Shown here: piece by piece, positions 1 through 37,426 of the stretch
Layout: each line of letters opens with the position of its first letter
How positions within the stretch are numbered: the stretch's first letter is position 1
Assembly: GCA_964543655.1 (NCBI GenBank)
Contig: CAZIZE010000033.1
Span: forward strand, 1 to 37,426
Source: an uncultured bacterium
GTDB lineage: Bacteria > DYJV01
Direction of reading: 5' to 3'
Length of the DNA: 37,426 bases
Position numbers and translations under genes: made by a program
The notes under the pieces: model-generated
What the model saw: the letters and a program-made list of their open reading frames with translations, nothing else
What the model was told of the DNA's origin: nothing
The model's database searches: none

Positions 1-519
1 TTCCCATTGTGCAAATACAATGACAAACCCTATATTTTGGAGCATTTTCTAATGGTTACCAATGATGTTGCAATGGTAATGGGAAGGGAATTCTGGGGAG
101 ATGCAAAAAAACTATGCTATACTGAGTGGATATGGGAAGGGAATGAGGTGGTGGTAAATGTTGAAAGACCTAAGAAGTTAACCTTATTAAAAGCTCATTT
201 TAGAATTGAAAAACAGGTATCACTTGAAGAATTAAATTATCACAACTACCCATGCCTTGCTCTTAAATATATACCATCATGTGAAAAGGATAAAGAACCA
301 GATGTATATCAATATATTGAGGGAAATCTTGAAATAATTCCACCTGCAAGTGGAAAAATTGAAGTATGGCAGGGCACTGGTTCAATATGGATGCCTTCTC
401 CAACAGATGTTATACCTGTTTATAAACTAAAACCCAAAAAGATTTTAGGTTCATACTATATTAGATGCGGTTTTAAAATGGATTATGCAAAGGTTGTTAA
501 AAATTTTTTGGAAGAGTAA
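1..519 (+). CDS. Acetoacetate decarboxylase (ADC)-family protein, 5'-truncated by the window edge
   Basis: The frame is open from base 1 (TTC CCA TTG...), so the listed start at 7 is probably internal. GREFWGDAKK matches the ADC-family GRE-x-W-G-x-(P)-K-K motif with the Schiff-base Lys; LKYIPS is also family-typical. Confidence 0.7.
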   Translation, partial: FPLCKYNDKPYILEHFLMVTNDVAMVMGREFWGDAKKLCYTEWIWEGNEVVVNVERPKKLTLLKAHFRIEKQVSLEELNYHNYPCLALKYIPSCEKDKEPDVYQYIEGNLEIIPPASGKIEVWQGTGSIWMPSPTDVIPVYKLKPKKILGSYYIRCGFKMDYAKVVKNFLEE

Positions 520-522
520 CTT

Positions 523-674
523 AGTGCTGAGTGCGTAGTAAATAGTGCGTAGTATGTAGTATACAGTGAATAGTGGGTAGTAAAAGGCAAAAGGCGAAGG
601 GATAAGGGGTAAAAATTTAATAATTTTAATTACTTATACAAAATACAGGTTGAAGGAGGAAGGTTGAAGGTAGA
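523..674 (+). repeat. Degenerate 7-nt tandem arrays (AGTNNNN x9, GGNNAAR x4, AGGNNGA x4)
   Basis: 523-585: agtgctg agtgcgt agtaaat agtgcgt agtatgt agtatac agtgaat agtgggt agtaaaa. 586-613: ggcaaaa ggcgaag ggataag gggtaaa. 647-674: aggttga aggagga aggttga aggtaga. Confidence 0.85.
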
Positions 675-753
675 AGAAATCAATAATTTTAATAATTTAA
701 AAATAGGAAATATAACATTTTAAATAGAAAATTGTATAAAATAGAGGGCTAAA

Positions 754-2781
754 ATGCCAAAAAAAGAAATTATTACAGATTGCACTTTATGTTATCATAG
801 TTGCGGAACAGTGGTTACAGTAGAAGATGGTGTGGCAAAAAAAATTAGAGGATTAAAATCTCATCCTTTAAGTAAAGGAAAATTATGCCCAAAAGGAGCA
901 AATGCACTTGAAATAGTATATTCAGAAGAAAGATTAAAAAAGCCTTTAAAAAGAGAAGGGGATAAATTTGTAGAAATTAGCTGGGATAAGGCGCTTACTG
1001 AAATATCTGAAAAATTAAAAGAAATTATTAATAAATATGGTGCAGACACAATAGCTGCTTTTTCAGGATCAATAGGTGTTGAAAATTATGAGATGAGTAC
1101 TCTTGTGCACCTATTTCTTGGTTCTATAGGCTCTCCTAACTTTTTCTCAGTTGAGAGTATATGTTATAGAATGAGGATTTTAGCAAGACAAGTTGTACTT
1201 GGTAGATATTTTGTAGAAGAACCTGATTCTAATTTATATATCCTGTGGGGTCATAATCCTCATGCTTCTGATTTTCCATTAAAAAATTTTATTGAAGAGA
1301 ATTTAAAAAAAGGAGCTAAATTAATAGTAATAGATCCCAAAGAGATTCCATTTGCTAAGAAAGCTGATTTATATGTAAAAATTAGGCCTGGGACTGATTT
1401 AGCATTAGCTTTGGCATTAATAAATGTAATAATTAATGAGAATCTTTACGATAAAGAATTTGTTGAAAATTACACCTATGGTTTTGAGGAATTAAAGAGA
1501 TATGCTGAAAAATTTACGCCAGAGTGGGCTGAAAAAATAACATTGATAAAAGCTGATGATATTGTACAGTTAGCTGAGCTTTATTCATCAATAAAGGGAG
1601 CATCTATTCATCAGGGTATATGCTCTCTTGATCAAACAAAAAATGGATTTTACAACAGCATAGCTCTCTCAATACTTCAAACGCTTACAGGGAATATAAA
1701 TATCCCAGGTGGATGGGTATATTCACCTGCTCCAAGACTTGGATATTTTAGTGCAAAATCCTTAAAAAAACCTTTAGGTCCAGATAAATATCCACTGTTT
1801 TATGAATTATTTGGTAAAAAAACATCTTGTGGAGTGGTTTCCCTTGTACCAGATGCAATTAATGAAGGAAAAATAAAAGCATTTTTTGTAGTAGGAGGCA
1901 ATCCATTAATCACAATGCCAGATTCAAATGATTTTAGAGATGCTTTTGAGAAATTGGAGCTTTTGGTGGTAAATGATTTATTTTTAACAGAAACAGCAAA
2001 AAAAGCTCATTATGTTCTTCCTGCATGCTCACATCTTGAAAAATGGGGAGTTGCATACACATATAATGTGTGTCATTCATTGCCATTTTTAATGTTAAGA
2101 AAGAAATGTATTGAGCCTTTATATGAATCATGGTCAGAGTGGAGATTTTTCACAGAACTTGCAAAGAAATTAGGAATTGAAGATAATTTTCCATGGTCAA
2201 CAGAAGAGGAATTTGTAAGTGAAATTATAAAGCCAACAGGCTACAGTTTTGATTATCTTTTAAAAGAAAAACCAGAAGGCATATTTTACAATGAGAAAAA
2301 GTATGAAAAACCAGATAGATTATTTAAAACTTCAACCAATAAAATAGAGTTGTATTCTAAACTTCTTGAACAATTTGGATTTAATCCATTTCCAGAGTAT
2401 GAAGAGCCTTTAAATGAGAGTTTGAAAAAAGATTATCCTTTAATTTTAACAGTAGGCAATAGAAATTTGTACTTTACCCATTCTCAGCATAGACAAAGTT
2501 CTACATTGTTAAAACTCTATCCTGAACCTGCAGCAGAGATTAATCCTGATACAGCAAAAGAATATAAAGTAGAAGATGGAGAAAAAGTAAATATAGTTAC
2601 TCATAGAGGAAAAATTACAATTAAAATTAAGCTAAATTCAGAAGTTATGCCAAATGTGATTTTAGTGCCACATGGATGGAGTGGTGAAGCAAATGGTAAT
2701 ATAGTTACAGATAGAAATTTAAGAGAAAAGTTTTTTGGTTATCCTGAATTTCAATCACTTCAAGCAAAGATAGAAAAATGA
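754..2781 (+). CDS. Cytoplasmic Mo/W-bisPGD (DMSO reductase/MopB superfamily) oxidoreductase with N-terminal [4Fe-4S] cluster
   Basis: CTLCYHSC...LCPKG Fe-S motif; ISWDKAL; ILWGHNP; IRPGTDLALAL; DLFLTETAKKAHYVLPA; C-terminal HSQH/AEINPDTA molybdopterin-dinucleotide domain. No Tat signal. Candidate Cys metal ligand in ESIC. Confidence 0.9.
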   Translation: MPKKEIITDCTLCYHSCGTVVTVEDGVAKKIRGLKSHPLSKGKLCPKGANALEIVYSEERLKKPLKREGDKFVEISWDKALTEISEKLKEIINKYGADTIAAFSGSIGVENYEMSTLVHLFLGSIGSPNFFSVESICYRMRILARQVVLGRYFVEEPDSNLYILWGHNPHASDFPLKNFIEENLKKGAKLIVIDPKEIPFAKKADLYVKIRPGTDLALALALINVIINENLYDKEFVENYTYGFEELKRYAEKFTPEWAEKITLIKADDIVQLAELYSSIKGASIHQGICSLDQTKNGFYNSIALSILQTLTGNINIPGGWVYSPAPRLGYFSAKSLKKPLGPDKYPLFYELFGKKTSCGVVSLVPDAINEGKIKAFFVVGGNPLITMPDSNDFRDAFEKLELLVVNDLFLTETAKKAHYVLPACSHLEKWGVAYTYNVCHSLPFLMLRKKCIEPLYESWSEWRFFTELAKKLGIEDNFPWSTEEEFVSEIIKPTGYSFDYLLKEKPEGIFYNEKKYEKPDRLFKTSTNKIELYSKLLEQFGFNPFPEYEEPLNESLKKDYPLILTVGNRNLYFTHSQHRQSSTLLKLYPEPAAEINPDTAKEYKVEDGEKVNIVTHRGKITIKIKLNSEVMPNVILVPHGWSGEANGNIVTDRNLREKFFGYPEFQSLQAKIEK

Positions 2782-4712
2782 GTAAATATCTTGAAATAGA
2801 TCTTTCAACAGGAAATATAGAAAAAAATGAAATACCTCCAGACATATATGAACTTCATTTGGGAGGAATAGGATACTCTGTAAGAGAATTATGGCATAGA
2901 ACAACTCCAGATATGGATCCATTTTCAGAAGATAATGTTATAATATTTAGCCCAGGATTATTATGTGGAACTCTTGCTATAGGAGCAAATAGAACAATAA
3001 TTGCCTCAATATCACCTCAAACTAAATTAACAGGTTTTTCAATAATTGGAGGTTTTTGGGGACCTGAGTTAAAATATGCAGGTTATGAGTATCTAATTGT
3101 AAAAGGCAAAGCAGAAAAGCTATCATACATTTACATTTATAACGATAAAGTTGAGATAGTAGAAGCTGAGCATTTGAGAGGTCTTAGCACATACAATACA
3201 ATTGAACAGTTAAAAAATGAATTAAAAAATCCAGATATAAAAGTTCTTGCAATAGGACTTGCAGGTGAAAATAGAGTATATTTTGCATCAATTGAATGTG
3301 CCAAAAGTAGTGCAAGTAGATTGGGCCTTGGCGCTGTAATGGGAAGTAAAAATTTAAAAGCTGTTGCAGTGAGAGGCACAAAAGATATTTATATGCATAA
3401 CCCTTTAAAATTAATTGAAGAATGCAATAAAGTGAGAAAATTTATTGATTATAGAATGAAAAATCCATTAAAAGGAGTAATGGCAATACATGCTTTTATA
3501 GGTTCACCTCAAGAAATGAGAGTAGATGATGAAAAATGGCATACAACAAACTTTGCATGGGGAAATGCAAGAGTGCGAAGAAAGGATTTATGGAATGAAA
3601 AGATAGCAAAAGAGTGGGAAGAAACTCTGCATAAAGCACGAAAAAGATTTGTAGGATGTTATAATTGTGGAGTTGCATGCTCAGCAATTATTGAAATTCC
3701 TGGATATCCAACTTATGTAATGAAATGTTTTTCTAAACTAACCTATGTATTTGCAGCTATGGTTGATAATTTAGATTTTGGATTAAGAATTGCCTCAATA
3801 GCACAGAGTTATGGTGTAGATGGATATTCAACACCACAGGTAATAGCATTTGCACTTGAGTTATATGAAAACGGCATTTTAACAGATAATGATTTAAAAG
3901 GTATGCCAAAAGATAAAGAAGGTCAGTTTTTCTGGTTACTTGATAAAATAGTAAAAAGAGAAGGAATAGGAGATATTTTAGCAGATGGAGTCTATTGGGC
4001 AGCAAGAAAAATCGGTAAAGGTGCAGAGAAATTTGATCACAATACAATAAAGAAGCATGAGCAGATACCAATAAAATTAGGTAGATTAAATCCAATATAT
4101 TTTTTAATGTGGTCAACAGGAGAAAAAGCTAATATTACTCAAATTGAAGGGCAAATTCCTCAGTCACCATTACCCAAAGAGTATAGAGAAGAATTTGTAA
4201 AAGATTGGATTCAAATTCCAACTGGTAAAGAAGAAAGATTTAAAAATTTTATTTTAAAATGGGGAGATAAAGGTACAGAATTTCCATTTTGGCCCTCAAT
4301 AGATTTAATATGTGAACTTGTAGAGTGGCAAGAAACAATGCATTATATAGATGATACTCTTGGATTATGTGCTGGATTATCATCATTTGCTTACAAACCA
4401 CCATACCATATTCACAATTTACCAATAATTGTTAACAGTGCAACTGGCATTGAAATGGATGAGGATAAGCTCTGGAATACTGCTGTTAGGAATAGAACTC
4501 TTTTAAGAATGTTAAATATAAGGCGAGGATTAAAAAGAGAAGATGAAAAACCACCAGAAGATCATTGGAAAAGAAGATATCCTGAGTACGAAAAAAAATT
4601 GCTTGATGAGTATTACAAATACAGAGGATGGGATGAAAATGGTATCCCAACTGAGGAAACATTGAAAAAATTAAACTTAGAAAGAACTTTGCACAGTGCT
4701 TTTAACTGTTAA
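2778..4712 (+). CDS. bamB: Tungsten bis-pterin AOR-family enzyme of the BamB type (class II benzoyl-CoA reductase catalytic subunit)
   Basis: AOR motifs GGFWGPELKYAGY and GAVMGSKNLKAVAVRG, plus BamB-specific stretches SPQEM..DEKWHT.NF.WGNAR.RRKD, CYNC, YVMKCFSKLTY, NITQIEGQ, WQE.MHYIDD.LG.CAGLSSF..KPPYHIHN, recognised from Geobacter BamB. ATGA overlap with the upstream gene. Confidence 0.85.
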   Translation: MSKYLEIDLSTGNIEKNEIPPDIYELHLGGIGYSVRELWHRTTPDMDPFSEDNVIIFSPGLLCGTLAIGANRTIIASISPQTKLTGFSIIGGFWGPELKYAGYEYLIVKGKAEKLSYIYIYNDKVEIVEAEHLRGLSTYNTIEQLKNELKNPDIKVLAIGLAGENRVYFASIECAKSSASRLGLGAVMGSKNLKAVAVRGTKDIYMHNPLKLIEECNKVRKFIDYRMKNPLKGVMAIHAFIGSPQEMRVDDEKWHTTNFAWGNARVRRKDLWNEKIAKEWEETLHKARKRFVGCYNCGVACSAIIEIPGYPTYVMKCFSKLTYVFAAMVDNLDFGLRIASIAQSYGVDGYSTPQVIAFALELYENGILTDNDLKGMPKDKEGQFFWLLDKIVKREGIGDILADGVYWAARKIGKGAEKFDHNTIKKHEQIPIKLGRLNPIYFLMWSTGEKANITQIEGQIPQSPLPKEYREEFVKDWIQIPTGKEERFKNFILKWGDKGTEFPFWPSIDLICELVEWQETMHYIDDTLGLCAGLSSFAYKPPYHIHNLPIIVNSATGIEMDEDKLWNTAVRNRTLLRMLNIRRGLKREDEKPPEDHWKRRYPEYEKKLLDEYYKYRGWDENGIPTEETLKKLNLERTLHSAFNC

Positions 4713-4793
4713 TAAGATTTTTGTTTAATATTAAGAAGTTATAAACTCTACAGTTGCTGCAATCCTTCAGATATTATGTATGCCCCCAGAAAA

Positions 4794-4948
4794 GTCATTC
4801 TGAGCCTGAGCAAAAGCGAAGGGGAAAAATCCATTGTGGCAAATACTTTTACTTATTTATCAATTTTATAAAATAGCATACTTGTTAATGCTAATACAAA
4901 ACTAACCTTGAAGCAAGGAATTTTTCGGGCTGAAGCCGTCAAAATGAC
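4794..4948. repeat. Intergenic inverted-repeat (REP/MITE-like) cruciform element with GTCATT...AATGAC ends
   Basis: Left arm GTCATTCTGAGCCTGAGCAAAAGCGAAGGGGAAAAATCC (4794-4832); right arm GGAATTTTTCGGGCTGAAGCCGTCAAAATGAC (4917-4948). Outer 10 bp pair 9/10, inner GAAAAATCC pairs with GGAATTTTTC, and there are small side hairpins. Confidence 0.7.
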
Positions 4949-5125
4949 AGCTTTTATGGTAAACAAGAACACTTATCAAAAAATCATTATTGAGTTTTAA
5001 ATTTGTTTTTGTATTATTTATGTGTCTTTCAACGTTGACCTATAAACTTTGAACCGCAAACTTATATTATAACTATTTGTTTTTACATATATTTATTTTA
5101 TAAAATTTTATTATTCTTTTTTATA

Positions 5126-5154
5126 TTGCCTTTTGTTGTTATATGTATTAATTT
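5126..5154 (+). promoter_or_regulatory. Putative sigma70 promoter (TTGCCT-17-TAATTT) for the glycosyltransferase
   Basis: -35 at 5126-5131 and -10 at 5149-5154; the ATG follows at 5161 with no Shine-Dalgarno. AT-rich background lowers specificity. Confidence 0.4.
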
Positions 5155-5160
5155 TTTAAT

Positions 5161-6843
5161 ATGAATTTATTACTTGTTGGTAATATAGAATTTCAACAAT
5201 ATTTTAAAAAATTAGGTTATAAAGTTTTCACATCTTCTTTTTCAGAACAATCTGACTTTCCAATTAGCAACTTAAAATTTAAATTATCTGAAATTTGCAA
5301 AAAAAATAAAATAGATGTATTATTACAAGTTGAAAGCCTTGGGAAAAGGGAAATTATTCTTGATTTACCTGAAATTAACTGTTTAAAAATTTTTTATGCT
5401 GTTGATATTCACTTAAATTATTTCTGGCAAAAACTTTATGCTCAAAATTTTAATATTCTAATTTCCTCTCAAAAAAATTATTCTGAAAAATATAAAAGAG
5501 ATACTGGCAATATTTCCTATTGGCTCCCCTGGGGTATTAATCCAGTTTTTGTAAAAGAATTTATTCCTCATAAAAGTAGAAAACACTTAATAGCATTTAT
5601 TGGAACTATTGATAGCAGCAGAGTAAAAAGAAAAAACATCATTGATATAATAAAATCAAAATTTGATATTTTTATTGCAGGTAATACTCCTTCAAATAGA
5701 TTATCTACTCAGGAAGTTATTCAGATATATAGAAATTCTAAAATAGTTATTAATGAATCTATTAACAGTGAAATCAATTTTAGATATTTTGAAGCTACTT
5801 CATCAGGGGCCTTACTATTTACTGAAAAAATAGACAATGGCGAGGAAACTCTCTTTAAAGAGGATAAAGAGTTCATTAGATTTAATCAGGAAAATCTTAT
5901 TGAAAAGCTTGATTTTTTTATAAAAAATCCAGAAATATCAGAGAAAATAGCTCTAACTGGCTATAATAATACCATTAACCACCACACTATCTCAAAAAGA
6001 GTAGAAACTTTAAGTAAAATAATTTTGGAAAATTTATCTATAAAAACATCAAAAAATTCTAACAAATTAATAGAAGAAACCTTATTTTTTATAATCCTCA
6101 GGGGCATTGGAGACCAATCATACGTTCCAATTTGTAAAAATTTATTATTCAGTGCTACTTCCTTTAATGAGCTTTTTATACTTGCACAATTTGCATTTAT
6201 AAAAAAGAATAGTATTGAAGATGCTATTAATTTTATAGGTAAACATTATACAAATTACCCTTCAAATTTACTGCTTGCTAATATAGTACTTTCTTTTATT
6301 GAAAATAATGAAATTGAAAGAGCACTTAATCTTTTGAAAAGTAAAAGTATAGAAAGTGGGATAGTAAAATTAATTGAAAACTTAATTAAAGAGCAGAAAG
6401 ATTATTTAATAGGTTTTGTTAATTACTCAAAATTTAATGTAATTTTAACAGGTTTTGAGCTGATAACTTTTATGTTTAAGAAATATTATAATAACTCATT
6501 AAAAAGTAGGAAGCTAAACTATCTTGCTGCTAAAATTTTAATGAATAACAGAAATTTTTCTGGTGCTATCTGGTACCTTTTAAATAATGTTAGATACTAT
6601 CCTGATGATATTCTTTCAAGGAAAATGCTTGCAAAATGTTTTTATGAAGTTTATTCTTTAGAACTTTATACTCTTGAAACTTTAAAAATTATGATACTTG
6701 AAAGAGAGTTCGGAAAATTTAAAACCCATACAGAATCCAGCCTAAATCAGAAAAAAGAAGCAATTCTTGATATTATTACCCATTCTCACAATAAAAAATT
6801 AATTAAAGATATAACTGTAAAACTTGAAGAATTTATAAATTAA
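5161..6843 (+). CDS. CgeB/YkvP-like GT-B glycosyltransferase with helical (TPR-like) C-terminal region
   Basis: IAFIG...YRNSKIVINES...INFRYFEATSSGALLFTE...IALTGY...HT...RV is the CgeB-type nucleotide-sugar-binding domain pattern; the C-terminal half is helical and of unknown function. Confidence 0.7.
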   Translation: MNLLLVGNIEFQQYFKKLGYKVFTSSFSEQSDFPISNLKFKLSEICKKNKIDVLLQVESLGKREIILDLPEINCLKIFYAVDIHLNYFWQKLYAQNFNILISSQKNYSEKYKRDTGNISYWLPWGINPVFVKEFIPHKSRKHLIAFIGTIDSSRVKRKNIIDIIKSKFDIFIAGNTPSNRLSTQEVIQIYRNSKIVINESINSEINFRYFEATSSGALLFTEKIDNGEETLFKEDKEFIRFNQENLIEKLDFFIKNPEISEKIALTGYNNTINHHTISKRVETLSKIILENLSIKTSKNSNKLIEETLFFIILRGIGDQSYVPICKNLLFSATSFNELFILAQFAFIKKNSIEDAINFIGKHYTNYPSNLLLANIVLSFIENNEIERALNLLKSKSIESGIVKLIENLIKEQKDYLIGFVNYSKFNVILTGFELITFMFKKYYNNSLKSRKLNYLAAKILMNNRNFSGAIWYLLNNVRYYPDDILSRKMLAKCFYEVYSLELYTLETLKIMILEREFGKFKTHTESSLNQKKEAILDIITHSHNKKLIKDITVKLEEFIN

Positions 6844-6851
6844 AAAAATAT

Positions 6852-6880
6852 TTGACATATATACTTTTGTCTGATAAGGG
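6852..6880 (+). promoter_or_regulatory. Putative panBCD promoter
   Basis: Perfect TTGACA at 6852-6857, TG at 6872-6873, weak -10 TAAGGG at 6875-6880. The predicted start coincides with the 5' end of the pan hairpin. Confidence 0.45.
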
Positions 6881-6886
6881 ACTGTA

Positions 6887-6913
6887 CCGCCTGGATCTTA
6901 GCGACCGGGACGG
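6887..6913 (+). ncRNA. pan RNA motif-like cis-regulatory hairpin (single copy)
   Basis: CCG-CCTGG-A-TC-ttagc-GA-CCGGG-A-CGG: a GC-rich stem with two bulged adenosines directly upstream of panB, which are the defining features of the pan motif. Confidence 0.75.
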
Positions 6914-6961
6914 AAGGCACTATTTAATGAATTTTAATCTAAAGTAGAGGATAATATATAT

Positions 6962-6990
6962 AGCCTTCCGTTTTGCGGAAGGCTTTTTTT
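6962..6990 (+). terminator. Intrinsic terminator (attenuator) in the panB leader
   Basis: AGCCTTCCGT-TTT-GCGGAAGGCT followed by a T-run to 6990, 12 nt before the panB ATG. Confidence 0.85.
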
Positions 6991-7002
6991 ATGGGAGAAA
7001 AT

Positions 7003-7785
7003 ATGAAAATCACAACAACTACTTTAAAAGCAAAGAAAGAAAAACATGAAAAAATAACCATGCTTACAGCTTATGACTATGCTTTTGCTAAAATTGTAGA
7101 TGAAGCTGGAATAGACATTATTTTGGTAGGAGATTCACTTGGAATGGTCTTTTGTGGTGATGATAATACCATTGGGGTCACATTGGAGCAGATGATCTAT
7201 CATGCAAAAGCAGTTAGAAAAGGTGCCCAAAATGCACATGTTGTAATTGATCTTCCTTTTCTCACCTACAATGTCTCTATTGAAAAAAGTATAGAAAATG
7301 CAGGTAGAGCAATTAAAGAATCTAAAGCTGAGTCAGTAAAACTTGAAGGTGGAGTAAATGTAGCTGAAACAATTAATGCTATAACCAATGCAGGAATACC
7401 AGTAATGGGGCATATTGGTTTAACTCCACAATATATACATCAGCTTGGTGGTTTTAAAATACAAAAAGAGAGAGAAAAGCTTATTAAAGATGCAAAAGCT
7501 GTTGAAGAGGCTGGAGCTTTTGCTATTGTACTTGAGTGTATTCCAGAGGAGATAGCAAAAGAAATCACTACTACTCTTAATATTCCCACAATAGGTATTG
7601 GTGCAGGAATGTATTGTGATGGCCAGGTACTTGTAATAAATGACCTGCTTGGACTTTTTGACAAGTTTGTACCTAAATTTGTCAAACAATACACAAATTT
7701 GAAAAATCAAGCTAATAAAGCAATTGAAGAATTTATTTATGAAGTAAAAAATGGGAAATTTCCTTCAAAGGAGCATACTTTTTAA
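7003..7785 (+). CDS. panB: 3-methyl-2-oxobutanoate hydroxymethyltransferase
   Basis: KITMLTAYDY, ILVGDSLGMV, VKLEGG, MGHIGLTPQ, IGIGAG..CDGQVLV. Start moved to ATG 7003 (GGAG at 6994-6997) because the listed TTG lies in the terminator. Confidence 0.97.
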   Translation: MKITTTTLKAKKEKHEKITMLTAYDYAFAKIVDEAGIDIILVGDSLGMVFCGDDNTIGVTLEQMIYHAKAVRKGAQNAHVVIDLPFLTYNVSIEKSIENAGRAIKESKAESVKLEGGVNVAETINAITNAGIPVMGHIGLTPQYIHQLGGFKIQKEREKLIKDAKAVEEAGAFAIVLECIPEEIAKEITTTLNIPTIGIGAGMYCDGQVLVINDLLGLFDKFVPKFVKQYTNLKNQANKAIEEFIYEVKNGKFPSKEHTF

Positions 7786-8642
7786 TGAGAAAAGCTATGC
7801 AAATTTTTAGAAATCCGTTAGATTTGCAGGAGTTTATAAAGGAAGAAAAGAGAAAAGGTAAACTTATCTCCCTTGTGCCTACAATGGGTTATCTGCATGA
7901 AGGTCACCTTAGTTTAATGCGAGAAGCCAAAAAATATGGTGATATATTGATAGTTAGCATTTTTGTTAATCCCACACAATTTGGTCCTAATGAAGATCTT
8001 GATAAATATCCAAGAGATTTTCAGGGAGATGAAAGTAAATGCAACTCTGTAGGTGTGGATATAATATTCTACCCTACTCCTGAGAATATGTATCCTGAAA
8101 ATTACCAGACTTATGTTGAAGTTCAGGAAGTTACAAAAAATCTTTGTGGTGCATCAAGGCCAACACACTTTAGAGGAGTTACCACTGTTGTTGCAAAGCT
8201 TTTTAATATTACACTGCCTGATTATGCTTTTTTTGGTGAAAAAGATTTTCAACAGCTTGTTGTTATAAAAAGAATGGTAAAGGATTTAAATTTCCCTGTA
8301 AAAATAATTGGCTGCCCTATTATTAGAGAAAAAGATGGCCTTGCAATGAGTTCAAGGAATAAATATCTAAGTGAAAATGAAAGAAAGCAGGCTTTATCTC
8401 TTTTTAAAGCAATTACCAGAGTAAAAGAGTTATTTAACAAAGGGGAGAGAGATTCATCCAATCTAATTAGAGAAGCCACAATGATTATAAAAAATGAACC
8501 TCTAACTCAGATAGATTATATTAAAGTTGTTGATATTGAAACAATGAAAGATATTGCTACAATAGAAAAAAATGCTCTTTTTGCTCTTGCAGTAAAAATT
8601 GGCAACACAAGATTAATAGATAATTGCAAACTAATACTATAA
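7785..8642 (+). CDS. panC: Pantoate--beta-alanine ligase
   Basis: VPTMGYLHEGHLSL, SIFVNPTQF, RPTHFRGV, FGEKDFQQ, DGLAMSSRN, RLIDN. Alternative start at ATG 7797. Confidence 0.97.
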   Translation: MRKAMQIFRNPLDLQEFIKEEKRKGKLISLVPTMGYLHEGHLSLMREAKKYGDILIVSIFVNPTQFGPNEDLDKYPRDFQGDESKCNSVGVDIIFYPTPENMYPENYQTYVEVQEVTKNLCGASRPTHFRGVTTVVAKLFNITLPDYAFFGEKDFQQLVVIKRMVKDLNFPVKIIGCPIIREKDGLAMSSRNKYLSENERKQALSLFKAITRVKELFNKGERDSSNLIREATMIIKNEPLTQIDYIKVVDIETMKDIATIEKNALFALAVKIGNTRLIDNCKLIL

Positions 8643-8657
8643 TTTTTGGAGGCAAAA

Positions 8658-9011
8658 ATGTATAGAATCATGCTTAAATCCAAAATTCATAGAGCTACTG
8701 TTACAGGTGCAGACCTTCATTATGAAGGAAGCATTACAATAGATAAAGATTTATTAAAAGCATCAAATATTTCTGTGTATGAAAAGGTTCAGATATACAA
8801 TATTAACAATGGTGCAAGATTTGAAACATATGTAATAGAAGGAGAAAGTGGCTCAGGAGAAATATGTTTAAATGGAGCTGCTGCAAGACTTGTTCAAAAA
8901 GGTGACCTTATTATTATAACTTCTTTTATAATGCTACCAGAGGAAGATGTTCAAGGATACAAGCCTGTATATGTTTTTGTTGATGAGAATAACAAACAGG
9001 TAAATAAATAA
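8658..9011 (+). CDS. panD: Aspartate 1-decarboxylase
   Basis: [20 protein letters not shown] (pyruvoyl G-S site), [20 protein letters not shown] precedes ATG 8658. Confidence 0.97.
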
Positions 9012-9028
9012 AAAATATACCTTATAGA

Positions 9029-9054
9029 ATCATCTGCTCTAAAAGGCAGATGAT
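9029..9054 (+). terminator. Stem-loop just downstream of panD
   Basis: ATCATCTGC-tctaaaag-GCAGATGAT perfect 9-bp stem; no U-tract. Confidence 0.4.
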
Positions 9055-9196
9055 ACCTGATATACCTTTATACCTCTGAAAAAAAAATTCCACATAAATA
9101 TATCTTTTTAAAGCATTACAATACCAACCTATAATCAAAAACAGGATAGATCTTTCAAAATGACTTCAAAAAATCATTAGGTTTTAAATATTTTTT

Positions 9197-9224
9197 AGCA
9201 GGGGCTTATCAGCCCCTGCTTTTT
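9197..9224 (+). terminator. Terminator hairpin between the convergent pan and fad operons
   Basis: AGCAGGGGCT-tatc-AGCCCCTGCT perfect 10-bp stem followed by TTTT on the + strand. Confidence 0.75.
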
Positions 9225-9248
9225 AAAAGGAGGGGGAAAAACAGAAGC

Positions 9249-11033
9249 TTAAATGTGTAGAATATAAGCTTCTTTATCAATAAAATAATCAGCAATCTTT
9301 CTCTTTAAATGTATAACATCTATTGGTTGAACTCTTGTAAATTTTCTCAGCATTGTCAACTGAGTTCTAAGCATATCTCCCTGCTCAACTGCTGAAAGAG
9401 CCTGTCTACCCCAGAGATGCATTTTTTCAATACCTTCATATATTAATGCCTCTGCAAGATTTAAATAAATCTCTGCATCCTCTTCCCCAACTTTTTCAAT
9501 CATTTTAATTGCTCTTAAAAGTGCACTTTCCATAATGTAAGTTTCAGAAATCATATCAGCACCTCTCATTACAAGCTCTTGCTCATTAATAATCTTTTTG
9601 CCATATTTTTGAGCAGCAGCACCAGTAACAAAAAGACACATTTTTTTTGCATTTTCAACAATCTTTTTAAGAGTATCAATTTTACCTTCATCTTCTTGAA
9701 ACATCATTATAATATTTCCACTTAACAAATCATCTACCAATTTCTGAGCAGCCTGAATAAGAGGAAGCTCTCCCTTCATTGCCCTTCTTAAAAGCATTCC
9801 TGGTATTAAAAGTCTGTTAATTTCATTTGTGCCTTCAAATATTAAATTTATTTTAGAATCTCTGTAATGTCTCTCAGCTGGATACTCCTGACAATATCCA
9901 TATCCACCATGAATCTGAACATTTTCATCAACACAATAATCTCCAACTTCACTTCCATAAACTTTGATTATTGAGCATTCTACTGCATATTCCTCAATTC
10001 CTTGCAAAGCTTTTGAATTGTAATCTGGATCATTCTCATCAATCTGTTCCAAAATTTCATCTATCATCCCCACTGTTCTGTATGTGGCAGATTCTGTACC
10101 ATAAATTTTTGTTGCCATATTTGCTATTTTTTCTTTTATTGCGCCAAAAGCAACAAGAGGCAATTTAAACTGGTATCTTTGCTTTGCATACTTTATTGAC
10201 TCTTCCATTGCAAGCTTTGAAGCTCCAAGAGCTGCAGCACCAAGCTTAAATCTACCAATATTTAAAATATTAAAAGCTATTAAGTGACCTTTTCCTATTT
10301 CACCAAGTAAATTCCCTTTTGGAACTTTAACATCATTTAAAATTACCTGAGTTGTTGAAGAGCCTTTAATTCCTAATTTTTTCTCTTCTGGCCCAATTTC
10401 AAGTCCTTCCATATCTCTATCAACAATAAATGCAGTAAAATGTTCGCCATCCACCTTTGCAAATACAATGTAACTTTGAGCAATTCCACCATTAGTAATA
10501 AACTGCTTTGTACCATTTAAAATATAGTAATCTCCAGATTCATCAAGAACTGCAGTTGCTTTTGCAGCTAAAGCATCACTTCCGCTATTTGGCTCTGTAA
10601 GGCAATAAGCACCTATCCATTCTCCTGAACCTAATTTTGGCAAATATTTCTTCTTTTGCTCCTCTGTACCAAAATAAACTATTGGTAAAGTTCCAATCCC
10701 TGTGTGAGCACCTTGAGTAACAGCAAAAGAGCCAGCTCTTGCAATCTCTTCTGCTACAAGTGTGGAGCTTGTTTTATTAAGTCCCATTCCTTCATATTTC
10801 TCAGGAATATCAACCATTAACAACCCTTTTTCACCAGCTTTTCTCATTAATTCTTTCACTACTTCAAAGTTCTGATTCTCAATTTCATCGGTTTTTGGCC
10901 AAACTTCTTTTTCCACAAAGTCTCTTGCTGTTTTAGCAAACATTTTTAATTCAGAGTCAAAATCCTCTGGAATCTGAATTTCTTCAACAGCTGTTTCCTC
11001 AATTAAAAAAGAACCACCTTTTTTATATTCCAT
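9249..11033 (-). CDS. fadE: Acyl-CoA dehydrogenase, Bacillus FadE (ACAD9/VLCAD-like) type
   Basis: YCLTEPNSGSDA, LNGTKQFITNG, KLGIKGSST, QIHGGYGY, IFEGTNEINR; 594 aa with C-terminal extension. Confidence 0.92.
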   Translation of the reverse strand: MEYKKGGSFLIEETAVEEIQIPEDFDSELKMFAKTARDFVEKEVWPKTDEIENQNFEVVKELMRKAGEKGLLMVDIPEKYEGMGLNKTSSTLVAEEIARAGSFAVTQGAHTGIGTLPIVYFGTEEQKKKYLPKLGSGEWIGAYCLTEPNSGSDALAAKATAVLDESGDYYILNGTKQFITNGGIAQSYIVFAKVDGEHFTAFIVDRDMEGLEIGPEEKKLGIKGSSTTQVILNDVKVPKGNLLGEIGKGHLIAFNILNIGRFKLGAAALGASKLAMEESIKYAKQRYQFKLPLVAFGAIKEKIANMATKIYGTESATYRTVGMIDEILEQIDENDPDYNSKALQGIEEYAVECSIIKVYGSEVGDYCVDENVQIHGGYGYCQEYPAERHYRDSKINLIFEGTNEINRLLIPGMLLRRAMKGELPLIQAAQKLVDDLLSGNIIMMFQEDEGKIDTLKKIVENAKKMCLFVTGAAAQKYGKKIINEQELVMRGADMISETYIMESALLRAIKMIEKVGEEDAEIYLNLAEALIYEGIEKMHLWGRQALSAVEQGDMLRTQLTMLRKFTRVQPIDVIHLKRKIADYFIDKEAYILHI

Positions 11034-11050
11034 TTTATCCTCCTTTTATT

Positions 11051-12235
11051 TTATTCATAAATCATTTCAAATATACCTGCTGCGCCCATGCCGCCACCTA
11101 TGCACATGGATACTATTCCATATTTTAAACCTCTTCTTCTCATTTCATAAATAAGCTGAACTGTTAATTTTGCTCCTGTACAACCAAGTGGGTGCCCAAG
11201 TGCAATTGCACCACCATTAACATTAACTTTATCCATATTAATGTTTAGATTTTTGCAACAATATAGAAATTGTGAAGCAAAAGCTTCATTAATTTCAAAT
11301 AATTCTATATCATCAAGCTTCATATTAGCTGCATTTAAAACCTTTGGTATTGCAACTGATGGCCCAATTCCCATAAGCTCTGGTGGGCAACCAGCTACAG
11401 AATATGCAACAAACTTTGCAAGTGGTTTAAGTCCAAGCTCTTCTGCCTTTTCCCTGCTCATTATCATAACAGCTGCTGCACCATCACTCATCTGTGAAGA
11501 ATTACCTGCTGTAACACTTCCACCTGCTCTAAAAACAGGCTTTAATTTTGCAAGACCTTCAATAGTTGTATTTGCTCTTGGACCTTCATCTATTTCAAAA
11601 ACCTTTTTTTTCACAACTCTTTTGCCGTTTTCTAACACAACACTTTCTACTTCAACTGGAATTATCTCATCTTTGAATTTACCCTCTTTAATTGCATTTA
11701 CAGCTTTCATATTTGATTGATATGCATATTCATCCTGCTCTTCTCTTGAAATATTATATTTTTCTGCAACATTTTCCGCAGTTAATCCCATATTTATATA
11801 TGCCTGAGGCATATTTTCTGCAAGGTATGGGTTAGGTGTAAGCTTATTTCCAGTCATTGGCACCATTGACATATTTTCACTTCCACCAGCTATTACAATA
11901 TCATATTGACCACTCATAACCTTAAAAGCGCCATCAGCTATACTTTGTAATCCTGATGAACAAAATCTATTTACAGTAACAGCAGGAACACTATCTGGAA
12001 AACCAGCTCTTAATACAGCGATTCTTGCCATATTAAGTCCCTGTTCTGCTTCTGGAAAAGCATTTCCAATAATAACATCCTCTATATCTTCTGGCTTTAC
12101 AGCTCCATTAGTTCTATTTACAACCTCTTTTATAACAATTGCTGCCATATCATCAGGTCTAAACTTTACAAGGCTACCTCTCTTTGCCTTACCTATTGGT
12201 GTCCTAACAGCAGATACTATAACTGCTTCTTTCAT
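11051..12235 (-). CDS. fadA: Acetyl-CoA C-acyltransferase (thiolase)
   Basis: [34 protein letters not shown]. Confidence 0.95.
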
Positions 12236-12266
12236 TTTTTCCTCCTTATATTTTCTTGAAAATTTA

Positions 12267-14681
12267 TTAGTTTCTCAATGGTTTGTTGTATCTAAGCATA
12301 TGTCTCATCCTTGCCTGGGTTTTTGGATGTCCGCATAAACTCAGAAAAGCTTCTCTCTCTAAATCGAGCAAGTACCACTCGTCAACAATACTACCTTCTT
12401 CAAGATCACCACCTGACACCACATATGCCAATTTTTCTCCAATTAATGCATCATGTTCTGATATCTGTCTTGCTTCTTTCATAGTGTATATTGCAACTTT
12501 AAATAATGCCAGAGCTGTCTTTCCTGGCACTTTTATATCATTTCTATATCTTTTTGGTTGATAGCCTGTTTCTGCAAGTGCAAGACACAATTTTTTTGCA
12601 TCATGTATTAAAAAATCTTTGTTCATAGTTAATGTATCACAACTTTTAAAATAACCTAATTCTTTAGCTTCTACTGCACTTGTGGCAACTTTTGCCATTG
12701 CAATGGTTTCAAAAGCTCGTCTTACAAATGGTAATACATCTACTCCATCTGCATTATCAGGAATTAAATCTAAATTTCTAATAATTAATTCTTTTGTTCC
12801 ACCACCTGCTGGTATTACTCCTACACCAACTTCCACAAGCCCTGTGTATGTTTCAGCATAAGCATTAATAATATCAGTAGCCAAACAAATTTCCAGCCCT
12901 CCACCAAAAGTATAACCAAATGGAGCTGAAACCACAGGTTTTGAGCAATATTTTATATTCATACAAGCTTTTTGAAAAGATTTAACCATATAATCAAGCT
13001 CATCCCACTCTTCATCTTCTGCTTCAAGTAAAACAAGCATCAAATTAGCACCAACACTAAATGCTTTTCCTTCATTTGCTATAATAAGCCCTTCATAATC
13101 TTTTTCCACAATTTCTACTGCCTGATTTATCATGGTCACAATATCTGCACCAATTGCATTCATCTTGGAGTGAAATTCAAGACATAAAATTCCATCACCC
13201 ATATCAATCAAGGAAGCACCTGAATTTGACTTTATAACTTTATTCTTATCTTTTCTAATATTTTGAAGTGAAATAAACTTTTTATTAACAGGAACTTTCT
13301 TATAATCTTCATCAATAAAGCAGTAATAATATTTTACTCCATCTTCCTCTTTATAAAATGTGGTATTTCCTTTTTCAAGAAATCGCTCTATTTTGTCTGG
13401 GATTTCACGGCCTTCTGCTTTCATCCTTTCTACTGATTCCTTAACACCAATTGCATCCCATATTTCAAATGGTCCCAGTTGCCAGTTAAATCCCCACTTG
13501 AGAGCATTATCAACATTAACTATATCATCTGCAATTTCAAGCATTCTATTTGCAGAATATATTAAAATTGATGATATGTTTTTCCATGCAAATTGAGCAA
13601 GTTTATCTTTTCCATAAACAAATGTTTTAATTCTTTTTGCAACACCACCAGCCTGCTTTGCAGCTTCAAGTGAAGCTGATTTAACTTTTTCAACAGGCTT
13701 ATACTCAAGTGTATTATAATCAAGCTCAAGTATTTCTTTACCTTTTTCTGTTTTTACTTTTTTATAAAAACCCTGACCTGTTTTATTTCCAAGCCAATTA
13801 TTTTCAATCATTTTTTCTATAAACTCAGGAAGTTTAAATTCATCTCTCATTTCATCATCTTCTGCAAGGTCATATACATTTTTTGCAACATGATACATAA
13901 TATCAACACCAACAAGATCTGCAGTTCTAAATGATGCTGTTTTTGGCCTGCCGAGAACAGGACCTGTAGCTGCATCAACTTCAGAAATAGTTAAACCTGA
14001 CCTAACCATTTCCTGAATTGTATTTGCCATTCCAAACACACCTATTCTATTGCCAATAAAATTTACAGTATCTTTGCAGTAGACAATACCCTTTCCAAGC
14101 TTACTCTCTATAAAATTTGCCATAAATGTTACAATTTCTTTTGAAGTTTTCTTACCAGGAATTATTTCTAACAACTTCATATATCTTGGTGGGTTAAAAA
14201 AGTGTGTACCAAGAAATCTTCTTTTAAAATCATCTGACAAATCTTCAACCATTTTATTAATAGATAAACCAGAGGTATTTGTAGAAATAATAGCTTCAGG
14301 TTTTGCAAATTGAGCAACTTTAGAGAGAAGAGACTTTTTAATATCCATTCTTTCAGCAACAACTTCAATTATCCAATCTGCATCTTTAATTTTATCCATA
14401 TCATCTTCAAAATTTCCTGGAGTAAGAAGATTAAGAGCTTTTTTGCTGAAAACTGGAGAAGGCTTCATTTTAGCAAGTTTTTTAATTGCACCTTCAGCAA
14501 GCTTATTTCTAAAAGCTTTTGATTCTTTTGTAAGTCCTTTTTTCTTATCTTCATCAGACAGTTCTGGTAAAACTATGTCTAACAATAGACAAGGAATACC
14601 TGCATTAGCAAGATGAGCAGCTATCTGGCTTCCCATAACTCCAGCACCTAAAACTGCTGCTTTTTTAATTGAGTATCCCAT
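12267..14681 (-). CDS. fadN: 3-hydroxyacyl-CoA dehydrogenase/enoyl-CoA hydratase, FadN type
   Basis: GAGVMG Rossmann motif, [14 protein letters not shown], then a crotonase domain ([27 protein letters not shown]); ends KPLRN. Confidence 0.93.
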
Positions 14682-14698
14682 TTTTTCCTCCTTTAAAT

Positions 14699-14716
14699 TG
14701 ATTGATTAATCATTCA
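14699..14716 (-). promoter_or_regulatory. FadR(TetR)-type operator upstream of fadN
   Basis: Minus strand TGAATGATTAATCAATCA is near-palindromic and one mismatch from the B. subtilis FadR box TGAATGANTANTCATTCA. Confidence 0.8.
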
Positions 14717-14734
14717 ATATTGTTCAAAAAAAAA

Positions 14735-15325
14735 TTATTGAGCTATTATAGCTGATTTTACTAATTTAAAAATATCTTCCTCTTTTTTGGAAAGCTTGCA
14801 TCCATTTTCAGCAAGCACCCATGAGGTAACAATCTCATCAACTGTACCAAAAATCATGTGGCCAATTACCCTGAAATTAACATCTTTTCTTATTAATCCC
14901 TCTTCTATTCCCTGCTTCAATATATTACCAATAATGCTGTAATATTTTCTCATAATGTTTTTTATTCTAATTCTAATATCCTTTTTTGACTGTCTCAGCT
15001 GGATCTGTAAAAAATTTGCAAGATCAGGATTTTTATCCATAAATTCAAGATGACCTTTTATAATTATTCTGATTTTTTCAAAAACATCGTTTTCATTAAT
15101 AACCTTTGCAAAAATTTCATTCAAAATATTATCAAGAACATATTCAAAAGATTTTATTAACAAATCCTCTTTATTTTTGAAATAAGTATAAATTGTACCG
15201 TCAGCAACATTCGCTTCTTTAGCAATATTTGAAATAGTTGATCTGAAATAACCCTTCTGGGAAATTATCTTTATTGCTGATTCAAGTATTAGCTGTTTTT
15301 TAAGTTCATTTTTTACTTTTGGCAT
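14735..15325 (-). CDS. fadR: TetR-family fatty-acid degradation repressor (B. subtilis FadR/YsiA-like)
   Basis: IAKEANVADGTIYTYFKNKEDLL helix-turn-helix; QIQLRQS and IFGTVDEIVTSW are YsiA-like; embedded in the fad operon. Confidence 0.85.
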   Translation of the reverse strand: MPKVKNELKKQLILESAIKIISQKGYFRSTISNIAKEANVADGTIYTYFKNKEDLLIKSFEYVLDNILNEIFAKVINENDVFEKIRIIIKGHLEFMDKNPDLANFLQIQLRQSKKDIRIRIKNIMRKYYSIIGNILKQGIEEGLIRKDVNFRVIGHMIFGTVDEIVTSWVLAENGCKLSKKEEDIFKLVKSAIIAQ

Positions 15326-15326
15326 T

Positions 15327-17084
15327 TTATTCCTCGTATAATTTTTCTAATTTATCTTTGTATTTATCTGTAATTATTTTTCTTTTAAGTTTTAATGTTG
15401 GAGTTATTTCTCCATCTTCCATTGAAAACTCTTTATCAAGCAAAACAAATTTTTTGATTTTTTCAAATCTTGCAAGAGGCTTGCTCCTCTTTTCAATTCT
15501 GTGCATTATTAGCCTTATAACTTTTTCATTTTCAACCATTTCTTTATTTGATTTAAAACTTAAATTCCTCTCTTTTGCCCACTGTTCAATTGCTTCAAAA
15601 TTGGGCACTATTAATGCTGAAAGAAATTTTTTACCATCACCATAAACCATTACCTCAGTAATAAAAGGATCTTCTTTTAAAATATTTTCAATTGGCTGAG
15701 GCGCTATATTTTTGCCACCAGAGGTAACAAGCAAATCTTTCTTCCTATCAGTAATTTTCAAATATCCTTCTTCATCAAGCACACCTATATCTCCAGTGCA
15801 GAAGTATCCATTTTTAAAAGCAAGTTTGTTTTCATCAGGTTTGTTATGGTAACCCTGTGTAACATTTGGCCCTTTAACAAGAATCTCTCCATCTTCTGCT
15901 ATTTTAACATCAACATCTTTTAATACTTTTCCAACAGTACCTATCTTATTTTTCTCAGGAAGATTTACTGATATAACAGGAGAAGTTTCTGTCAACCCAT
16001 ATCCTTCTAACAGATGAATACCAATACCATTGTAAAAAAGCCCAACTTCATAAGGGAGTTTTGCTCCACCAGAGATCATTATTTTCATTCTACCACCAAA
16101 AACATCTCTAAGCTTTGAGTAAACTTTTTTTTCAAAAAAATTGTACTTTAATTTATCAAAAAATGAAAATGGTTTATTGTAAGCTCTATGCTCTGCAAAT
16201 TTGGATGCAGTCTCTTTTGCACTGTAAAACATCTTTTGCTTGAGCTTAGATGCTTCTCTAACCTTCTCTATAATTCTTTCAAGAATTTTCTCATACACTC
16301 TTGGAACACTAACAAACATTGTAGGTTTAATCTCTTTTAAATTTTCTCCAATTGTATTTATATCTTCAGCATAAGCAATTATAGAGCCATAATACATTGG
16401 CACAAAATGACCAACACATCTTTCAAGAACGTGGCTTAAAGGTAGATGAGATAAAAATATATCGTCTGATGATACTTTTATAATTTCACCACCCCTTATA
16501 ATATTATGGAGAAAGTTATTATGTGTAAGGTAAACACCCTTTGGTGGACCTGTGGTGCCAGAAGTATATATTAATGTAACCAAGTCATCTAATTTAATTT
16601 CATTGACTATATTTTTAATTTTTTCATAAAAAACTTCTTGAGATTTAACAATTTTATTAAAAGTAACAATATCTTTCTCAATATCCTCTAAAACAACTAT
16701 ATGCTCCAAAAAGTCAAAATCTTTTACTTTTTCATACTGCTCTTCATTTTCTACAAAAATTATCTTCACATCTGCATCTTTAAGAATATATTCAATCTGA
16801 CCTGATGTGCTGGTTGGATAAATTGGAACAGTTACATTGCCAGCTGATAAAATACCAAAATCACAACAAAGCCACTCAAGCCTATTGTGAGAAAGTAATG
16901 CTACTTTGCTTTTTAAAGGTAAGCCTTTTGAAATTAAAAAGGAAGCTATTTTAAATACGTACAATTTAATCTCTTCCCACGAAAAATCTTTGTAAACTCC
17001 TTCGACCTTTGATTTTAGAAAAACTTTCTCAGGTGTGGACTCTGCATTTTTTATAAATTTTGCTGCTAAATTTATTTTTTCCAT
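15327..17084 (-). CDS. Long-chain fatty acid--CoA ligase (AMP-binding)
   Basis: YTSGTTGPPKG, EGYGLTETSP, TGDIG, DRKKDL..TSGGKNIAPQPIE, TPTLKLKR. Confidence 0.92.
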   Translation of the reverse strand: MEKINLAAKFIKNAESTPEKVFLKSKVEGVYKDFSWEEIKLYVFKIASFLISKGLPLKSKVALLSHNRLEWLCCDFGILSAGNVTVPIYPTSTSGQIEYILKDADVKIIFVENEEQYEKVKDFDFLEHIVVLEDIEKDIVTFNKIVKSQEVFYEKIKNIVNEIKLDDLVTLIYTSGTTGPPKGVYLTHNNFLHNIIRGGEIIKVSSDDIFLSHLPLSHVLERCVGHFVPMYYGSIIAYAEDINTIGENLKEIKPTMFVSVPRVYEKILERIIEKVREASKLKQKMFYSAKETASKFAEHRAYNKPFSFFDKLKYNFFEKKVYSKLRDVFGGRMKIMISGGAKLPYEVGLFYNGIGIHLLEGYGLTETSPVISVNLPEKNKIGTVGKVLKDVDVKIAEDGEILVKGPNVTQGYHNKPDENKLAFKNGYFCTGDIGVLDEEGYLKITDRKKDLLVTSGGKNIAPQPIENILKEDPFITEVMVYGDGKKFLSALIVPNFEAIEQWAKERNLSFKSNKEMVENEKVIRLIMHRIEKRSKPLARFEKIKKFVLLDKEFSMEDGEITPTLKLKRKIITDKYKDKLEKLYEE

Positions 17085-17099
17085 CTATTCCCCCTTAAT

Positions 17100-17143
17100 T
17101 GATTGAACAATCATTCAGTAATATAAAAAAAATGCAAAGTCAA
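17100..17143 (-). promoter_or_regulatory. Second FadR-type operator (17100-17117) overlapping a putative sigma70 promoter of the fad operon
   Basis: Minus strand TGAATGATTGTTCAATCA; -35 TTGACT (17143-17138), 17-nt spacer, -10 TACTGA (17120-17115). Confidence 0.75.
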
Positions 17144-17181
17144 GATTTTTTTTATTAATAAAAATTTATAAAAGAATCTTA

Positions 17182-18231
17182 CTATTGAAGCATTTTTTGA
17201 ATTTCTAATAATAGTTCATCTTCTAAATTATTTTCTGAAACTTTTTTAATTACTTTACCTTTTTTAAATATAAGTCCAACACCTTTTCCTCCAGCAATAC
17301 CAATATCAGCCTCTTTTGCTTCACCTGGGCCATTAACAACACATCCCATTACAGCAACTTTTATAGGCTTTTCAATAAAGCTTAATTTATCTTCAACTCT
17401 TTGTGCAAGGTTGATTATATCAATTTCAGTTCTTCCACATGTGGGACATGAAATTATCTCTACCCCCCTTTTTCTAATATTCAAACAATCAAGTATTTTC
17501 CAAGCAACTCTCACTTCTTCAACAGGGTCGCCAGTTAAAGACACTCTAATTGTATCACCAATTCCTTCATAGAGTAAAATACCTATTCCAACTGATGATT
17601 TAATAATTCCTGATTTTAATGTCCCTGCTTCTGTAATGCCAATATGCATTGGATAATCAACTATTTGAGATAACTTTTTATAAGCTTCTATGGTCAAATT
17701 AACATCAGATGCTTTAAGAGAAACTTTTATTTTGTCAAAACCAAATTTCTCAACTAACTTGATATTTTTTATAGCACTTTCTACCAAAGCATCAGCAGAC
17801 ACTTCTCCAAATTTTTCAAAAATTTCCCTCTCAAGTGAGCCAGCATTAACACCTATTCTAATGGAAATATTATGTGCTCTGGCACAATCTACAATTTTTT
17901 TAACTCTATCTGAGGAGCCAATATTACCAGGATTAATTCTAATAGCATCAGCGCCATTTTCAATAGATAGTATTGCTAATTTATATAAAAAGTGAATATC
18001 AGCTATTAATGGAATATTAATTCTATCTTTTAAATCCTTTATTTTCTCTGCTGCTTCTTCTGTGGGAACAGCAACTCTTACAATTTCGCATCCTGCTTTT
18101 TCAAGTTTTGCAATTTGGTCTGCTGTAGCATTAACATCTTCTGTTTTTGTGTTAGTCATTGATTGGACAACAACAGGATTGCTGCCACCAATTTTAACAT
18201 TTCCTATTTCTATAACTCTACTTTTTCTCAT
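17182..18231 (-). CDS. ispG: 4-hydroxy-3-methylbut-2-en-1-yl diphosphate synthase
   Basis: VQSMTNT, ADIHF, RINPGNIG, RIGVNAGSL, HIGITEAG, SCPTCGR, MGCVVNGPGEA. Start reassigned to ATG 18231, immediately after the upstream stop. Confidence 0.96.
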   Translation of the reverse strand: MRKSRVIEIGNVKIGGSNPVVVQSMTNTKTEDVNATADQIAKLEKAGCEIVRVAVPTEEAAEKIKDLKDRINIPLIADIHFLYKLAILSIENGADAIRINPGNIGSSDRVKKIVDCARAHNISIRIGVNAGSLEREIFEKFGEVSADALVESAIKNIKLVEKFGFDKIKVSLKASDVNLTIEAYKKLSQIVDYPMHIGITEAGTLKSGIIKSSVGIGILLYEGIGDTIRVSLTGDPVEEVRVAWKILDCLNIRKRGVEIISCPTCGRTEIDIINLAQRVEDKLSFIEKPIKVAVMGCVVNGPGEAKEADIGIAGGKGVGLIFKKGKVIKKVSENNLEDELLLEIQKMLQ

Positions 18232-18232
18232 T

Positions 18233-18664
18233 TTAATCAAGGAATTTCCACAAAGGTAGCTTGGTTTCTTCATCAAAGCCTCTAACAAGAGCAGCACCAT
18301 CAAGAGAAACTATTGAAAATTCAAAAGCAAAAATAGAGCATCCCTTAAGTAGATGTCCACCTTTAACATCTCCATTTTCATCTGAAACTACAATATGACA
18401 ATGAGGGAAAGGGTGTCCCTCTTTAAGAGAGATATTCCCTGATAATGATACAACTTCTACAGGTTTATTAATTTCAATAGATTGATATTTAAACTCTTTC
18501 TGATTATAGTAACCTAACACAGCTTTTTGAAGGGCACCAATACCAGAAATAATCCCTGACCTAATATTATTCTTCTCAAGAAAATCTATAAGAGCCTGAC
18601 GCAAATCTTCATCTTTTTTAAATCTTCCAAGAAAGGTGTTTTCAATAGAATATGTCTTATACAT
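18233..18664 (-). CDS. PPC/DUF296 domain protein
   Basis: GIGAL, EVVSLSGNIS, HCH and GGHL metal-binding pattern. Confidence 0.85.
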   Translation of the reverse strand: MYKTYSIENTFLGRFKKDEDLRQALIDFLEKNNIRSGIISGIGALQKAVLGYYNQKEFKYQSIEINKPVEVVSLSGNISLKEGHPFPHCHIVVSDENGDVKGGHLLKGCSIFAFEFSIVSLDGAALVRGFDEETKLPLWKFLD

Positions 18665-18679
18665 CTCTCCCTCCTCAAA

Positions 18680-20317
18680 CTAAATTGATTTTAAAATAAT
18701 TTCAGCACCAGGCTTTGTCTGAGCCTTTATTCTAAATGTTTTACCAATTTTATAAAATCCAGAAATTATATTAAAAATCATCTCTTCAACTATTTCATAC
18801 TCCTCTTTACCAAATTTATCCGCTAAAACAGAATGACAATTATCAATTGAAAAATTAGAATCAATATTTGTAAAAAAATCAATTTCAGGAATTGTAAGCT
18901 TATTTACAGCAGTGTCAGCAAAAAGAGTTATCTCTTTTGTCTGCTTACTTACAGCAGTACCTACTGCATTAATCACATCGTAATAAGGAACAACTTCTAT
19001 TTCATAATCAAGGTAATCTGTTATAACATCTTTAAAGTTTTTAGCAGGAGCACCCATCAGGTAAATCTTCTTAACCTTAAACTCTTTGTAACCAAGAAAT
19101 TCTTTAATTGTATAGATTGGTCTGTTGTTAATTTCATCTATTAAATTCTTTAAAAAATTATCTAATCTATTAGAGAAGTTTATTAAAACTTTTTCTGTAA
19201 GCTCCATAGGTGAAATTTTAAGTTTATCTGCCATTTGAACAATTTGCTTTTCTAATTTTTCAAAATATGGAGAATCAATATTATTTTTATAAAAAATAAA
19301 ATCTGTGGGAGTTAAAAATTCTCCACCAAATGCTATTGCCACACCTTTTCTCTCTGGGCCTATTTTAATATTGCCACTATCTTCTCTTACAAAACTGTCA
19401 CCACCAATGCCAAGAGAGTGTGAATACATAGCTCTAACTAAAGTCAACTCTTCACCTATTTTAATTCCATCTGGTTCAAATAGAGGCAATCCATTATAGA
19501 AGAATGAAAAATCAGAGGAAGTTCCACCTATATCTATAACAGCTGCAAACTCTTCGGTAATATCCAGTACACTCATTACACCTATTATTCCAGCAGCAGA
19601 ACCTGAAAGAATAGTGTATATTGGCTTTTCTAATGCTTCTTCTATTTTTATTGTGCCACCATCAGCCTTTAAAATGAAAATATCTGCATTAATATTACTA
19701 TTTTTTAAAAAGTTTTTTAAATGATCAAGAAATTCTTTATTTTTCTTATAAGTAGCTGCATTTAAATATGCTGTGTTTATTCTCCTTGGAAAACTTAAAT
19801 TACCGGAGAGAGAATGGCCTGTTGTAACATTATCAAACTTTGTATCCATACGCTCTTTAATAACCTTTTCATGCACTGGATTTCTAATAGAAAACTTTGT
19901 ACATATAGCAACAGTTTCTATATCATTTATTAGCAATGAATCTATAATTGTCTCAATATCTTTTAAGTTAATATCTTTTAAAATTCTCCCCCTGTGATCT
20001 ATGGCACCATCAATAATAAAAGTAAATTCATCTTTTTTAAAATTTTCAAGAGCTATACCGGGCCCCCCAGAAATAATCAATCCAGTAGCAGGTAATTTCT
20101 TTTCAAGAATAAGATTAGTTGTTAAAGTAGTGCTTAAAGTTATTTTTTTTATTTTTTCTGTAGAATAGTTTTTTAACAGATCATCAATAACTTCTTCAAT
20201 TGATTTTTGAAGGTTATTATGAGTGGTTAAAACTTTAGTTTTTTTCACAATGGTGTTATTATCAATTAACACACCATCTGTGTGAGTACCTCCTACATCA
20301 ATACCTATTCGTGCCAT
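18680..20317 (-). CDS. Hydantoinase A/oxoprolinase-family ATP-binding protein
   Basis: IGIDVGGTHTDGV, STTLTTN, KFSIRNP.HE, ILSGSAAG, DIGGTSSD, GIGGDS, IGPER. Confidence 0.85.
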   Translation of the reverse strand: MARIGIDVGGTHTDGVLIDNNTIVKKTKVLTTHNNLQKSIEEVIDDLLKNYSTEKIKKITLSTTLTTNLILEKKLPATGLIISGGPGIALENFKKDEFTFIIDGAIDHRGRILKDINLKDIETIIDSLLINDIETVAICTKFSIRNPVHEKVIKERMDTKFDNVTTGHSLSGNLSFPRRINTAYLNAATYKKNKEFLDHLKNFLKNSNINADIFILKADGGTIKIEEALEKPIYTILSGSAAGIIGVMSVLDITEEFAAVIDIGGTSSDFSFFYNGLPLFEPDGIKIGEELTLVRAMYSHSLGIGGDSFVREDSGNIKIGPERKGVAIAFGGEFLTPTDFIFYKNNIDSPYFEKLEKQIVQMADKLKISPMELTEKVLINFSNRLDNFLKNLIDEINNRPIYTIKEFLGYKEFKVKKIYLMGAPAKNFKDVITDYLDYEIEVVPYYDVINAVGTAVSKQTKEITLFADTAVNKLTIPEIDFFTNIDSNFSIDNCHSVLADKFGKEEYEIVEEMIFNIISGFYKIGKTFRIKAQTKPGAEIILKSI

Positions 20318-20416
20318 TTAAAAACTCCCTCTTAAAAATTATAATAAAATTGAATCCTGAACTAATATTATACTCTATTTAAAAAAACATATCAATTTTA
20401 TTTTTAAATTTTTTTA

Positions 20417-20445
20417 TTGACAATCCAATAATAACATAATAACTT
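20417..20445 (+). promoter_or_regulatory. Putative sigma70 promoter (TTGACA-17-TAACTT)
   Basis: -35 at 20417-20422 and -10 at 20440-20445; ATG at 20452 without Shine-Dalgarno. Confidence 0.55.
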
Positions 20446-20451
20446 CACCTA

Positions 20452-23067
20452 ATGGAAATAATCACAACCCATTTCAATCCAGATTACGATGCTCTTGCCA
20501 GTGCAATTGCAGCTAAAAAACTTTTTCCCAATGCGTACATTGTTCTTCCTGGTAATAAAGAAAGGAGTATGAAAAACTTTTTCATTCAAACTATTATATA
20601 CTCCCTTGATATTGTTGATATTAATGAAGTGGATATTCAAAAAGTTAAAAAACTTATTATTGTGGACACATCAAGGAAAGATAGAATTGGAATTTTTTCT
20701 GAAATTATAAATAAAAAAGATGTTGAAATAATTGTATATGACCATCATCTTGAAGAAAATGAAATAGAAACAGAGCATAAATTTATAAAAAAAATAGGTG
20801 CCTGCACTTCTCTTTTAGTAAAGTTTTTGGAGCAAAAGCAAATTTCACTTACTCCTGAAGAAGCTACTACCTTAATGATGGGAATTTATGAAGATACGGG
20901 CAATCTTACATTTAACACAACAACAGAAGATGACTATTACTCTGCTGCATTTTTATTAAAACATGGAGCAAATCTCAATACTGTTAGAGATATTCTGTAC
21001 CATGATATTACAATTGAACAGGTTGAAATATTAAAACAGTTCATTGAAACAGAAGAAGTAATTAATATTAGAGGTGTCAGTATTTCTATTGTAACTGCTT
21101 CTCAAGATAATTATATCCCTGAAATTGCTGTTGCTGTTCATAAGTTTAAAGACATGAGAAATCTTCCTGTTGTTATTGCTATCCTTAGGCTTGGAAGTAA
21201 AATCTATCTTATATGCCGAAGCTCAGCTCATGAGATTAGTGTAAAATATATTGCAGAATATTTTGGTGGTGGTGGACACGATTCTGCTGCTTCTGCTGTA
21301 ATAAAAGAGAAAACAGTAGTTGAAGTTTATAATTCTATTAAAGCTCTACTTCTTACTCTTGACAAAATTTCTTTAACAGCCAAAGAGATAATGACATCAC
21401 CTGTTATAACCATTACAGAGAATGACAACATACTTTTTGCCAATGAAATTTTAAATAGATACAATATTAATGTATTACCTGTTATATGCGAAAAAGATGG
21501 TAAACTCAGAGGATTAATTACAAGGCAAATTGTTGGAAAAGCTATCTATCATAATCTTGAAGAACTTAAAGTAAAGGAATATATGCTTGAAGAGTTTAAT
21601 ACTGTTGCTCCAAACACTAACTTTGAAAAAATTAAGGATATTATTTTAAAAGAAAATCAGCGTCTTCTCCCAGTTGTAACCAATGGTAAAGTTGTTGGGG
21701 TTATTACACGGACAGATATTTTAAAAACAATTTACAACATTGAAAACAAAAATAATTATATTGAAAGTGGAACAATAGAAAAAGATGTAAAAAAATTATT
21801 AAAAGGTGAAGTAGACGAGTCTATTCTTTCTAAATTTCAAATACTTGGAGCAGTTGCTGATAGATTAGGATATGGTGTTTATGTTGTTGGTGGATTTGTT
21901 AGGGATCTGATGCTCAGAAGAGAAAATTTTGATGTTGATCTTGTTATTGAGGGTAATGGGATAACTTTTGCTAAATATCTGCTGCACCACCTTGATATTA
22001 TTGAGAAAATTAGAACCTATGAAAAGTTTAAAACAGCAAAAATTTTTTTTAAAGATGGCCTTGTTTTTGACCTTGCAACAGCAAGATTGGAATATTATGA
22101 AAAACCCGGGAGTCTTCCAATAGTTGAAAAGAGCTCTTTAAAAATGGACCTTTACAGAAGAGATTTTACTATTAATACTCTTGCTATAGATATAACCAAA
22201 AAGAACTTTGGTGAATTAATAGATTTTTTTGGTGGCGTAAAAGATTTAAAAGATAAAAAAATAAGAATAATTCACAACTTAAGTTTTGTAGAGGATCCTA
22301 CGAGAATTTTCAGAGCTTTTAGGTTTGCATGTAGATTTGACTTTACCATTGGTAAACAAACAGAAACCCTTATTAAAAATGCACAAAGTCTCAAGTTACT
22401 CAATACTGTTCCAAAATCAAGAATTGCTCATGAATTAAAAGCTATTTTTGAAGAAGAAAAAGTAAGAGAAATTATTGAAATGTTAAACAGATATAAACTT
22501 CTCAAATTTGTTTTTCCAAAAACCAATGTGAATCATAAACTTTTTCAATTGCTTACTGAATTAGAAGAGATAGTCAATTGGCATAAATTAACTTTTCCTT
22601 CAGAATATTTAGAGCAGTGGATTCTATTTTTAATGGCTTTTGTTTACAAATTAAAAAGAGAGGATGTAATTGAAACATGCGATACCATTGGTTTAAATGA
22701 AAAACATTGTGCAAAAGTTGCAAATATATTAAATGAAATGGATATTATATTAAAAGAGCTTGTTATGGATAAAAACTCCACTCCTTACAAAAGGTATAAT
22801 CTTTTGAAAAATAAACATATTGAAAGCTTGCTTTTCTGCATAGCCAGATCAACAACAGAACGTGTAAAACAATATATTGTAGAATTTTTAATTAAAAACA
22901 GATTTGTAAAGCCAGATTTAACTGGTCATGATCTTATTGCCATTGGTTTAAAACCTTCACCACTGTTTAAAGAAATATTTGAAAAAATTATTGAGCTGAA
23001 ATTAAACGGAAAAATTAAAAATATTAATGATGAAAAAAATTTTGTGGAAAAAAATTATTTAAATTAA
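20452..23067 (+). CDS. DHH-DHHA1-CBS pair-class II tRNA nucleotidyltransferase (probably A-adding enzyme)
   Basis: THFNPDYDA, DHH, GIYEDTG, GGGGH; two CBS repeats; VGGFVRD..DVDLV, RRDFTIN, EDPTRIFRA.RF. Confidence 0.88.
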   Translation: MEIITTHFNPDYDALASAIAAKKLFPNAYIVLPGNKERSMKNFFIQTIIYSLDIVDINEVDIQKVKKLIIVDTSRKDRIGIFSEIINKKDVEIIVYDHHLEENEIETEHKFIKKIGACTSLLVKFLEQKQISLTPEEATTLMMGIYEDTGNLTFNTTTEDDYYSAAFLLKHGANLNTVRDILYHDITIEQVEILKQFIETEEVINIRGVSISIVTASQDNYIPEIAVAVHKFKDMRNLPVVIAILRLGSKIYLICRSSAHEISVKYIAEYFGGGGHDSAASAVIKEKTVVEVYNSIKALLLTLDKISLTAKEIMTSPVITITENDNILFANEILNRYNINVLPVICEKDGKLRGLITRQIVGKAIYHNLEELKVKEYMLEEFNTVAPNTNFEKIKDIILKENQRLLPVVTNGKVVGVITRTDILKTIYNIENKNNYIESGTIEKDVKKLLKGEVDESILSKFQILGAVADRLGYGVYVVGGFVRDLMLRRENFDVDLVIEGNGITFAKYLLHHLDIIEKIRTYEKFKTAKIFFKDGLVFDLATARLEYYEKPGSLPIVEKSSLKMDLYRRDFTINTLAIDITKKNFGELIDFFGGVKDLKDKKIRIIHNLSFVEDPTRIFRAFRFACRFDFTIGKQTETLIKNAQSLKLLNTVPKSRIAHELKAIFEEEKVREIIEMLNRYKLLKFVFPKTNVNHKLFQLLTELEEIVNWHKLTFPSEYLEQWILFLMAFVYKLKREDVIETCDTIGLNEKHCAKVANILNEMDIILKELVMDKNSTPYKRYNLLKNKHIESLLFCIARSTTERVKQYIVEFLIKNRFVKPDLTGHDLIAIGLKPSPLFKEIFEKIIELKLNGKIKNINDEKNFVEKNYLN

Positions 23068-23435
23068 TAATTGGAGGTAGTTTGAAGCCTGAAATTCGGA
23101 GTTAGAATTAAGATATTTTTTTAATATAAACAGGTTATAAATTTTTCTATTGTTTCATTTCGTTAGAATATTCCCAAAAAGTTATTCAGATTAAAATGAA
23201 CAATCCTTTATACAAGTTCACAGTTTAAGGTCCATACCTCAAAGTTGAAAGATAATTAATAACAATAACTTAAGAATATTGAGGATATAATTTAAAGTAG
23301 AAAGTTGTATTATAACCATATTTAGTTTTACTCACCTATCTATTGTATAATTTTTTACCATTTCGTAATATAACGTTTAAAATTTCATAAAAATTTTTCT
23401 TGCATTTTTTTTTATTTTTTATTATTTGCTCACTC

Positions 23436-23637
23436 GCAGGTTCAGGGAAGAGGGTGAGAATCCCACACTGTCCCCGCAGCCGTGAGTCAGTCCGGTAATT
23501 TGCCGGAAGATTCTGATTCTTTGTCACTGATATGTTTGGTGTATGCTGGCATATTGGGAAGGCAAAGATCTTAATCAGAATCTGGTAACCTGACAAGTCG
23601 GAAGACCTACCTGCATATTATCTCTCGGGGATTAGAG
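23436..23637 (+). ncRNA. Cobalamin riboswitch
   Basis: P1 GCAGGT(23436)/ACCTGC(23614); AGGGAA; GGGTGAGAATCCC T-loop; ACTGTCCCCGCAGCCGTGA; GTCACTG...GGGAAGGC; B12 box AAGTCGGAAGACCT; downstream CTCT-CGGGGA-TT-AGAG hairpin whose loop is complementary to TCCCCG. Confidence 0.93.
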
Positions 23638-23705
23638 GCTGAGTGGTATATATGATTCTTTTACCTTTTCAAACCATTCACCTCTTATCCCAAAAATTTT
23701 TTTTT
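23628..23705 (+). terminator. Riboswitch expression-platform hairpin, terminator-like
   Basis: GGGATTAGAGG-C-TGAGTGGT pairs with ACCATTCA-CCTCTTATCCC, followed by AAAAA and a 9-T run. Confidence 0.5.
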
Positions 23706-23789
23706 GAAAATTAATTTGGAAGGAGGTGGTAATCGTTAATATTTGAGAAATTACTATTTTTAAAAAGAAAAAATTGAGGAGGTAAAGAA

Positions 23790-26378
23790 GTGTATAAAAA
23801 ACTTCTAATATTTTTAACATTACTATTTTGCTCAAATTATTTATTAGCAGAAACCCCTAAAATTATTACTAATTTATCTGCTAATAATTCAAAAATAAGT
23901 GGGGTATTAAAAATTTCTGGTATTTCAGAATCAGATTTAACTACAAATTGTTATTTTCAAAATGGAGACTCTTTAGGATTATGGATTGCTGCTATAGGAG
24001 AAAATTATTCCCAAATTGGCTCTATTTCAAATTGTAACTATTCTAATAATGAGCTGAATTGTAATATTGAAATTGATAATTTACAAAATGATGAATATAA
24101 AATATGGATAGGCCCTGGAATATTTTCAAAAAATTGTCCATTACCAGATGGATATGTAAAGGATGGATATGTCGATAATCAATCAACTATAAATAGCGCC
24201 TCCATTTATGAAGTTGCAAGCTTAGAACCAGTTTTCTCAGATATAACTGTAAATAATAATATAATTGCAGGAAAAATTGCTATAAACAATATTTCTGAAC
24301 ACCAGCTTTCAACATGTTTTTATCAATCTGATGGTTCAATTGGTTTATGGGTTGCGGCCATAGGATTGCAGAATTCAAAAATTGGCAATATATCAAATTG
24401 TTCATACAATAATGGCAAACTAATATGTAGTTTTGAAATAGATAACCTTAATAATGATAGGTACAGAATTTGGATTGGCCCAGGAATCTATTCAGAAAAT
24501 AATTGTTTAATTCCAAATGGCTATATTAGCAAAGAACATGTTGATGTTTCAATTAATAATGCTGATGTTTATACTGTAAGCAATGTTGAATCAGAAAATA
24601 CTTTAAGTGAAATAAATGTTAATAATAATGAGATAACTGGTAAAATTAATTTTAAAAATATCTCAGAAACCCAGCTTGCAAACTGCTTTTATCAATCAGA
24701 TGGCACCATTGGATTATGGGTAGCAGCAATTGGCACTCAAAGTTCACAAATAGGTCATATTTCAAATTGCAGTTTTAGCAATGGAAATCTCTCTTGTGAT
24801 TTTGCTATTGAAAATCTTAACAATGATACATACAAAATATGGTTAGGCCCCGGAATTTTCTGTGAAAATAATTGCTTATTGCCAACTGGTTATCTAAAAG
24901 ATGGTAATTTTGATGCAAATTTTAATGAAGCATCTACTTATAAAGTTAGTAATACAGCATCTACTGGAGGTGGAGGAGCTATTATTACTTCCACACCAAT
25001 AGAAAATCCAGAAGAAAAAGAATACACAACACAAATTAATATAGATGAAGTTATTAGTGATGATAATATAGCTGCTAATACAGAGAATTATATTGAAATA
25101 AACAGTGAGAAATTGGGTAAAGGAGTTGAATTTAATCTTTCAACTTCTGAAAAGCCTGTTTTATTTAAAGATAATAAAATTCCTGAAAATTTTAAAATAG
25201 TAGGTGGAGAAATTTTAGGCGGTCTCAAAGGTGATGTGGATATTAATAATTTGGAGAAAAGCTCTGATGTAGAACAAAAACTTAAAGAAGTTCTACCTGA
25301 AGTAAAAGATGTTACTATAAAACCATTAAATGGGAAGATTGAAGTTGAAAATGTTATCCTTCAAAATGTAAAAATAGATTCAGATAATATAGAAAATATA
25401 GATTTTGGCAAAGGTGTAATCTTTGATGAGAATACAATTAAGAATATTACTAATAGTGTAAATAAAGATATTTCCATAAAGCAAGTTGTTCCTGATGTAA
25501 AAATCACTACTAACAATATTAATGTAAACATGAATGTACCTTCTCCATCTTTTCCTATTATGGTAGATAAAAGTGGCAATATGGTAACGCCAGCTGATAT
25601 TGTCACAGATACTTTGAAAAGTGCTGGAATTAAAGATATCAAATCAGATGTGACAAACACAGGAGCAATTCAATTTGATATTAAAGGTGTTAAATTTTAT
25701 ACAATTATTAAAGATATTCTGCTTGGTGATGCAAATAATTTTACAGCAGATAATAATGCTAAGTTGTTGAGAAATGGCGAATTTTTAATAAAACAAAATG
25801 GTATAAACATTATATTATCTCCAGCTCCATATAATATTAATGAAATTGACTCGTTATTTGCATCCATTAAAGATTCTCTACCTTCTTTTTCAGCCAACAT
25901 AGATGAAGATGGTATATTAACAGCTTCATGGAAAGATAATAGTGGAACAACTATTAAAATAGCCTCCTGTTTCAGTGGCATGATTTCACAATCTGAAAAT
26001 AAACCATCACAACTTACATTATCTGTTAGTTTAAAAAATAGAGTTGCTGGAATCACAGCTACTTATACAGATGGAAGTGCAGAATTTTGGGCACCATATT
26101 TTATAGGAATGAAATATATAGAGACCTGGCTGGATAAATATATTAATAATGGTTCTCTTCAAAATTGGCAGTTTGATAGATATACCGGCATTCTTACTTT
26201 AACAACAAATGATGGAAAAGAAATAAAGGTTTCTCCTGACTTAAAATTTAGAGCTTTAACCATAGAAGAGCAGGAAAAATTAAACAAATCTTCTGATAAT
26301 GTTACCATTGAAAATATTAATAATAACTGGTTTTTAATAACACCAGAAGGTACTCAACAATTTAAAATAATTGAATAA
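23790..26378 (+). CDS. Secreted hypothetical protein with three tandem ~122-aa Cys-containing repeats and an unrecognised C-terminal region
   Basis: GTG start with GGAGG; Sec signal peptide (MYKKLLIFLTLLFCSNYLLA); GLW(I/V)AAIG and IW(I/L)GPGI each occur three times. Confidence 0.85.
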   Translation: MYKKLLIFLTLLFCSNYLLAETPKIITNLSANNSKISGVLKISGISESDLTTNCYFQNGDSLGLWIAAIGENYSQIGSISNCNYSNNELNCNIEIDNLQNDEYKIWIGPGIFSKNCPLPDGYVKDGYVDNQSTINSASIYEVASLEPVFSDITVNNNIIAGKIAINNISEHQLSTCFYQSDGSIGLWVAAIGLQNSKIGNISNCSYNNGKLICSFEIDNLNNDRYRIWIGPGIYSENNCLIPNGYISKEHVDVSINNADVYTVSNVESENTLSEINVNNNEITGKINFKNISETQLANCFYQSDGTIGLWVAAIGTQSSQIGHISNCSFSNGNLSCDFAIENLNNDTYKIWLGPGIFCENNCLLPTGYLKDGNFDANFNEASTYKVSNTASTGGGGAIITSTPIENPEEKEYTTQINIDEVISDDNIAANTENYIEINSEKLGKGVEFNLSTSEKPVLFKDNKIPENFKIVGGEILGGLKGDVDINNLEKSSDVEQKLKEVLPEVKDVTIKPLNGKIEVENVILQNVKIDSDNIENIDFGKGVIFDENTIKNITNSVNKDISIKQVVPDVKITTNNINVNMNVPSPSFPIMVDKSGNMVTPADIVTDTLKSAGIKDIKSDVTNTGAIQFDIKGVKFYTIIKDILLGDANNFTADNNAKLLRNGEFLIKQNGINIILSPAPYNINEIDSLFASIKDSLPSFSANIDEDGILTASWKDNSGTTIKIASCFSGMISQSENKPSQLTLSVSLKNRVAGITATYTDGSAEFWAPYFIGMKYIETWLDKYINNGSLQNWQFDRYTGILTLTTNDGKEIKVSPDLKFRALTIEEQEKLNKSSDNVTIENINNNWFLITPEGTQQFKIIE
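23865..24953 (+). repeat. Intragenic triplication (~366-369 nt period)
   Basis: GLW at aa 63, 185 and 308; four Cys at equivalent positions in each unit. Confidence 0.9.
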
Positions 26379-26396
26379 AATAAAGGAGGTAATATC

Positions 26397-27878
26397 ATGG
26401 TAAAAAAATTCTATTTATTTATAATTGCTTGTTTATTGATTATAGGTAGTATTTCTTTAAAAGCTGAAACTTTGAATATTAAATCAGGATGGAATGTATT
26501 TCAATCAGACCTAAATATTGTTTCAGTTAATCAATTTGCAAAAGATGGCATTGTAGGTATTGTTAAATTAAAACCTGGTAAAAATTATGAGCTCACAAAA
26601 GATAATTGGTATGTATGGAGTGACAATAATACGTTGCTTAAAGCTTTAACTGATGCTGATTGGACAACTTTTGAAGGAATATATAAAAATAACCTTTATG
26701 CTGTATTTTCTACAAAATCCATAAACCTTGATATATCAAGCTCTTGTCAGATTCCTTACTTACCAATAGCTACAGAATCATATAATTATCAAACAGGAAT
26801 GTATTCAATAGTTGACCTAAACAATCTAACAGCGTATAAACAGTTAAATACATATTCTCTTGGTGGAGATATAAGAGCTTATGTTTATGGTGATTATATT
26901 TTTGTTGTTGATGCACCTAATAGTGGTAATACTTCCACATGGTATGTATATAAAATAGACCAAACATCAACAACACTTGACCAGACAAAAGCTAAAACAA
27001 CTATTGCCAATTATACTATTAATAGGCAGAATCCACACAGTATTGCATTTTCAAGCGATTCCAAAGCATACCTTACAACTTATTTTGATAATTCAATACT
27101 TATTTTTAATCCCCAAAATGGAAATGAGCTTGGCACAATTGATTTAACTCCATATTTATATACTGCTGACAATGGTACTCAAAATAAATATATTGGTGCA
27201 GAAGCAATGTTAATGACAGGTGACAAATTGTATGTATCACTTGATAGAGCGAGAACATATTATGGTGATGCCACTCCTGATAAAAGCATGATTCTTGTTA
27301 TAGATACAACAAATGATACTGTTACTAAATCTATTAAAGTTCCATATTCTCCAAGATCTCTACAAATTTTTGGAAATTATCTATACTTCTTATCTATGGG
27401 CGACTACTCCAACCCAATTGGCAAAATTTATAGAATAAATCTTTCAGATTATTCATTAGATAGCAATTTTGTAATCTCACCAATTGTTTCAGGTTCATCT
27501 ACTGAATACATAAAAAATTTTGTTATCACACCAGAAGGAGAATTGTTTTTGGTAACAAATGCTGGATGGGGACAGCCTTACAATGTATATATGATCGACA
27601 ATGTAGAAAAATATAATGATTCCACAAAAGCTGGATTAAATACCACAGCAATCTATTCTGCTTCTGGCTATGTACCTGATTTAGATTTTGTATGTGGTTA
27701 TCTTGTAATTGCTGACAGAGGAAAAGCAGATATAGACTATAAAACTAAAGAGGTAAAAGAAATTTTGCAGCAGGGAGCACTTGTTTTTATTGATACTAAT
27801 GGAAAAGTTGTTAAGAAAATTTTAGATACAGATCTTGGCTACCCTCCTTATAAAATAGGTTCTGATTACAATTATTAA
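26397..27878 (+). CDS. Secreted YncE/BtuG-like beta-propeller protein
   Basis: Signal peptide; blades such as NPHSIAFSSDSKAYLT, GTIDL, GDKLYVSL, ILVIDTTNDTVTKSIKV; lies directly before a TonB-dependent receptor in a B12-riboswitch operon. Confidence 0.65.
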   Translation: MVKKFYLFIIACLLIIGSISLKAETLNIKSGWNVFQSDLNIVSVNQFAKDGIVGIVKLKPGKNYELTKDNWYVWSDNNTLLKALTDADWTTFEGIYKNNLYAVFSTKSINLDISSSCQIPYLPIATESYNYQTGMYSIVDLNNLTAYKQLNTYSLGGDIRAYVYGDYIFVVDAPNSGNTSTWYVYKIDQTSTTLDQTKAKTTIANYTINRQNPHSIAFSSDSKAYLTTYFDNSILIFNPQNGNELGTIDLTPYLYTADNGTQNKYIGAEAMLMTGDKLYVSLDRARTYYGDATPDKSMILVIDTTNDTVTKSIKVPYSPRSLQIFGNYLYFLSMGDYSNPIGKIYRINLSDYSLDSNFVISPIVSGSSTEYIKNFVITPEGELFLVTNAGWGQPYNVYMIDNVEKYNDSTKAGLNTTAIYSASGYVPDLDFVCGYLVIADRGKADIDYKTKEVKEILQQGALVFIDTNGKVVKKILDTDLGYPPYKIGSDYNY

Positions 27879-27884
27879 AAATTT

Positions 27885-27905
27885 TCTCCGGGTTTATCCC
27901 GGAGA
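27885..27905 (+). terminator. Intra-operon stem-loop (partial terminator or mRNA stabiliser)
   Basis: TCTCCGGG-tttat-CCCGGAGA followed by GAACTTTT. Confidence 0.55.
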
Positions 27906-27926
27906 GAACTTTTAAAAAGGAAGAAA

Positions 27927-29939
27927 ATGATGCATTATAGAAATTGGTTTATAATTATAATAATTTTTTTAACTCTATATTATACAAGCATATTTTCTGC
28001 AAATTTTTATATTCTTCCAGATATAATAGTGCAGTCATCTAAATATTCTCAATTAGAAAAAAGTCCTTACACAAAAACAGTAATTAATGTTGAAAAGCAT
28101 AAATTTGAAGAGAAAACCCTTGGTGAGCTTCTTGAAACAGCGCCTGGAGTTCATGTAACATCTCTTGCTGGACGAGGTTCATATACTACTATATCTATAA
28201 GGGGAAGCACTTCATCTCAGGTGCTTGTGTATATTGATGGCATACTTGTAAATAATGGTGGAGAGAGCAGTGTTGATCTTAGCACAATTCCAGTGGAAGA
28301 TATAAAAAAAATAGAAATTTACAGAGGAAATATTCCTCCTAAATTTGGTAGAGCTGGTATTGGAGGCGTTATTAATATTATAACAAAAAAGCGCTCTTCC
28401 ATGTTTAATAGTAGGCTTTCATATGGTAGTTTTAAATTTTATCAAATGGAAAACAATATTAATTATAACTTTAAAAATTTCAACAATTTCCTTAATATAT
28501 CTTTTGAAGGAAGTACAGAAGATTATCCTTATTATAATGATGACAACACTCCTTTTAATAAAACAGATGATTATCACGCACACAGGAGAAACAATTATTA
28601 TAACCAGAAAAATATTTTGTATAATTTGAGAAAAATTTTTAATACCTCTATTTTAAATATTACTTATAGACATTTCTACAAACACAAAGAATTACCTGGA
28701 GCTGCTCCAGCAAGAGATACTGAAAGTAGCGATACAGATGCATCATTAAATAGAATCAGAAATCAAGTTGAACTTTCATATTCATATAATTACAAAAATG
28801 CTATTTTTGGCATTCAAGGATACATTGGCAGAGAAAGAAAATATTTTAACAATCCTCATTATGCTCTTGGAATGTATAGTTTATTGAAATCAGCCTATTA
28901 TACACACAAAAATGGTTTTAATTTTTCATTTGATTTATCAAAAAATAATCTTTTAAATTTTAAATTTTATTTAACAAAAAATTTTGAAAATTTAAAAACA
29001 GATTTTACACCTAATACTTCTTTTTTAATTGATTCAAAATACAACAGGAAAGAAACTGATCTTACTATTTCAAATAAATTTTTCTTATTCAAAAAAAGTT
29101 TGATAATAGAGCCAGTGTTTAGAAAAAATATAATTACTGATACCAATTATAACAGTAATGTAAAATCACATTTTAATAAAAACTCTAAGTCAGCAGGAGT
29201 TAAATATTTTTTACCTTTTATAACATCTTTTAATCCATATATAAAATTTAATTATGGAAAGTTTTTCAGATTTCCTAATTTTTACGAAAAATTTGGTGAT
29301 GGAGCCACTCTCCTTTCAAGTGAAGGATTAAAACCTGAAAATAGTATTAACAGAGATTATGGTTTTGGTTTTAATTACTATTTCAATAAATACCCTTTTT
29401 CTATTTCAGGAGATTTTACCTATTTTAATAATTATGTGAAAGATCTTATTGAATTTGTAATGGTAAATGAAAGATACTCTAAATATAAAAATATTGAAAA
29501 TGCTAAAATAAAGGGATATGAAGTATTATTAAATTTCAATTTTAAAATAATCAATATAATAATGAATTACTCCAAACTTGATGCAAAATCAGGACAATTT
29601 GGCTATAAAAAAAACAAACCTTTACCAAATAGGCCAGAAAATTCAGCATACATGAGAATACAGCTTAATCTAAAAAAATTTTCTTACTGGATTGATGGTA
29701 ATAAAGTAGGCAAAAACTATTTTGACGATGGTGGTTATTACTATTACAATGATTATACAATATTTAATACTGGTTTTATCTACTCATACACCAAACATTT
29801 GAAATTTAGCATTACTGTTAAAAATTTTACCAACAATCAAGATATGTATGCTTATGCTGCTGGATACAATGTTCCGAAAACACCATACTATCCACTAAAA
29901 GGTAGGAGTTTCTATTTATCTATTAATTATAATTGGTAA
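27927..29939 (+). CDS. TonB-dependent outer-membrane receptor, probably corrinoid (BtuB-like)
   Basis: TonB-box-like LPDIIVQS; plug motifs PGV, SIRGS, VLVYIDG, IEIYRG, GGVINIITK; LKPE; C-terminal GRSFYLSINYNW. Confidence 0.9.
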   Translation: MMHYRNWFIIIIIFLTLYYTSIFSANFYILPDIIVQSSKYSQLEKSPYTKTVINVEKHKFEEKTLGELLETAPGVHVTSLAGRGSYTTISIRGSTSSQVLVYIDGILVNNGGESSVDLSTIPVEDIKKIEIYRGNIPPKFGRAGIGGVINIITKKRSSMFNSRLSYGSFKFYQMENNINYNFKNFNNFLNISFEGSTEDYPYYNDDNTPFNKTDDYHAHRRNNYYNQKNILYNLRKIFNTSILNITYRHFYKHKELPGAAPARDTESSDTDASLNRIRNQVELSYSYNYKNAIFGIQGYIGRERKYFNNPHYALGMYSLLKSAYYTHKNGFNFSFDLSKNNLLNFKFYLTKNFENLKTDFTPNTSFLIDSKYNRKETDLTISNKFFLFKKSLIIEPVFRKNIITDTNYNSNVKSHFNKNSKSAGVKYFLPFITSFNPYIKFNYGKFFRFPNFYEKFGDGATLLSSEGLKPENSINRDYGFGFNYYFNKYPFSISGDFTYFNNYVKDLIEFVMVNERYSKYKNIENAKIKGYEVLLNFNFKIINIIMNYSKLDAKSGQFGYKKNKPLPNRPENSAYMRIQLNLKKFSYWIDGNKVGKNYFDDGGYYYYNDYTIFNTGFIYSYTKHLKFSITVKNFTNNQDMYAYAAGYNVPKTPYYPLKGRSFYLSINYNW

Positions 29940-29959
29940 ATTATAAAGAGAGGTGTAAA

Positions 29960-31840
29960 ATGAAAAAAATATTAATTATCTTTTTTTTAATGATACTTTT
30001 TACAAAATTTCTATATGCTGACTACAACAGAATAGTTTCCCTAAATCCATCTATAACCCAGATGCTGTTTGCACTTGGTGAAGGAAACAAAGTGGTAGGG
30101 GTAACCTATCATGATACTGTGCCATTTGAAGCTACAAAAAAAACAATAGTAGGAGGTTTTTTTGCTCCTGACATAAAAAGAATTTCTAAGCTGCATCCTG
30201 ACCTAATATTCTGTGCAAAATTTCATAAGAATGTAATTAATCATTTTGAAAATAAAGCAAGAATTATTATTTTAAATGCTCATTCTATTGAAGATATTTT
30301 CAAAAACATTCAATTTCTTGGAAAATTTTTCAAAAAACAGAAAAAAGCAGAAGAAATCATCACTAAAATAAAAAAAGAGATAGCTCTTATTCAGGAGAAA
30401 TTAAAATTTATACCTATAAATAAGAGAAAAAGGGTTATAAGAATTATGGGTAGAGGATATGTGCCTGGAAAGAATTCTTTTCAAATTGATGTGATTAAAA
30501 GAGCAGGTGGAATTCCTTTTATTCCAAAGGAAAAAGGTGATATTTATAAAATTTCATTAAAAGAATGGAAAAAATTTAATCCTGATATAATTTATGTTTG
30601 TGGAAATGACAAAAATTATCTTCATAATTTTTTTCAACAAAAAGGCTGGAGAGATGTTAATGCTGTAAAATACAATAGAATTTTTACTTTTCCATGTGTT
30701 TTAACATGCAGACCTTCAATTTACACAGGTTATTTTATTCAATGGTTAAGTGCCACCATATATGGAGACGAATTTTTTAAAGAAAAAAATATTATTACAA
30801 AGCATAAAATTTTAAACAAAAAGCCTCTTAAAAACAATTTTAATTTTGTTAAGTCAATCAATCTTGTATCTGGAATTATAAACGATTTTCCACATAAAAC
30901 ACTTTTAATACAATTTAACAACCCTGAAAAAATTCTTTCAACACTTGATGGCTTTAGAAAAGTAAAGTTTGTTGGAAATCATTATCTTGTTCCTCCTCGC
31001 TGGAATGAGGGGCACAAAAATTTTAAAAAATTTAAACAGGAAGTTGCAACAGCTCTTGGCATTAACTTAAGAAATTCTTCTCTTTTATATACTGGTGCTA
31101 ATATGAAAAATCTTGCTTACAATTTTGCTAAATTTAAAGATATTAAATTGGAAGTCTTTGCAACAGCTGGTGTTCGCTCAAATGCAATGAGATGTGGTTA
31201 TGAAAAGGGTATATTTATTAATCATGGTACAATTAATATAATTGTTTTAACAAATTTAAAATTAAGTAATAGAGCTATGGCAAGAACTCTTATAACTGTT
31301 ACAGAGGGGAAAACAGAGGCTCTTCAAGAACTTGATATTAGAAGCTCCTATAATCCCATAAAGTATCAAGCAACTGGTACCGGAACAGATAATATAATTA
31401 TTGTATCTGGAAATGGAAGGAAAAAAGATATAGCAGGAGGGCATTCAAAATTTGCCCAAATACTTGCAAATCTTGTAAGGATTTCTGTGAAACAGGCAAT
31501 TTTAAAACAGAATAGAATTATTGCAAATAGAAATATTTTCCAAAGGCTTGAGGAAAGAAATATAAGACTCTTTAATTTATCGAAAATATGTAGTAATTAC
31601 AATAAGAAAAATTTAAAAGAAAATATGTTAAAATTGCAAAATATACTTTTAAACAAAAAATATGCAGATTATTTAAAGACATGTTTTGCTCTTTCAGATA
31701 GTTATAATTATCATTTAATAAATAGTTACAAAATATTAAATATATCAAAACATATGAAAAATATTAAGGAAACTAACTATCCACCTGTAATTGATTATTG
31801 CATTGATAATATTTTAAACTTGGTGATTTATGGAGATTAA
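29960..31840 (+). CDS. Exported BtuF-type substrate-binding protein fused to a CbiZ adenosylcobinamide amidohydrolase domain
   Basis: Signal peptide from ATG 29960; RIVSLNPSITQMLFALG..VVGVT (helical-backbone SBP); CbiZ motifs TGANM, ATAGV..NA, GTINII, TEGK..AL, ATGTGTD. Confidence 0.85.
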   Translation: MKKILIIFFLMILFTKFLYADYNRIVSLNPSITQMLFALGEGNKVVGVTYHDTVPFEATKKTIVGGFFAPDIKRISKLHPDLIFCAKFHKNVINHFENKARIIILNAHSIEDIFKNIQFLGKFFKKQKKAEEIITKIKKEIALIQEKLKFIPINKRKRVIRIMGRGYVPGKNSFQIDVIKRAGGIPFIPKEKGDIYKISLKEWKKFNPDIIYVCGNDKNYLHNFFQQKGWRDVNAVKYNRIFTFPCVLTCRPSIYTGYFIQWLSATIYGDEFFKEKNIITKHKILNKKPLKNNFNFVKSINLVSGIINDFPHKTLLIQFNNPEKILSTLDGFRKVKFVGNHYLVPPRWNEGHKNFKKFKQEVATALGINLRNSSLLYTGANMKNLAYNFAKFKDIKLEVFATAGVRSNAMRCGYEKGIFINHGTINIIVLTNLKLSNRAMARTLITVTEGKTEALQELDIRSSYNPIKYQATGTGTDNIIIVSGNGRKKDIAGGHSKFAQILANLVRISVKQAILKQNRIIANRNIFQRLEERNIRLFNLSKICSNYNKKNLKENMLKLQNILLNKKYADYLKTCFALSDSYNYHLINSYKILNISKHMKNIKETNYPPVIDYCIDNILNLVIYGD

Positions 31841-32552
31841 ATCATTAATACTTGGAATTATTTTTACTCTAAGTATATTTGCCATTAAATCTGGGATAGG
31901 ATTGTATTATATTTTTTTTAAAAATGATAAAAGAAAATTTTTTATAATATTATCTACATTTTTATCTTATTTCATTCTTTTCTCTTTAAGTTATTTTATT
32001 CTTGTAAAAATAAATATTTTAAATTACTTCTCATATTTTGAAGGTTTTTTGAAAACAGGAATGTTGCTCCATTTTATACTTGCAATTGGAATGCTATGGT
32101 GGGGAATAAGTGTGCTTACCAAATTTGAAGAAAACTCAAAAGCATATTTAATGTTAATATTTCCCTGTCCTTTATGCTCAATTGTTATTTTTCTTGCAAT
32201 ATCTTTTTTAATTAAATTTATTGGAAAATACAATTTTTCTTATAATATAATGTTCTTTTTGGGTTTTATTTTATTGCAACTTATTACAATATCAGCATTA
32301 TTTTTATTTTCAAAAATATTAAAAGTCAAATATATTAATGATCTTCTTGGTTTTTCTTTAATAGGTATTGGTTGCTATTTTTTAATAACTTACTGCTTTG
32401 CACCTGCTTTTTCTCAGGTAAATAGAATCTACAGATTTGCCAGTTATTCTAAAATTCATTTTACATTTGACAAGAACTGGTTAATCTTATTTTTTTTTGC
32501 AATTACAATAATTTTAATGGGATTTTATGTAAATAAAAGGAGATTAAAATGA
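31830..32552 (+). CDS. Multi-pass membrane protein, DUF2162-like putative transporter
   Basis: About 7 hydrophobic segments; FAIKSGIG, GMLLH and PCPLC motifs; sits in the usual DUF2162-MotA-DUF2149-CobN neighbourhood. Confidence 0.7.
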   Translation: MEIKSLILGIIFTLSIFAIKSGIGLYYIFFKNDKRKFFIILSTFLSYFILFSLSYFILVKINILNYFSYFEGFLKTGMLLHFILAIGMLWWGISVLTKFEENSKAYLMLIFPCPLCSIVIFLAISFLIKFIGKYNFSYNIMFFLGFILLQLITISALFLFSKILKVKYINDLLGFSLIGIGCYFLITYCFAPAFSQVNRIYRFASYSKIHFTFDKNWLILFFFAITIILMGFYVNKRRLK

Positions 32553-33190
32553 ACTTCAGTGCACTATTGCAAACAATTATCTACATTATTTCATCATCTC
32601 TTCTAATCCCTGTTATGTTTTTACTTGTTTTTCTGTTACTATGGATGCTTTTCATATCAGGGATGTTGCTTTCTGAATGGATTGAAAGAAAAAAATTAAA
32701 AAAAATAGTAAATATAAACCTTTTACTTGATGGAGTTGCAGAAAAAAAGAAAATACCAGAAGAATATTTTGAATATTTTTCACTTTATGTAAAATCATAT
32801 TTTAAAAGATTAAATGAACTTATTTCATTAAAAGATAAACTTTTTGAAATTAAAGTGGAAAATCTTCTTCAGGAAAAAGAATTAAATATGTTAAAGGAAC
32901 TTGATAAAATAAAAATGGTAATTAGAATTGGTCCCAGCCTTGGGTTAATGGGGACATTAATTCCTATGGGTACAGGTCTTGCCTCTCTTGGCCAGGGTGA
33001 TATTACAAAACTTTCCTCAAGCCTAATTATAGCATTTACAACTACCGTTGTTGGCTTGGGCTTAGGAGTAGTTGCATTCTTTTATGGGTCAATTAAAGAG
33101 AGATGGATTCAAGAAGATATGAAAAATATGGAGGTTTTTACAGAAACCATTGCAAAATTAAATGGAAATTATTTAGGAGAAAGTAAATGA
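32549..33190 (+). CDS. MotA/TolQ/ExbB proton-channel family protein
   Basis: IGPSLGLMGTLIPM...LIIAFTTTVVGL. Confidence 0.88.
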   Translation: MNFSALLQTIIYIISSSLLIPVMFLLVFLLLWMLFISGMLLSEWIERKKLKKIVNINLLLDGVAEKKKIPEEYFEYFSLYVKSYFKRLNELISLKDKLFEIKVENLLQEKELNMLKELDKIKMVIRIGPSLGLMGTLIPMGTGLASLGQGDITKLSSSLIIAFTTTVVGLGLGVVAFFYGSIKERWIQEDMKNMEVFTETIAKLNGNYLGESK

Positions 33191-33525
33191 AATTTATAAA
33201 AAAAAGAAGATTTTCTGAAAAAATTCAGGCATCAGAAGATCCCCTTTCTGGTGTTGCAAACCTTTTTGATGTAGGGCTTGTGTTCATTGTAAGCTTATTA
33301 CTAACAGTTATGAGTGTTTATCATATTACAGATTTTTTCAGTAACAAATCTGAAATTACTATAATGAAAAAGGATAGTAATGGTAAACTTGAAATTATTA
33401 TGAAAAAAGGGAAAATTATTAAAGCTTATAAAGCTACTGAAAAGATTGGAGAAGGTGAAGGTGAAAAACTTGGCACTGCTTATAGATTAAAAAATGGCAA
33501 AATTATTTATATCCCTGAAAAATGA
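33187..33525 (+). CDS. DUF2149 single-pass membrane protein (ExbD/MotB-like partner)
   Basis: EDPLSGVANLFDVGLVF transmembrane segment with an intramembrane Asp; GEGEKLGTAYRL..GKIIYIPE. Confidence 0.82.
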   Translation: MKFIKKRRFSEKIQASEDPLSGVANLFDVGLVFIVSLLLTVMSVYHITDFFSNKSEITIMKKDSNGKLEIIMKKGKIIKAYKATEKIGEGEGEKLGTAYRLKNGKIIYIPEK

Positions 33526-36500
33526 AAAAATTTTTTTATATTTTATTTATAGTTTTTTATTTTTGTAATTTTGCAAATGCAAAATCATACAAAAAAATTT
33601 TGTTTCTAATTGGTGAGCCATATAGCGGAGTTCTCTCAAAAGCAATAAAAAATATATCAATACAGAATCCAGATAAAAATATATCTCAAAATGTTACCTT
33701 TGTTGTTAGAAAAAATTTCTCTCAAGTTAATACGAAATTTTTATCAAAATACTCTATATTTCTTATAGACACAATGTATCCCTCTACAAAAAGAATAATA
33801 AAAATTATTCCATCTAACAAAAAAATTTTCTCTTTAAGAGCGCCTAATGGTGGTTATTCAACAGAATTTAATAATAAATTAATCTTTGATAAAAATATCT
33901 TAGAATATTTTTCATTTCCTGAATTACAAAACAGTGAAAATCTTATAAAATATGTAATGAACTTAGAAAATAAAACAAAATTTAAAATAGCAAAACCTAC
34001 TCTTCTAAAACAAGTTTTTATAGCACATCCTGATAGTAAAAAGCTATTTACAGATTACAAAGATTACTTAAATTGGTACAAATCAAGTCATCATTTTAAA
34101 AAAAATGGTTTCTGGGTGGGAATTACATATTACAGACCTATGGTGAATAATAGAATGATTACTTCTTTAGTAAAACAGTTTGAAAAGGCTGGGATTAATG
34201 TAATTGTTCTTTACAGTTTTCCAGATTATCTTGCAATAAAAAAATTTCTTTTGCCTCATAAAGTTGATTTATTAATAGGAATATCTTTCAAATTTTCTGC
34301 GTCCCTTGATAAAAAGGGTAAAACTACTCTTTCAAAATTAAACGTTCCAGTGTATAATGGAATATCATTATTTCAAACATCAGAAACAGTTTGGGCTTTA
34401 TCTAATAAAGGTCTAACACCATTTGAAGTTTCATTTCAAGTTGCCCTTCCTGAGCTTGCAGGTATTATAGAACCTACTGTAATAGCATCAAAGGAAAGGA
34501 TATTTGATCCTTACACTCAAAAAGATATATTTGTGAGTCAAACAATTAATTACCAAGTTAAATGGTTAATAAAAAGAATTAAAGCTATGAGGAATCTTCA
34601 AATAAAACCGAACAGAGATAAAAAAATCGCTATATTTTATTACAATCATCACCCAGGAAAACAGAATATAGGTGCAAGCTATTTAAATGTTATGAAATCG
34701 CTGTCAGTTATTTTAAACTCATTAAGAAAACATGGTTACAACATACCTGCAAAGGTGAAACTTAACTATAATACATTAAAATCAGAAATGCTCCTTTCTG
34801 GTAGAAATGTTGGTAATTATGCTCCTGGTGAAATTGATAAACTTGTAAGCAGTGGAAAAGTTGTATTATTGCCAATAAAAAAATATAAAAAATGGATAAA
34901 AAATGTTCCTACAAATTTCATAAATCCTGTTTTAAAAAAATGGGGAAAGCCTGAAGATAGTAAAATTATGGTTTACAAAAATAATTTTATTATTCCAATG
35001 GTAAAAATTAGTAAAAATATTATAATATTACCACAACCATCAAGAGGATGGGGGCAATCACCACTAAAAATGTATCATGATGTAACTTTGCCTCCTCATC
35101 ATCAATATATTGCTGTTTATTTGTGGTTAAAAAAGATTTTCAAAGCAGATGCAATTATTAACCTTGGAACACATGGTACTCAAGAATGGCTACCAGGCAA
35201 GCAGGTTGGAACTATTTACTGGGATTATGGTGATTATTTGGTACAGGATATTCCTGTTCTCTATCCTTATGTAATGGATGACATTGGAGAAGCAATTCAG
35301 GCAAAGAGAAGAGGAAGAGGTATAATTATTAGCCATCTTACTCCTGTTATGAAAAAAGGTAACCTTTTTGGAAAATATCTTAAACTTGCAGATAAAATAC
35401 AGCAATACAGCATTGCTCTTACAAAGGATAAAGAGCTTGCAAGACAAAAATTCTTAGAGATTAAAGAGCTTACAAAAGCAACAGGAATTAATAGAGATCT
35501 TAGATTAAGAAAAATCACACCTGATGCTGTTGAAAAAATAGAACATTATCTAATTGATTTAAAAGAGCAAACCTTGCCTTATGGGCTTCACACCTTTGGT
35601 AAAATTAGCAATAAAGGTGCAAAAGATTTTGCTTCATTACTTGCAAAAACTTATCCTAATTACAAAAAAAATTCATCTAAATATTTTTATAATATTTTAA
35701 AACAGAGCGCTAAAAATGAAATAAATAATCTATTAAAAGGACTAAATGGAGAATATATCTCCCCGGGCCATGGTAATGACCCTCTCCGATCTCCAGATGC
35801 GTTACCTGCAGGTAGAAATCTTTATGCATTTGATTCAAGCAAAATTCCTTCAAGAGAAGCTTACAACCTTGGTAAAAAACTTGTAAATGAGAGTATTTTT
35901 AAATTTAGAAAAGAACATAACAATCATTATCCCAAAAAGGTTGAAATTATTTTATGGAGTGTTGAAACTTGTAGAGATGAAGGCATAGCTGTTAGCCAGG
36001 CAATGTATTATATGGGTATAAAACCGGTATGGGATTCAAGAGGGAGAGTAAAAGGAGTTGCTGTTATACCAGGAAATATTTTAAAAAGGCCACGAATAGA
36101 TGTTGTTATGCAGCCATCTGGTTTATTTAGAGATATGTTTCCAAATTTAATTAAACTTCTTGATAAAGCTATTAATTTAGCTGTAAAACAGAGAGATATT
36201 GAAAACTTTTTAAAAGAGAACTCAGAAACATTATATAAAACATTAATTAAAAAAGGTTATAATAGGAAAGAAGCAAAAATTTTATCTAACATAAGAATAT
36301 TTGGTGAACCGCCAGGTGCATATGGAACAATGGTAGCAAAATTAACTGGAAGTTCTGGATTATGGGACAACAGCTCTGAAATTGCTGCTGTTTATATTAA
36401 CAGACTTTCCTATGGCTATTCAACTAAATATTGGGGGAAGCCTTTAAAAAAATTGTTTAAAGAGAATTTAAAAAATGTAGATACTGTTATTCATACTTTA

Positions 36501-37418
36501 TCAAGTAATCTATATGGGACAATGGATAATGATGATATGTTTCAATATGCTGGTGGAGCAGTGCTTGCAATTAAATCTATTACAGGAAAAACTCCAGAAC
36601 TTTACATTTCAAGAAGTGAAAATTCTCAAAAAGTCTATGTTGAAGATATTAATAAAACTATTGGCAAAGAATTTAGAATGAGATACACTAATCCCGCATG
36701 GATAAAAGCAATGAAGAAAGAAGGTTATGCAGGTGCAAAAGAAATGAGTAATTTTGTTGATTATATGTGGGGTTGGCAGGTAACTGTTCCAGATTCAATT
36801 GGAAAGAGAAAATGGAAAGAAACATTTGATGTTTATGTAAAAGATAAATACAATCTTGGTTTAAAAAAATTTTTTGAAAAAGAAAATCCATGGGCATATC
36901 AATCTATTACTGCAAGAATGCTTGAAGCTATTAGAAAAGGATATTGGAAGGCAGATAAAAAAATATTGCAAAAATTATCCGTTGAATACGCTCTAAATGT
37001 TATAAACAGAGGAGTTGCGTGTTGTGATCATACCTGTAATAATCCTGCTTTAAATCAAATGGTAGTTAACATAATTTCCCTTCCAGGTGTAATGAGTCCT
37101 GAACTTGTGCAAAAATTTAAAGCAATAATCACAAAAGCTATGGGTAAATCATTAAAAAAATCATTAAAAGATCGTGAAAAATTGCTTAAAAAAATATCAA
37201 ACATAGTTAAAAATATGAAAAGTAAAAATATAAACGGTAAAACAGAGACTAAAAAAGTAGTAAAAGGTTATGAATTAAAAGAAGAAACTAAGAAAAAAGA
37301 AGATTCTCAAGCAACAAGTTCAGGAATTCAGTGGTATTTAATGCTCTTTGTATTTGCAATAATAGTGGTAATATTTTCAGGAATAATTAAAATTCAAATA
37401 AAGTCAAAAAGAAGTTAA
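33522..37418 (+). CDS. CobN/ChlH-family chelatase-like protein with N-terminal signal peptide and C-terminal membrane anchor
   Basis: KKIAIFYYN, PPHHQYIAVYLWL, GTHGTQEWLPGK, AKRRG, LPAGRNLY, RPRIDVV, SGLFRD, DNDD, NPAWI..M..EGY.GA; AxA signal (NFANA); hydrophobic tail WYLMLFVFAIIVVIFSGII followed by basic residues. Confidence 0.9.
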   Translation: MKKFFYILFIVFYFCNFANAKSYKKILFLIGEPYSGVLSKAIKNISIQNPDKNISQNVTFVVRKNFSQVNTKFLSKYSIFLIDTMYPSTKRIIKIIPSNKKIFSLRAPNGGYSTEFNNKLIFDKNILEYFSFPELQNSENLIKYVMNLENKTKFKIAKPTLLKQVFIAHPDSKKLFTDYKDYLNWYKSSHHFKKNGFWVGITYYRPMVNNRMITSLVKQFEKAGINVIVLYSFPDYLAIKKFLLPHKVDLLIGISFKFSASLDKKGKTTLSKLNVPVYNGISLFQTSETVWALSNKGLTPFEVSFQVALPELAGIIEPTVIASKERIFDPYTQKDIFVSQTINYQVKWLIKRIKAMRNLQIKPNRDKKIAIFYYNHHPGKQNIGASYLNVMKSLSVILNSLRKHGYNIPAKVKLNYNTLKSEMLLSGRNVGNYAPGEIDKLVSSGKVVLLPIKKYKKWIKNVPTNFINPVLKKWGKPEDSKIMVYKNNFIIPMVKISKNIIILPQPSRGWGQSPLKMYHDVTLPPHHQYIAVYLWLKKIFKADAIINLGTHGTQEWLPGKQVGTIYWDYGDYLVQDIPVLYPYVMDDIGEAIQAKRRGRGIIISHLTPVMKKGNLFGKYLKLADKIQQYSIALTKDKELARQKFLEIKELTKATGINRDLRLRKITPDAVEKIEHYLIDLKEQTLPYGLHTFGKISNKGAKDFASLLAKTYPNYKKNSSKYFYNILKQSAKNEINNLLKGLNGEYISPGHGNDPLRSPDALPAGRNLYAFDSSKIPSREAYNLGKKLVNESIFKFRKEHNNHYPKKVEIILWSVETCRDEGIAVSQAMYYMGIKPVWDSRGRVKGVAVIPGNILKRPRIDVVMQPSGLFRDMFPNLIKLLDKAINLAVKQRDIENFLKENSETLYKTLIKKGYNRKEAKILSNIRIFGEPPGAYGTMVAKLTGSSGLWDNSSEIAAVYINRLSYGYSTKYWGKPLKKLFKENLKNVDTVIHTLSSNLYGTMDNDDMFQYAGGAVLAIKSITGKTPELYISRSENSQKVYVEDINKTIGKEFRMRYTNPAWIKAMKKEGYAGAKEMSNFVDYMWGWQVTVPDSIGKRKWKETFDVYVKDKYNLGLKKFFEKENPWAYQSITARMLEAIRKGYWKADKKILQKLSVEYALNVINRGVACCDHTCNNPALNQMVVNIISLPGVMSPELVQKFKAIITKAMGKSLKKSLKDREKLLKKISNIVKNMKSKNINGKTETKKVVKGYELKEETKKKEDSQATSSGIQWYLMLFVFAIIVVIFSGIIKIQIKSKRS

Positions 37419-37426
37419 ATTATTTT

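Follow-up and report, generated by a model that had tools for sequence, protein, structure and literature searches.

The gene run described here, which lies downstream of a cobalamin riboswitch, may be a B12-repressed operon that scavenges and dismantles corrinoids, and would then represent a version of the "BtuS"/hmu-like loci outside Bacteroidota. We hold this reading tentatively, with confidence a little short of even. Corrinoid capture, import, and periplasmic loop-clipping, which a preliminary description of this DNA had proposed, are supported by homology, fold, and recurring synteny. In the window, meaning the whole 37,426-nucleotide stretch that was analyzed, the ORF list showed eight + strand open reading frames (ORFs) downstream of the riboswitch, co-oriented and tightly packed. 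RF00174, the ORFs, and Pfam confirmed the arrangement that had been described, including its tightly spaced or overlapping genes. The features are as follows:

23354..23383, + strand, promoter-like site TTTACC-18-TAAAAT (consensus scan, 9/12 matches), ~38 nt upstream of the riboswitch
23421..23628, + strand, cobalamin riboswitch aptamer (Rfam RF00174)
23629..23789, + strand, putative expression platform (sequence and fold)
23790..26378, + strand, P1, exported orphan repeat protein of 862 aa (ORF without Pfam or NCBIfam match)
26397..27878, + strand, P2, BtuG-like beta-propeller (AlphaFold2 fold and family profile)
27927..29939, + strand, TonB-dependent receptor with BtuB-like plug (Pfam Plug and TonB_dep_Rec_b-barrel)
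29960..31840 (alternative start 29933), + strand, exported BtuF-CbiZ fusion (Pfam Peripla_BP_2 and CbiZ)
31830..32552, + strand, DUF2162 inner-membrane protein (Pfam PF09930, E 1.1e-27)
32549..33190, + strand, MotA/ExbB-family proton-channel protein (Pfam PF01618, E 2.3e-11)
33187..33525, + strand, DUF2149 single-pass membrane protein (Pfam PF09919, E 1e-31)
33522..37418, + strand, BtuS-type CobN-like protein of 1298 aa (Pfam CobN-Mg_chel, E 9.3e-300)

Gaps of 18 and 48 nt separated P1 from P2 and P2 from the receptor gene, respectively. The fusion gene began either 20 nt after the receptor gene, from ATG at 29960, or with a 7-nt overlap, from TTG at 29933; it overlapped the DUF2162 gene by 11 nt, and each of the next three junctions overlapped by 4 nt. 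GC content was even across the window (26–34%), so the locus does not stand out as a compositional island.

The RF00174 match covered the full model (1–189 of 189) with 64.8 bits (gathering 31.5; E 5.9e-14), and a separately built nhmmer profile also recovered the riboswitch. Its start was 15 nt ahead of the one given in the preliminary description. Since the promoter-consensus scan of the whole region returned 112 such sites against 93 expected, the promoter-like site at 23354..23383 is weak alone. In the expression platform, two GGAGG-type ribosome-binding sequences had C/U-rich tracts complementary to them, and a hairpin with a T9 run after it was also present. In the minimum-free-energy fold (z-score −2.39), the tract at ~23657–23671 paired with the ribosome-binding site ahead of 23790. 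Of 41 BtuCD-type loci with 300 nt or more of sequence upstream, 39 had riboswitch-like matches ahead of the gene run, as did five of nine CobN-type loci, the window counted in. The four without a riboswitch among these nine, all counted as having upstream sequence, were L029, where two IS transposase copies break up the locus; L047, where the module lies within a corrin-biosynthesis run extending to the contig end; L059, where just 275 nt lie between the module start and the contig end; and L043. The riboswitch supports the B12 control claimed earlier, under which the operon would be repressed by B12.

Membrane and signal segments were called by a hydropathy script with a threshold. The segments agree with the earlier view that the products are secreted or membrane proteins; in P1 and in the CobN-like protein, the hydrophobic stretch at the N-terminus was short, lay under the script threshold, and was judged by eye only. 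P2, the receptor, and the fusion showed N-terminal signal-like segments. P1, described before as a "repeat protein", consisted of three ~120-aa Cys-containing repeats, 50–61% identical to one another, and a C-terminal half with no recognised fold. A near-length protein search returned P1 itself only, no PDB sequence matched at E ≤ 1, and the AlphaFold2 model, built without an alignment, was unusable (pLDDT 39). P2, likewise without a Pfam or NCBIfam match, was modelled by AlphaFold2 as the expected beta-propeller (pLDDT 88.8, pTM 0.84), with a signal peptide and an extra N-terminal beta domain. Against the PDB, every Foldseek match ranked 1–15 was a BtuG1/2/3 chain or BACUNI_02894 (E 1e-14 to 1e-11, target TM-score 0.68–0.80), and the P2 family profile matched BtuG chains at the sequence level (E 2e-8). 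Homologues of P2 adjoined riboswitch-controlled receptors in L031, L035, L038, L060, and L079. Thus, P2 resembles BtuG of the Bacteroides BtuB-BtuG systems (8bmx, 8p97, 8bai) in its propeller fold, in a detectable sequence relationship, and in the position of its gene beside a riboswitch-controlled TonB-dependent receptor, but it differs in having no lipoprotein cysteine box (by eye), in the additional N-terminal domain, and in a gene order that puts P2 ahead of the receptor. This predicted fold and the sequence profile together support a link to corrinoids at the outer membrane.

The best NCBIfam model for the receptor was TonB-B12, at 144 bits far under its cutoff of 599.7, and its plug matched the E. 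coli BtuB plug at E 4e-20. Prediction of a receptor-P2 complex gave a median score of 0.56 (best of three controls, 0.00), with at least 73% of contacts in common between runs and partner pLDDT of at least 77; of 157 solved complexes, 116 reached the score mark, against 2 of 215 mismatched pairs, and those that reached it at ≤0.60 were only 18 of the 157, plus both passing mismatches. Because structures of BtuB-BtuG complexes are already available, passing may show no more than likeness, and the prediction weakly backs a partnership.

The fusion carried Peripla_BP_2 (34–254) and CbiZ (327–518) Pfam domains in one chain, the latter a full-length match (E 9.6e-45) with motifs strongly conserved family-wide, and a ~110-aa C-terminal extension past the CbiZ domain. 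Both domains were present in 585 relatives among 7999 candidates scored, and 536 BtuF-CbiZ fusion loci were found in species-representative genomes. The CbiZ of archaea and Rhodobacter is a cytoplasmic cobinamide amidohydrolase that serves corrinoid remodelling. The fusion is like it in its full-length CbiZ match, whereas its CbiZ domain is preceded in the chain by a signal peptide and BtuF-like domain, which places it in the periplasm. A signal-like N-terminus was found in 71 of 72 complete family members, and periplasmic loop-clipping by the exported fusion is supported as a prediction from sequence. No paper that we found describes such exported CbiZ fusions. In BtuCD-type loci, an ordinary separate BtuF gene came after the fusion, indicating that the fusion is not simply the binding protein of the transporter. 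In L004, L018, and L021, the fusion was followed by aminotransferase-CbiB(-CobQ), the enzymes that restore the loop once CbiZ has acted.

A CobN-type module was present in 22 of 80 loci. The fusion and the CobN-like gene were directly adjacent in 19 of 21 cases, 12 of which overlapped, a close coupling reported in no paper found. The window's 16 remaining ORFs included no FecCD, ABC ATPase, TonB, ExbD, AAA+ chelatase subunit, or corrin-ring enzyme, and Pfam found neither CobS/CobT nor ChlI/ChlD in the window. Because the window ends 8 nt past the stop of the CobN-like gene, these absences say nothing on genes farther downstream. The reported lack of BtuC/BtuD, TonB, CobS/CobT, and corrin-ring enzymes holds inside the window. 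Calling the locus "entirely extracytoplasmic" and free of BtuCD/TonB was an overstatement, probably produced by the window edge: L064 and L072 carry CbiK-BtuF-FecCD(BtuC)-ABC(BtuD) directly 3′ of the CobN-like gene, followed in L072 by ExbB-ExbD-TonB, and L059 has ExbB-ExbD-TonB-CbiK 3′ of that gene. These neighbours indicate that the module is an addition to the usual import machinery, not a replacement, which weighs neither for nor against metal chemistry. By analogy with the related loci, BtuFCD genes probably lie beyond the window end. Cytoplasmic-type CbiK adjoined the module in L047, L059, L064, and L072, which fits a role in cobalt supply.

The CobN-like protein had a signal-like N-terminus and a C-terminal hydrophobic segment (1273–1291) as anchor. 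It scored under every NCBIfam CobN/BchH cutoff, and its best PDB match was HmuS (9d26, 508.6 bits), with CobN 9uk9 at 383.6 bits. Domain V contained the acidic motif D-x-D-D-x-x-Q-x-x-G-G, as in both solved CobNs (9uk9, 7c6o), so that Asp and Gln stand at the positions of HmuS His-1209 and Glu-1212; the superfamily histidine of the G-T-H-G loop was retained. The protein shares with CobN of CobNST this motif and the Pfam family, but it is predicted to be exported and anchored, has no CobS/CobT or ChlI/ChlD beside it in the window, and scores lower to CobN than to HmuS. In a tree, it formed one clade with all 16 full-length CobN-like proteins of related loci that were placed, and the cavity histidine and acidic motif were conserved throughout. 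It belongs to the "BtuS" kind of B12-regulated CobN-like proteins. Having a CobN-type motif without the His-1209/Glu-1212 pair could mean different chemistry, or binding only. We know of no enzyme that takes cobalt out of a corrin; metal extraction or exchange by this protein is what we infer by analogy. Leads for such metal chemistry come from HmuS, the closest solved relative, with the same MotA/ExbB and DUF2149 partners, from the acidic motif in common with solved CobNs, from the invariant PCPxC of DUF2162 and membrane-segment Asp of DUF2149, and from the CbiK neighbours.

The likeness to HmuS, a Bacteroidota heme de-chelatase, also raises the possibility, improbable in our view, that the module removes iron from heme or metalloporphyrins and merely shares a B12 uptake operon. 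The order of hmuYRSTUV (HmuY, receptor, CobN-like, hypothetical, MotA/ExbB, DUF2149), as described in PMC10434189, upholds the parallel drawn earlier: receptor, multi-pass membrane protein, MotA/ExbB-like protein, and DUF2149 accompany the CobN-like gene in the window, and both CobN-like proteins have membrane segments at their two ends. HmuS is the best solved match; moreover, the B. fragilis btuS1 btuS2 double mutant grew poorly on heme iron, with no corrinoid phenotype mentioned in the parts of PMC6460266 available to us, which cites "metalloporphyrin salvage" as the original BtuS prediction. Three features given as defining HmuS (PMC12583661), however, a domain-IV insertion, the His-254 HGR motif, and LSLDHxxEFMGG, are absent from the window protein. 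The HGR position has no conserved His, and a 65–258-aa insertion after window residue ~717, found in seven of eight HmuS-motif representatives examined, is missing from it. In addition, the window locus has no HmuY, is controlled by a cobalamin riboswitch, and encodes BtuG-like and BtuF-CbiZ neighbours. In the text available, the authors of PMC10100974 treat hmu-like operons that bear a riboswitch as distinct from heme use.

DUF2162 showed seven hydrophobic segments, the fourth containing a PCPxC motif invariant in 11 of 11 aligned members and mentioned in no paper found. The MotA-like protein had two hydrophobic segments over threshold and clustered apart from the canonical ExbB genes of related loci. 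DUF2149 had one transmembrane segment (26–44) with an NLFD motif, whose Asp lies in the membrane segment, invariant in 14 of 14; its layout appears ExbD/TolR-like. Pfam describes DUF2162 as a "predicted transporter", and a less probable reading than dismantling builds on this 7-segment protein, which the module always has. Here, the CobN-like protein would be a periplasmic corrinoid receptor or chaperone passing the CbiZ product to DUF2162, a pmf-driven importer powered by the MotA-like/DUF2149 pair and a second route beside BtuFCD. True CobN binds loop-less corrin tightly, and the close fusion/CobN-like coupling would suit such a transfer. The HmuS authors likewise speculated that HmuT may carry tetrapyrrole through the inner membrane (PMC10100974, PMC12583661, as far as available). 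Nevertheless, BtuF-FecCD-ABC in the gene run of L064 and L072 would make a second importer redundant, the cavity histidine and acidic motif are kept across the clade as for an enzyme, and PCPxC would be unusual in a transporter of a ~1 kDa substrate.

The PCPxC could equally be a redox dithiol. It also figures in a proposal to which we give little credence, that the locus takes up inorganic cobalt: the receptor would import a cobalt complex, the CobN-like protein would bind Co(II) in the periplasm, and DUF2162 would be the permease, regulated by B12 in the manner of other cobalt transporters. Such transporters are commonly under B12 riboswitch control, and the acidic DxDD cluster and the CbiK neighbour in four loci point the same way. 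This proposal, however, accounts for neither of two corrinoid-specific traits, the BtuG-like protein and the tight coupling with an exported CbiZ.

In the dismantling reading that we prefer, scarce cobalamin would let the riboswitch permit operon expression, and the BtuG-like P2, perhaps with P1, and the TonB-dependent receptor would bring corrinoids into the periplasm. There, the exported BtuF-CbiZ would bind them and hydrolyse the amide holding the aminopropanol-nucleotide loop, yielding a cobyric-acid-type corrinoid. The loop-less corrinoid may then be handed to the membrane-anchored CobN-like protein, whose cavity appears to retain the superfamily histidine and acidic DxDD motif of true cobaltochelatases. 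The proton-driven MotA-like/DUF2149 pair, always co-encoded, may work this protein in place of the ATP-driven CobS/CobT motor, which would be absent outside the cytoplasm. By analogy with HmuS, the most likely chemistry would be release of cobalt(II) from corrinoids, and DUF2162 might, via its membrane-embedded PCPxC, pass either metal or reducing equivalents through the inner membrane. Undismantled corrinoid would probably be imported by BtuFCD encoded beyond the window end. To dismantle a corrinoid straight after CbiZ has rendered it salvageable looks wasteful.

The novelty implied by the preliminary description was overstated. CobN-like "BtuS" proteins of B12-regulated loci, such as B. fragilis BtuS1, were proposed by Rodionov et al. 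2003 (cited in PMC6460266), and hmu-like operons of B. fragilis NCTC 9343 with an upstream cobalamin riboswitch and no HmuY are described in PMC10100974. In the literature found, the kind came up once more in 2023, and no study characterised it on corrinoids. Like the BtuS loci in their published descriptions, the window has a btu/hmu-like gene run that encodes a CobN-like protein with predicted export and membrane anchoring; in contrast, an exported BtuF-CbiZ fusion and a BtuG-like propeller that is no lipoprotein are present as well, and the host, a bacterium of 29% GC, has unclassified MAGs and Desulfobacterota as its nearest relatives. The BtuS kind was thus already known, and functionally unsolved; what no paper found describes is the family of exported CbiZ fusions, the close coupling of these to the CobN-like gene, and the invariant PCPxC motif of DUF2162.

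The preliminary description of this DNA reported a cobalamin riboswitch followed by eight co-oriented, tightly packed genes, and both the Rfam search and the gaps and overlaps of the ORFs agreed with it. The elements with which the run begins, and one later gene discussed below, are as follows:

23421-23628, + strand, cobalamin riboswitch RF00174 (Rfam 64.8 bits versus a gathering threshold of 31.5, E 5.9e-14, model positions 1-189 of 189)
23790-26378, + strand, P1, an orphan repeat protein
26397-27878, + strand, P2, a BtuG-like beta-propeller
27927-29939, + strand, TonB-dependent receptor
31830-32552, + strand, DUF2162 protein

The riboswitch was the sole Rfam family in the window, and a consensus scan placed a weak promoter-like site ~38 nt 5′ of it. 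The stretch that separates the aptamer from the first start codon holds two C/U-rich tracts, which are complementary to two ribosome-binding sequences of the GGAGG type, and a hairpin followed by nine T. These are candidate regulatory switches, which may act by sequestering the ribosome-binding site or as a terminator. The eight + strand genes located 3′ of the riboswitch are separated by 18 nt, 48 nt, and then 20 nt if the fusion protein, in which an exported BtuF-like domain and CbiZ are joined, starts at ATG 29960; the junctions after that are overlaps, one of 11 nt and then three of 4 nt. The consensus scan found no terminator-like site on the + strand between the genes of the run, and because it returned 3 sites in total versus 4.3 expected, it speaks neither for nor against a single transcript. 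The GC content of the window was even (26-34%). Pfam identified six of the eight proteins, namely the receptor (Plug plus barrel), the fusion (Peripla_BP_2 plus CbiZ), DUF2162, MotA_ExbB, DUF2149, and CobN-Mg_chel, and hydropathy, together with reading of the sequences, backed a membrane or exported location for all of them. Judged from these sequence features, B12-repressed expression of the operon is a well-supported prediction.

Several other features of the window were observed. An 86-aa ORF on the − strand (23336-23596) is antisense to the riboswitch and overlaps with it; this ORF most likely arose by chance, the DNA being AT-rich. An 871-aa protein encoded directly upstream of the riboswitch (20452-23067, + strand) showed an unusual multi-domain layout, in which DHH, DHHA1, and two CBS domains are joined to a head domain of the poly(A)-polymerase/CCA-adding type with its RNA-binding region. 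A fatty-acid beta-oxidation cluster (9249-17084, − strand) encodes acyl-CoA dehydrogenase, thiolase, a fused 3-hydroxyacyl-CoA dehydrogenase/enoyl-CoA hydratase, a TetR regulator, and an AMP-forming ligase. Genes for a molybdopterin oxidoreductase and an aldehyde:ferredoxin oxidoreductase (754-4712, + strand) overlap by 4 nt, and this gene pair points to an anaerobic lifestyle.

P1 contains three cysteine-containing repeats of ~120 aa, which were 50-61% identical in global alignment. The repeats were invisible at the DNA level to Tandem Repeats Finder, and a self-BLAST of P1 returned the identity match only. P1 had no match in Pfam or NCBIfam, no relative besides itself in the near-length protein search, no usable match in Atlas, and no sequence match in the PDB. 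Its AlphaFold2 model, built without an alignment, had a pLDDT of 39.4 and was not usable.

P2, on the other hand, could be placed. Its family is small, comprising 18 proteins at E<=0.001 in addition to homologues in the related loci. The AlphaFold2 model, based on a 25-row alignment, showed a propeller preceded by a small beta domain at the N-terminus (pLDDT 88.8, pTM 0.84). When this model was compared with the PDB by Foldseek, ranks 1-15 were all BtuG1, BtuG2, BtuG3, or the homologous BACUNI_02894 (E 1e-14 to 1e-11, TM-score on target 0.68-0.80), followed by cytochrome cd1 propellers at ~1e-10. Similarly, the P2 family profile matched BtuG chains among PDB sequences at E 2e-8, and its top nine matches were all BtuG-type chains. 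Thus, by modelled fold and by sequence profile, P2 belongs with the BtuG cobamide-binding propellers. P2 shares the homologous propeller fold of BtuG1-3 but apparently not the lipidated-cysteine signal of these surface lipoproteins; no convincing lipobox, as judged by eye, was found in P2 or in those Desulfobacterota homologues whose N-termini were read.

The receptor scored below the BtuB equivalog models (TIGR01779, 144.3 against a cutoff of 599.7; PRK10641, 101.3 against 836), and its Plug and barrel match indicates general membership of the TonB-dependent receptors only, not of the BtuB equivalog. A complex of the receptor with the P2 propeller was predicted with a median score of 0.56, compared to 0.00 for the best of 3 controls; the runs had at least 73% of contacts in common, and the partner pLDDT was at least 77. 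The score mark used was attained by 116 of 157 solved complexes versus 2 of 215 mismatched pairs, although scores of 0.60 or less that reached it came from just 18 of the 157 solved complexes and from both mismatches that passed. The prediction therefore gives weak support to a receptor-P2 complex, and since BtuB-BtuG complexes have already been solved, the predicted pairing may reflect likeness only. Taken with the propeller's model and sequence matches, corrinoid capture by the BtuG-like protein and the receptor is a well-supported, though predicted, function.

Next to the receptor gene lies that of the fusion. Its CbiZ domain matched Pfam PF01955 with 153.4 bits (cutoff 27) over profile positions 1-190 of 191, whereas the whole protein stayed below the NCBIfam BtuF equivalog (53.2 bits, cutoff 234). 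No solved CbiZ structure was among its PDB matches. The near-length search gave 585 relatives at E<=0.001 among 7999 candidates scored, and both Pfam domains were present in all 120 relatives listed of these 585. Scanning species-representative genomes with the fusion yielded 536 loci, the best 80 of which were used for all locus analyses (numbered L001, L002, and so on). These 80 loci were mostly from Desulfobacterota MAGs, and L001 and L002, from two unclassified MAGs, were ~70% identical to the window. A signal-like hydrophobic N-terminus was observed in 71 of the 72 fusion ORFs whose 5′ end is complete, only one showing a twin-arginine pattern, indicating that the CbiZ domain is placed outside the cytoplasm. 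Removal of the nucleotide loop by exported CbiZ would thus take place in the periplasm, an assignment that the sequences support well.

For comparison of the loci, their ORFs were clustered together with those of the window (936 in all), representatives were named by Pfam, and gene maps were drawn. Two arrangements were distinguished: BtuCD-type loci, with a FecCD-ABC importer, and CobN-type loci, in which DUF2162, MotA-like, DUF2149, and CobN-like genes accompany the fusion. The 57 BtuCD-type loci usually have the order receptor, fusion, second ordinary BtuF, FecCD permease, ABC ATPase, ExbB, ExbD, and TonB. In most of them, the separate BtuF-like gene (~300 aa) lies 3′ of the fusion, which argues against the fusion as the docking protein of the transporter; on this ground, a docking role to BtuCD was ruled out. 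A longer fusion of ~900-1009 aa, with the FecCD permease directly next, was observed in L038, L040, L055, L057, L066, and L073, and by its length and position it appears to be a BtuF-CbiZ-BtuF form that has absorbed the second BtuF-like domain. A class I/II aminotransferase and CbiB come after the fusion in L004, L018, and L021, and CobQ does so as well in L004 and L018. Aminotransferase, CbiB, and CobQ are the cytoplasmic enzymes by which the nucleotide loop is put back once CbiZ has removed it.

Parts of the CobN-type module were found in 22 of the best 80 loci as well as in the window. All five genes, including the fusion, were detected together by tblastn in ten loci, and most others were cut by contig ends. 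The commonest order was [receptor]-DUF2162-MotA-like-DUF2149-fusion-CobN-like; in the window, L001, and L002, the fusion precedes the DUF2162/MotA-like/DUF2149 trio. Fusion and CobN-like genes were direct neighbours in 19 of 21 cases, 16 of these 19 pairs had a gap within 40 nt either way, and 12 of the 19 overlap, in most cases by 4 nt. It is well supported that the exported CbiZ fusion has a conserved functional link with a BtuS-type CobN-like protein and its MotA-like, DUF2149, and DUF2162 partners, BtuS being the name for CobN-like proteins of B12-regulated uptake loci. One variant, L043 (1859-3834), carries MotA-like, DUF2149, fusion, and CobN-like genes without DUF2162, receptor, or riboswitch; ahead of these genes are one of the RpiB type and one for a radical SAM protein that binds B12.

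The genes located 3′ of the CobN-like gene were CbiK-BtuF-FecCD-ABC in L064, CbiK-BtuF-FecCD-ABC-ExbB-ExbD-TonB in L072, and ExbB-ExbD-TonB-CbiK in L059; the CbiK proteins of the related loci mostly lack a signal peptide. The presence of canonical importer genes in the same run indicates that the module is an addition and not a replacement. This also bears on two earlier statements. The absence of BtuCD and TonB held for the ORFs of the window, since none of its other 16 ORFs, which belong to unrelated metabolism, encodes BtuC, BtuD, TonB, ExbD, or a chelatase motor subunit, but as a property of the locus it is probably an effect of the window edge, given the importer genes of L064 and L072 and the TonB genes of L059 and L072. 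Likewise, the locus had been called entirely extracytoplasmic. The window ends 8 nt past the last stop codon, that of the CobN-like gene, where a canonical importer follows in the related loci L064 and L072; that description was not sustained, and the appearance is most likely a product of where the window stops.

We then examined the association with riboswitches. Rfam at the gathering threshold, applied to 25 loci, identified cobalamin riboswitches in L002, L026, L042 (two), L031, L035, and L060. A sequence-only nhmmer profile was built from seven of these elements; this profile, our own and non-curated, missed the weak L002 element and gave matches in 50 of the 80 loci and in the window. 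When loci with 300 nt or more of sequence ahead of the gene run were counted, a match was in place in 39 of 41 of the BtuCD type and in five of nine of the CobN type (the window, L002, L016 in part, L026, and L042); none was found in L029, L043, L047, and L059. The L047 module lies within a run of corrin-methylase and CbiK genes extending to the contig end, and the L059 module starts just 275 nt from a contig end. In L029, two identical 569-aa DDE transposase (IS) genes stand in tandem (4356-7948) just upstream of the MotA-like/fusion/CobN-like module, whose MotA-like ORF of 400 aa is possibly fused to DUF2162. L042 has its two riboswitches on the same strand, 2 kb apart (2983-3163 and 5036-5252); the first is ahead of a 159-aa ORF without a family, with a phage-integrase fragment and two tRNA genes just upstream.

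DUF2162 has seven hydrophobic segments, with an invariant PCPxC in the fourth (11 of 11 aligned members: the window, L002, L003, L016, L026, L033, L042, L047, L059, L064, and L072) and a conserved G-M-x-I-H in the third. These motifs suggest that a metal or redox site is present in the family, for which the Pfam description goes no further than "predicted transporter"; PCPxC would suit either soft-metal passage or a redox dithiol. Soft-metal passage could also serve uptake of inorganic cobalt, an unlikely rival explanation for the locus that leaves the BtuG-like propeller and the CbiZ fusion of the same run unexplained. DUF2149 is single-pass, and the Asp in its membrane segment was invariant in 14 of 14 sequences. 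Its layout resembles that of ExbD/TolR, as far as can be inferred from sequence, although the ExbD Pfam model did not match it while matching other genes of the related loci. The MotA-like protein matched MotA_ExbB in Pfam and did not fall into one cluster with the canonical ExbB that these loci encode. Another rival explanation, in which corrinoid is handed off to a proton-driven importer, would make use of such a motor-like pair, and the module of L064 and L072 is followed by its own ABC importer. The pair as a simple substitute for ExbB-ExbD was rejected, because canonical ExbB-ExbD-TonB genes are in the same run in L072 and L059.

The CobN-like protein was compared with its solved relatives. 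Among PDB sequences, the heme de-chelatase HmuS (9d26) of the hmuYRSTUV operon was the best match (508.6 bits), ahead of CobN 9uk9 (383.6) and ChlH (367.1), and all nine NCBIfam CobN/BchH models were below cutoff (best 979.9 bits versus 1619). Similar to HmuS, the protein has membrane segments at both ends and is encoded with MotA/ExbB and DUF2149, which PMC10434189 lists among the genes of the hmu operon. Heme de-chelation is a further, rather unlikely rival explanation. The HmuS-defining features, taken from sections 12, 14, and 23 of PMC12583661, were nevertheless mostly absent. First, the methionine-rich domain-IV insertion is missing: HmuS residues ~682-903 have no counterpart in the window protein. 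By alignment, the insertion site is after window residue ~717, with nothing at residues 690-705, and 7 of 8 HmuS-motif representatives examined carry an insertion of 65-258 aa there. Second, the His-Gly-Arg motif of His-254, a heme ligand at the head/neck interface, has no conserved counterpart in the window clade. The 19 sequences of the HmuS-motif group have H-G-R as a consensus column (4 of the 6 shown read PHGR), whereas the position is variable in the 12 window-clade members shown, and Phe is opposite His-254 in the pairwise alignment. Third, in place of the HmuS motif LSLDHxxEFMGG, the window protein reads TMDNDDMFQYAGG, so that His-1209 is matched by Asp and Glu-1212 by Gln; this stretch aligns with LLDSDDYYQFEGG of CobN 9uk9 and IADSDDYFQYHGG of CobN 7c6o. 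The head domain failed to align with HmuS in the Met-79 heme-ligand region, and conserved M-G columns were observed far downstream.

Like the solved CobNs 9uk9 and 7c6o, the protein keeps the superfamily histidine loop NLGTHGT and the acidic DxDD...Q..GG motif. Unlike CobN, which is cytoplasmic and has the AAA+ partners CobS/CobT, it has a signal-like N-terminus and a C-terminal anchor, and no AAA+ chelatase subunit was found among the ORFs of the window. A search with residues 1-1200 gave 4776 relatives at E<=0.001 among 1.84 billion representatives. A FastTree phylogeny, midpoint-rooted, was calculated from 160 sequences: the window protein, 16 locus proteins, and those of the 150 best relatives that were 900 aa or longer. 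The window protein, all 16 locus proteins, and nine representatives formed one clade, and the LSLDH (HmuS-type) sequences formed another; nearly all of the 160 sequences have hydrophobic segments at both ends. The close coupling to exported CbiZ and the cobaltochelatase-type motif point to loop-less corrinoids, such as cobyric acid, as a candidate substrate.

CobN-like "BtuS" genes in B12-regulated uptake loci were reportedly first flagged by comparative genomics (Rodionov et al. 2003, as cited in PMC6460266), and to our knowledge no corrinoid function has been shown for BtuS proteins. The present locus is a version of these BtuS/hmu-like B12-regulated loci. As in the BtuS definition given in PMC6460266, its CobN-like gene lies within a btu-type locus under a B12 element. 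The same paper describes Bacteroides fragilis BtuS1 and BtuS2 as predicted periplasmic and membrane-anchored, and reports poor growth of the btuS1/btuS2 double mutant on heme iron, a phenotype in keeping with heme de-chelation. For B. fragilis NCTC 9343, PMC10100974 describes hmu-like operons that have a cobalamin riboswitch but lack HmuY, and a connection with cobalamin is suggested there. HmuS itself is a membrane-bound, NADH-dependent heme de-chelatase according to PMC12583661, whose authors stress that annotation is not yet possible for most other clusters of the superfamily. The BtuJ/H/K/G relay is reviewed in PMC13616437, where the available text mentions neither CobN nor CbiZ. Within the literature searched, neither an exported CbiZ fusion nor its link to BtuS was the subject of any paper, and "DUF2162" was not mentioned.

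We propose that the CobN-like protein may act on the loop-less corrinoid, that a proton motor would stand in for the missing ATPase subunits, and that the end result could be cobalt release. Exported CbiZ would strip the nucleotide loop first. The anchored chelatase would then run in reverse, with the proton-driven MotA-like/DUF2149 motor substituting for ATP-driven CobST, and the PCPxC of DUF2162 might move the released cobalt, or electrons reducing it, across the inner membrane. That the BtuS-type protein, working with these partners, is the first known enzyme extracting cobalt from the corrin ring is a speculative proposal, and we consider it rather unlikely. If it were true, anaerobes living with little free cobalt would use environmental corrinoids as a cobalt ore. 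In any case, the locus and its relatives provide a clean non-Bacteroidota setting for the question of BtuS function. They suggest that the periplasm is a possible starting place of corrinoid remodelling, and that a proton motor, not ATP, may power those relatives of class I chelatases that are located outside the cytoplasm. Either idea, if true, would alter the picture of cobamide and cobalt cycling among anaerobes.

What the first reader, a model, noticed from the sequence alone, without database searches (positions are those of the whole stretch)
23790..26378. First gene under the riboswitch is an unrecognised secreted protein with a triplicated four-Cys domain
Seen: after the signal peptide come three ~122-aa units (aa ~26-388) sharing C(F/Y)(Y/F)Q...GLW(I/V)AAIG...IG.ISNC...L.C..EI.NL.ND.Y.IW.GPGI....C..P.GY. 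A GGGG/Thr-Pro linker and a ~450-aa beta-rich region follow. I recognise no family. The aromatic, Gly and Cys positions are invariant while the DNA has diverged, which suggests purifying selection. Inference: a new disulfide-stabilised Ig-like corrinoid- or cobalt-binding surface domain, multimerised for avidity.
Basis: partly seen in the sequence, partly recalled or inferred. Interest (0 to 1): 0.75.

Follow-up and report, generated by a model that had tools for sequence, protein, structure and literature searches.

The report
Orphan secreted protein heading B12 operon
A secreted protein with no detectable relatives, made of three antibody-like domains and an unsolved tail, is the first gene of a vitamin B12-controlled uptake operon and may help capture B12 outside the cell, though binding is untested.

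Summary
ORF 23790-26378 (862 aa) follows a cobalamin riboswitch whose anti-Shine-Dalgarno segment fits this gene's own start. It carries three 122-123-aa repeats (49-61% identical, dN/dS 0.21-0.38, four invariant Cys each), a Gly/Thr/Pro linker and a 452-aa tail. AlphaFold models the repeat confidently (pLDDT 86) as an Ig-like beta-sandwich with only generic fold matches (best Z 8.6). The tail did not fold. No relative of the repeat was found among 1.84 billion representative proteins, and no part matched Pfam, NCBIfam or PDB sequences. Downstream lie a BtuG-like propeller, BtuB, BtuF-CbiZ and a BtuS/HmuS-type chelatase cluster: a known kind of locus. Best reading (0.45): a B12-repressed extracellular corrinoid-capture protein feeding BtuG-BtuB, working like BtuH/BtuJ without a detectable sequence link to them. 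Where it binds is unknown. In BtuH2 three Ig domains are a stalk and the C-terminal domain binds. Cobalt-ion binding is unlikely (no shared His or Met), and avidity does not apply to a monomeric ligand.

The parts
23421..23628 (+). Cobalamin riboswitch aptamer (RF00174)
   Evidence: cmscan 64.8 bits, E 5.9e-14, full model 1-189; only Rfam hit in 23050-28000 at E<=1
23655..23672 (+). Anti-Shine-Dalgarno segment; can pair with the gene's RBS or with the aptamer from 23446
   Evidence: Duplex with RBS -16.6 kcal/mol (20 of 2000 shuffles as good), with aptamer -17.1 (12 of 2000); RBS paired in MFE folds
23774..23789 (+). Ribosome-binding region (GGAGG at 23778-23782, 7 nt before GTG)
   Evidence: Sequence; unpaired probability <=0.01 in the leader fold
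23790..26378 (+). Orphan secreted protein, 862 aa (the finding)
   Evidence: no family or homologue
23790..23849 (+). Probable Sec/SPI signal peptide, aa 1-20, no canonical lipobox
   Evidence: Read from sequence and hydropathy; no predictor run
23856..24221 (+). Repeat 1 (aa 23-144), four Cys
24222..24590 (+). Repeat 2 (aa 145-267), four Cys; modelled as Ig-like beta-sandwich
   Evidence: AF2 pLDDT 86.3, pTM 0.81; fold searches
24591..24959 (+). Repeat 3 (aa 268-390), four shared Cys plus Cys358
24960..25019 (+). Gly/Thr/Pro linker (aa 391-410)
   Evidence: Sequence
25020..26375 (+). C-terminal region (aa 411-862), orphan, fold unresolved; candidate anchor or ligand domain
   Evidence: No homologue; AF2 pLDDT 42.7
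26397..27878 (+). BtuG/YncE-like beta-propeller with an extra ~95-aa N-terminal region; signal peptide without evident lipobox; starts 18 nt after the orphan
   Evidence: phmmer to 8puj, 8okv, 8p97, 8bai, 3dsm over aa 211-359, E 1e-4 to 3e-3; 70% identical partial relative in L001
27872..27918 (+). Intergenic hairpin (21-bp arms) between the propeller gene and btuB
27927..29939 (+). TonB-dependent receptor, BtuB-like
   Evidence: Best NCBIfam TIGR01779 E 4.8e-42, below its cut-off; BtuB chains among top PDB hits
29933..31840 (+). BtuF-like binding protein fused to CbiZ amidohydrolase
   Evidence: PF01497 + PF01955
31830..33525 (+). DUF2162, MotA/ExbB and DUF2149 genes
   Evidence: PF09930, PF01618, PF09919
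33522..37418 (+). CobN-like chelatase, closest to HmuS/BtuS
   Evidence: PF02514; best PDB hit HmuS 9d26 E 3e-151 versus CobN 9uk9 E 2e-113

Best explanation
An accessory corrinoid-capture protein of a BtuG-BtuB uptake locus. (1) Computed: when cobalamin is bound, the aptamer folds and the 23655-23672 segment pairs with the ribosome-binding site, so the gene is off; at low B12 that segment can pair with the aptamer strand and the gene is translated. (2) Inferred from sequence: the protein is exported by Sec without a lipid anchor and its Cys form two disulfides per repeat, one across the D-E hairpin and one joining the enlarged BC and FG loops. (3) Inferred from context: it binds corrinoids outside the outer membrane and hands them to the BtuG-like propeller and BtuB; BtuF-CbiZ then carries and remodels them. 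(4) Weakest step: the site. I lean slightly to the loop cap of the repeats (about 0.25), with the tail as the surface anchor, over the BtuH2 arrangement with repeats as stalk and tail as binder (about 0.2). With no N-terminal lipid, the repeats cannot be a stalk from an N-terminal anchor as in BtuH2.
For: Riboswitch. Anti-SD fits this gene's RBS better (-16.6) than the start regions of 9 other window genes (-7.2 to -12.6) and pairs alternatively with the aptamer, so the gene is the switch's adapted target. GC3 0.153 and codon index 0.742 lie at or within the range of 17 other window genes. Neighbours are BtuG-like, BtuB-like and BtuF-CbiZ; the order propeller-btuB-btuF/cbiZ-next gene recurs in L001. 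In B. thetaiotaomicron btu loci most accessory secreted proteins tested bind B12 using unrelated folds: BtuH, BtuJ, BtuK1, but not BtuK2 (PMC13616437 sections 4-6). The repeat is acidic (37 D+E, 17 K+R) and rich in Asn, Tyr, Trp, the residue types at those sites. Invariance concentrates in strand C (7 of 8) and EF loop plus strand F (11 of 15) versus A-B strands (4 of 23).
Against: No homologue, so linkage to B12 loci rests on one genome; L001 starts inside the propeller gene and does not show this slot. In BtuH2 and BtuK1 the Ig/PKD domains are not the B12 site. Best fold matches are amylase N-domains, CBM21 and FnIII domains, and tandem triplication is typical of stalks and adhesins (own knowledge). 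C/F-strand conservation is also what an Ig core gives; acidity and Asn richness are shared by the tail and by many secreted proteins of AT-rich genomes. With the RBS forced open, the single-molecule MFE did not place the anti-SD on the aptamer. Surface versus periplasmic location is not shown.
Confidence: 0.45

Rival explanations
1. Tether or adhesin: induced by B12 shortage but does not bind B12. The three Ig domains bind a polyvalent target (glycan, a producer cell, or several copies of the non-lipidated BtuG-like protein) and keep the capture machinery near the cell or the source.
For: Triplication gives real avidity only for polyvalent targets (reasoning). Top fold matches include starch-binding CBM21 and amylase N-domains (Z 6.2-8.6). 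The propeller lacks an evident lipobox, whereas Bacteroides BtuG lids are lipoproteins (PMC10404256 passages).
Against: The fold matches are generic (7-15% identity for the top rows, Z near the level unrelated models reach; notes). No adhesin, cohesin or CBM family matched in Pfam.
Confidence: 0.25
2. Passenger: a lineage-specific surface protein that came to lie behind the riboswitch and has no role in corrinoid uptake.
For: Complete orphan while the downstream genes are ordinary families. Surface proteins with Ig repeats and Gly linkers shuffle often (own knowledge).
Against: The anti-SD fits this gene's own start region, including bases beyond the SD (20 of 2000 shuffles). Codon use is native and repeats are under purifying selection.
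Confidence: 0.2
3. Cobalt-ion or other metal capture, serving the BtuS/HmuS-like chelatase.
For: A CobN/HmuS-type chelatase cluster is in the same run of genes. B12 riboswitches also control cobalt chelatase genes (PMC545781 passages).
Against: No shared His and no Met in the repeats. The Cys spacing fits disulfides in an exported protein (inference).
Confidence: 0.05
4. The unresolved tail is an enzyme or a B12-independent substitute that is repressed by B12.
For: B12 elements can repress B12-independent isozymes (PMC545781 passages). The low-confidence tail model gave nucleotidyltransferase-like alpha/beta rows at Z up to 6.9.
Against: That model has pLDDT 42.7, so its matches are not meaningful. 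No enzyme family matched above cut-off. The protein is exported.
Confidence: 0.05

Closest known systems
BtuH2 (BT1956, PDB 7BIZ) of Bacteroides thetaiotaomicron
   Same: Exported, in a riboswitch-controlled btuG-btuB locus, three N-terminal Ig-like domains followed by a separate C-terminal region.
   Different: BtuH2 is a lipoprotein with PKD domains. This protein has no evident lipobox, larger four-Cys Ig domains, a 452-aa tail and no sequence match to any PDB chain at E<=10.
BtuJ (DUF4465, PF14717) and BtuK1 (PKD + propeller)
   Same: Accessory secreted B12 binders of btu loci; the role proposed here.
   Different: Jelly-roll or propeller sites; no Pfam or PDB sequence match.
Ig-like E-set/FnIII beta-sandwiches (amylase N-domains 8jnx, 9vdg, 1uh2; CBM21; ROS1 FnIII)
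   Same: Overall fold: 8jnx Z 8.6, rmsd 2.6 A over 98 residues, 7% identity; 9oyz Z 7.3, 2.9 A over 88.
   Different: A helix-bearing BC loop, a roughly 28-residue FG segment and four conserved Cys; similarity is at fold level only and shows no function.
btuS/hmuSTUV-type cluster with btuB, btuG, btuF-cbiZ under a cobalamin riboswitch
   Same: CobN-like chelatase closest to HmuS, with DUF2162, MotA/ExbB and DUF2149 genes (PMC6460266 and PMC12583661 passages).
   Different: B12-controlled rather than iron/heme; the position aligned to HmuS heme ligand His254 is Phe here.
SpaA/prealbumin-like pilin domain (PF17802)
   Same: A short P-x-G-Y resemblance made two SpaA-repeat proteins weak hits to the repeat profile.
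   Different: Best single-domain scores 6-8 bits, summed over many repeats, covering about 35-55 of 123 positions, no Cys or Trp motif; not accepted as homology.

Membership tests
Cobalamin-riboswitch regulon | RF00174 aptamer above gathering score directly upstream, same strand | tested here: met
   64.8 vs 31.5 bits, ends 161 nt before the start codon
Cobalamin-riboswitch regulon | Expression platform able to sequester this gene's RBS | tested here: met
   Anti-SD duplex -16.6 kcal/mol, 20 of 2000 shuffles; computed, not assayed
BtuH family | Three N-terminal Ig-like domains (BtuH2 type) | tested here: met
   Three repeats, Ig-like model
BtuH family | Sequence similarity of the C-terminal region to the BtuH B12-binding domain | tested here: not met
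   0 PDB sequences at E<=10 for the full protein and for aa 411-862; remote homology not excluded
BtuH family | BtuH fold in the C-terminal region | tested here: inconclusive
   Tail model pLDDT 42.7; searches not meaningful
BtuH/BtuJ/BtuK/BtuG lipoproteins | SPII lipoprotein signal | tested here: inconclusive
   By eye Cys14 is in L-L-F-C, not a lipobox as recalled; no predictor available
BtuH/BtuJ/BtuK/BtuG lipoproteins | Direct cobamide binding | not testable with these tools
   Needs binding assay; no cobalamin ligand in the modelling tools
BtuJ / DUF4465 | PF14717 match | tested here: not met
   No Pfam match for the whole protein or parts
PKD domain | Pfam/NCBIfam PKD model match | tested here: not met
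   0 families for each of the 3 repeats at E<=10
Ig-like beta-sandwich fold class | Two-sheet Greek-key sandwich aligning to Ig/FnIII/E-set domains over the whole domain | tested here: met
   pLDDT 86.3; 299 of 48161 chains at Z>=5, top rows Ig/FnIII/E-set; best Z 8.6
Starch-binding CBM21 / amylase N-domain | Fold match standing clear of unrelated rows, plus family HMM match | tested here: inconclusive
   Z 8.6 then 7.4, but the same entry scored 6.6; no Pfam match
SpaA / prealbumin-like adhesin domain | PF17802 match or full-domain profile match | tested here: not met
T9SS C-terminal sorting domain | TIGR04183 / PF18962 match in the last 80 aa (model names recalled) | tested here: not met
   No such match for the last 80 and 93 aa
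   No homologue found, so linkage cannot be scored

The most novel reading that the evidence does not exclude
The repeat is a new corrinoid-binding fold class: an Ig domain whose BC and FG loops are stapled by a disulfide into a B12 pocket, displayed in triplicate on a new surface-anchoring module. With the non-lipidated BtuG-like neighbour it would form an extracellular B12 relay outside Bacteroidota that works without lipoprotein anchors.
Probability: 0.2. Interest if true: 0.7.

Novelty: new variant of a known kind. Interest (0 to 1): 0.42.

Why it matters
Each accessory protein found in Bacteroides btu loci has given a different B12-binding fold, and TonB transporters with lipoprotein lids are described as a Bacteroidetes feature (PMC10404256). 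A riboswitch-led locus with a BtuG-like propeller and an orphan Ig-repeat protein, neither with an evident lipobox, would extend extracellular B12 capture to another lineage and add a small, disulfide-bonded 123-aa candidate binder. The test is cheap: express one repeat and the tail and measure binding. The limit is that this is one orphan in one contig of unknown taxon, so it bears on few organisms until relatives appear. Paper searches found no description of such a protein; the library lacks most subscription papers.

Tried and rejected
Homologue searches. Whole protein in the 5.8-billion set, 474-1509 aa: 1 hit of 7999 candidates scored, itself. Repeat profile, 217-2000 aa: 1 of 8000, itself. 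Tail aa 590-862, 479-2000 aa: 1 of 2932, itself. The first two were saturated with candidates, and shorter proteins were not searched for the tail. HMMER over 1.84 billion representatives with the repeat profile: 4 hits, itself plus three rejected as sums of weak matches in repetitive proteins (best domain 12, 8 and 6 bits). The tail was never run against that library, so its orphan status is less firm. ESM Atlas: nothing for the repeat, unnamed clusters at 0.78-0.79 for the tail, below the useful range. Pfam, NCBIfam, PHROGs: nothing above cut-off. PDB sequences: none for protein or tail, one chance row (E 0.57) for the repeat profile. Plasmids and phages by tblastn: none. Fold searches: Foldseek 0 matches at E<=0.001 in PDB and viral libraries; BtuH, BtuJ and BtuK were not among the listed rows, which excludes nothing. 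Tail: three ~90-aa alpha/beta units seen by eye are not supported (best pair 43 of 1000 shuffles, others 322 and 833); their profile gave only chance PDB rows; tail fold searches rest on a poor model. A recalled resemblance of the tail to C-terminal modules of Beggiatoaceae surface proteins and to amine-oxidase stalk domains comes from no call and was not confirmed. GTDB scan with BtuF-CbiZ: 1 relative among 190 candidate stretches, on a 4.6-kb contig lacking the upstream slot. Complex prediction, repeat with propeller protein: no answer, score 0.07 against a mark of 0.32, no evidence either way. Promoter scan uninformative: 32 sites versus 33 expected. Cluster membership and taxon could not be looked up; metagenome and viral contig collections stayed unchecked.

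Full report
Observation. The ORF at 23790-26378 encodes 862 aa from a GTG start with GGAGG 7 nt upstream. Three units at aa 23-144, 145-267 and 268-390 are 49, 50 and 61% identical, far above chance (0 of 1000 shuffles for each pair). Four Cys and two Trp are invariant; 49 of 123 columns are invariant in all. Nucleotide identity is 60-67% and dN/dS is 0.21-0.38, rough because dS is 1.1-1.7. So the repeats are old and under purifying selection. A Gly/Thr/Pro linker (aa 391-410) leads to a 452-aa tail with no hydrophobic segment. The N-terminus reads as a Sec signal peptide without a canonical lipobox; this is by eye.

Regulation. Rfam finds a full cobalamin aptamer at 23421-23628. The segment 23655-23672 pairs with the gene's ribosome-binding region (-16.6 kcal/mol, 20 of 2000 shuffles) and alternatively with the aptamer from 23446 (-17.1, 12 of 2000). 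Start regions of 9 other window genes pair less well with the same platform (-7.2 to -12.6). The RBS is paired in the folds. One result is against: with the RBS forced open, the MFE did not put the anti-SD on the aptamer. The simplest reading is a translational OFF switch fitted to this gene. Codon use is ordinary for the window.

Context. Eighteen nt downstream starts a 493-aa protein whose aa 211-359 match Bacteroides YncE/surface-layer propellers (8puj, 8okv, 8p97, 3dsm; E 1e-4 to 3e-3); 8p97/8p98 also hold a BtuB chain, and I take these as BtuG. Then come a BtuB-like receptor, a BtuF-CbiZ fusion, DUF2162, MotA/ExbB, DUF2149 and a CobN-like protein closest to HmuS. The one GTDB relative found (L001, contig CAZQKL010000140.1, 70% identical) keeps propeller-btuB-btuF/cbiZ but begins inside the propeller gene. 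The taxon is unknown. Strong GGAGG sites and an A-adding tRNA nucleotidyltransferase suggest it is not Bacteroidota; that rests on my own knowledge.

Relatives. None. The repeat profile against 1.84 billion representatives returned the protein itself and three weak summed matches that I reject. Word-indexed searches with the whole protein, the repeat and the tail returned only the protein itself. Family libraries, PDB sequences, plasmids, phages and the ESM Atlas gave nothing usable. The tail had no exhaustive search, so remote relatives remain possible.

Structure. AlphaFold2 with the three repeats as alignment gives pLDDT 86.3, pTM 0.81: strands 3-11, 14-22, helix 26-33, strands 42-48, 56-63, 66-73, 79-87, a long segment to 117-119. 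Structure searches place it among Ig/FnIII/E-set sandwiches without a specific match: best Z 7.3 among 48161 chains, best Z 8.6 (8jnx, 2.6 A, 98 residues, 7% identity) among Foldseek's top 999, no Foldseek hit at E<=0.001. I had no coordinates. From the strand pattern I infer one disulfide across the 56-63/66-73 hairpin and one between the helix after strand B and the long segment after strand F, which would staple two enlarged loops at one pole. I-x-N-L-x-N-D-x-Y looks like the tyrosine corner of Ig/FnIII domains (recalled), so part of the conserved motif is structural. The tail folded poorly (pLDDT 42.7) and its searches mean little.

Mechanism. The locus argues for a role in corrinoid acquisition. 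In B. thetaiotaomicron, BtuH, BtuJ and BtuK1 bind B12 with unrelated folds while BtuK2 does not (PMC13616437, abstract and sections 4, 5, 6 read). I put direct capture and hand-off to the propeller and BtuB at 0.45. [quoted passage not shown] But BtuH2 hangs from an N-terminal lipid, and this protein seems to have none, so if it is anchored at all the tail is the likelier anchor and the repeats are the distal end. I split 0.25 repeat, 0.2 tail. Cobalt binding is unlikely (no shared His, no Met). Avidity does not apply to a monomeric ligand, which raises the tether or adhesin rival to 0.25. A passenger gene (0.2) is weakened by the fitted anti-SD.

Comparison and novelty. The locus is a known kind: riboswitch, btuG, btuB, btuF-cbiZ and a BtuS/HmuS-type cluster (PMC6460266, 5 passages; PMC12583661, 9 passages; PMC545781, 12 of 26 passages). 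The protein may work like BtuH or BtuJ but fails the sequence tests for both families; the fold test for the tail is inconclusive. Lipoprotein-capped TonB transporters are described as mainly Bacteroidota (PMC10404256, 12 of 31 passages; bioRxiv 10.1101/2023.03.17.533168, 11 passages), so a non-lipidated version elsewhere would be a variant worth noting. Other papers were seen only as search listings; none described this protein or domain. No supplements were read.

Verdict. This is a real, selected, riboswitch-controlled orphan with a generic Ig-like repeat and a cheap decisive assay, but no comparative or biochemical evidence of binding. Interest 0.42; new variant of a known kind; novel case 0.2 probable, worth 0.7 if true.

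Noticed in passing
window 23677-23735: A second SD-like run (GGAAGGAGGTGG, about 23718-23729) is locked in its own hairpin inside the leader, with no ORF of note after it; its pairing is not beyond shuffles (337 of 2000). Possibly a remnant start region or part of the switch.
   Followed up: partly
window 27872-27918; L001 345-358: A 21-bp hairpin separates the propeller gene from btuB; in L001 the same gap is only 12 nt. It could raise the first two genes' mRNA over the rest or end transcription from the other strand.
   Followed up: partly
window 26397-27878: BtuG-like propeller with a signal peptide lacking an evident lipobox and an extra ~95-aa N-terminal region (S-G-W-N motif) that matches no family above cut-off. 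How it stays at the surface is open.
   Followed up: partly
window 33522-37418: CobN-like protein with N-terminal signal and C-terminal hydrophobic tail, closer to HmuS than to CobN, under a B12 riboswitch; Phe at the position aligned to HmuS His254. A candidate corrinoid or cobalt (de)chelatase; no cobS/cobT or chlD/I in the window.
   Followed up: partly
window 29933-31840: BtuF-like binding domain fused to CbiZ behind a signal peptide, implying cobamide remodelling outside the cytoplasm; the listed TTG start is probably upstream of the true ATG at 29960, which has an SD. No BtuC/BtuD ABC genes in the window.
   Followed up: no
window 9249-17084 (-): Fatty-acid oxidation cluster fadD-fadR-fadB-fadA-fadE with Bacillus-type FadR and FadE best hits, in a diderm with aldehyde ferredoxin oxidoreductase.
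   Followed up: no
window 20452-23067: A-adding tRNA nucleotidyltransferase with DHH and CBS domains (split CCA system), a possible clue to the taxon.
   Followed up: no
window 754-8642: Molybdopterin oxidoreductase, aldehyde ferredoxin oxidoreductase, a glycosyltransferase-like gene and panBC (panD follows at 8646-9011); ordinary.
   Followed up: no
window 24859-24861 (aa 358): Repeat 3 has a fifth Cys, and the tail a single Cys727; two unpaired Cys that could link domains or chains.
   Followed up: no

Follow-up and report, generated by a model that had tools for sequence, protein, structure and literature searches.

The DUF2162, MotA/ExbB-like, DUF2149 and CobN-like genes at the end of the window (the whole stretch of DNA analysed, 37,426 nucleotides from an uncultured bacterium) are the last genes of a longer operon with a cobalamin riboswitch at its head. 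A corrinoid substrate for this operon is well supported. Tentatively, the operon would serve corrinoid acquisition and be induced at B12 scarcity, with the quartet as its periplasmic and inner-membrane half and the CobN-like protein releasing cobalt. The design is already known, as the hmuR-S-T-U-V or "BtuS" design of Bacteroidota. The association of a periplasmic CobN homologue with MotA/ExbB-like and DUF2149 proteins, singled out in the first-pass annotation, is not novel: it corresponds to the hmuYRSTUV/BtuS arrangement as published (PMC12583661, PMC6460266, PMC11681262), and cobalamin riboswitches linked to Hmu-like operons have also been noted (PMC10100974). The coupling of the four genes is real, with ATGA start/stop overlaps read in the sequence at 32549, 33187 and 33522. 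The operon is ordered as follows:

23421..23628, plus strand: cobalamin riboswitch aptamer at the operon head (Rfam RF00174, 64.8 bits; gathering score 31.5)
23790..26378, plus strand: first gene downstream of the riboswitch, an 862-aa secreted protein with a hydrophobic N-terminus and no family match
26397..27878, plus strand: BtuG-like beta-propeller, probable surface corrinoid-binding protein (AlphaFold2 and Foldseek)
27927..29939, plus strand: BtuB-like TonB-dependent outer-membrane receptor (Pfam Plug and TonB_dep_Rec_b-barrel)
29933..31840, plus strand: predicted periplasmic fusion of a BtuF-like binding domain with a CbiZ (adenosylcobinamide amidohydrolase) domain (Pfam)
31830..32552, plus strand: DUF2162 polytopic membrane protein, 240 aa (Pfam, 97.4 bits)
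32163..32177, plus strand: PCPLC motif in a predicted membrane helix of DUF2162
32549..33190, plus strand: MotA/ExbB-like proton-channel subunit, 213 aa, HmuU counterpart (Pfam MotA_ExbB, 44 bits)
33187..33525, plus strand: DUF2149, ExbD/TolR-like single-pass protein, 112 aa, HmuV counterpart (Pfam, 109.5 bits)
33522..37418, plus strand: BtuS-type CobN-family protein, 1298 aa, with a predicted periplasmic body and C-terminal helix anchor (Pfam CobN-Mg_chel, 997.7 bits)
37020..37046, plus strand: motif CCDHTCNNP, conserved in the C-terminal extension of the CobN-like protein
37311..37406, plus strand: C-terminal membrane helix of the CobN-like protein, with a conserved SSG-x-x-W before it and a basic tail after it

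The corrinoid substrate class suggested earlier is supported by the riboswitch, the BtuG-like propeller, the BtuB-like receptor and the BtuF-CbiZ fusion, and is further backed by cobalamin riboswitches in all six related loci scanned with Rfam and by a CobN-type, not HmuS-type, motif in the CobN-like protein. With a custom nhmmer profile, a riboswitch was detected within the block or at most 2.5 kb upstream in 42 of 77 related loci (37/57 among those whose upstream flank is 1 kb or longer). The AlphaFold2 model of the propeller (pLDDT 88.1) has a B. uniformis surface-layer protein as its top Foldseek match in the PDB, and 14 of the best 15 rows show BtuG-type B12-binding lipoproteins of B. thetaiotaomicron, alone or in complex with BtuB (E-values 1.4e-14 to 1.4e-10 over the 15; TMt 0.70-0.79 in the first 14). 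As in the surface capture of B12 by Bacteroides BtuG-BtuB, the BtuG-like fold adjoins a TonB-dependent receptor, whose top NCBIfam model is TonB-B12 (144 bits, under its cut-off). The 862-aa protein has no Pfam or NCBIfam match and no usable protein atlas match.

In the fusion protein, Pfam places Peripla_BP_2 at residues 34-254 and CbiZ at 327-518 (153.4 bits); the N-terminus is hydrophobic in a Kyte-Doolittle scan, and translation may in fact begin at the ATG of residue 10. As in the CbiZ-dependent cobinamide salvage and remodelling of archaea and Rhodobacter, a CbiZ domain is accompanied by CbiB in the genome, but here it carries a signal peptide and a fused BtuF-like domain and should therefore act in the periplasm. 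The characterised CbiZ enzymes are, to our knowledge, cytoplasmic. The fusion occurs in 36 of the 77 loci, and in L039 and L071 Peripla_BP_2, CbiZ and CobN are joined in a single open frame; the presence of CbiZ in only 36/77 clusters speaks against a cobalt-removal reading.

By sequence, the CobN-like protein belongs with the BtuS-type homologues of class I chelatases, combining the topology and C-terminal extension of HmuS with a CobN-type active-site signature. In its N-terminus (MKKFFYILFIVFYFCNFANA/KS), judged by eye, a basic n-region precedes a hydrophobic core of 14 residues and an A-x-A site, and a Kyte-Doolittle scan finds a single C-terminal segment (residues 1264-1295), with KIQIKSKRS as the tail behind it. 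By the same scan, the C-terminal segment and basic tail are present in 17/17 aligned relatives and an N-terminal hydrophobic segment in 11/17, while four others look start-truncated. The signal-peptide-like N-terminus and the one C-terminal membrane helix with its basic tail were thus seen as the first-pass annotation had described them, and together with the fusions to a periplasmic binding protein they uphold its view that the protein faces the periplasm. CobNST and ChlH/ChlI/ChlD belong to the same superfamily, and the HGxxEW/LPGK, GE..QAKRR and DxDD..Q..GG motifs are conserved, in their most CobN-like form; however, those systems are soluble, cytoplasmic and AAA+-driven, and a signal peptide, a membrane helix and an additional C-terminal extension set the protein described here apart. 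The CCDHTCNNP motif of this extension is common to HmuS and absent in CobN and ChlH, and its CC...C form is found in 77 of 85 related ORFs.

A PDB sequence search gave HmuS (9d26) as the best match at 508.6 bits, followed by CobN (383.6) and ChlH (367.1); residues 501-600 score 89 bits against M. tuberculosis CobN and 75 bits against HmuS, and the motif TMDNDDMFQYAGG agrees with CobN (LDSDDYYQFEGG and ADSDDYFQYHGG), not with HmuS (SLDHVYEFMGG). The protein lies under every NCBIfam equivalog cut-off. HmuS proper was ruled out, since the Met-rich insertion, His-254 (F256 here) and the LSLDH motif are missing and a CobN-type DNDD stands in place of LDH. The overall PDB match, the identical gene architecture (PMC11681262) and weak NCBIfam matches of the receptor to a heme-receptor model and of the BtuF domain to IsdE would fit a true heme system, in which an Hmu orthologue takes iron out of heme. 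Such a system is nevertheless very improbable in view of these sequence differences, of the riboswitch, BtuG-like protein and CbiZ domain, and of the two genes between riboswitch and receptor, in which Pfam finds neither HmuY nor any other family.

The resemblance to the hmuYRSTUV operon of Bacteroidota is close: both include a TonB-dependent receptor, a periplasmic membrane-anchored CobN homologue with a Cys-motif C-terminal extension, and a polytopic protein, a MotA/ExbB-like protein and DUF2149 in the same T-U-V order (PMC11681262). However, a cobalamin riboswitch is found here instead of iron control, a BtuG-like protein replaces HmuY, and the BtuF-CbiZ fusion is added. HmuS is described as a periplasmic dechelatase on experimental evidence (PMC12583661). 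PMC6460266 credits the definition of the BtuS family to Rodionov 2003; compared by description, BtuS proteins such as B. fragilis BtuS1 (operon BF638R_2501-2512) are likewise CobN-related but distinct from CobN/ChlH, are encoded in a B12-linked uptake locus, and are predicted to sit in the periplasm with a membrane anchor. CbiK consumes cobalt; its gene lies nearby in the BtuS1 operon and in the neighbourhood of the cluster in 25 of the 77 loci studied here, an observation in favour of cobalt removal. A B. fragilis btuS1 btuS2 double mutant reportedly still freed protoporphyrin from heme (PMC6460266), so the BtuS protein need not be the catalyst, and this result is an argument against the cobalt-removal reading. 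The available part of the literature on BtuS and Hmu-like operons (PMC6460266, PMC10100974) makes no mention of the BtuF-CbiZ fusion, the triple fusions or the wide spread in Desulfobacterota.

This spread is evident in the 77 related loci, mostly from Desulfobacterota, in which the core cluster recurs. The MotA-like and DUF2149 genes lie in the same-strand block with the CobN-like gene in 62 of them and DUF2162 in 60, and among the loci with a complete block the pair accompanies the CobN-like gene in 44/47; the four-gene arrangement is far more frequent than chance. In 24 further loci, the MotA-like gene directly follows DUF2162 in all but one (23/24). Within the trio, two features noted at first pass were confirmed: the intramembrane Asp of DUF2149 (D28, in the hydrophobic segment 19-51) is invariant in 41/41 sequences, as are P112, C113, P114 and C116 of the DUF2162 PCPLC motif (residues 112-116). 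DUF2162 K20 and H81 are invariant in the same number, and its AlphaFold2 model is a helical bundle (pLDDT 89). The stretch GTLIPMGTGLA...AFTTTVVG of the MotA-like protein is conserved across 40 sequences. The likeness of DUF2162 to HmuT is one of operon position; the Pfam DUF2162 model has no match in B. thetaiotaomicron.

The trio resembles the ExbB-ExbD-TonB and TolQ-TolR-TolA motors in its MotA_ExbB match and in a single-pass partner with an invariant membrane Asp, but the partner is DUF2149 and not Pfam ExbD, the operon lacks TonB and TolA, and the constant third gene encodes the polytopic DUF2162. It has been proposed that HmuU and HmuV energise a receptor (PMC12583661, PMC10100974). By analogy, the MotA-like/DUF2149 pair could be a dedicated ExbB/ExbD set powering the neighbouring receptor through a TonB encoded elsewhere, with no mechanical link to the CobN-like protein, to which the family match, the membrane Asp and the receptors within the block (36/77 loci; a second receptor family in 24) lend some weight. 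We consider this unlikely, because the pair tracks the CobN-like gene (62/77) more closely than the receptor (36/77) and Pfam finds no TonB-like gene in the operon. Moreover, canonical ExbB, TonB and ExbD gene clusters occur in 10, 8 and 8 of the 77 loci and ExbB-ExbD-TonB on contig C31 of this genome, so the pair is not the sole possible receptor energiser. All four families (PF09919, PF09930, PF01618 and PF02514) also match in Methanosarcina acetivorans (presence per organism), which has no outer membrane; this argues against a receptor energiser and is in line with cobalt removal.

The genome also bears on the earlier statement that an AAA+ partner is lacking, which does not hold as worded: contig C96 encodes a split pair, in which a VWA protein accompanies a ChlI-like AAA+ protein (506 bits to TIGR02442), though no CobT was detected in the genome. 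The existence of this pair weighs against cobalt removal, as does that of a CbiM-type cobalt/nickel transporter. A biosynthetic cobaltochelatase working with the C96 pair would suit the only CobN-family gene of the genome, as well as a sole CbiK with a signal-peptide-like N-terminus and a genome, 94% complete, in which no CbiX was found. We regard it as the most improbable reading, as it is opposed by the topology and by the fusions with periplasmic domains, and the gene lies apart from the AAA+ pair. In addition, two related genomes have canonical CobN paralogues that lack both signal peptide and membrane helix, are only 24-28% identical to the CobN-like protein of the window and adjoin ChlID-like genes, and two genomes carrying BtuS-type genes have no ChlID-like gene.

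A somewhat unlikely alternative is the hand-off and import of the intact corrinoid, in which the CobN-like protein would be a large periplasmic protein that receives or chaperones the CbiZ product and the trio a proton-driven inner-membrane importer delivering it to cytoplasmic CbiB. CbiZ and CbiB make up a complete salvage route that needs cytoplasmic cobyric acid, Pfam detects no BtuCD-type genes in the operon, an ABC ATPase cluster is present in only 5/77 loci, and the trio is obligate, always occurring together. In the heme case, HmuTUV have been proposed as the inner-membrane carrier of heme, with HmuS passing heme on (PMC13227078), and the conserved Cys/His of DUF2162 could bind corrinoid cobalt rather than a free ion. 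On the other hand, the BtuF domain is already there for binding, H551 and E590 of the CobN-like protein, essential for chelatase or dechelatase chemistry, are each kept in 84/85 related ORFs, two FecCD-type permeases (288.6 and 252.9 bits) are encoded elsewhere in the genome, and 240 residues make a small bundle for a corrinoid of some 900 Da.

We know of no enzymatic removal of cobalt from a corrin, and destroying corrinoid at B12 shortage seems wasteful because CbiZ and CbiB would salvage it directly. We nonetheless infer, tentatively, cobalt removal, its coupling to the proton-motive force and cobalt passage through DUF2162. In the cobalt-removal scheme, cobamides or cobinamides would be bound on the cell surface and drawn in through the receptor, and BtuF-CbiZ would bind them and cleave the aminopropanol/nucleotide arm, leaving a corrinoid of the cobyric-acid type, similar to the natural CobN ligand. 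The anchored CobN-like protein would admit this corrinoid to its central cavity and run the chelatase reaction in reverse, as HmuS does with heme, with release of cobalt. The DUF2162/MotA-like/DUF2149 trio would then provide proton-driven work and a path across the inner membrane, in which the Cys-Pro-x-Cys and His site of DUF2162 would be the likely passage for the metal.

A cobalamin riboswitch heads a same-strand run of genes that ends in four core genes, which encode DUF2162, a MotA/ExbB-like protein, DUF2149 and a CobN-like protein of 1298 aa. After the riboswitch, the gene order is 862-aa protein, 493-aa protein, TonB-dependent receptor, BtuF-CbiZ (a periplasmic binding domain fused to an adenosylcobinamide amidohydrolase domain) and the four core genes.

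23421-23628, + strand: cobalamin riboswitch (64.8 bits)
23790-26378, + strand: 862-aa secreted protein, first gene 3' of the riboswitch
31830-32552, + strand: DUF2162 (Pfam, 97.4 bits)
32549-33190, + strand: MotA_ExbB (Pfam, 44 bits)
33187-33525, + strand: DUF2149 (Pfam, 109.5 bits)
33522-37418, + strand: CobN-Mg_chel (Pfam, 997.7 bits)

The open reading frames, the Pfam names and the ATGA overlaps read in the sequence between the core genes (at 32549, 33187, and 33522) are all as the first-pass annotation had described this four-gene arrangement. The window is one entire contig (C33) of a 2.26-Mb genome that is 94% complete; its G+C content is about 26-35%, and only 8 bases remain 3' of the CobN-like stop codon. 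For the TonB-dependent receptor, the top NCBIfam model is a B12 receptor, with a score under the cut-off of that model. The N-terminus of the 635-aa BtuF-CbiZ protein looks like a signal peptide; its two domains are a periplasmic binding domain of the BtuF type and a CbiZ adenosylcobinamide amidohydrolase domain. The listed TTG start of its gene overlaps the 3' end of the receptor gene (29933-29960), and the true start may instead be an ATG nine codons downstream (MKKILIIFF...), from which the signal peptide looks more typical. The region immediately before the riboswitch (20452-23067) encodes an 871-aa DHH/DHHA1 and CBS fusion whose head domain is of the poly(A) polymerase/CCA type; the fusion obtains 767 bits against the A-adding tRNA nucleotidyltransferase model and does not reach the cut-off of 1440.

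The 493-aa secreted protein (26397-27878) has a beta-propeller fold in an AlphaFold2 model (pLDDT 88.1). In a Foldseek comparison with the PDB, its best rows are mostly BtuG1, BtuG2, and BtuG3 of Bacteroides thetaiotaomicron (E 1.4e-14 to 1.4e-10 for rows 1-15; TMt 0.70-0.79 for rows 1-14). A Pfam scan of this protein returned no match, and 17 sequence relatives were found. Judging from the model, it would share its propeller fold with the BtuG surface B12-binding lipoproteins of Bacteroides, and both adjoin a BtuB-type receptor. The BtuG-like fold is present here though the host organism is apparently outside Bacteroidota. The 862-aa protein, which neither Pfam, NCBIfam nor the protein atlas matched to a family, may be a further surface corrinoid-binding component.

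Inspection of the CobN-like protein places its predicted body outside the cytoplasmic membrane, because its N-terminus (MKKFFYILFIVFYFCNFANA/KS) was judged signal-peptide-like and a hydrophobicity scan gave one strong segment, at residues 1264-1295, followed by the basic tail KIQIKSKRS. This prediction agrees with the first-pass description of an exported protein with a C-terminal transmembrane helix and a basic tail. PDB scores by region, together with motifs, served to place the protein relative to HmuS, CobN, and ChlH. Over its whole length, it scores 508.6 bits with HmuS (9d26), 383.6 and 376.2 bits with two CobN, and 367.1 bits with ChlH. For the C-terminal 359 residues, the HmuS match reaches approximately residue 1200, whereas those of CobN and ChlH end near 1145 and 1156; the extension and the anchor are therefore common to the CobN-like protein and HmuS only. 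A Cys motif lies in this extension (ACCDHTCNNP in the window's protein, SCSGFVCDN in HmuS). Residues 501-600, however, score 89 bits with Mycobacterium tuberculosis CobN versus 75 bits with HmuS, and the acidic motif reads TMDNDDMFQYAGG in the window's protein, SLDHVYEFMGG in HmuS, and LDSDDYYQFEGG and ADSDDYFQYHGG in the two CobN structures. By these sequence features, the CobN-like protein is a mosaic of an HmuS-like C-terminal extension and a CobN-like catalytic-core signature. In an alignment of 85 CobN-like open reading frames from 77 related loci, H551 and E590 are each kept in 84, and the CC...C form of the Cys motif occurs in 77. Of the acidic motif, the 12 most frequent variants (64 of the 85) are D-N/T-D-D or D-T-D-G, and none of these 12 has a His at the position of HmuS His-1209.

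HmuS has been described as an NADH-dependent heme dechelatase that is membrane-bound and directed to the periplasm, and its defining features (PMC12583661) are a Met-rich insertion, His-254, and LSLDHxxEFMGG with His-1209. The Met-rich insertion (domain IV, 780-898) has no counterpart in the CobN-like protein: in the HMMER alignment, the latter advances from 693 to 700 while HmuS advances from 682 to 903. The heme ligand His-254 (HGR motif, head/neck interface) is replaced by F256, the HmuS 'MAH' aligning with 'ISF', and at this position the commonest variants in the 85 open reading frames read xFxxKFx. As for the heme ligand Met-79, the phmmer alignment to HmuS leaves out the first 155 residues of the CobN-like protein. 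LSLDHxxEFMGG, which contains the cation and heme ligand His-1209, is absent, and D1005 stands at the His-1209 position. The superfamily-wide HFG(T/A)HG motif with His-538 is kept as NLGTHG, with H551. Like HmuS, the CobN-like protein is predicted to be exported and membrane-anchored, and the operons of both also encode a receptor, a MotA/ExbB-like protein and a DUF2149 protein. According to PMC11681262, the Bacteroidota hmu operon comprises HmuY, the receptor HmuR, the CobN homologue HmuS, the membrane protein HmuT, HmuU, and HmuV; its table of the Porphyromonas gingivalis operon gives HmuU as a MotA/TolQ/ExbB protein and HmuV as a DUF2149 protein.

According to Rocha et al. (PMC6460266), BtuS1 and BtuS2 of Bacteroides fragilis are predicted to be periplasmic and membrane-anchored, and cbiK is in the BtuS1 operon. 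The same text, after Rodionov (2003), describes BtuS as related to CobN, distinct from CobN and ChlH, and encoded in an uptake locus controlled by a B12 element. The CobN-like protein fits this description, given the upstream riboswitch, scores under the CobN/BchH equivalog cut-offs (979.9 vs 1619 for the best model, NF004645; 599.7 vs 822 for TIGR02257), a BtuB-like receptor, and BtuF-like and BtuG-like proteins; the BtuS type is assigned here by locus and family criteria taken from PMC6460266. In Meslé et al. (PMC10100974), Hmu-like operons without HmuY are preceded by a cobalamin riboswitch, and a role in cobalamin metabolism was suggested. We conclude that the four core genes and their operon are very probably a BtuS-type, corrinoid-linked counterpart of the Hmu machine. 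A title and abstract search, in which subscription journals were mostly uncovered, found no experimental work on a riboswitch-linked BtuS system or a periplasmic BtuF-CbiZ fusion.

Canonical CobN is soluble and cytoplasmic, whereas the CobN-like protein has a predicted signal-peptide-like start and a C-terminal helix with a basic tail. Canonical CobN paralogues in two related genomes adjoin ChlID-like genes, have no signal peptide, membrane helix or extension, and are 24-28% identical to the window's protein; the Pfam CobN match is one full-length match in these paralogues and two-part in the BtuS type. Locus L146 (genome G005, contig C2, 19700-24200) encodes a membrane-anchored CobN homologue of a third kind, 1376 aa long. 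Its N-terminal segment is hydrophobic, and a C-terminal helix is present together with a basic tail; it shares 29% identity with the window's protein, its active-site motifs diverge, and the Cys motif is missing.

More than 300 relatives of the CobN-like protein were found (approximately 1300 residues, 40-47% identity), the named ones being labelled Desulfobacterota, Poribacteria, Hydrogenedentota, Planctomycetota, and others. The nearest named record is a metagenome-assembled genome labelled Candidatus Methylomirabilis sp. (61% identity). Gene content was counted with phmmer and the window's own proteins in 77 loci from one-per-species genomes, within the same-strand block of the CobN-like gene; in 47 of these loci, the block does not reach the locus end.

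Genes in the block of the CobN-like gene (all 77 loci; then, where counted, the 47 loci whose block does not reach the locus end)
MotA-like and DUF2149: 62/77; 44/47
DUF2162: 60/77
DUF2162, MotA-like and DUF2149, all three: 56/77; 40/47
BtuF-CbiZ fusion: 36/77; 22/47
Receptor like that of the window: 36/77; 24/47

An Rfam cobalamin riboswitch stands at the cluster head in all six loci tested, and in one of these another riboswitch immediately precedes the DUF2162 gene. With our own nhmmer profile, built from 10 riboswitches and counted inside the block or up to 2.5 kb upstream, a match was obtained in 42 of the 77 loci and in 37 of the 57 whose upstream flank measures 1 kb or more; for several of the loci not counted, a riboswitch match lies farther upstream, beyond genes that the queries did not recognise. 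In two loci (L039 and L071), Peripla_BP_2, CbiZ, and CobN-Mg_chel are in a single open frame. In one Desulfobacter genome (L022, 1-23831), a 24-kb stretch holds three CobN-like clusters, every one with a DUF2162, MotA-like and DUF2149 trio of its own, and at another locus (L003, 16947-17156) the trio lies 3 kb from the CobN-like gene with its own cobalamin riboswitch.

Recurrent neighbours, identified by clustering open reading frames and naming each cluster by the Pfam result of one representative, include CbiK (25 of the 77 loci), a second receptor family (24), canonical ExbB (10), TonB (8), ExbD (8), a BadF/BcrA-type ATPase (7), an HgdB-like protein (6), and tetrapyrrole methylases (6). The BadF/BcrA-type ATPase and the HgdB-like protein (e.g., L008 13714-14331 and L045 15894-17201, given for the two jointly) look like an ATP-driven electron-activating pair, which might be a source of low-potential reduction for corrinoid handling.

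The MotA-like/DUF2149 pair resembles an ExbB/ExbD-type motor in having the same MotA_ExbB subunit and a putative single-pass partner with a conserved membrane-helix Asp. This Asp, which the first-pass annotation had placed within the membrane, is D28; it falls within the hydrophobic segment 19-51, and all 41 sequences compared have it. In the ExbB/ExbD-type motor, however, the partner is Pfam ExbD and the neighbouring genes include a TonB- or TolA-like third subunit, whereas the partner in the window matches DUF2149 only. Meslé et al. (PMC10100974) read HmuU and HmuV as the ExbB and ExbD of the receptor. That the MotA-like pair would only serve the receptor is nevertheless quite improbable, since its association with the CobN-like gene and DUF2162 is closer than that with a receptor, canonical Ton genes occur in the same loci, and all four families are found, by family presence, in Methanosarcina acetivorans. 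No TonB_C domain was detected by Pfam in the operon; the window's genome has a canonical ExbB-ExbD-TonB set on contig C31.

In DUF2162, P112, C113, P114, and C116, as well as K20 and H81, are invariant (41/41 sequences). Among 201 genomes sampled from the Desulfobulbus phylum, 19 have DUF2162 above the Pfam cut-off. The MotA-like gene is directly 3' of DUF2162 in 23 of 24 inspected DUF2162 loci, those of five named genomes included; the single exception has a receptor gene in that place. Foldseek against the PDB gave no match for DUF2162 at E <= 0.001. VIA-align gave Z values of 8.9 (the best, to half of an MFS transporter), 5.8 (a ZIP transporter), and 5.4 (CcdA), which are within the tool's common range for helical bundles, so that no fold family is given. 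A candidate identity considered for DUF2162 is CbtX (COG3366), which Rodionov reportedly predicted in 2004 to be a cobalt transporter.

The window's genome encodes one CobN-family protein, one DUF2149, and one DUF2162, and contains three cobalamin riboswitches. It also encodes CbiB, CbiD, and a CbiM-type transporter, and its FecCD-family permease matches number three, of which two are strong (288.6 and 252.9 bits) and the third is weak (35.9 bits); NicO was not found in it. One of the riboswitches, on contig C77 (L091, 2280-5824), controls the only CbiK detected in the genome, the start of which is signal-peptide-like (MKRIVKILIAFSLILCFATSNIFA...); genes for a 441-aa protein, weakly matching DUF3573, and for a tetrapyrrole methylase lie 3' of it. 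CbiX was not found in this 94% complete genome; with such a CbiK, no enzyme can thus be clearly assigned to cytoplasmic cobalt insertion in the de novo pathway, unless translation begins at an internal site.

Contrary to the first-pass expectation that no AAA+ partner would be present, contig C96 (L138, 7635-9574) encodes a 359-aa ChlI-like AAA+ protein and, 290 bases downstream, a 189-aa VWA protein. The former scores 506 bits with TIGR02442 ('putative cobaltochelatase') and 434 bits with BchI-ChlI, both under the cut-offs, and the latter matches the C-terminal part of TIGR02442. The pair lies between aspS and a response-regulator gene, is not adjacent to the CobN-like gene, and has no riboswitch match on its contig; CobT was not found in the genome. 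The earlier interpretation is supported in part, for an exported, corrinoid-linked CobN-like protein, but not, as it was put, for a missing AAA+ partner. The only CobN-family protein of this genome looks periplasmic, yet a split ChlID-like pair is present. Among five named genomes with BtuS-type genes, two lack a ChlID-like gene (best scores 36-41 bits) and one has a split pair like that on C96. Such a pair occurs in the genome of L047 (G004), whose CobN genes are of the BtuS type only.

As to mechanism, we tentatively favour, at somewhat under an even chance, reverse chelation: CbiZ would trim the corrinoid, and the CobN-like protein would then run chelation in reverse on the trimmed product. 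HmuS, the nearest characterised relative, does such chemistry in the same setting, and the catalytic His and Glu and the CobN-type acidic cluster are conserved. In addition, the CbiZ product resembles CobN's own ligand and CbiZ is sometimes fused to the CobN-like protein, cobalt-using CbiK often neighbours the cluster, and DUF2162 holds an intramembrane Cys/Cys/His set. The main rival, in which the intact corrinoid is handed off and imported, fits the salvage logic of CbiZ and CbiB, and pulling cobalt from a corrin is costly and chemically hard; we consider this rival rather unlikely, though a serious contender. A fuller version of reverse chelation, in which a stator-type proton motor (the MotA/ExbB-like protein and DUF2149) replaces the AAA+ ATPase and drives cobalt removal, is unlikely. 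Such a motor would act through the membrane helix of the CobN-like protein, through DUF2162, or both, on CbiZ-trimmed corrinoids, and the freed cobalt would pass the Cys-Pro-x-Cys site of DUF2162, enter the cell, and be re-used in de novo B12 synthesis.

B12-controlled CobN homologues of the BtuS type have been known to comparative genomics for about twenty years. For HmuS, of the heme branch, dechelatase activity was demonstrated in 2025, so that the corresponding question about corrinoids is now directly testable. The operon described here is a compact test case that brings under a single riboswitch surface capture, a receptor, a periplasmic CbiZ, the CobN-like protein and the membrane trio, and related loci add clues in the BtuF-CbiZ/CobN-like fusion, the CobN-type metal motif, and the canonical Ton genes beside the MotA-like pair. 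If true, the proton-motor mechanism would be the first biological process known to remove cobalt from corrinoids. The outcome bears on the recycling of cobalt and cobamides by anaerobes, and also on the roles of HmuT, HmuU, and HmuV in a medically studied heme system.
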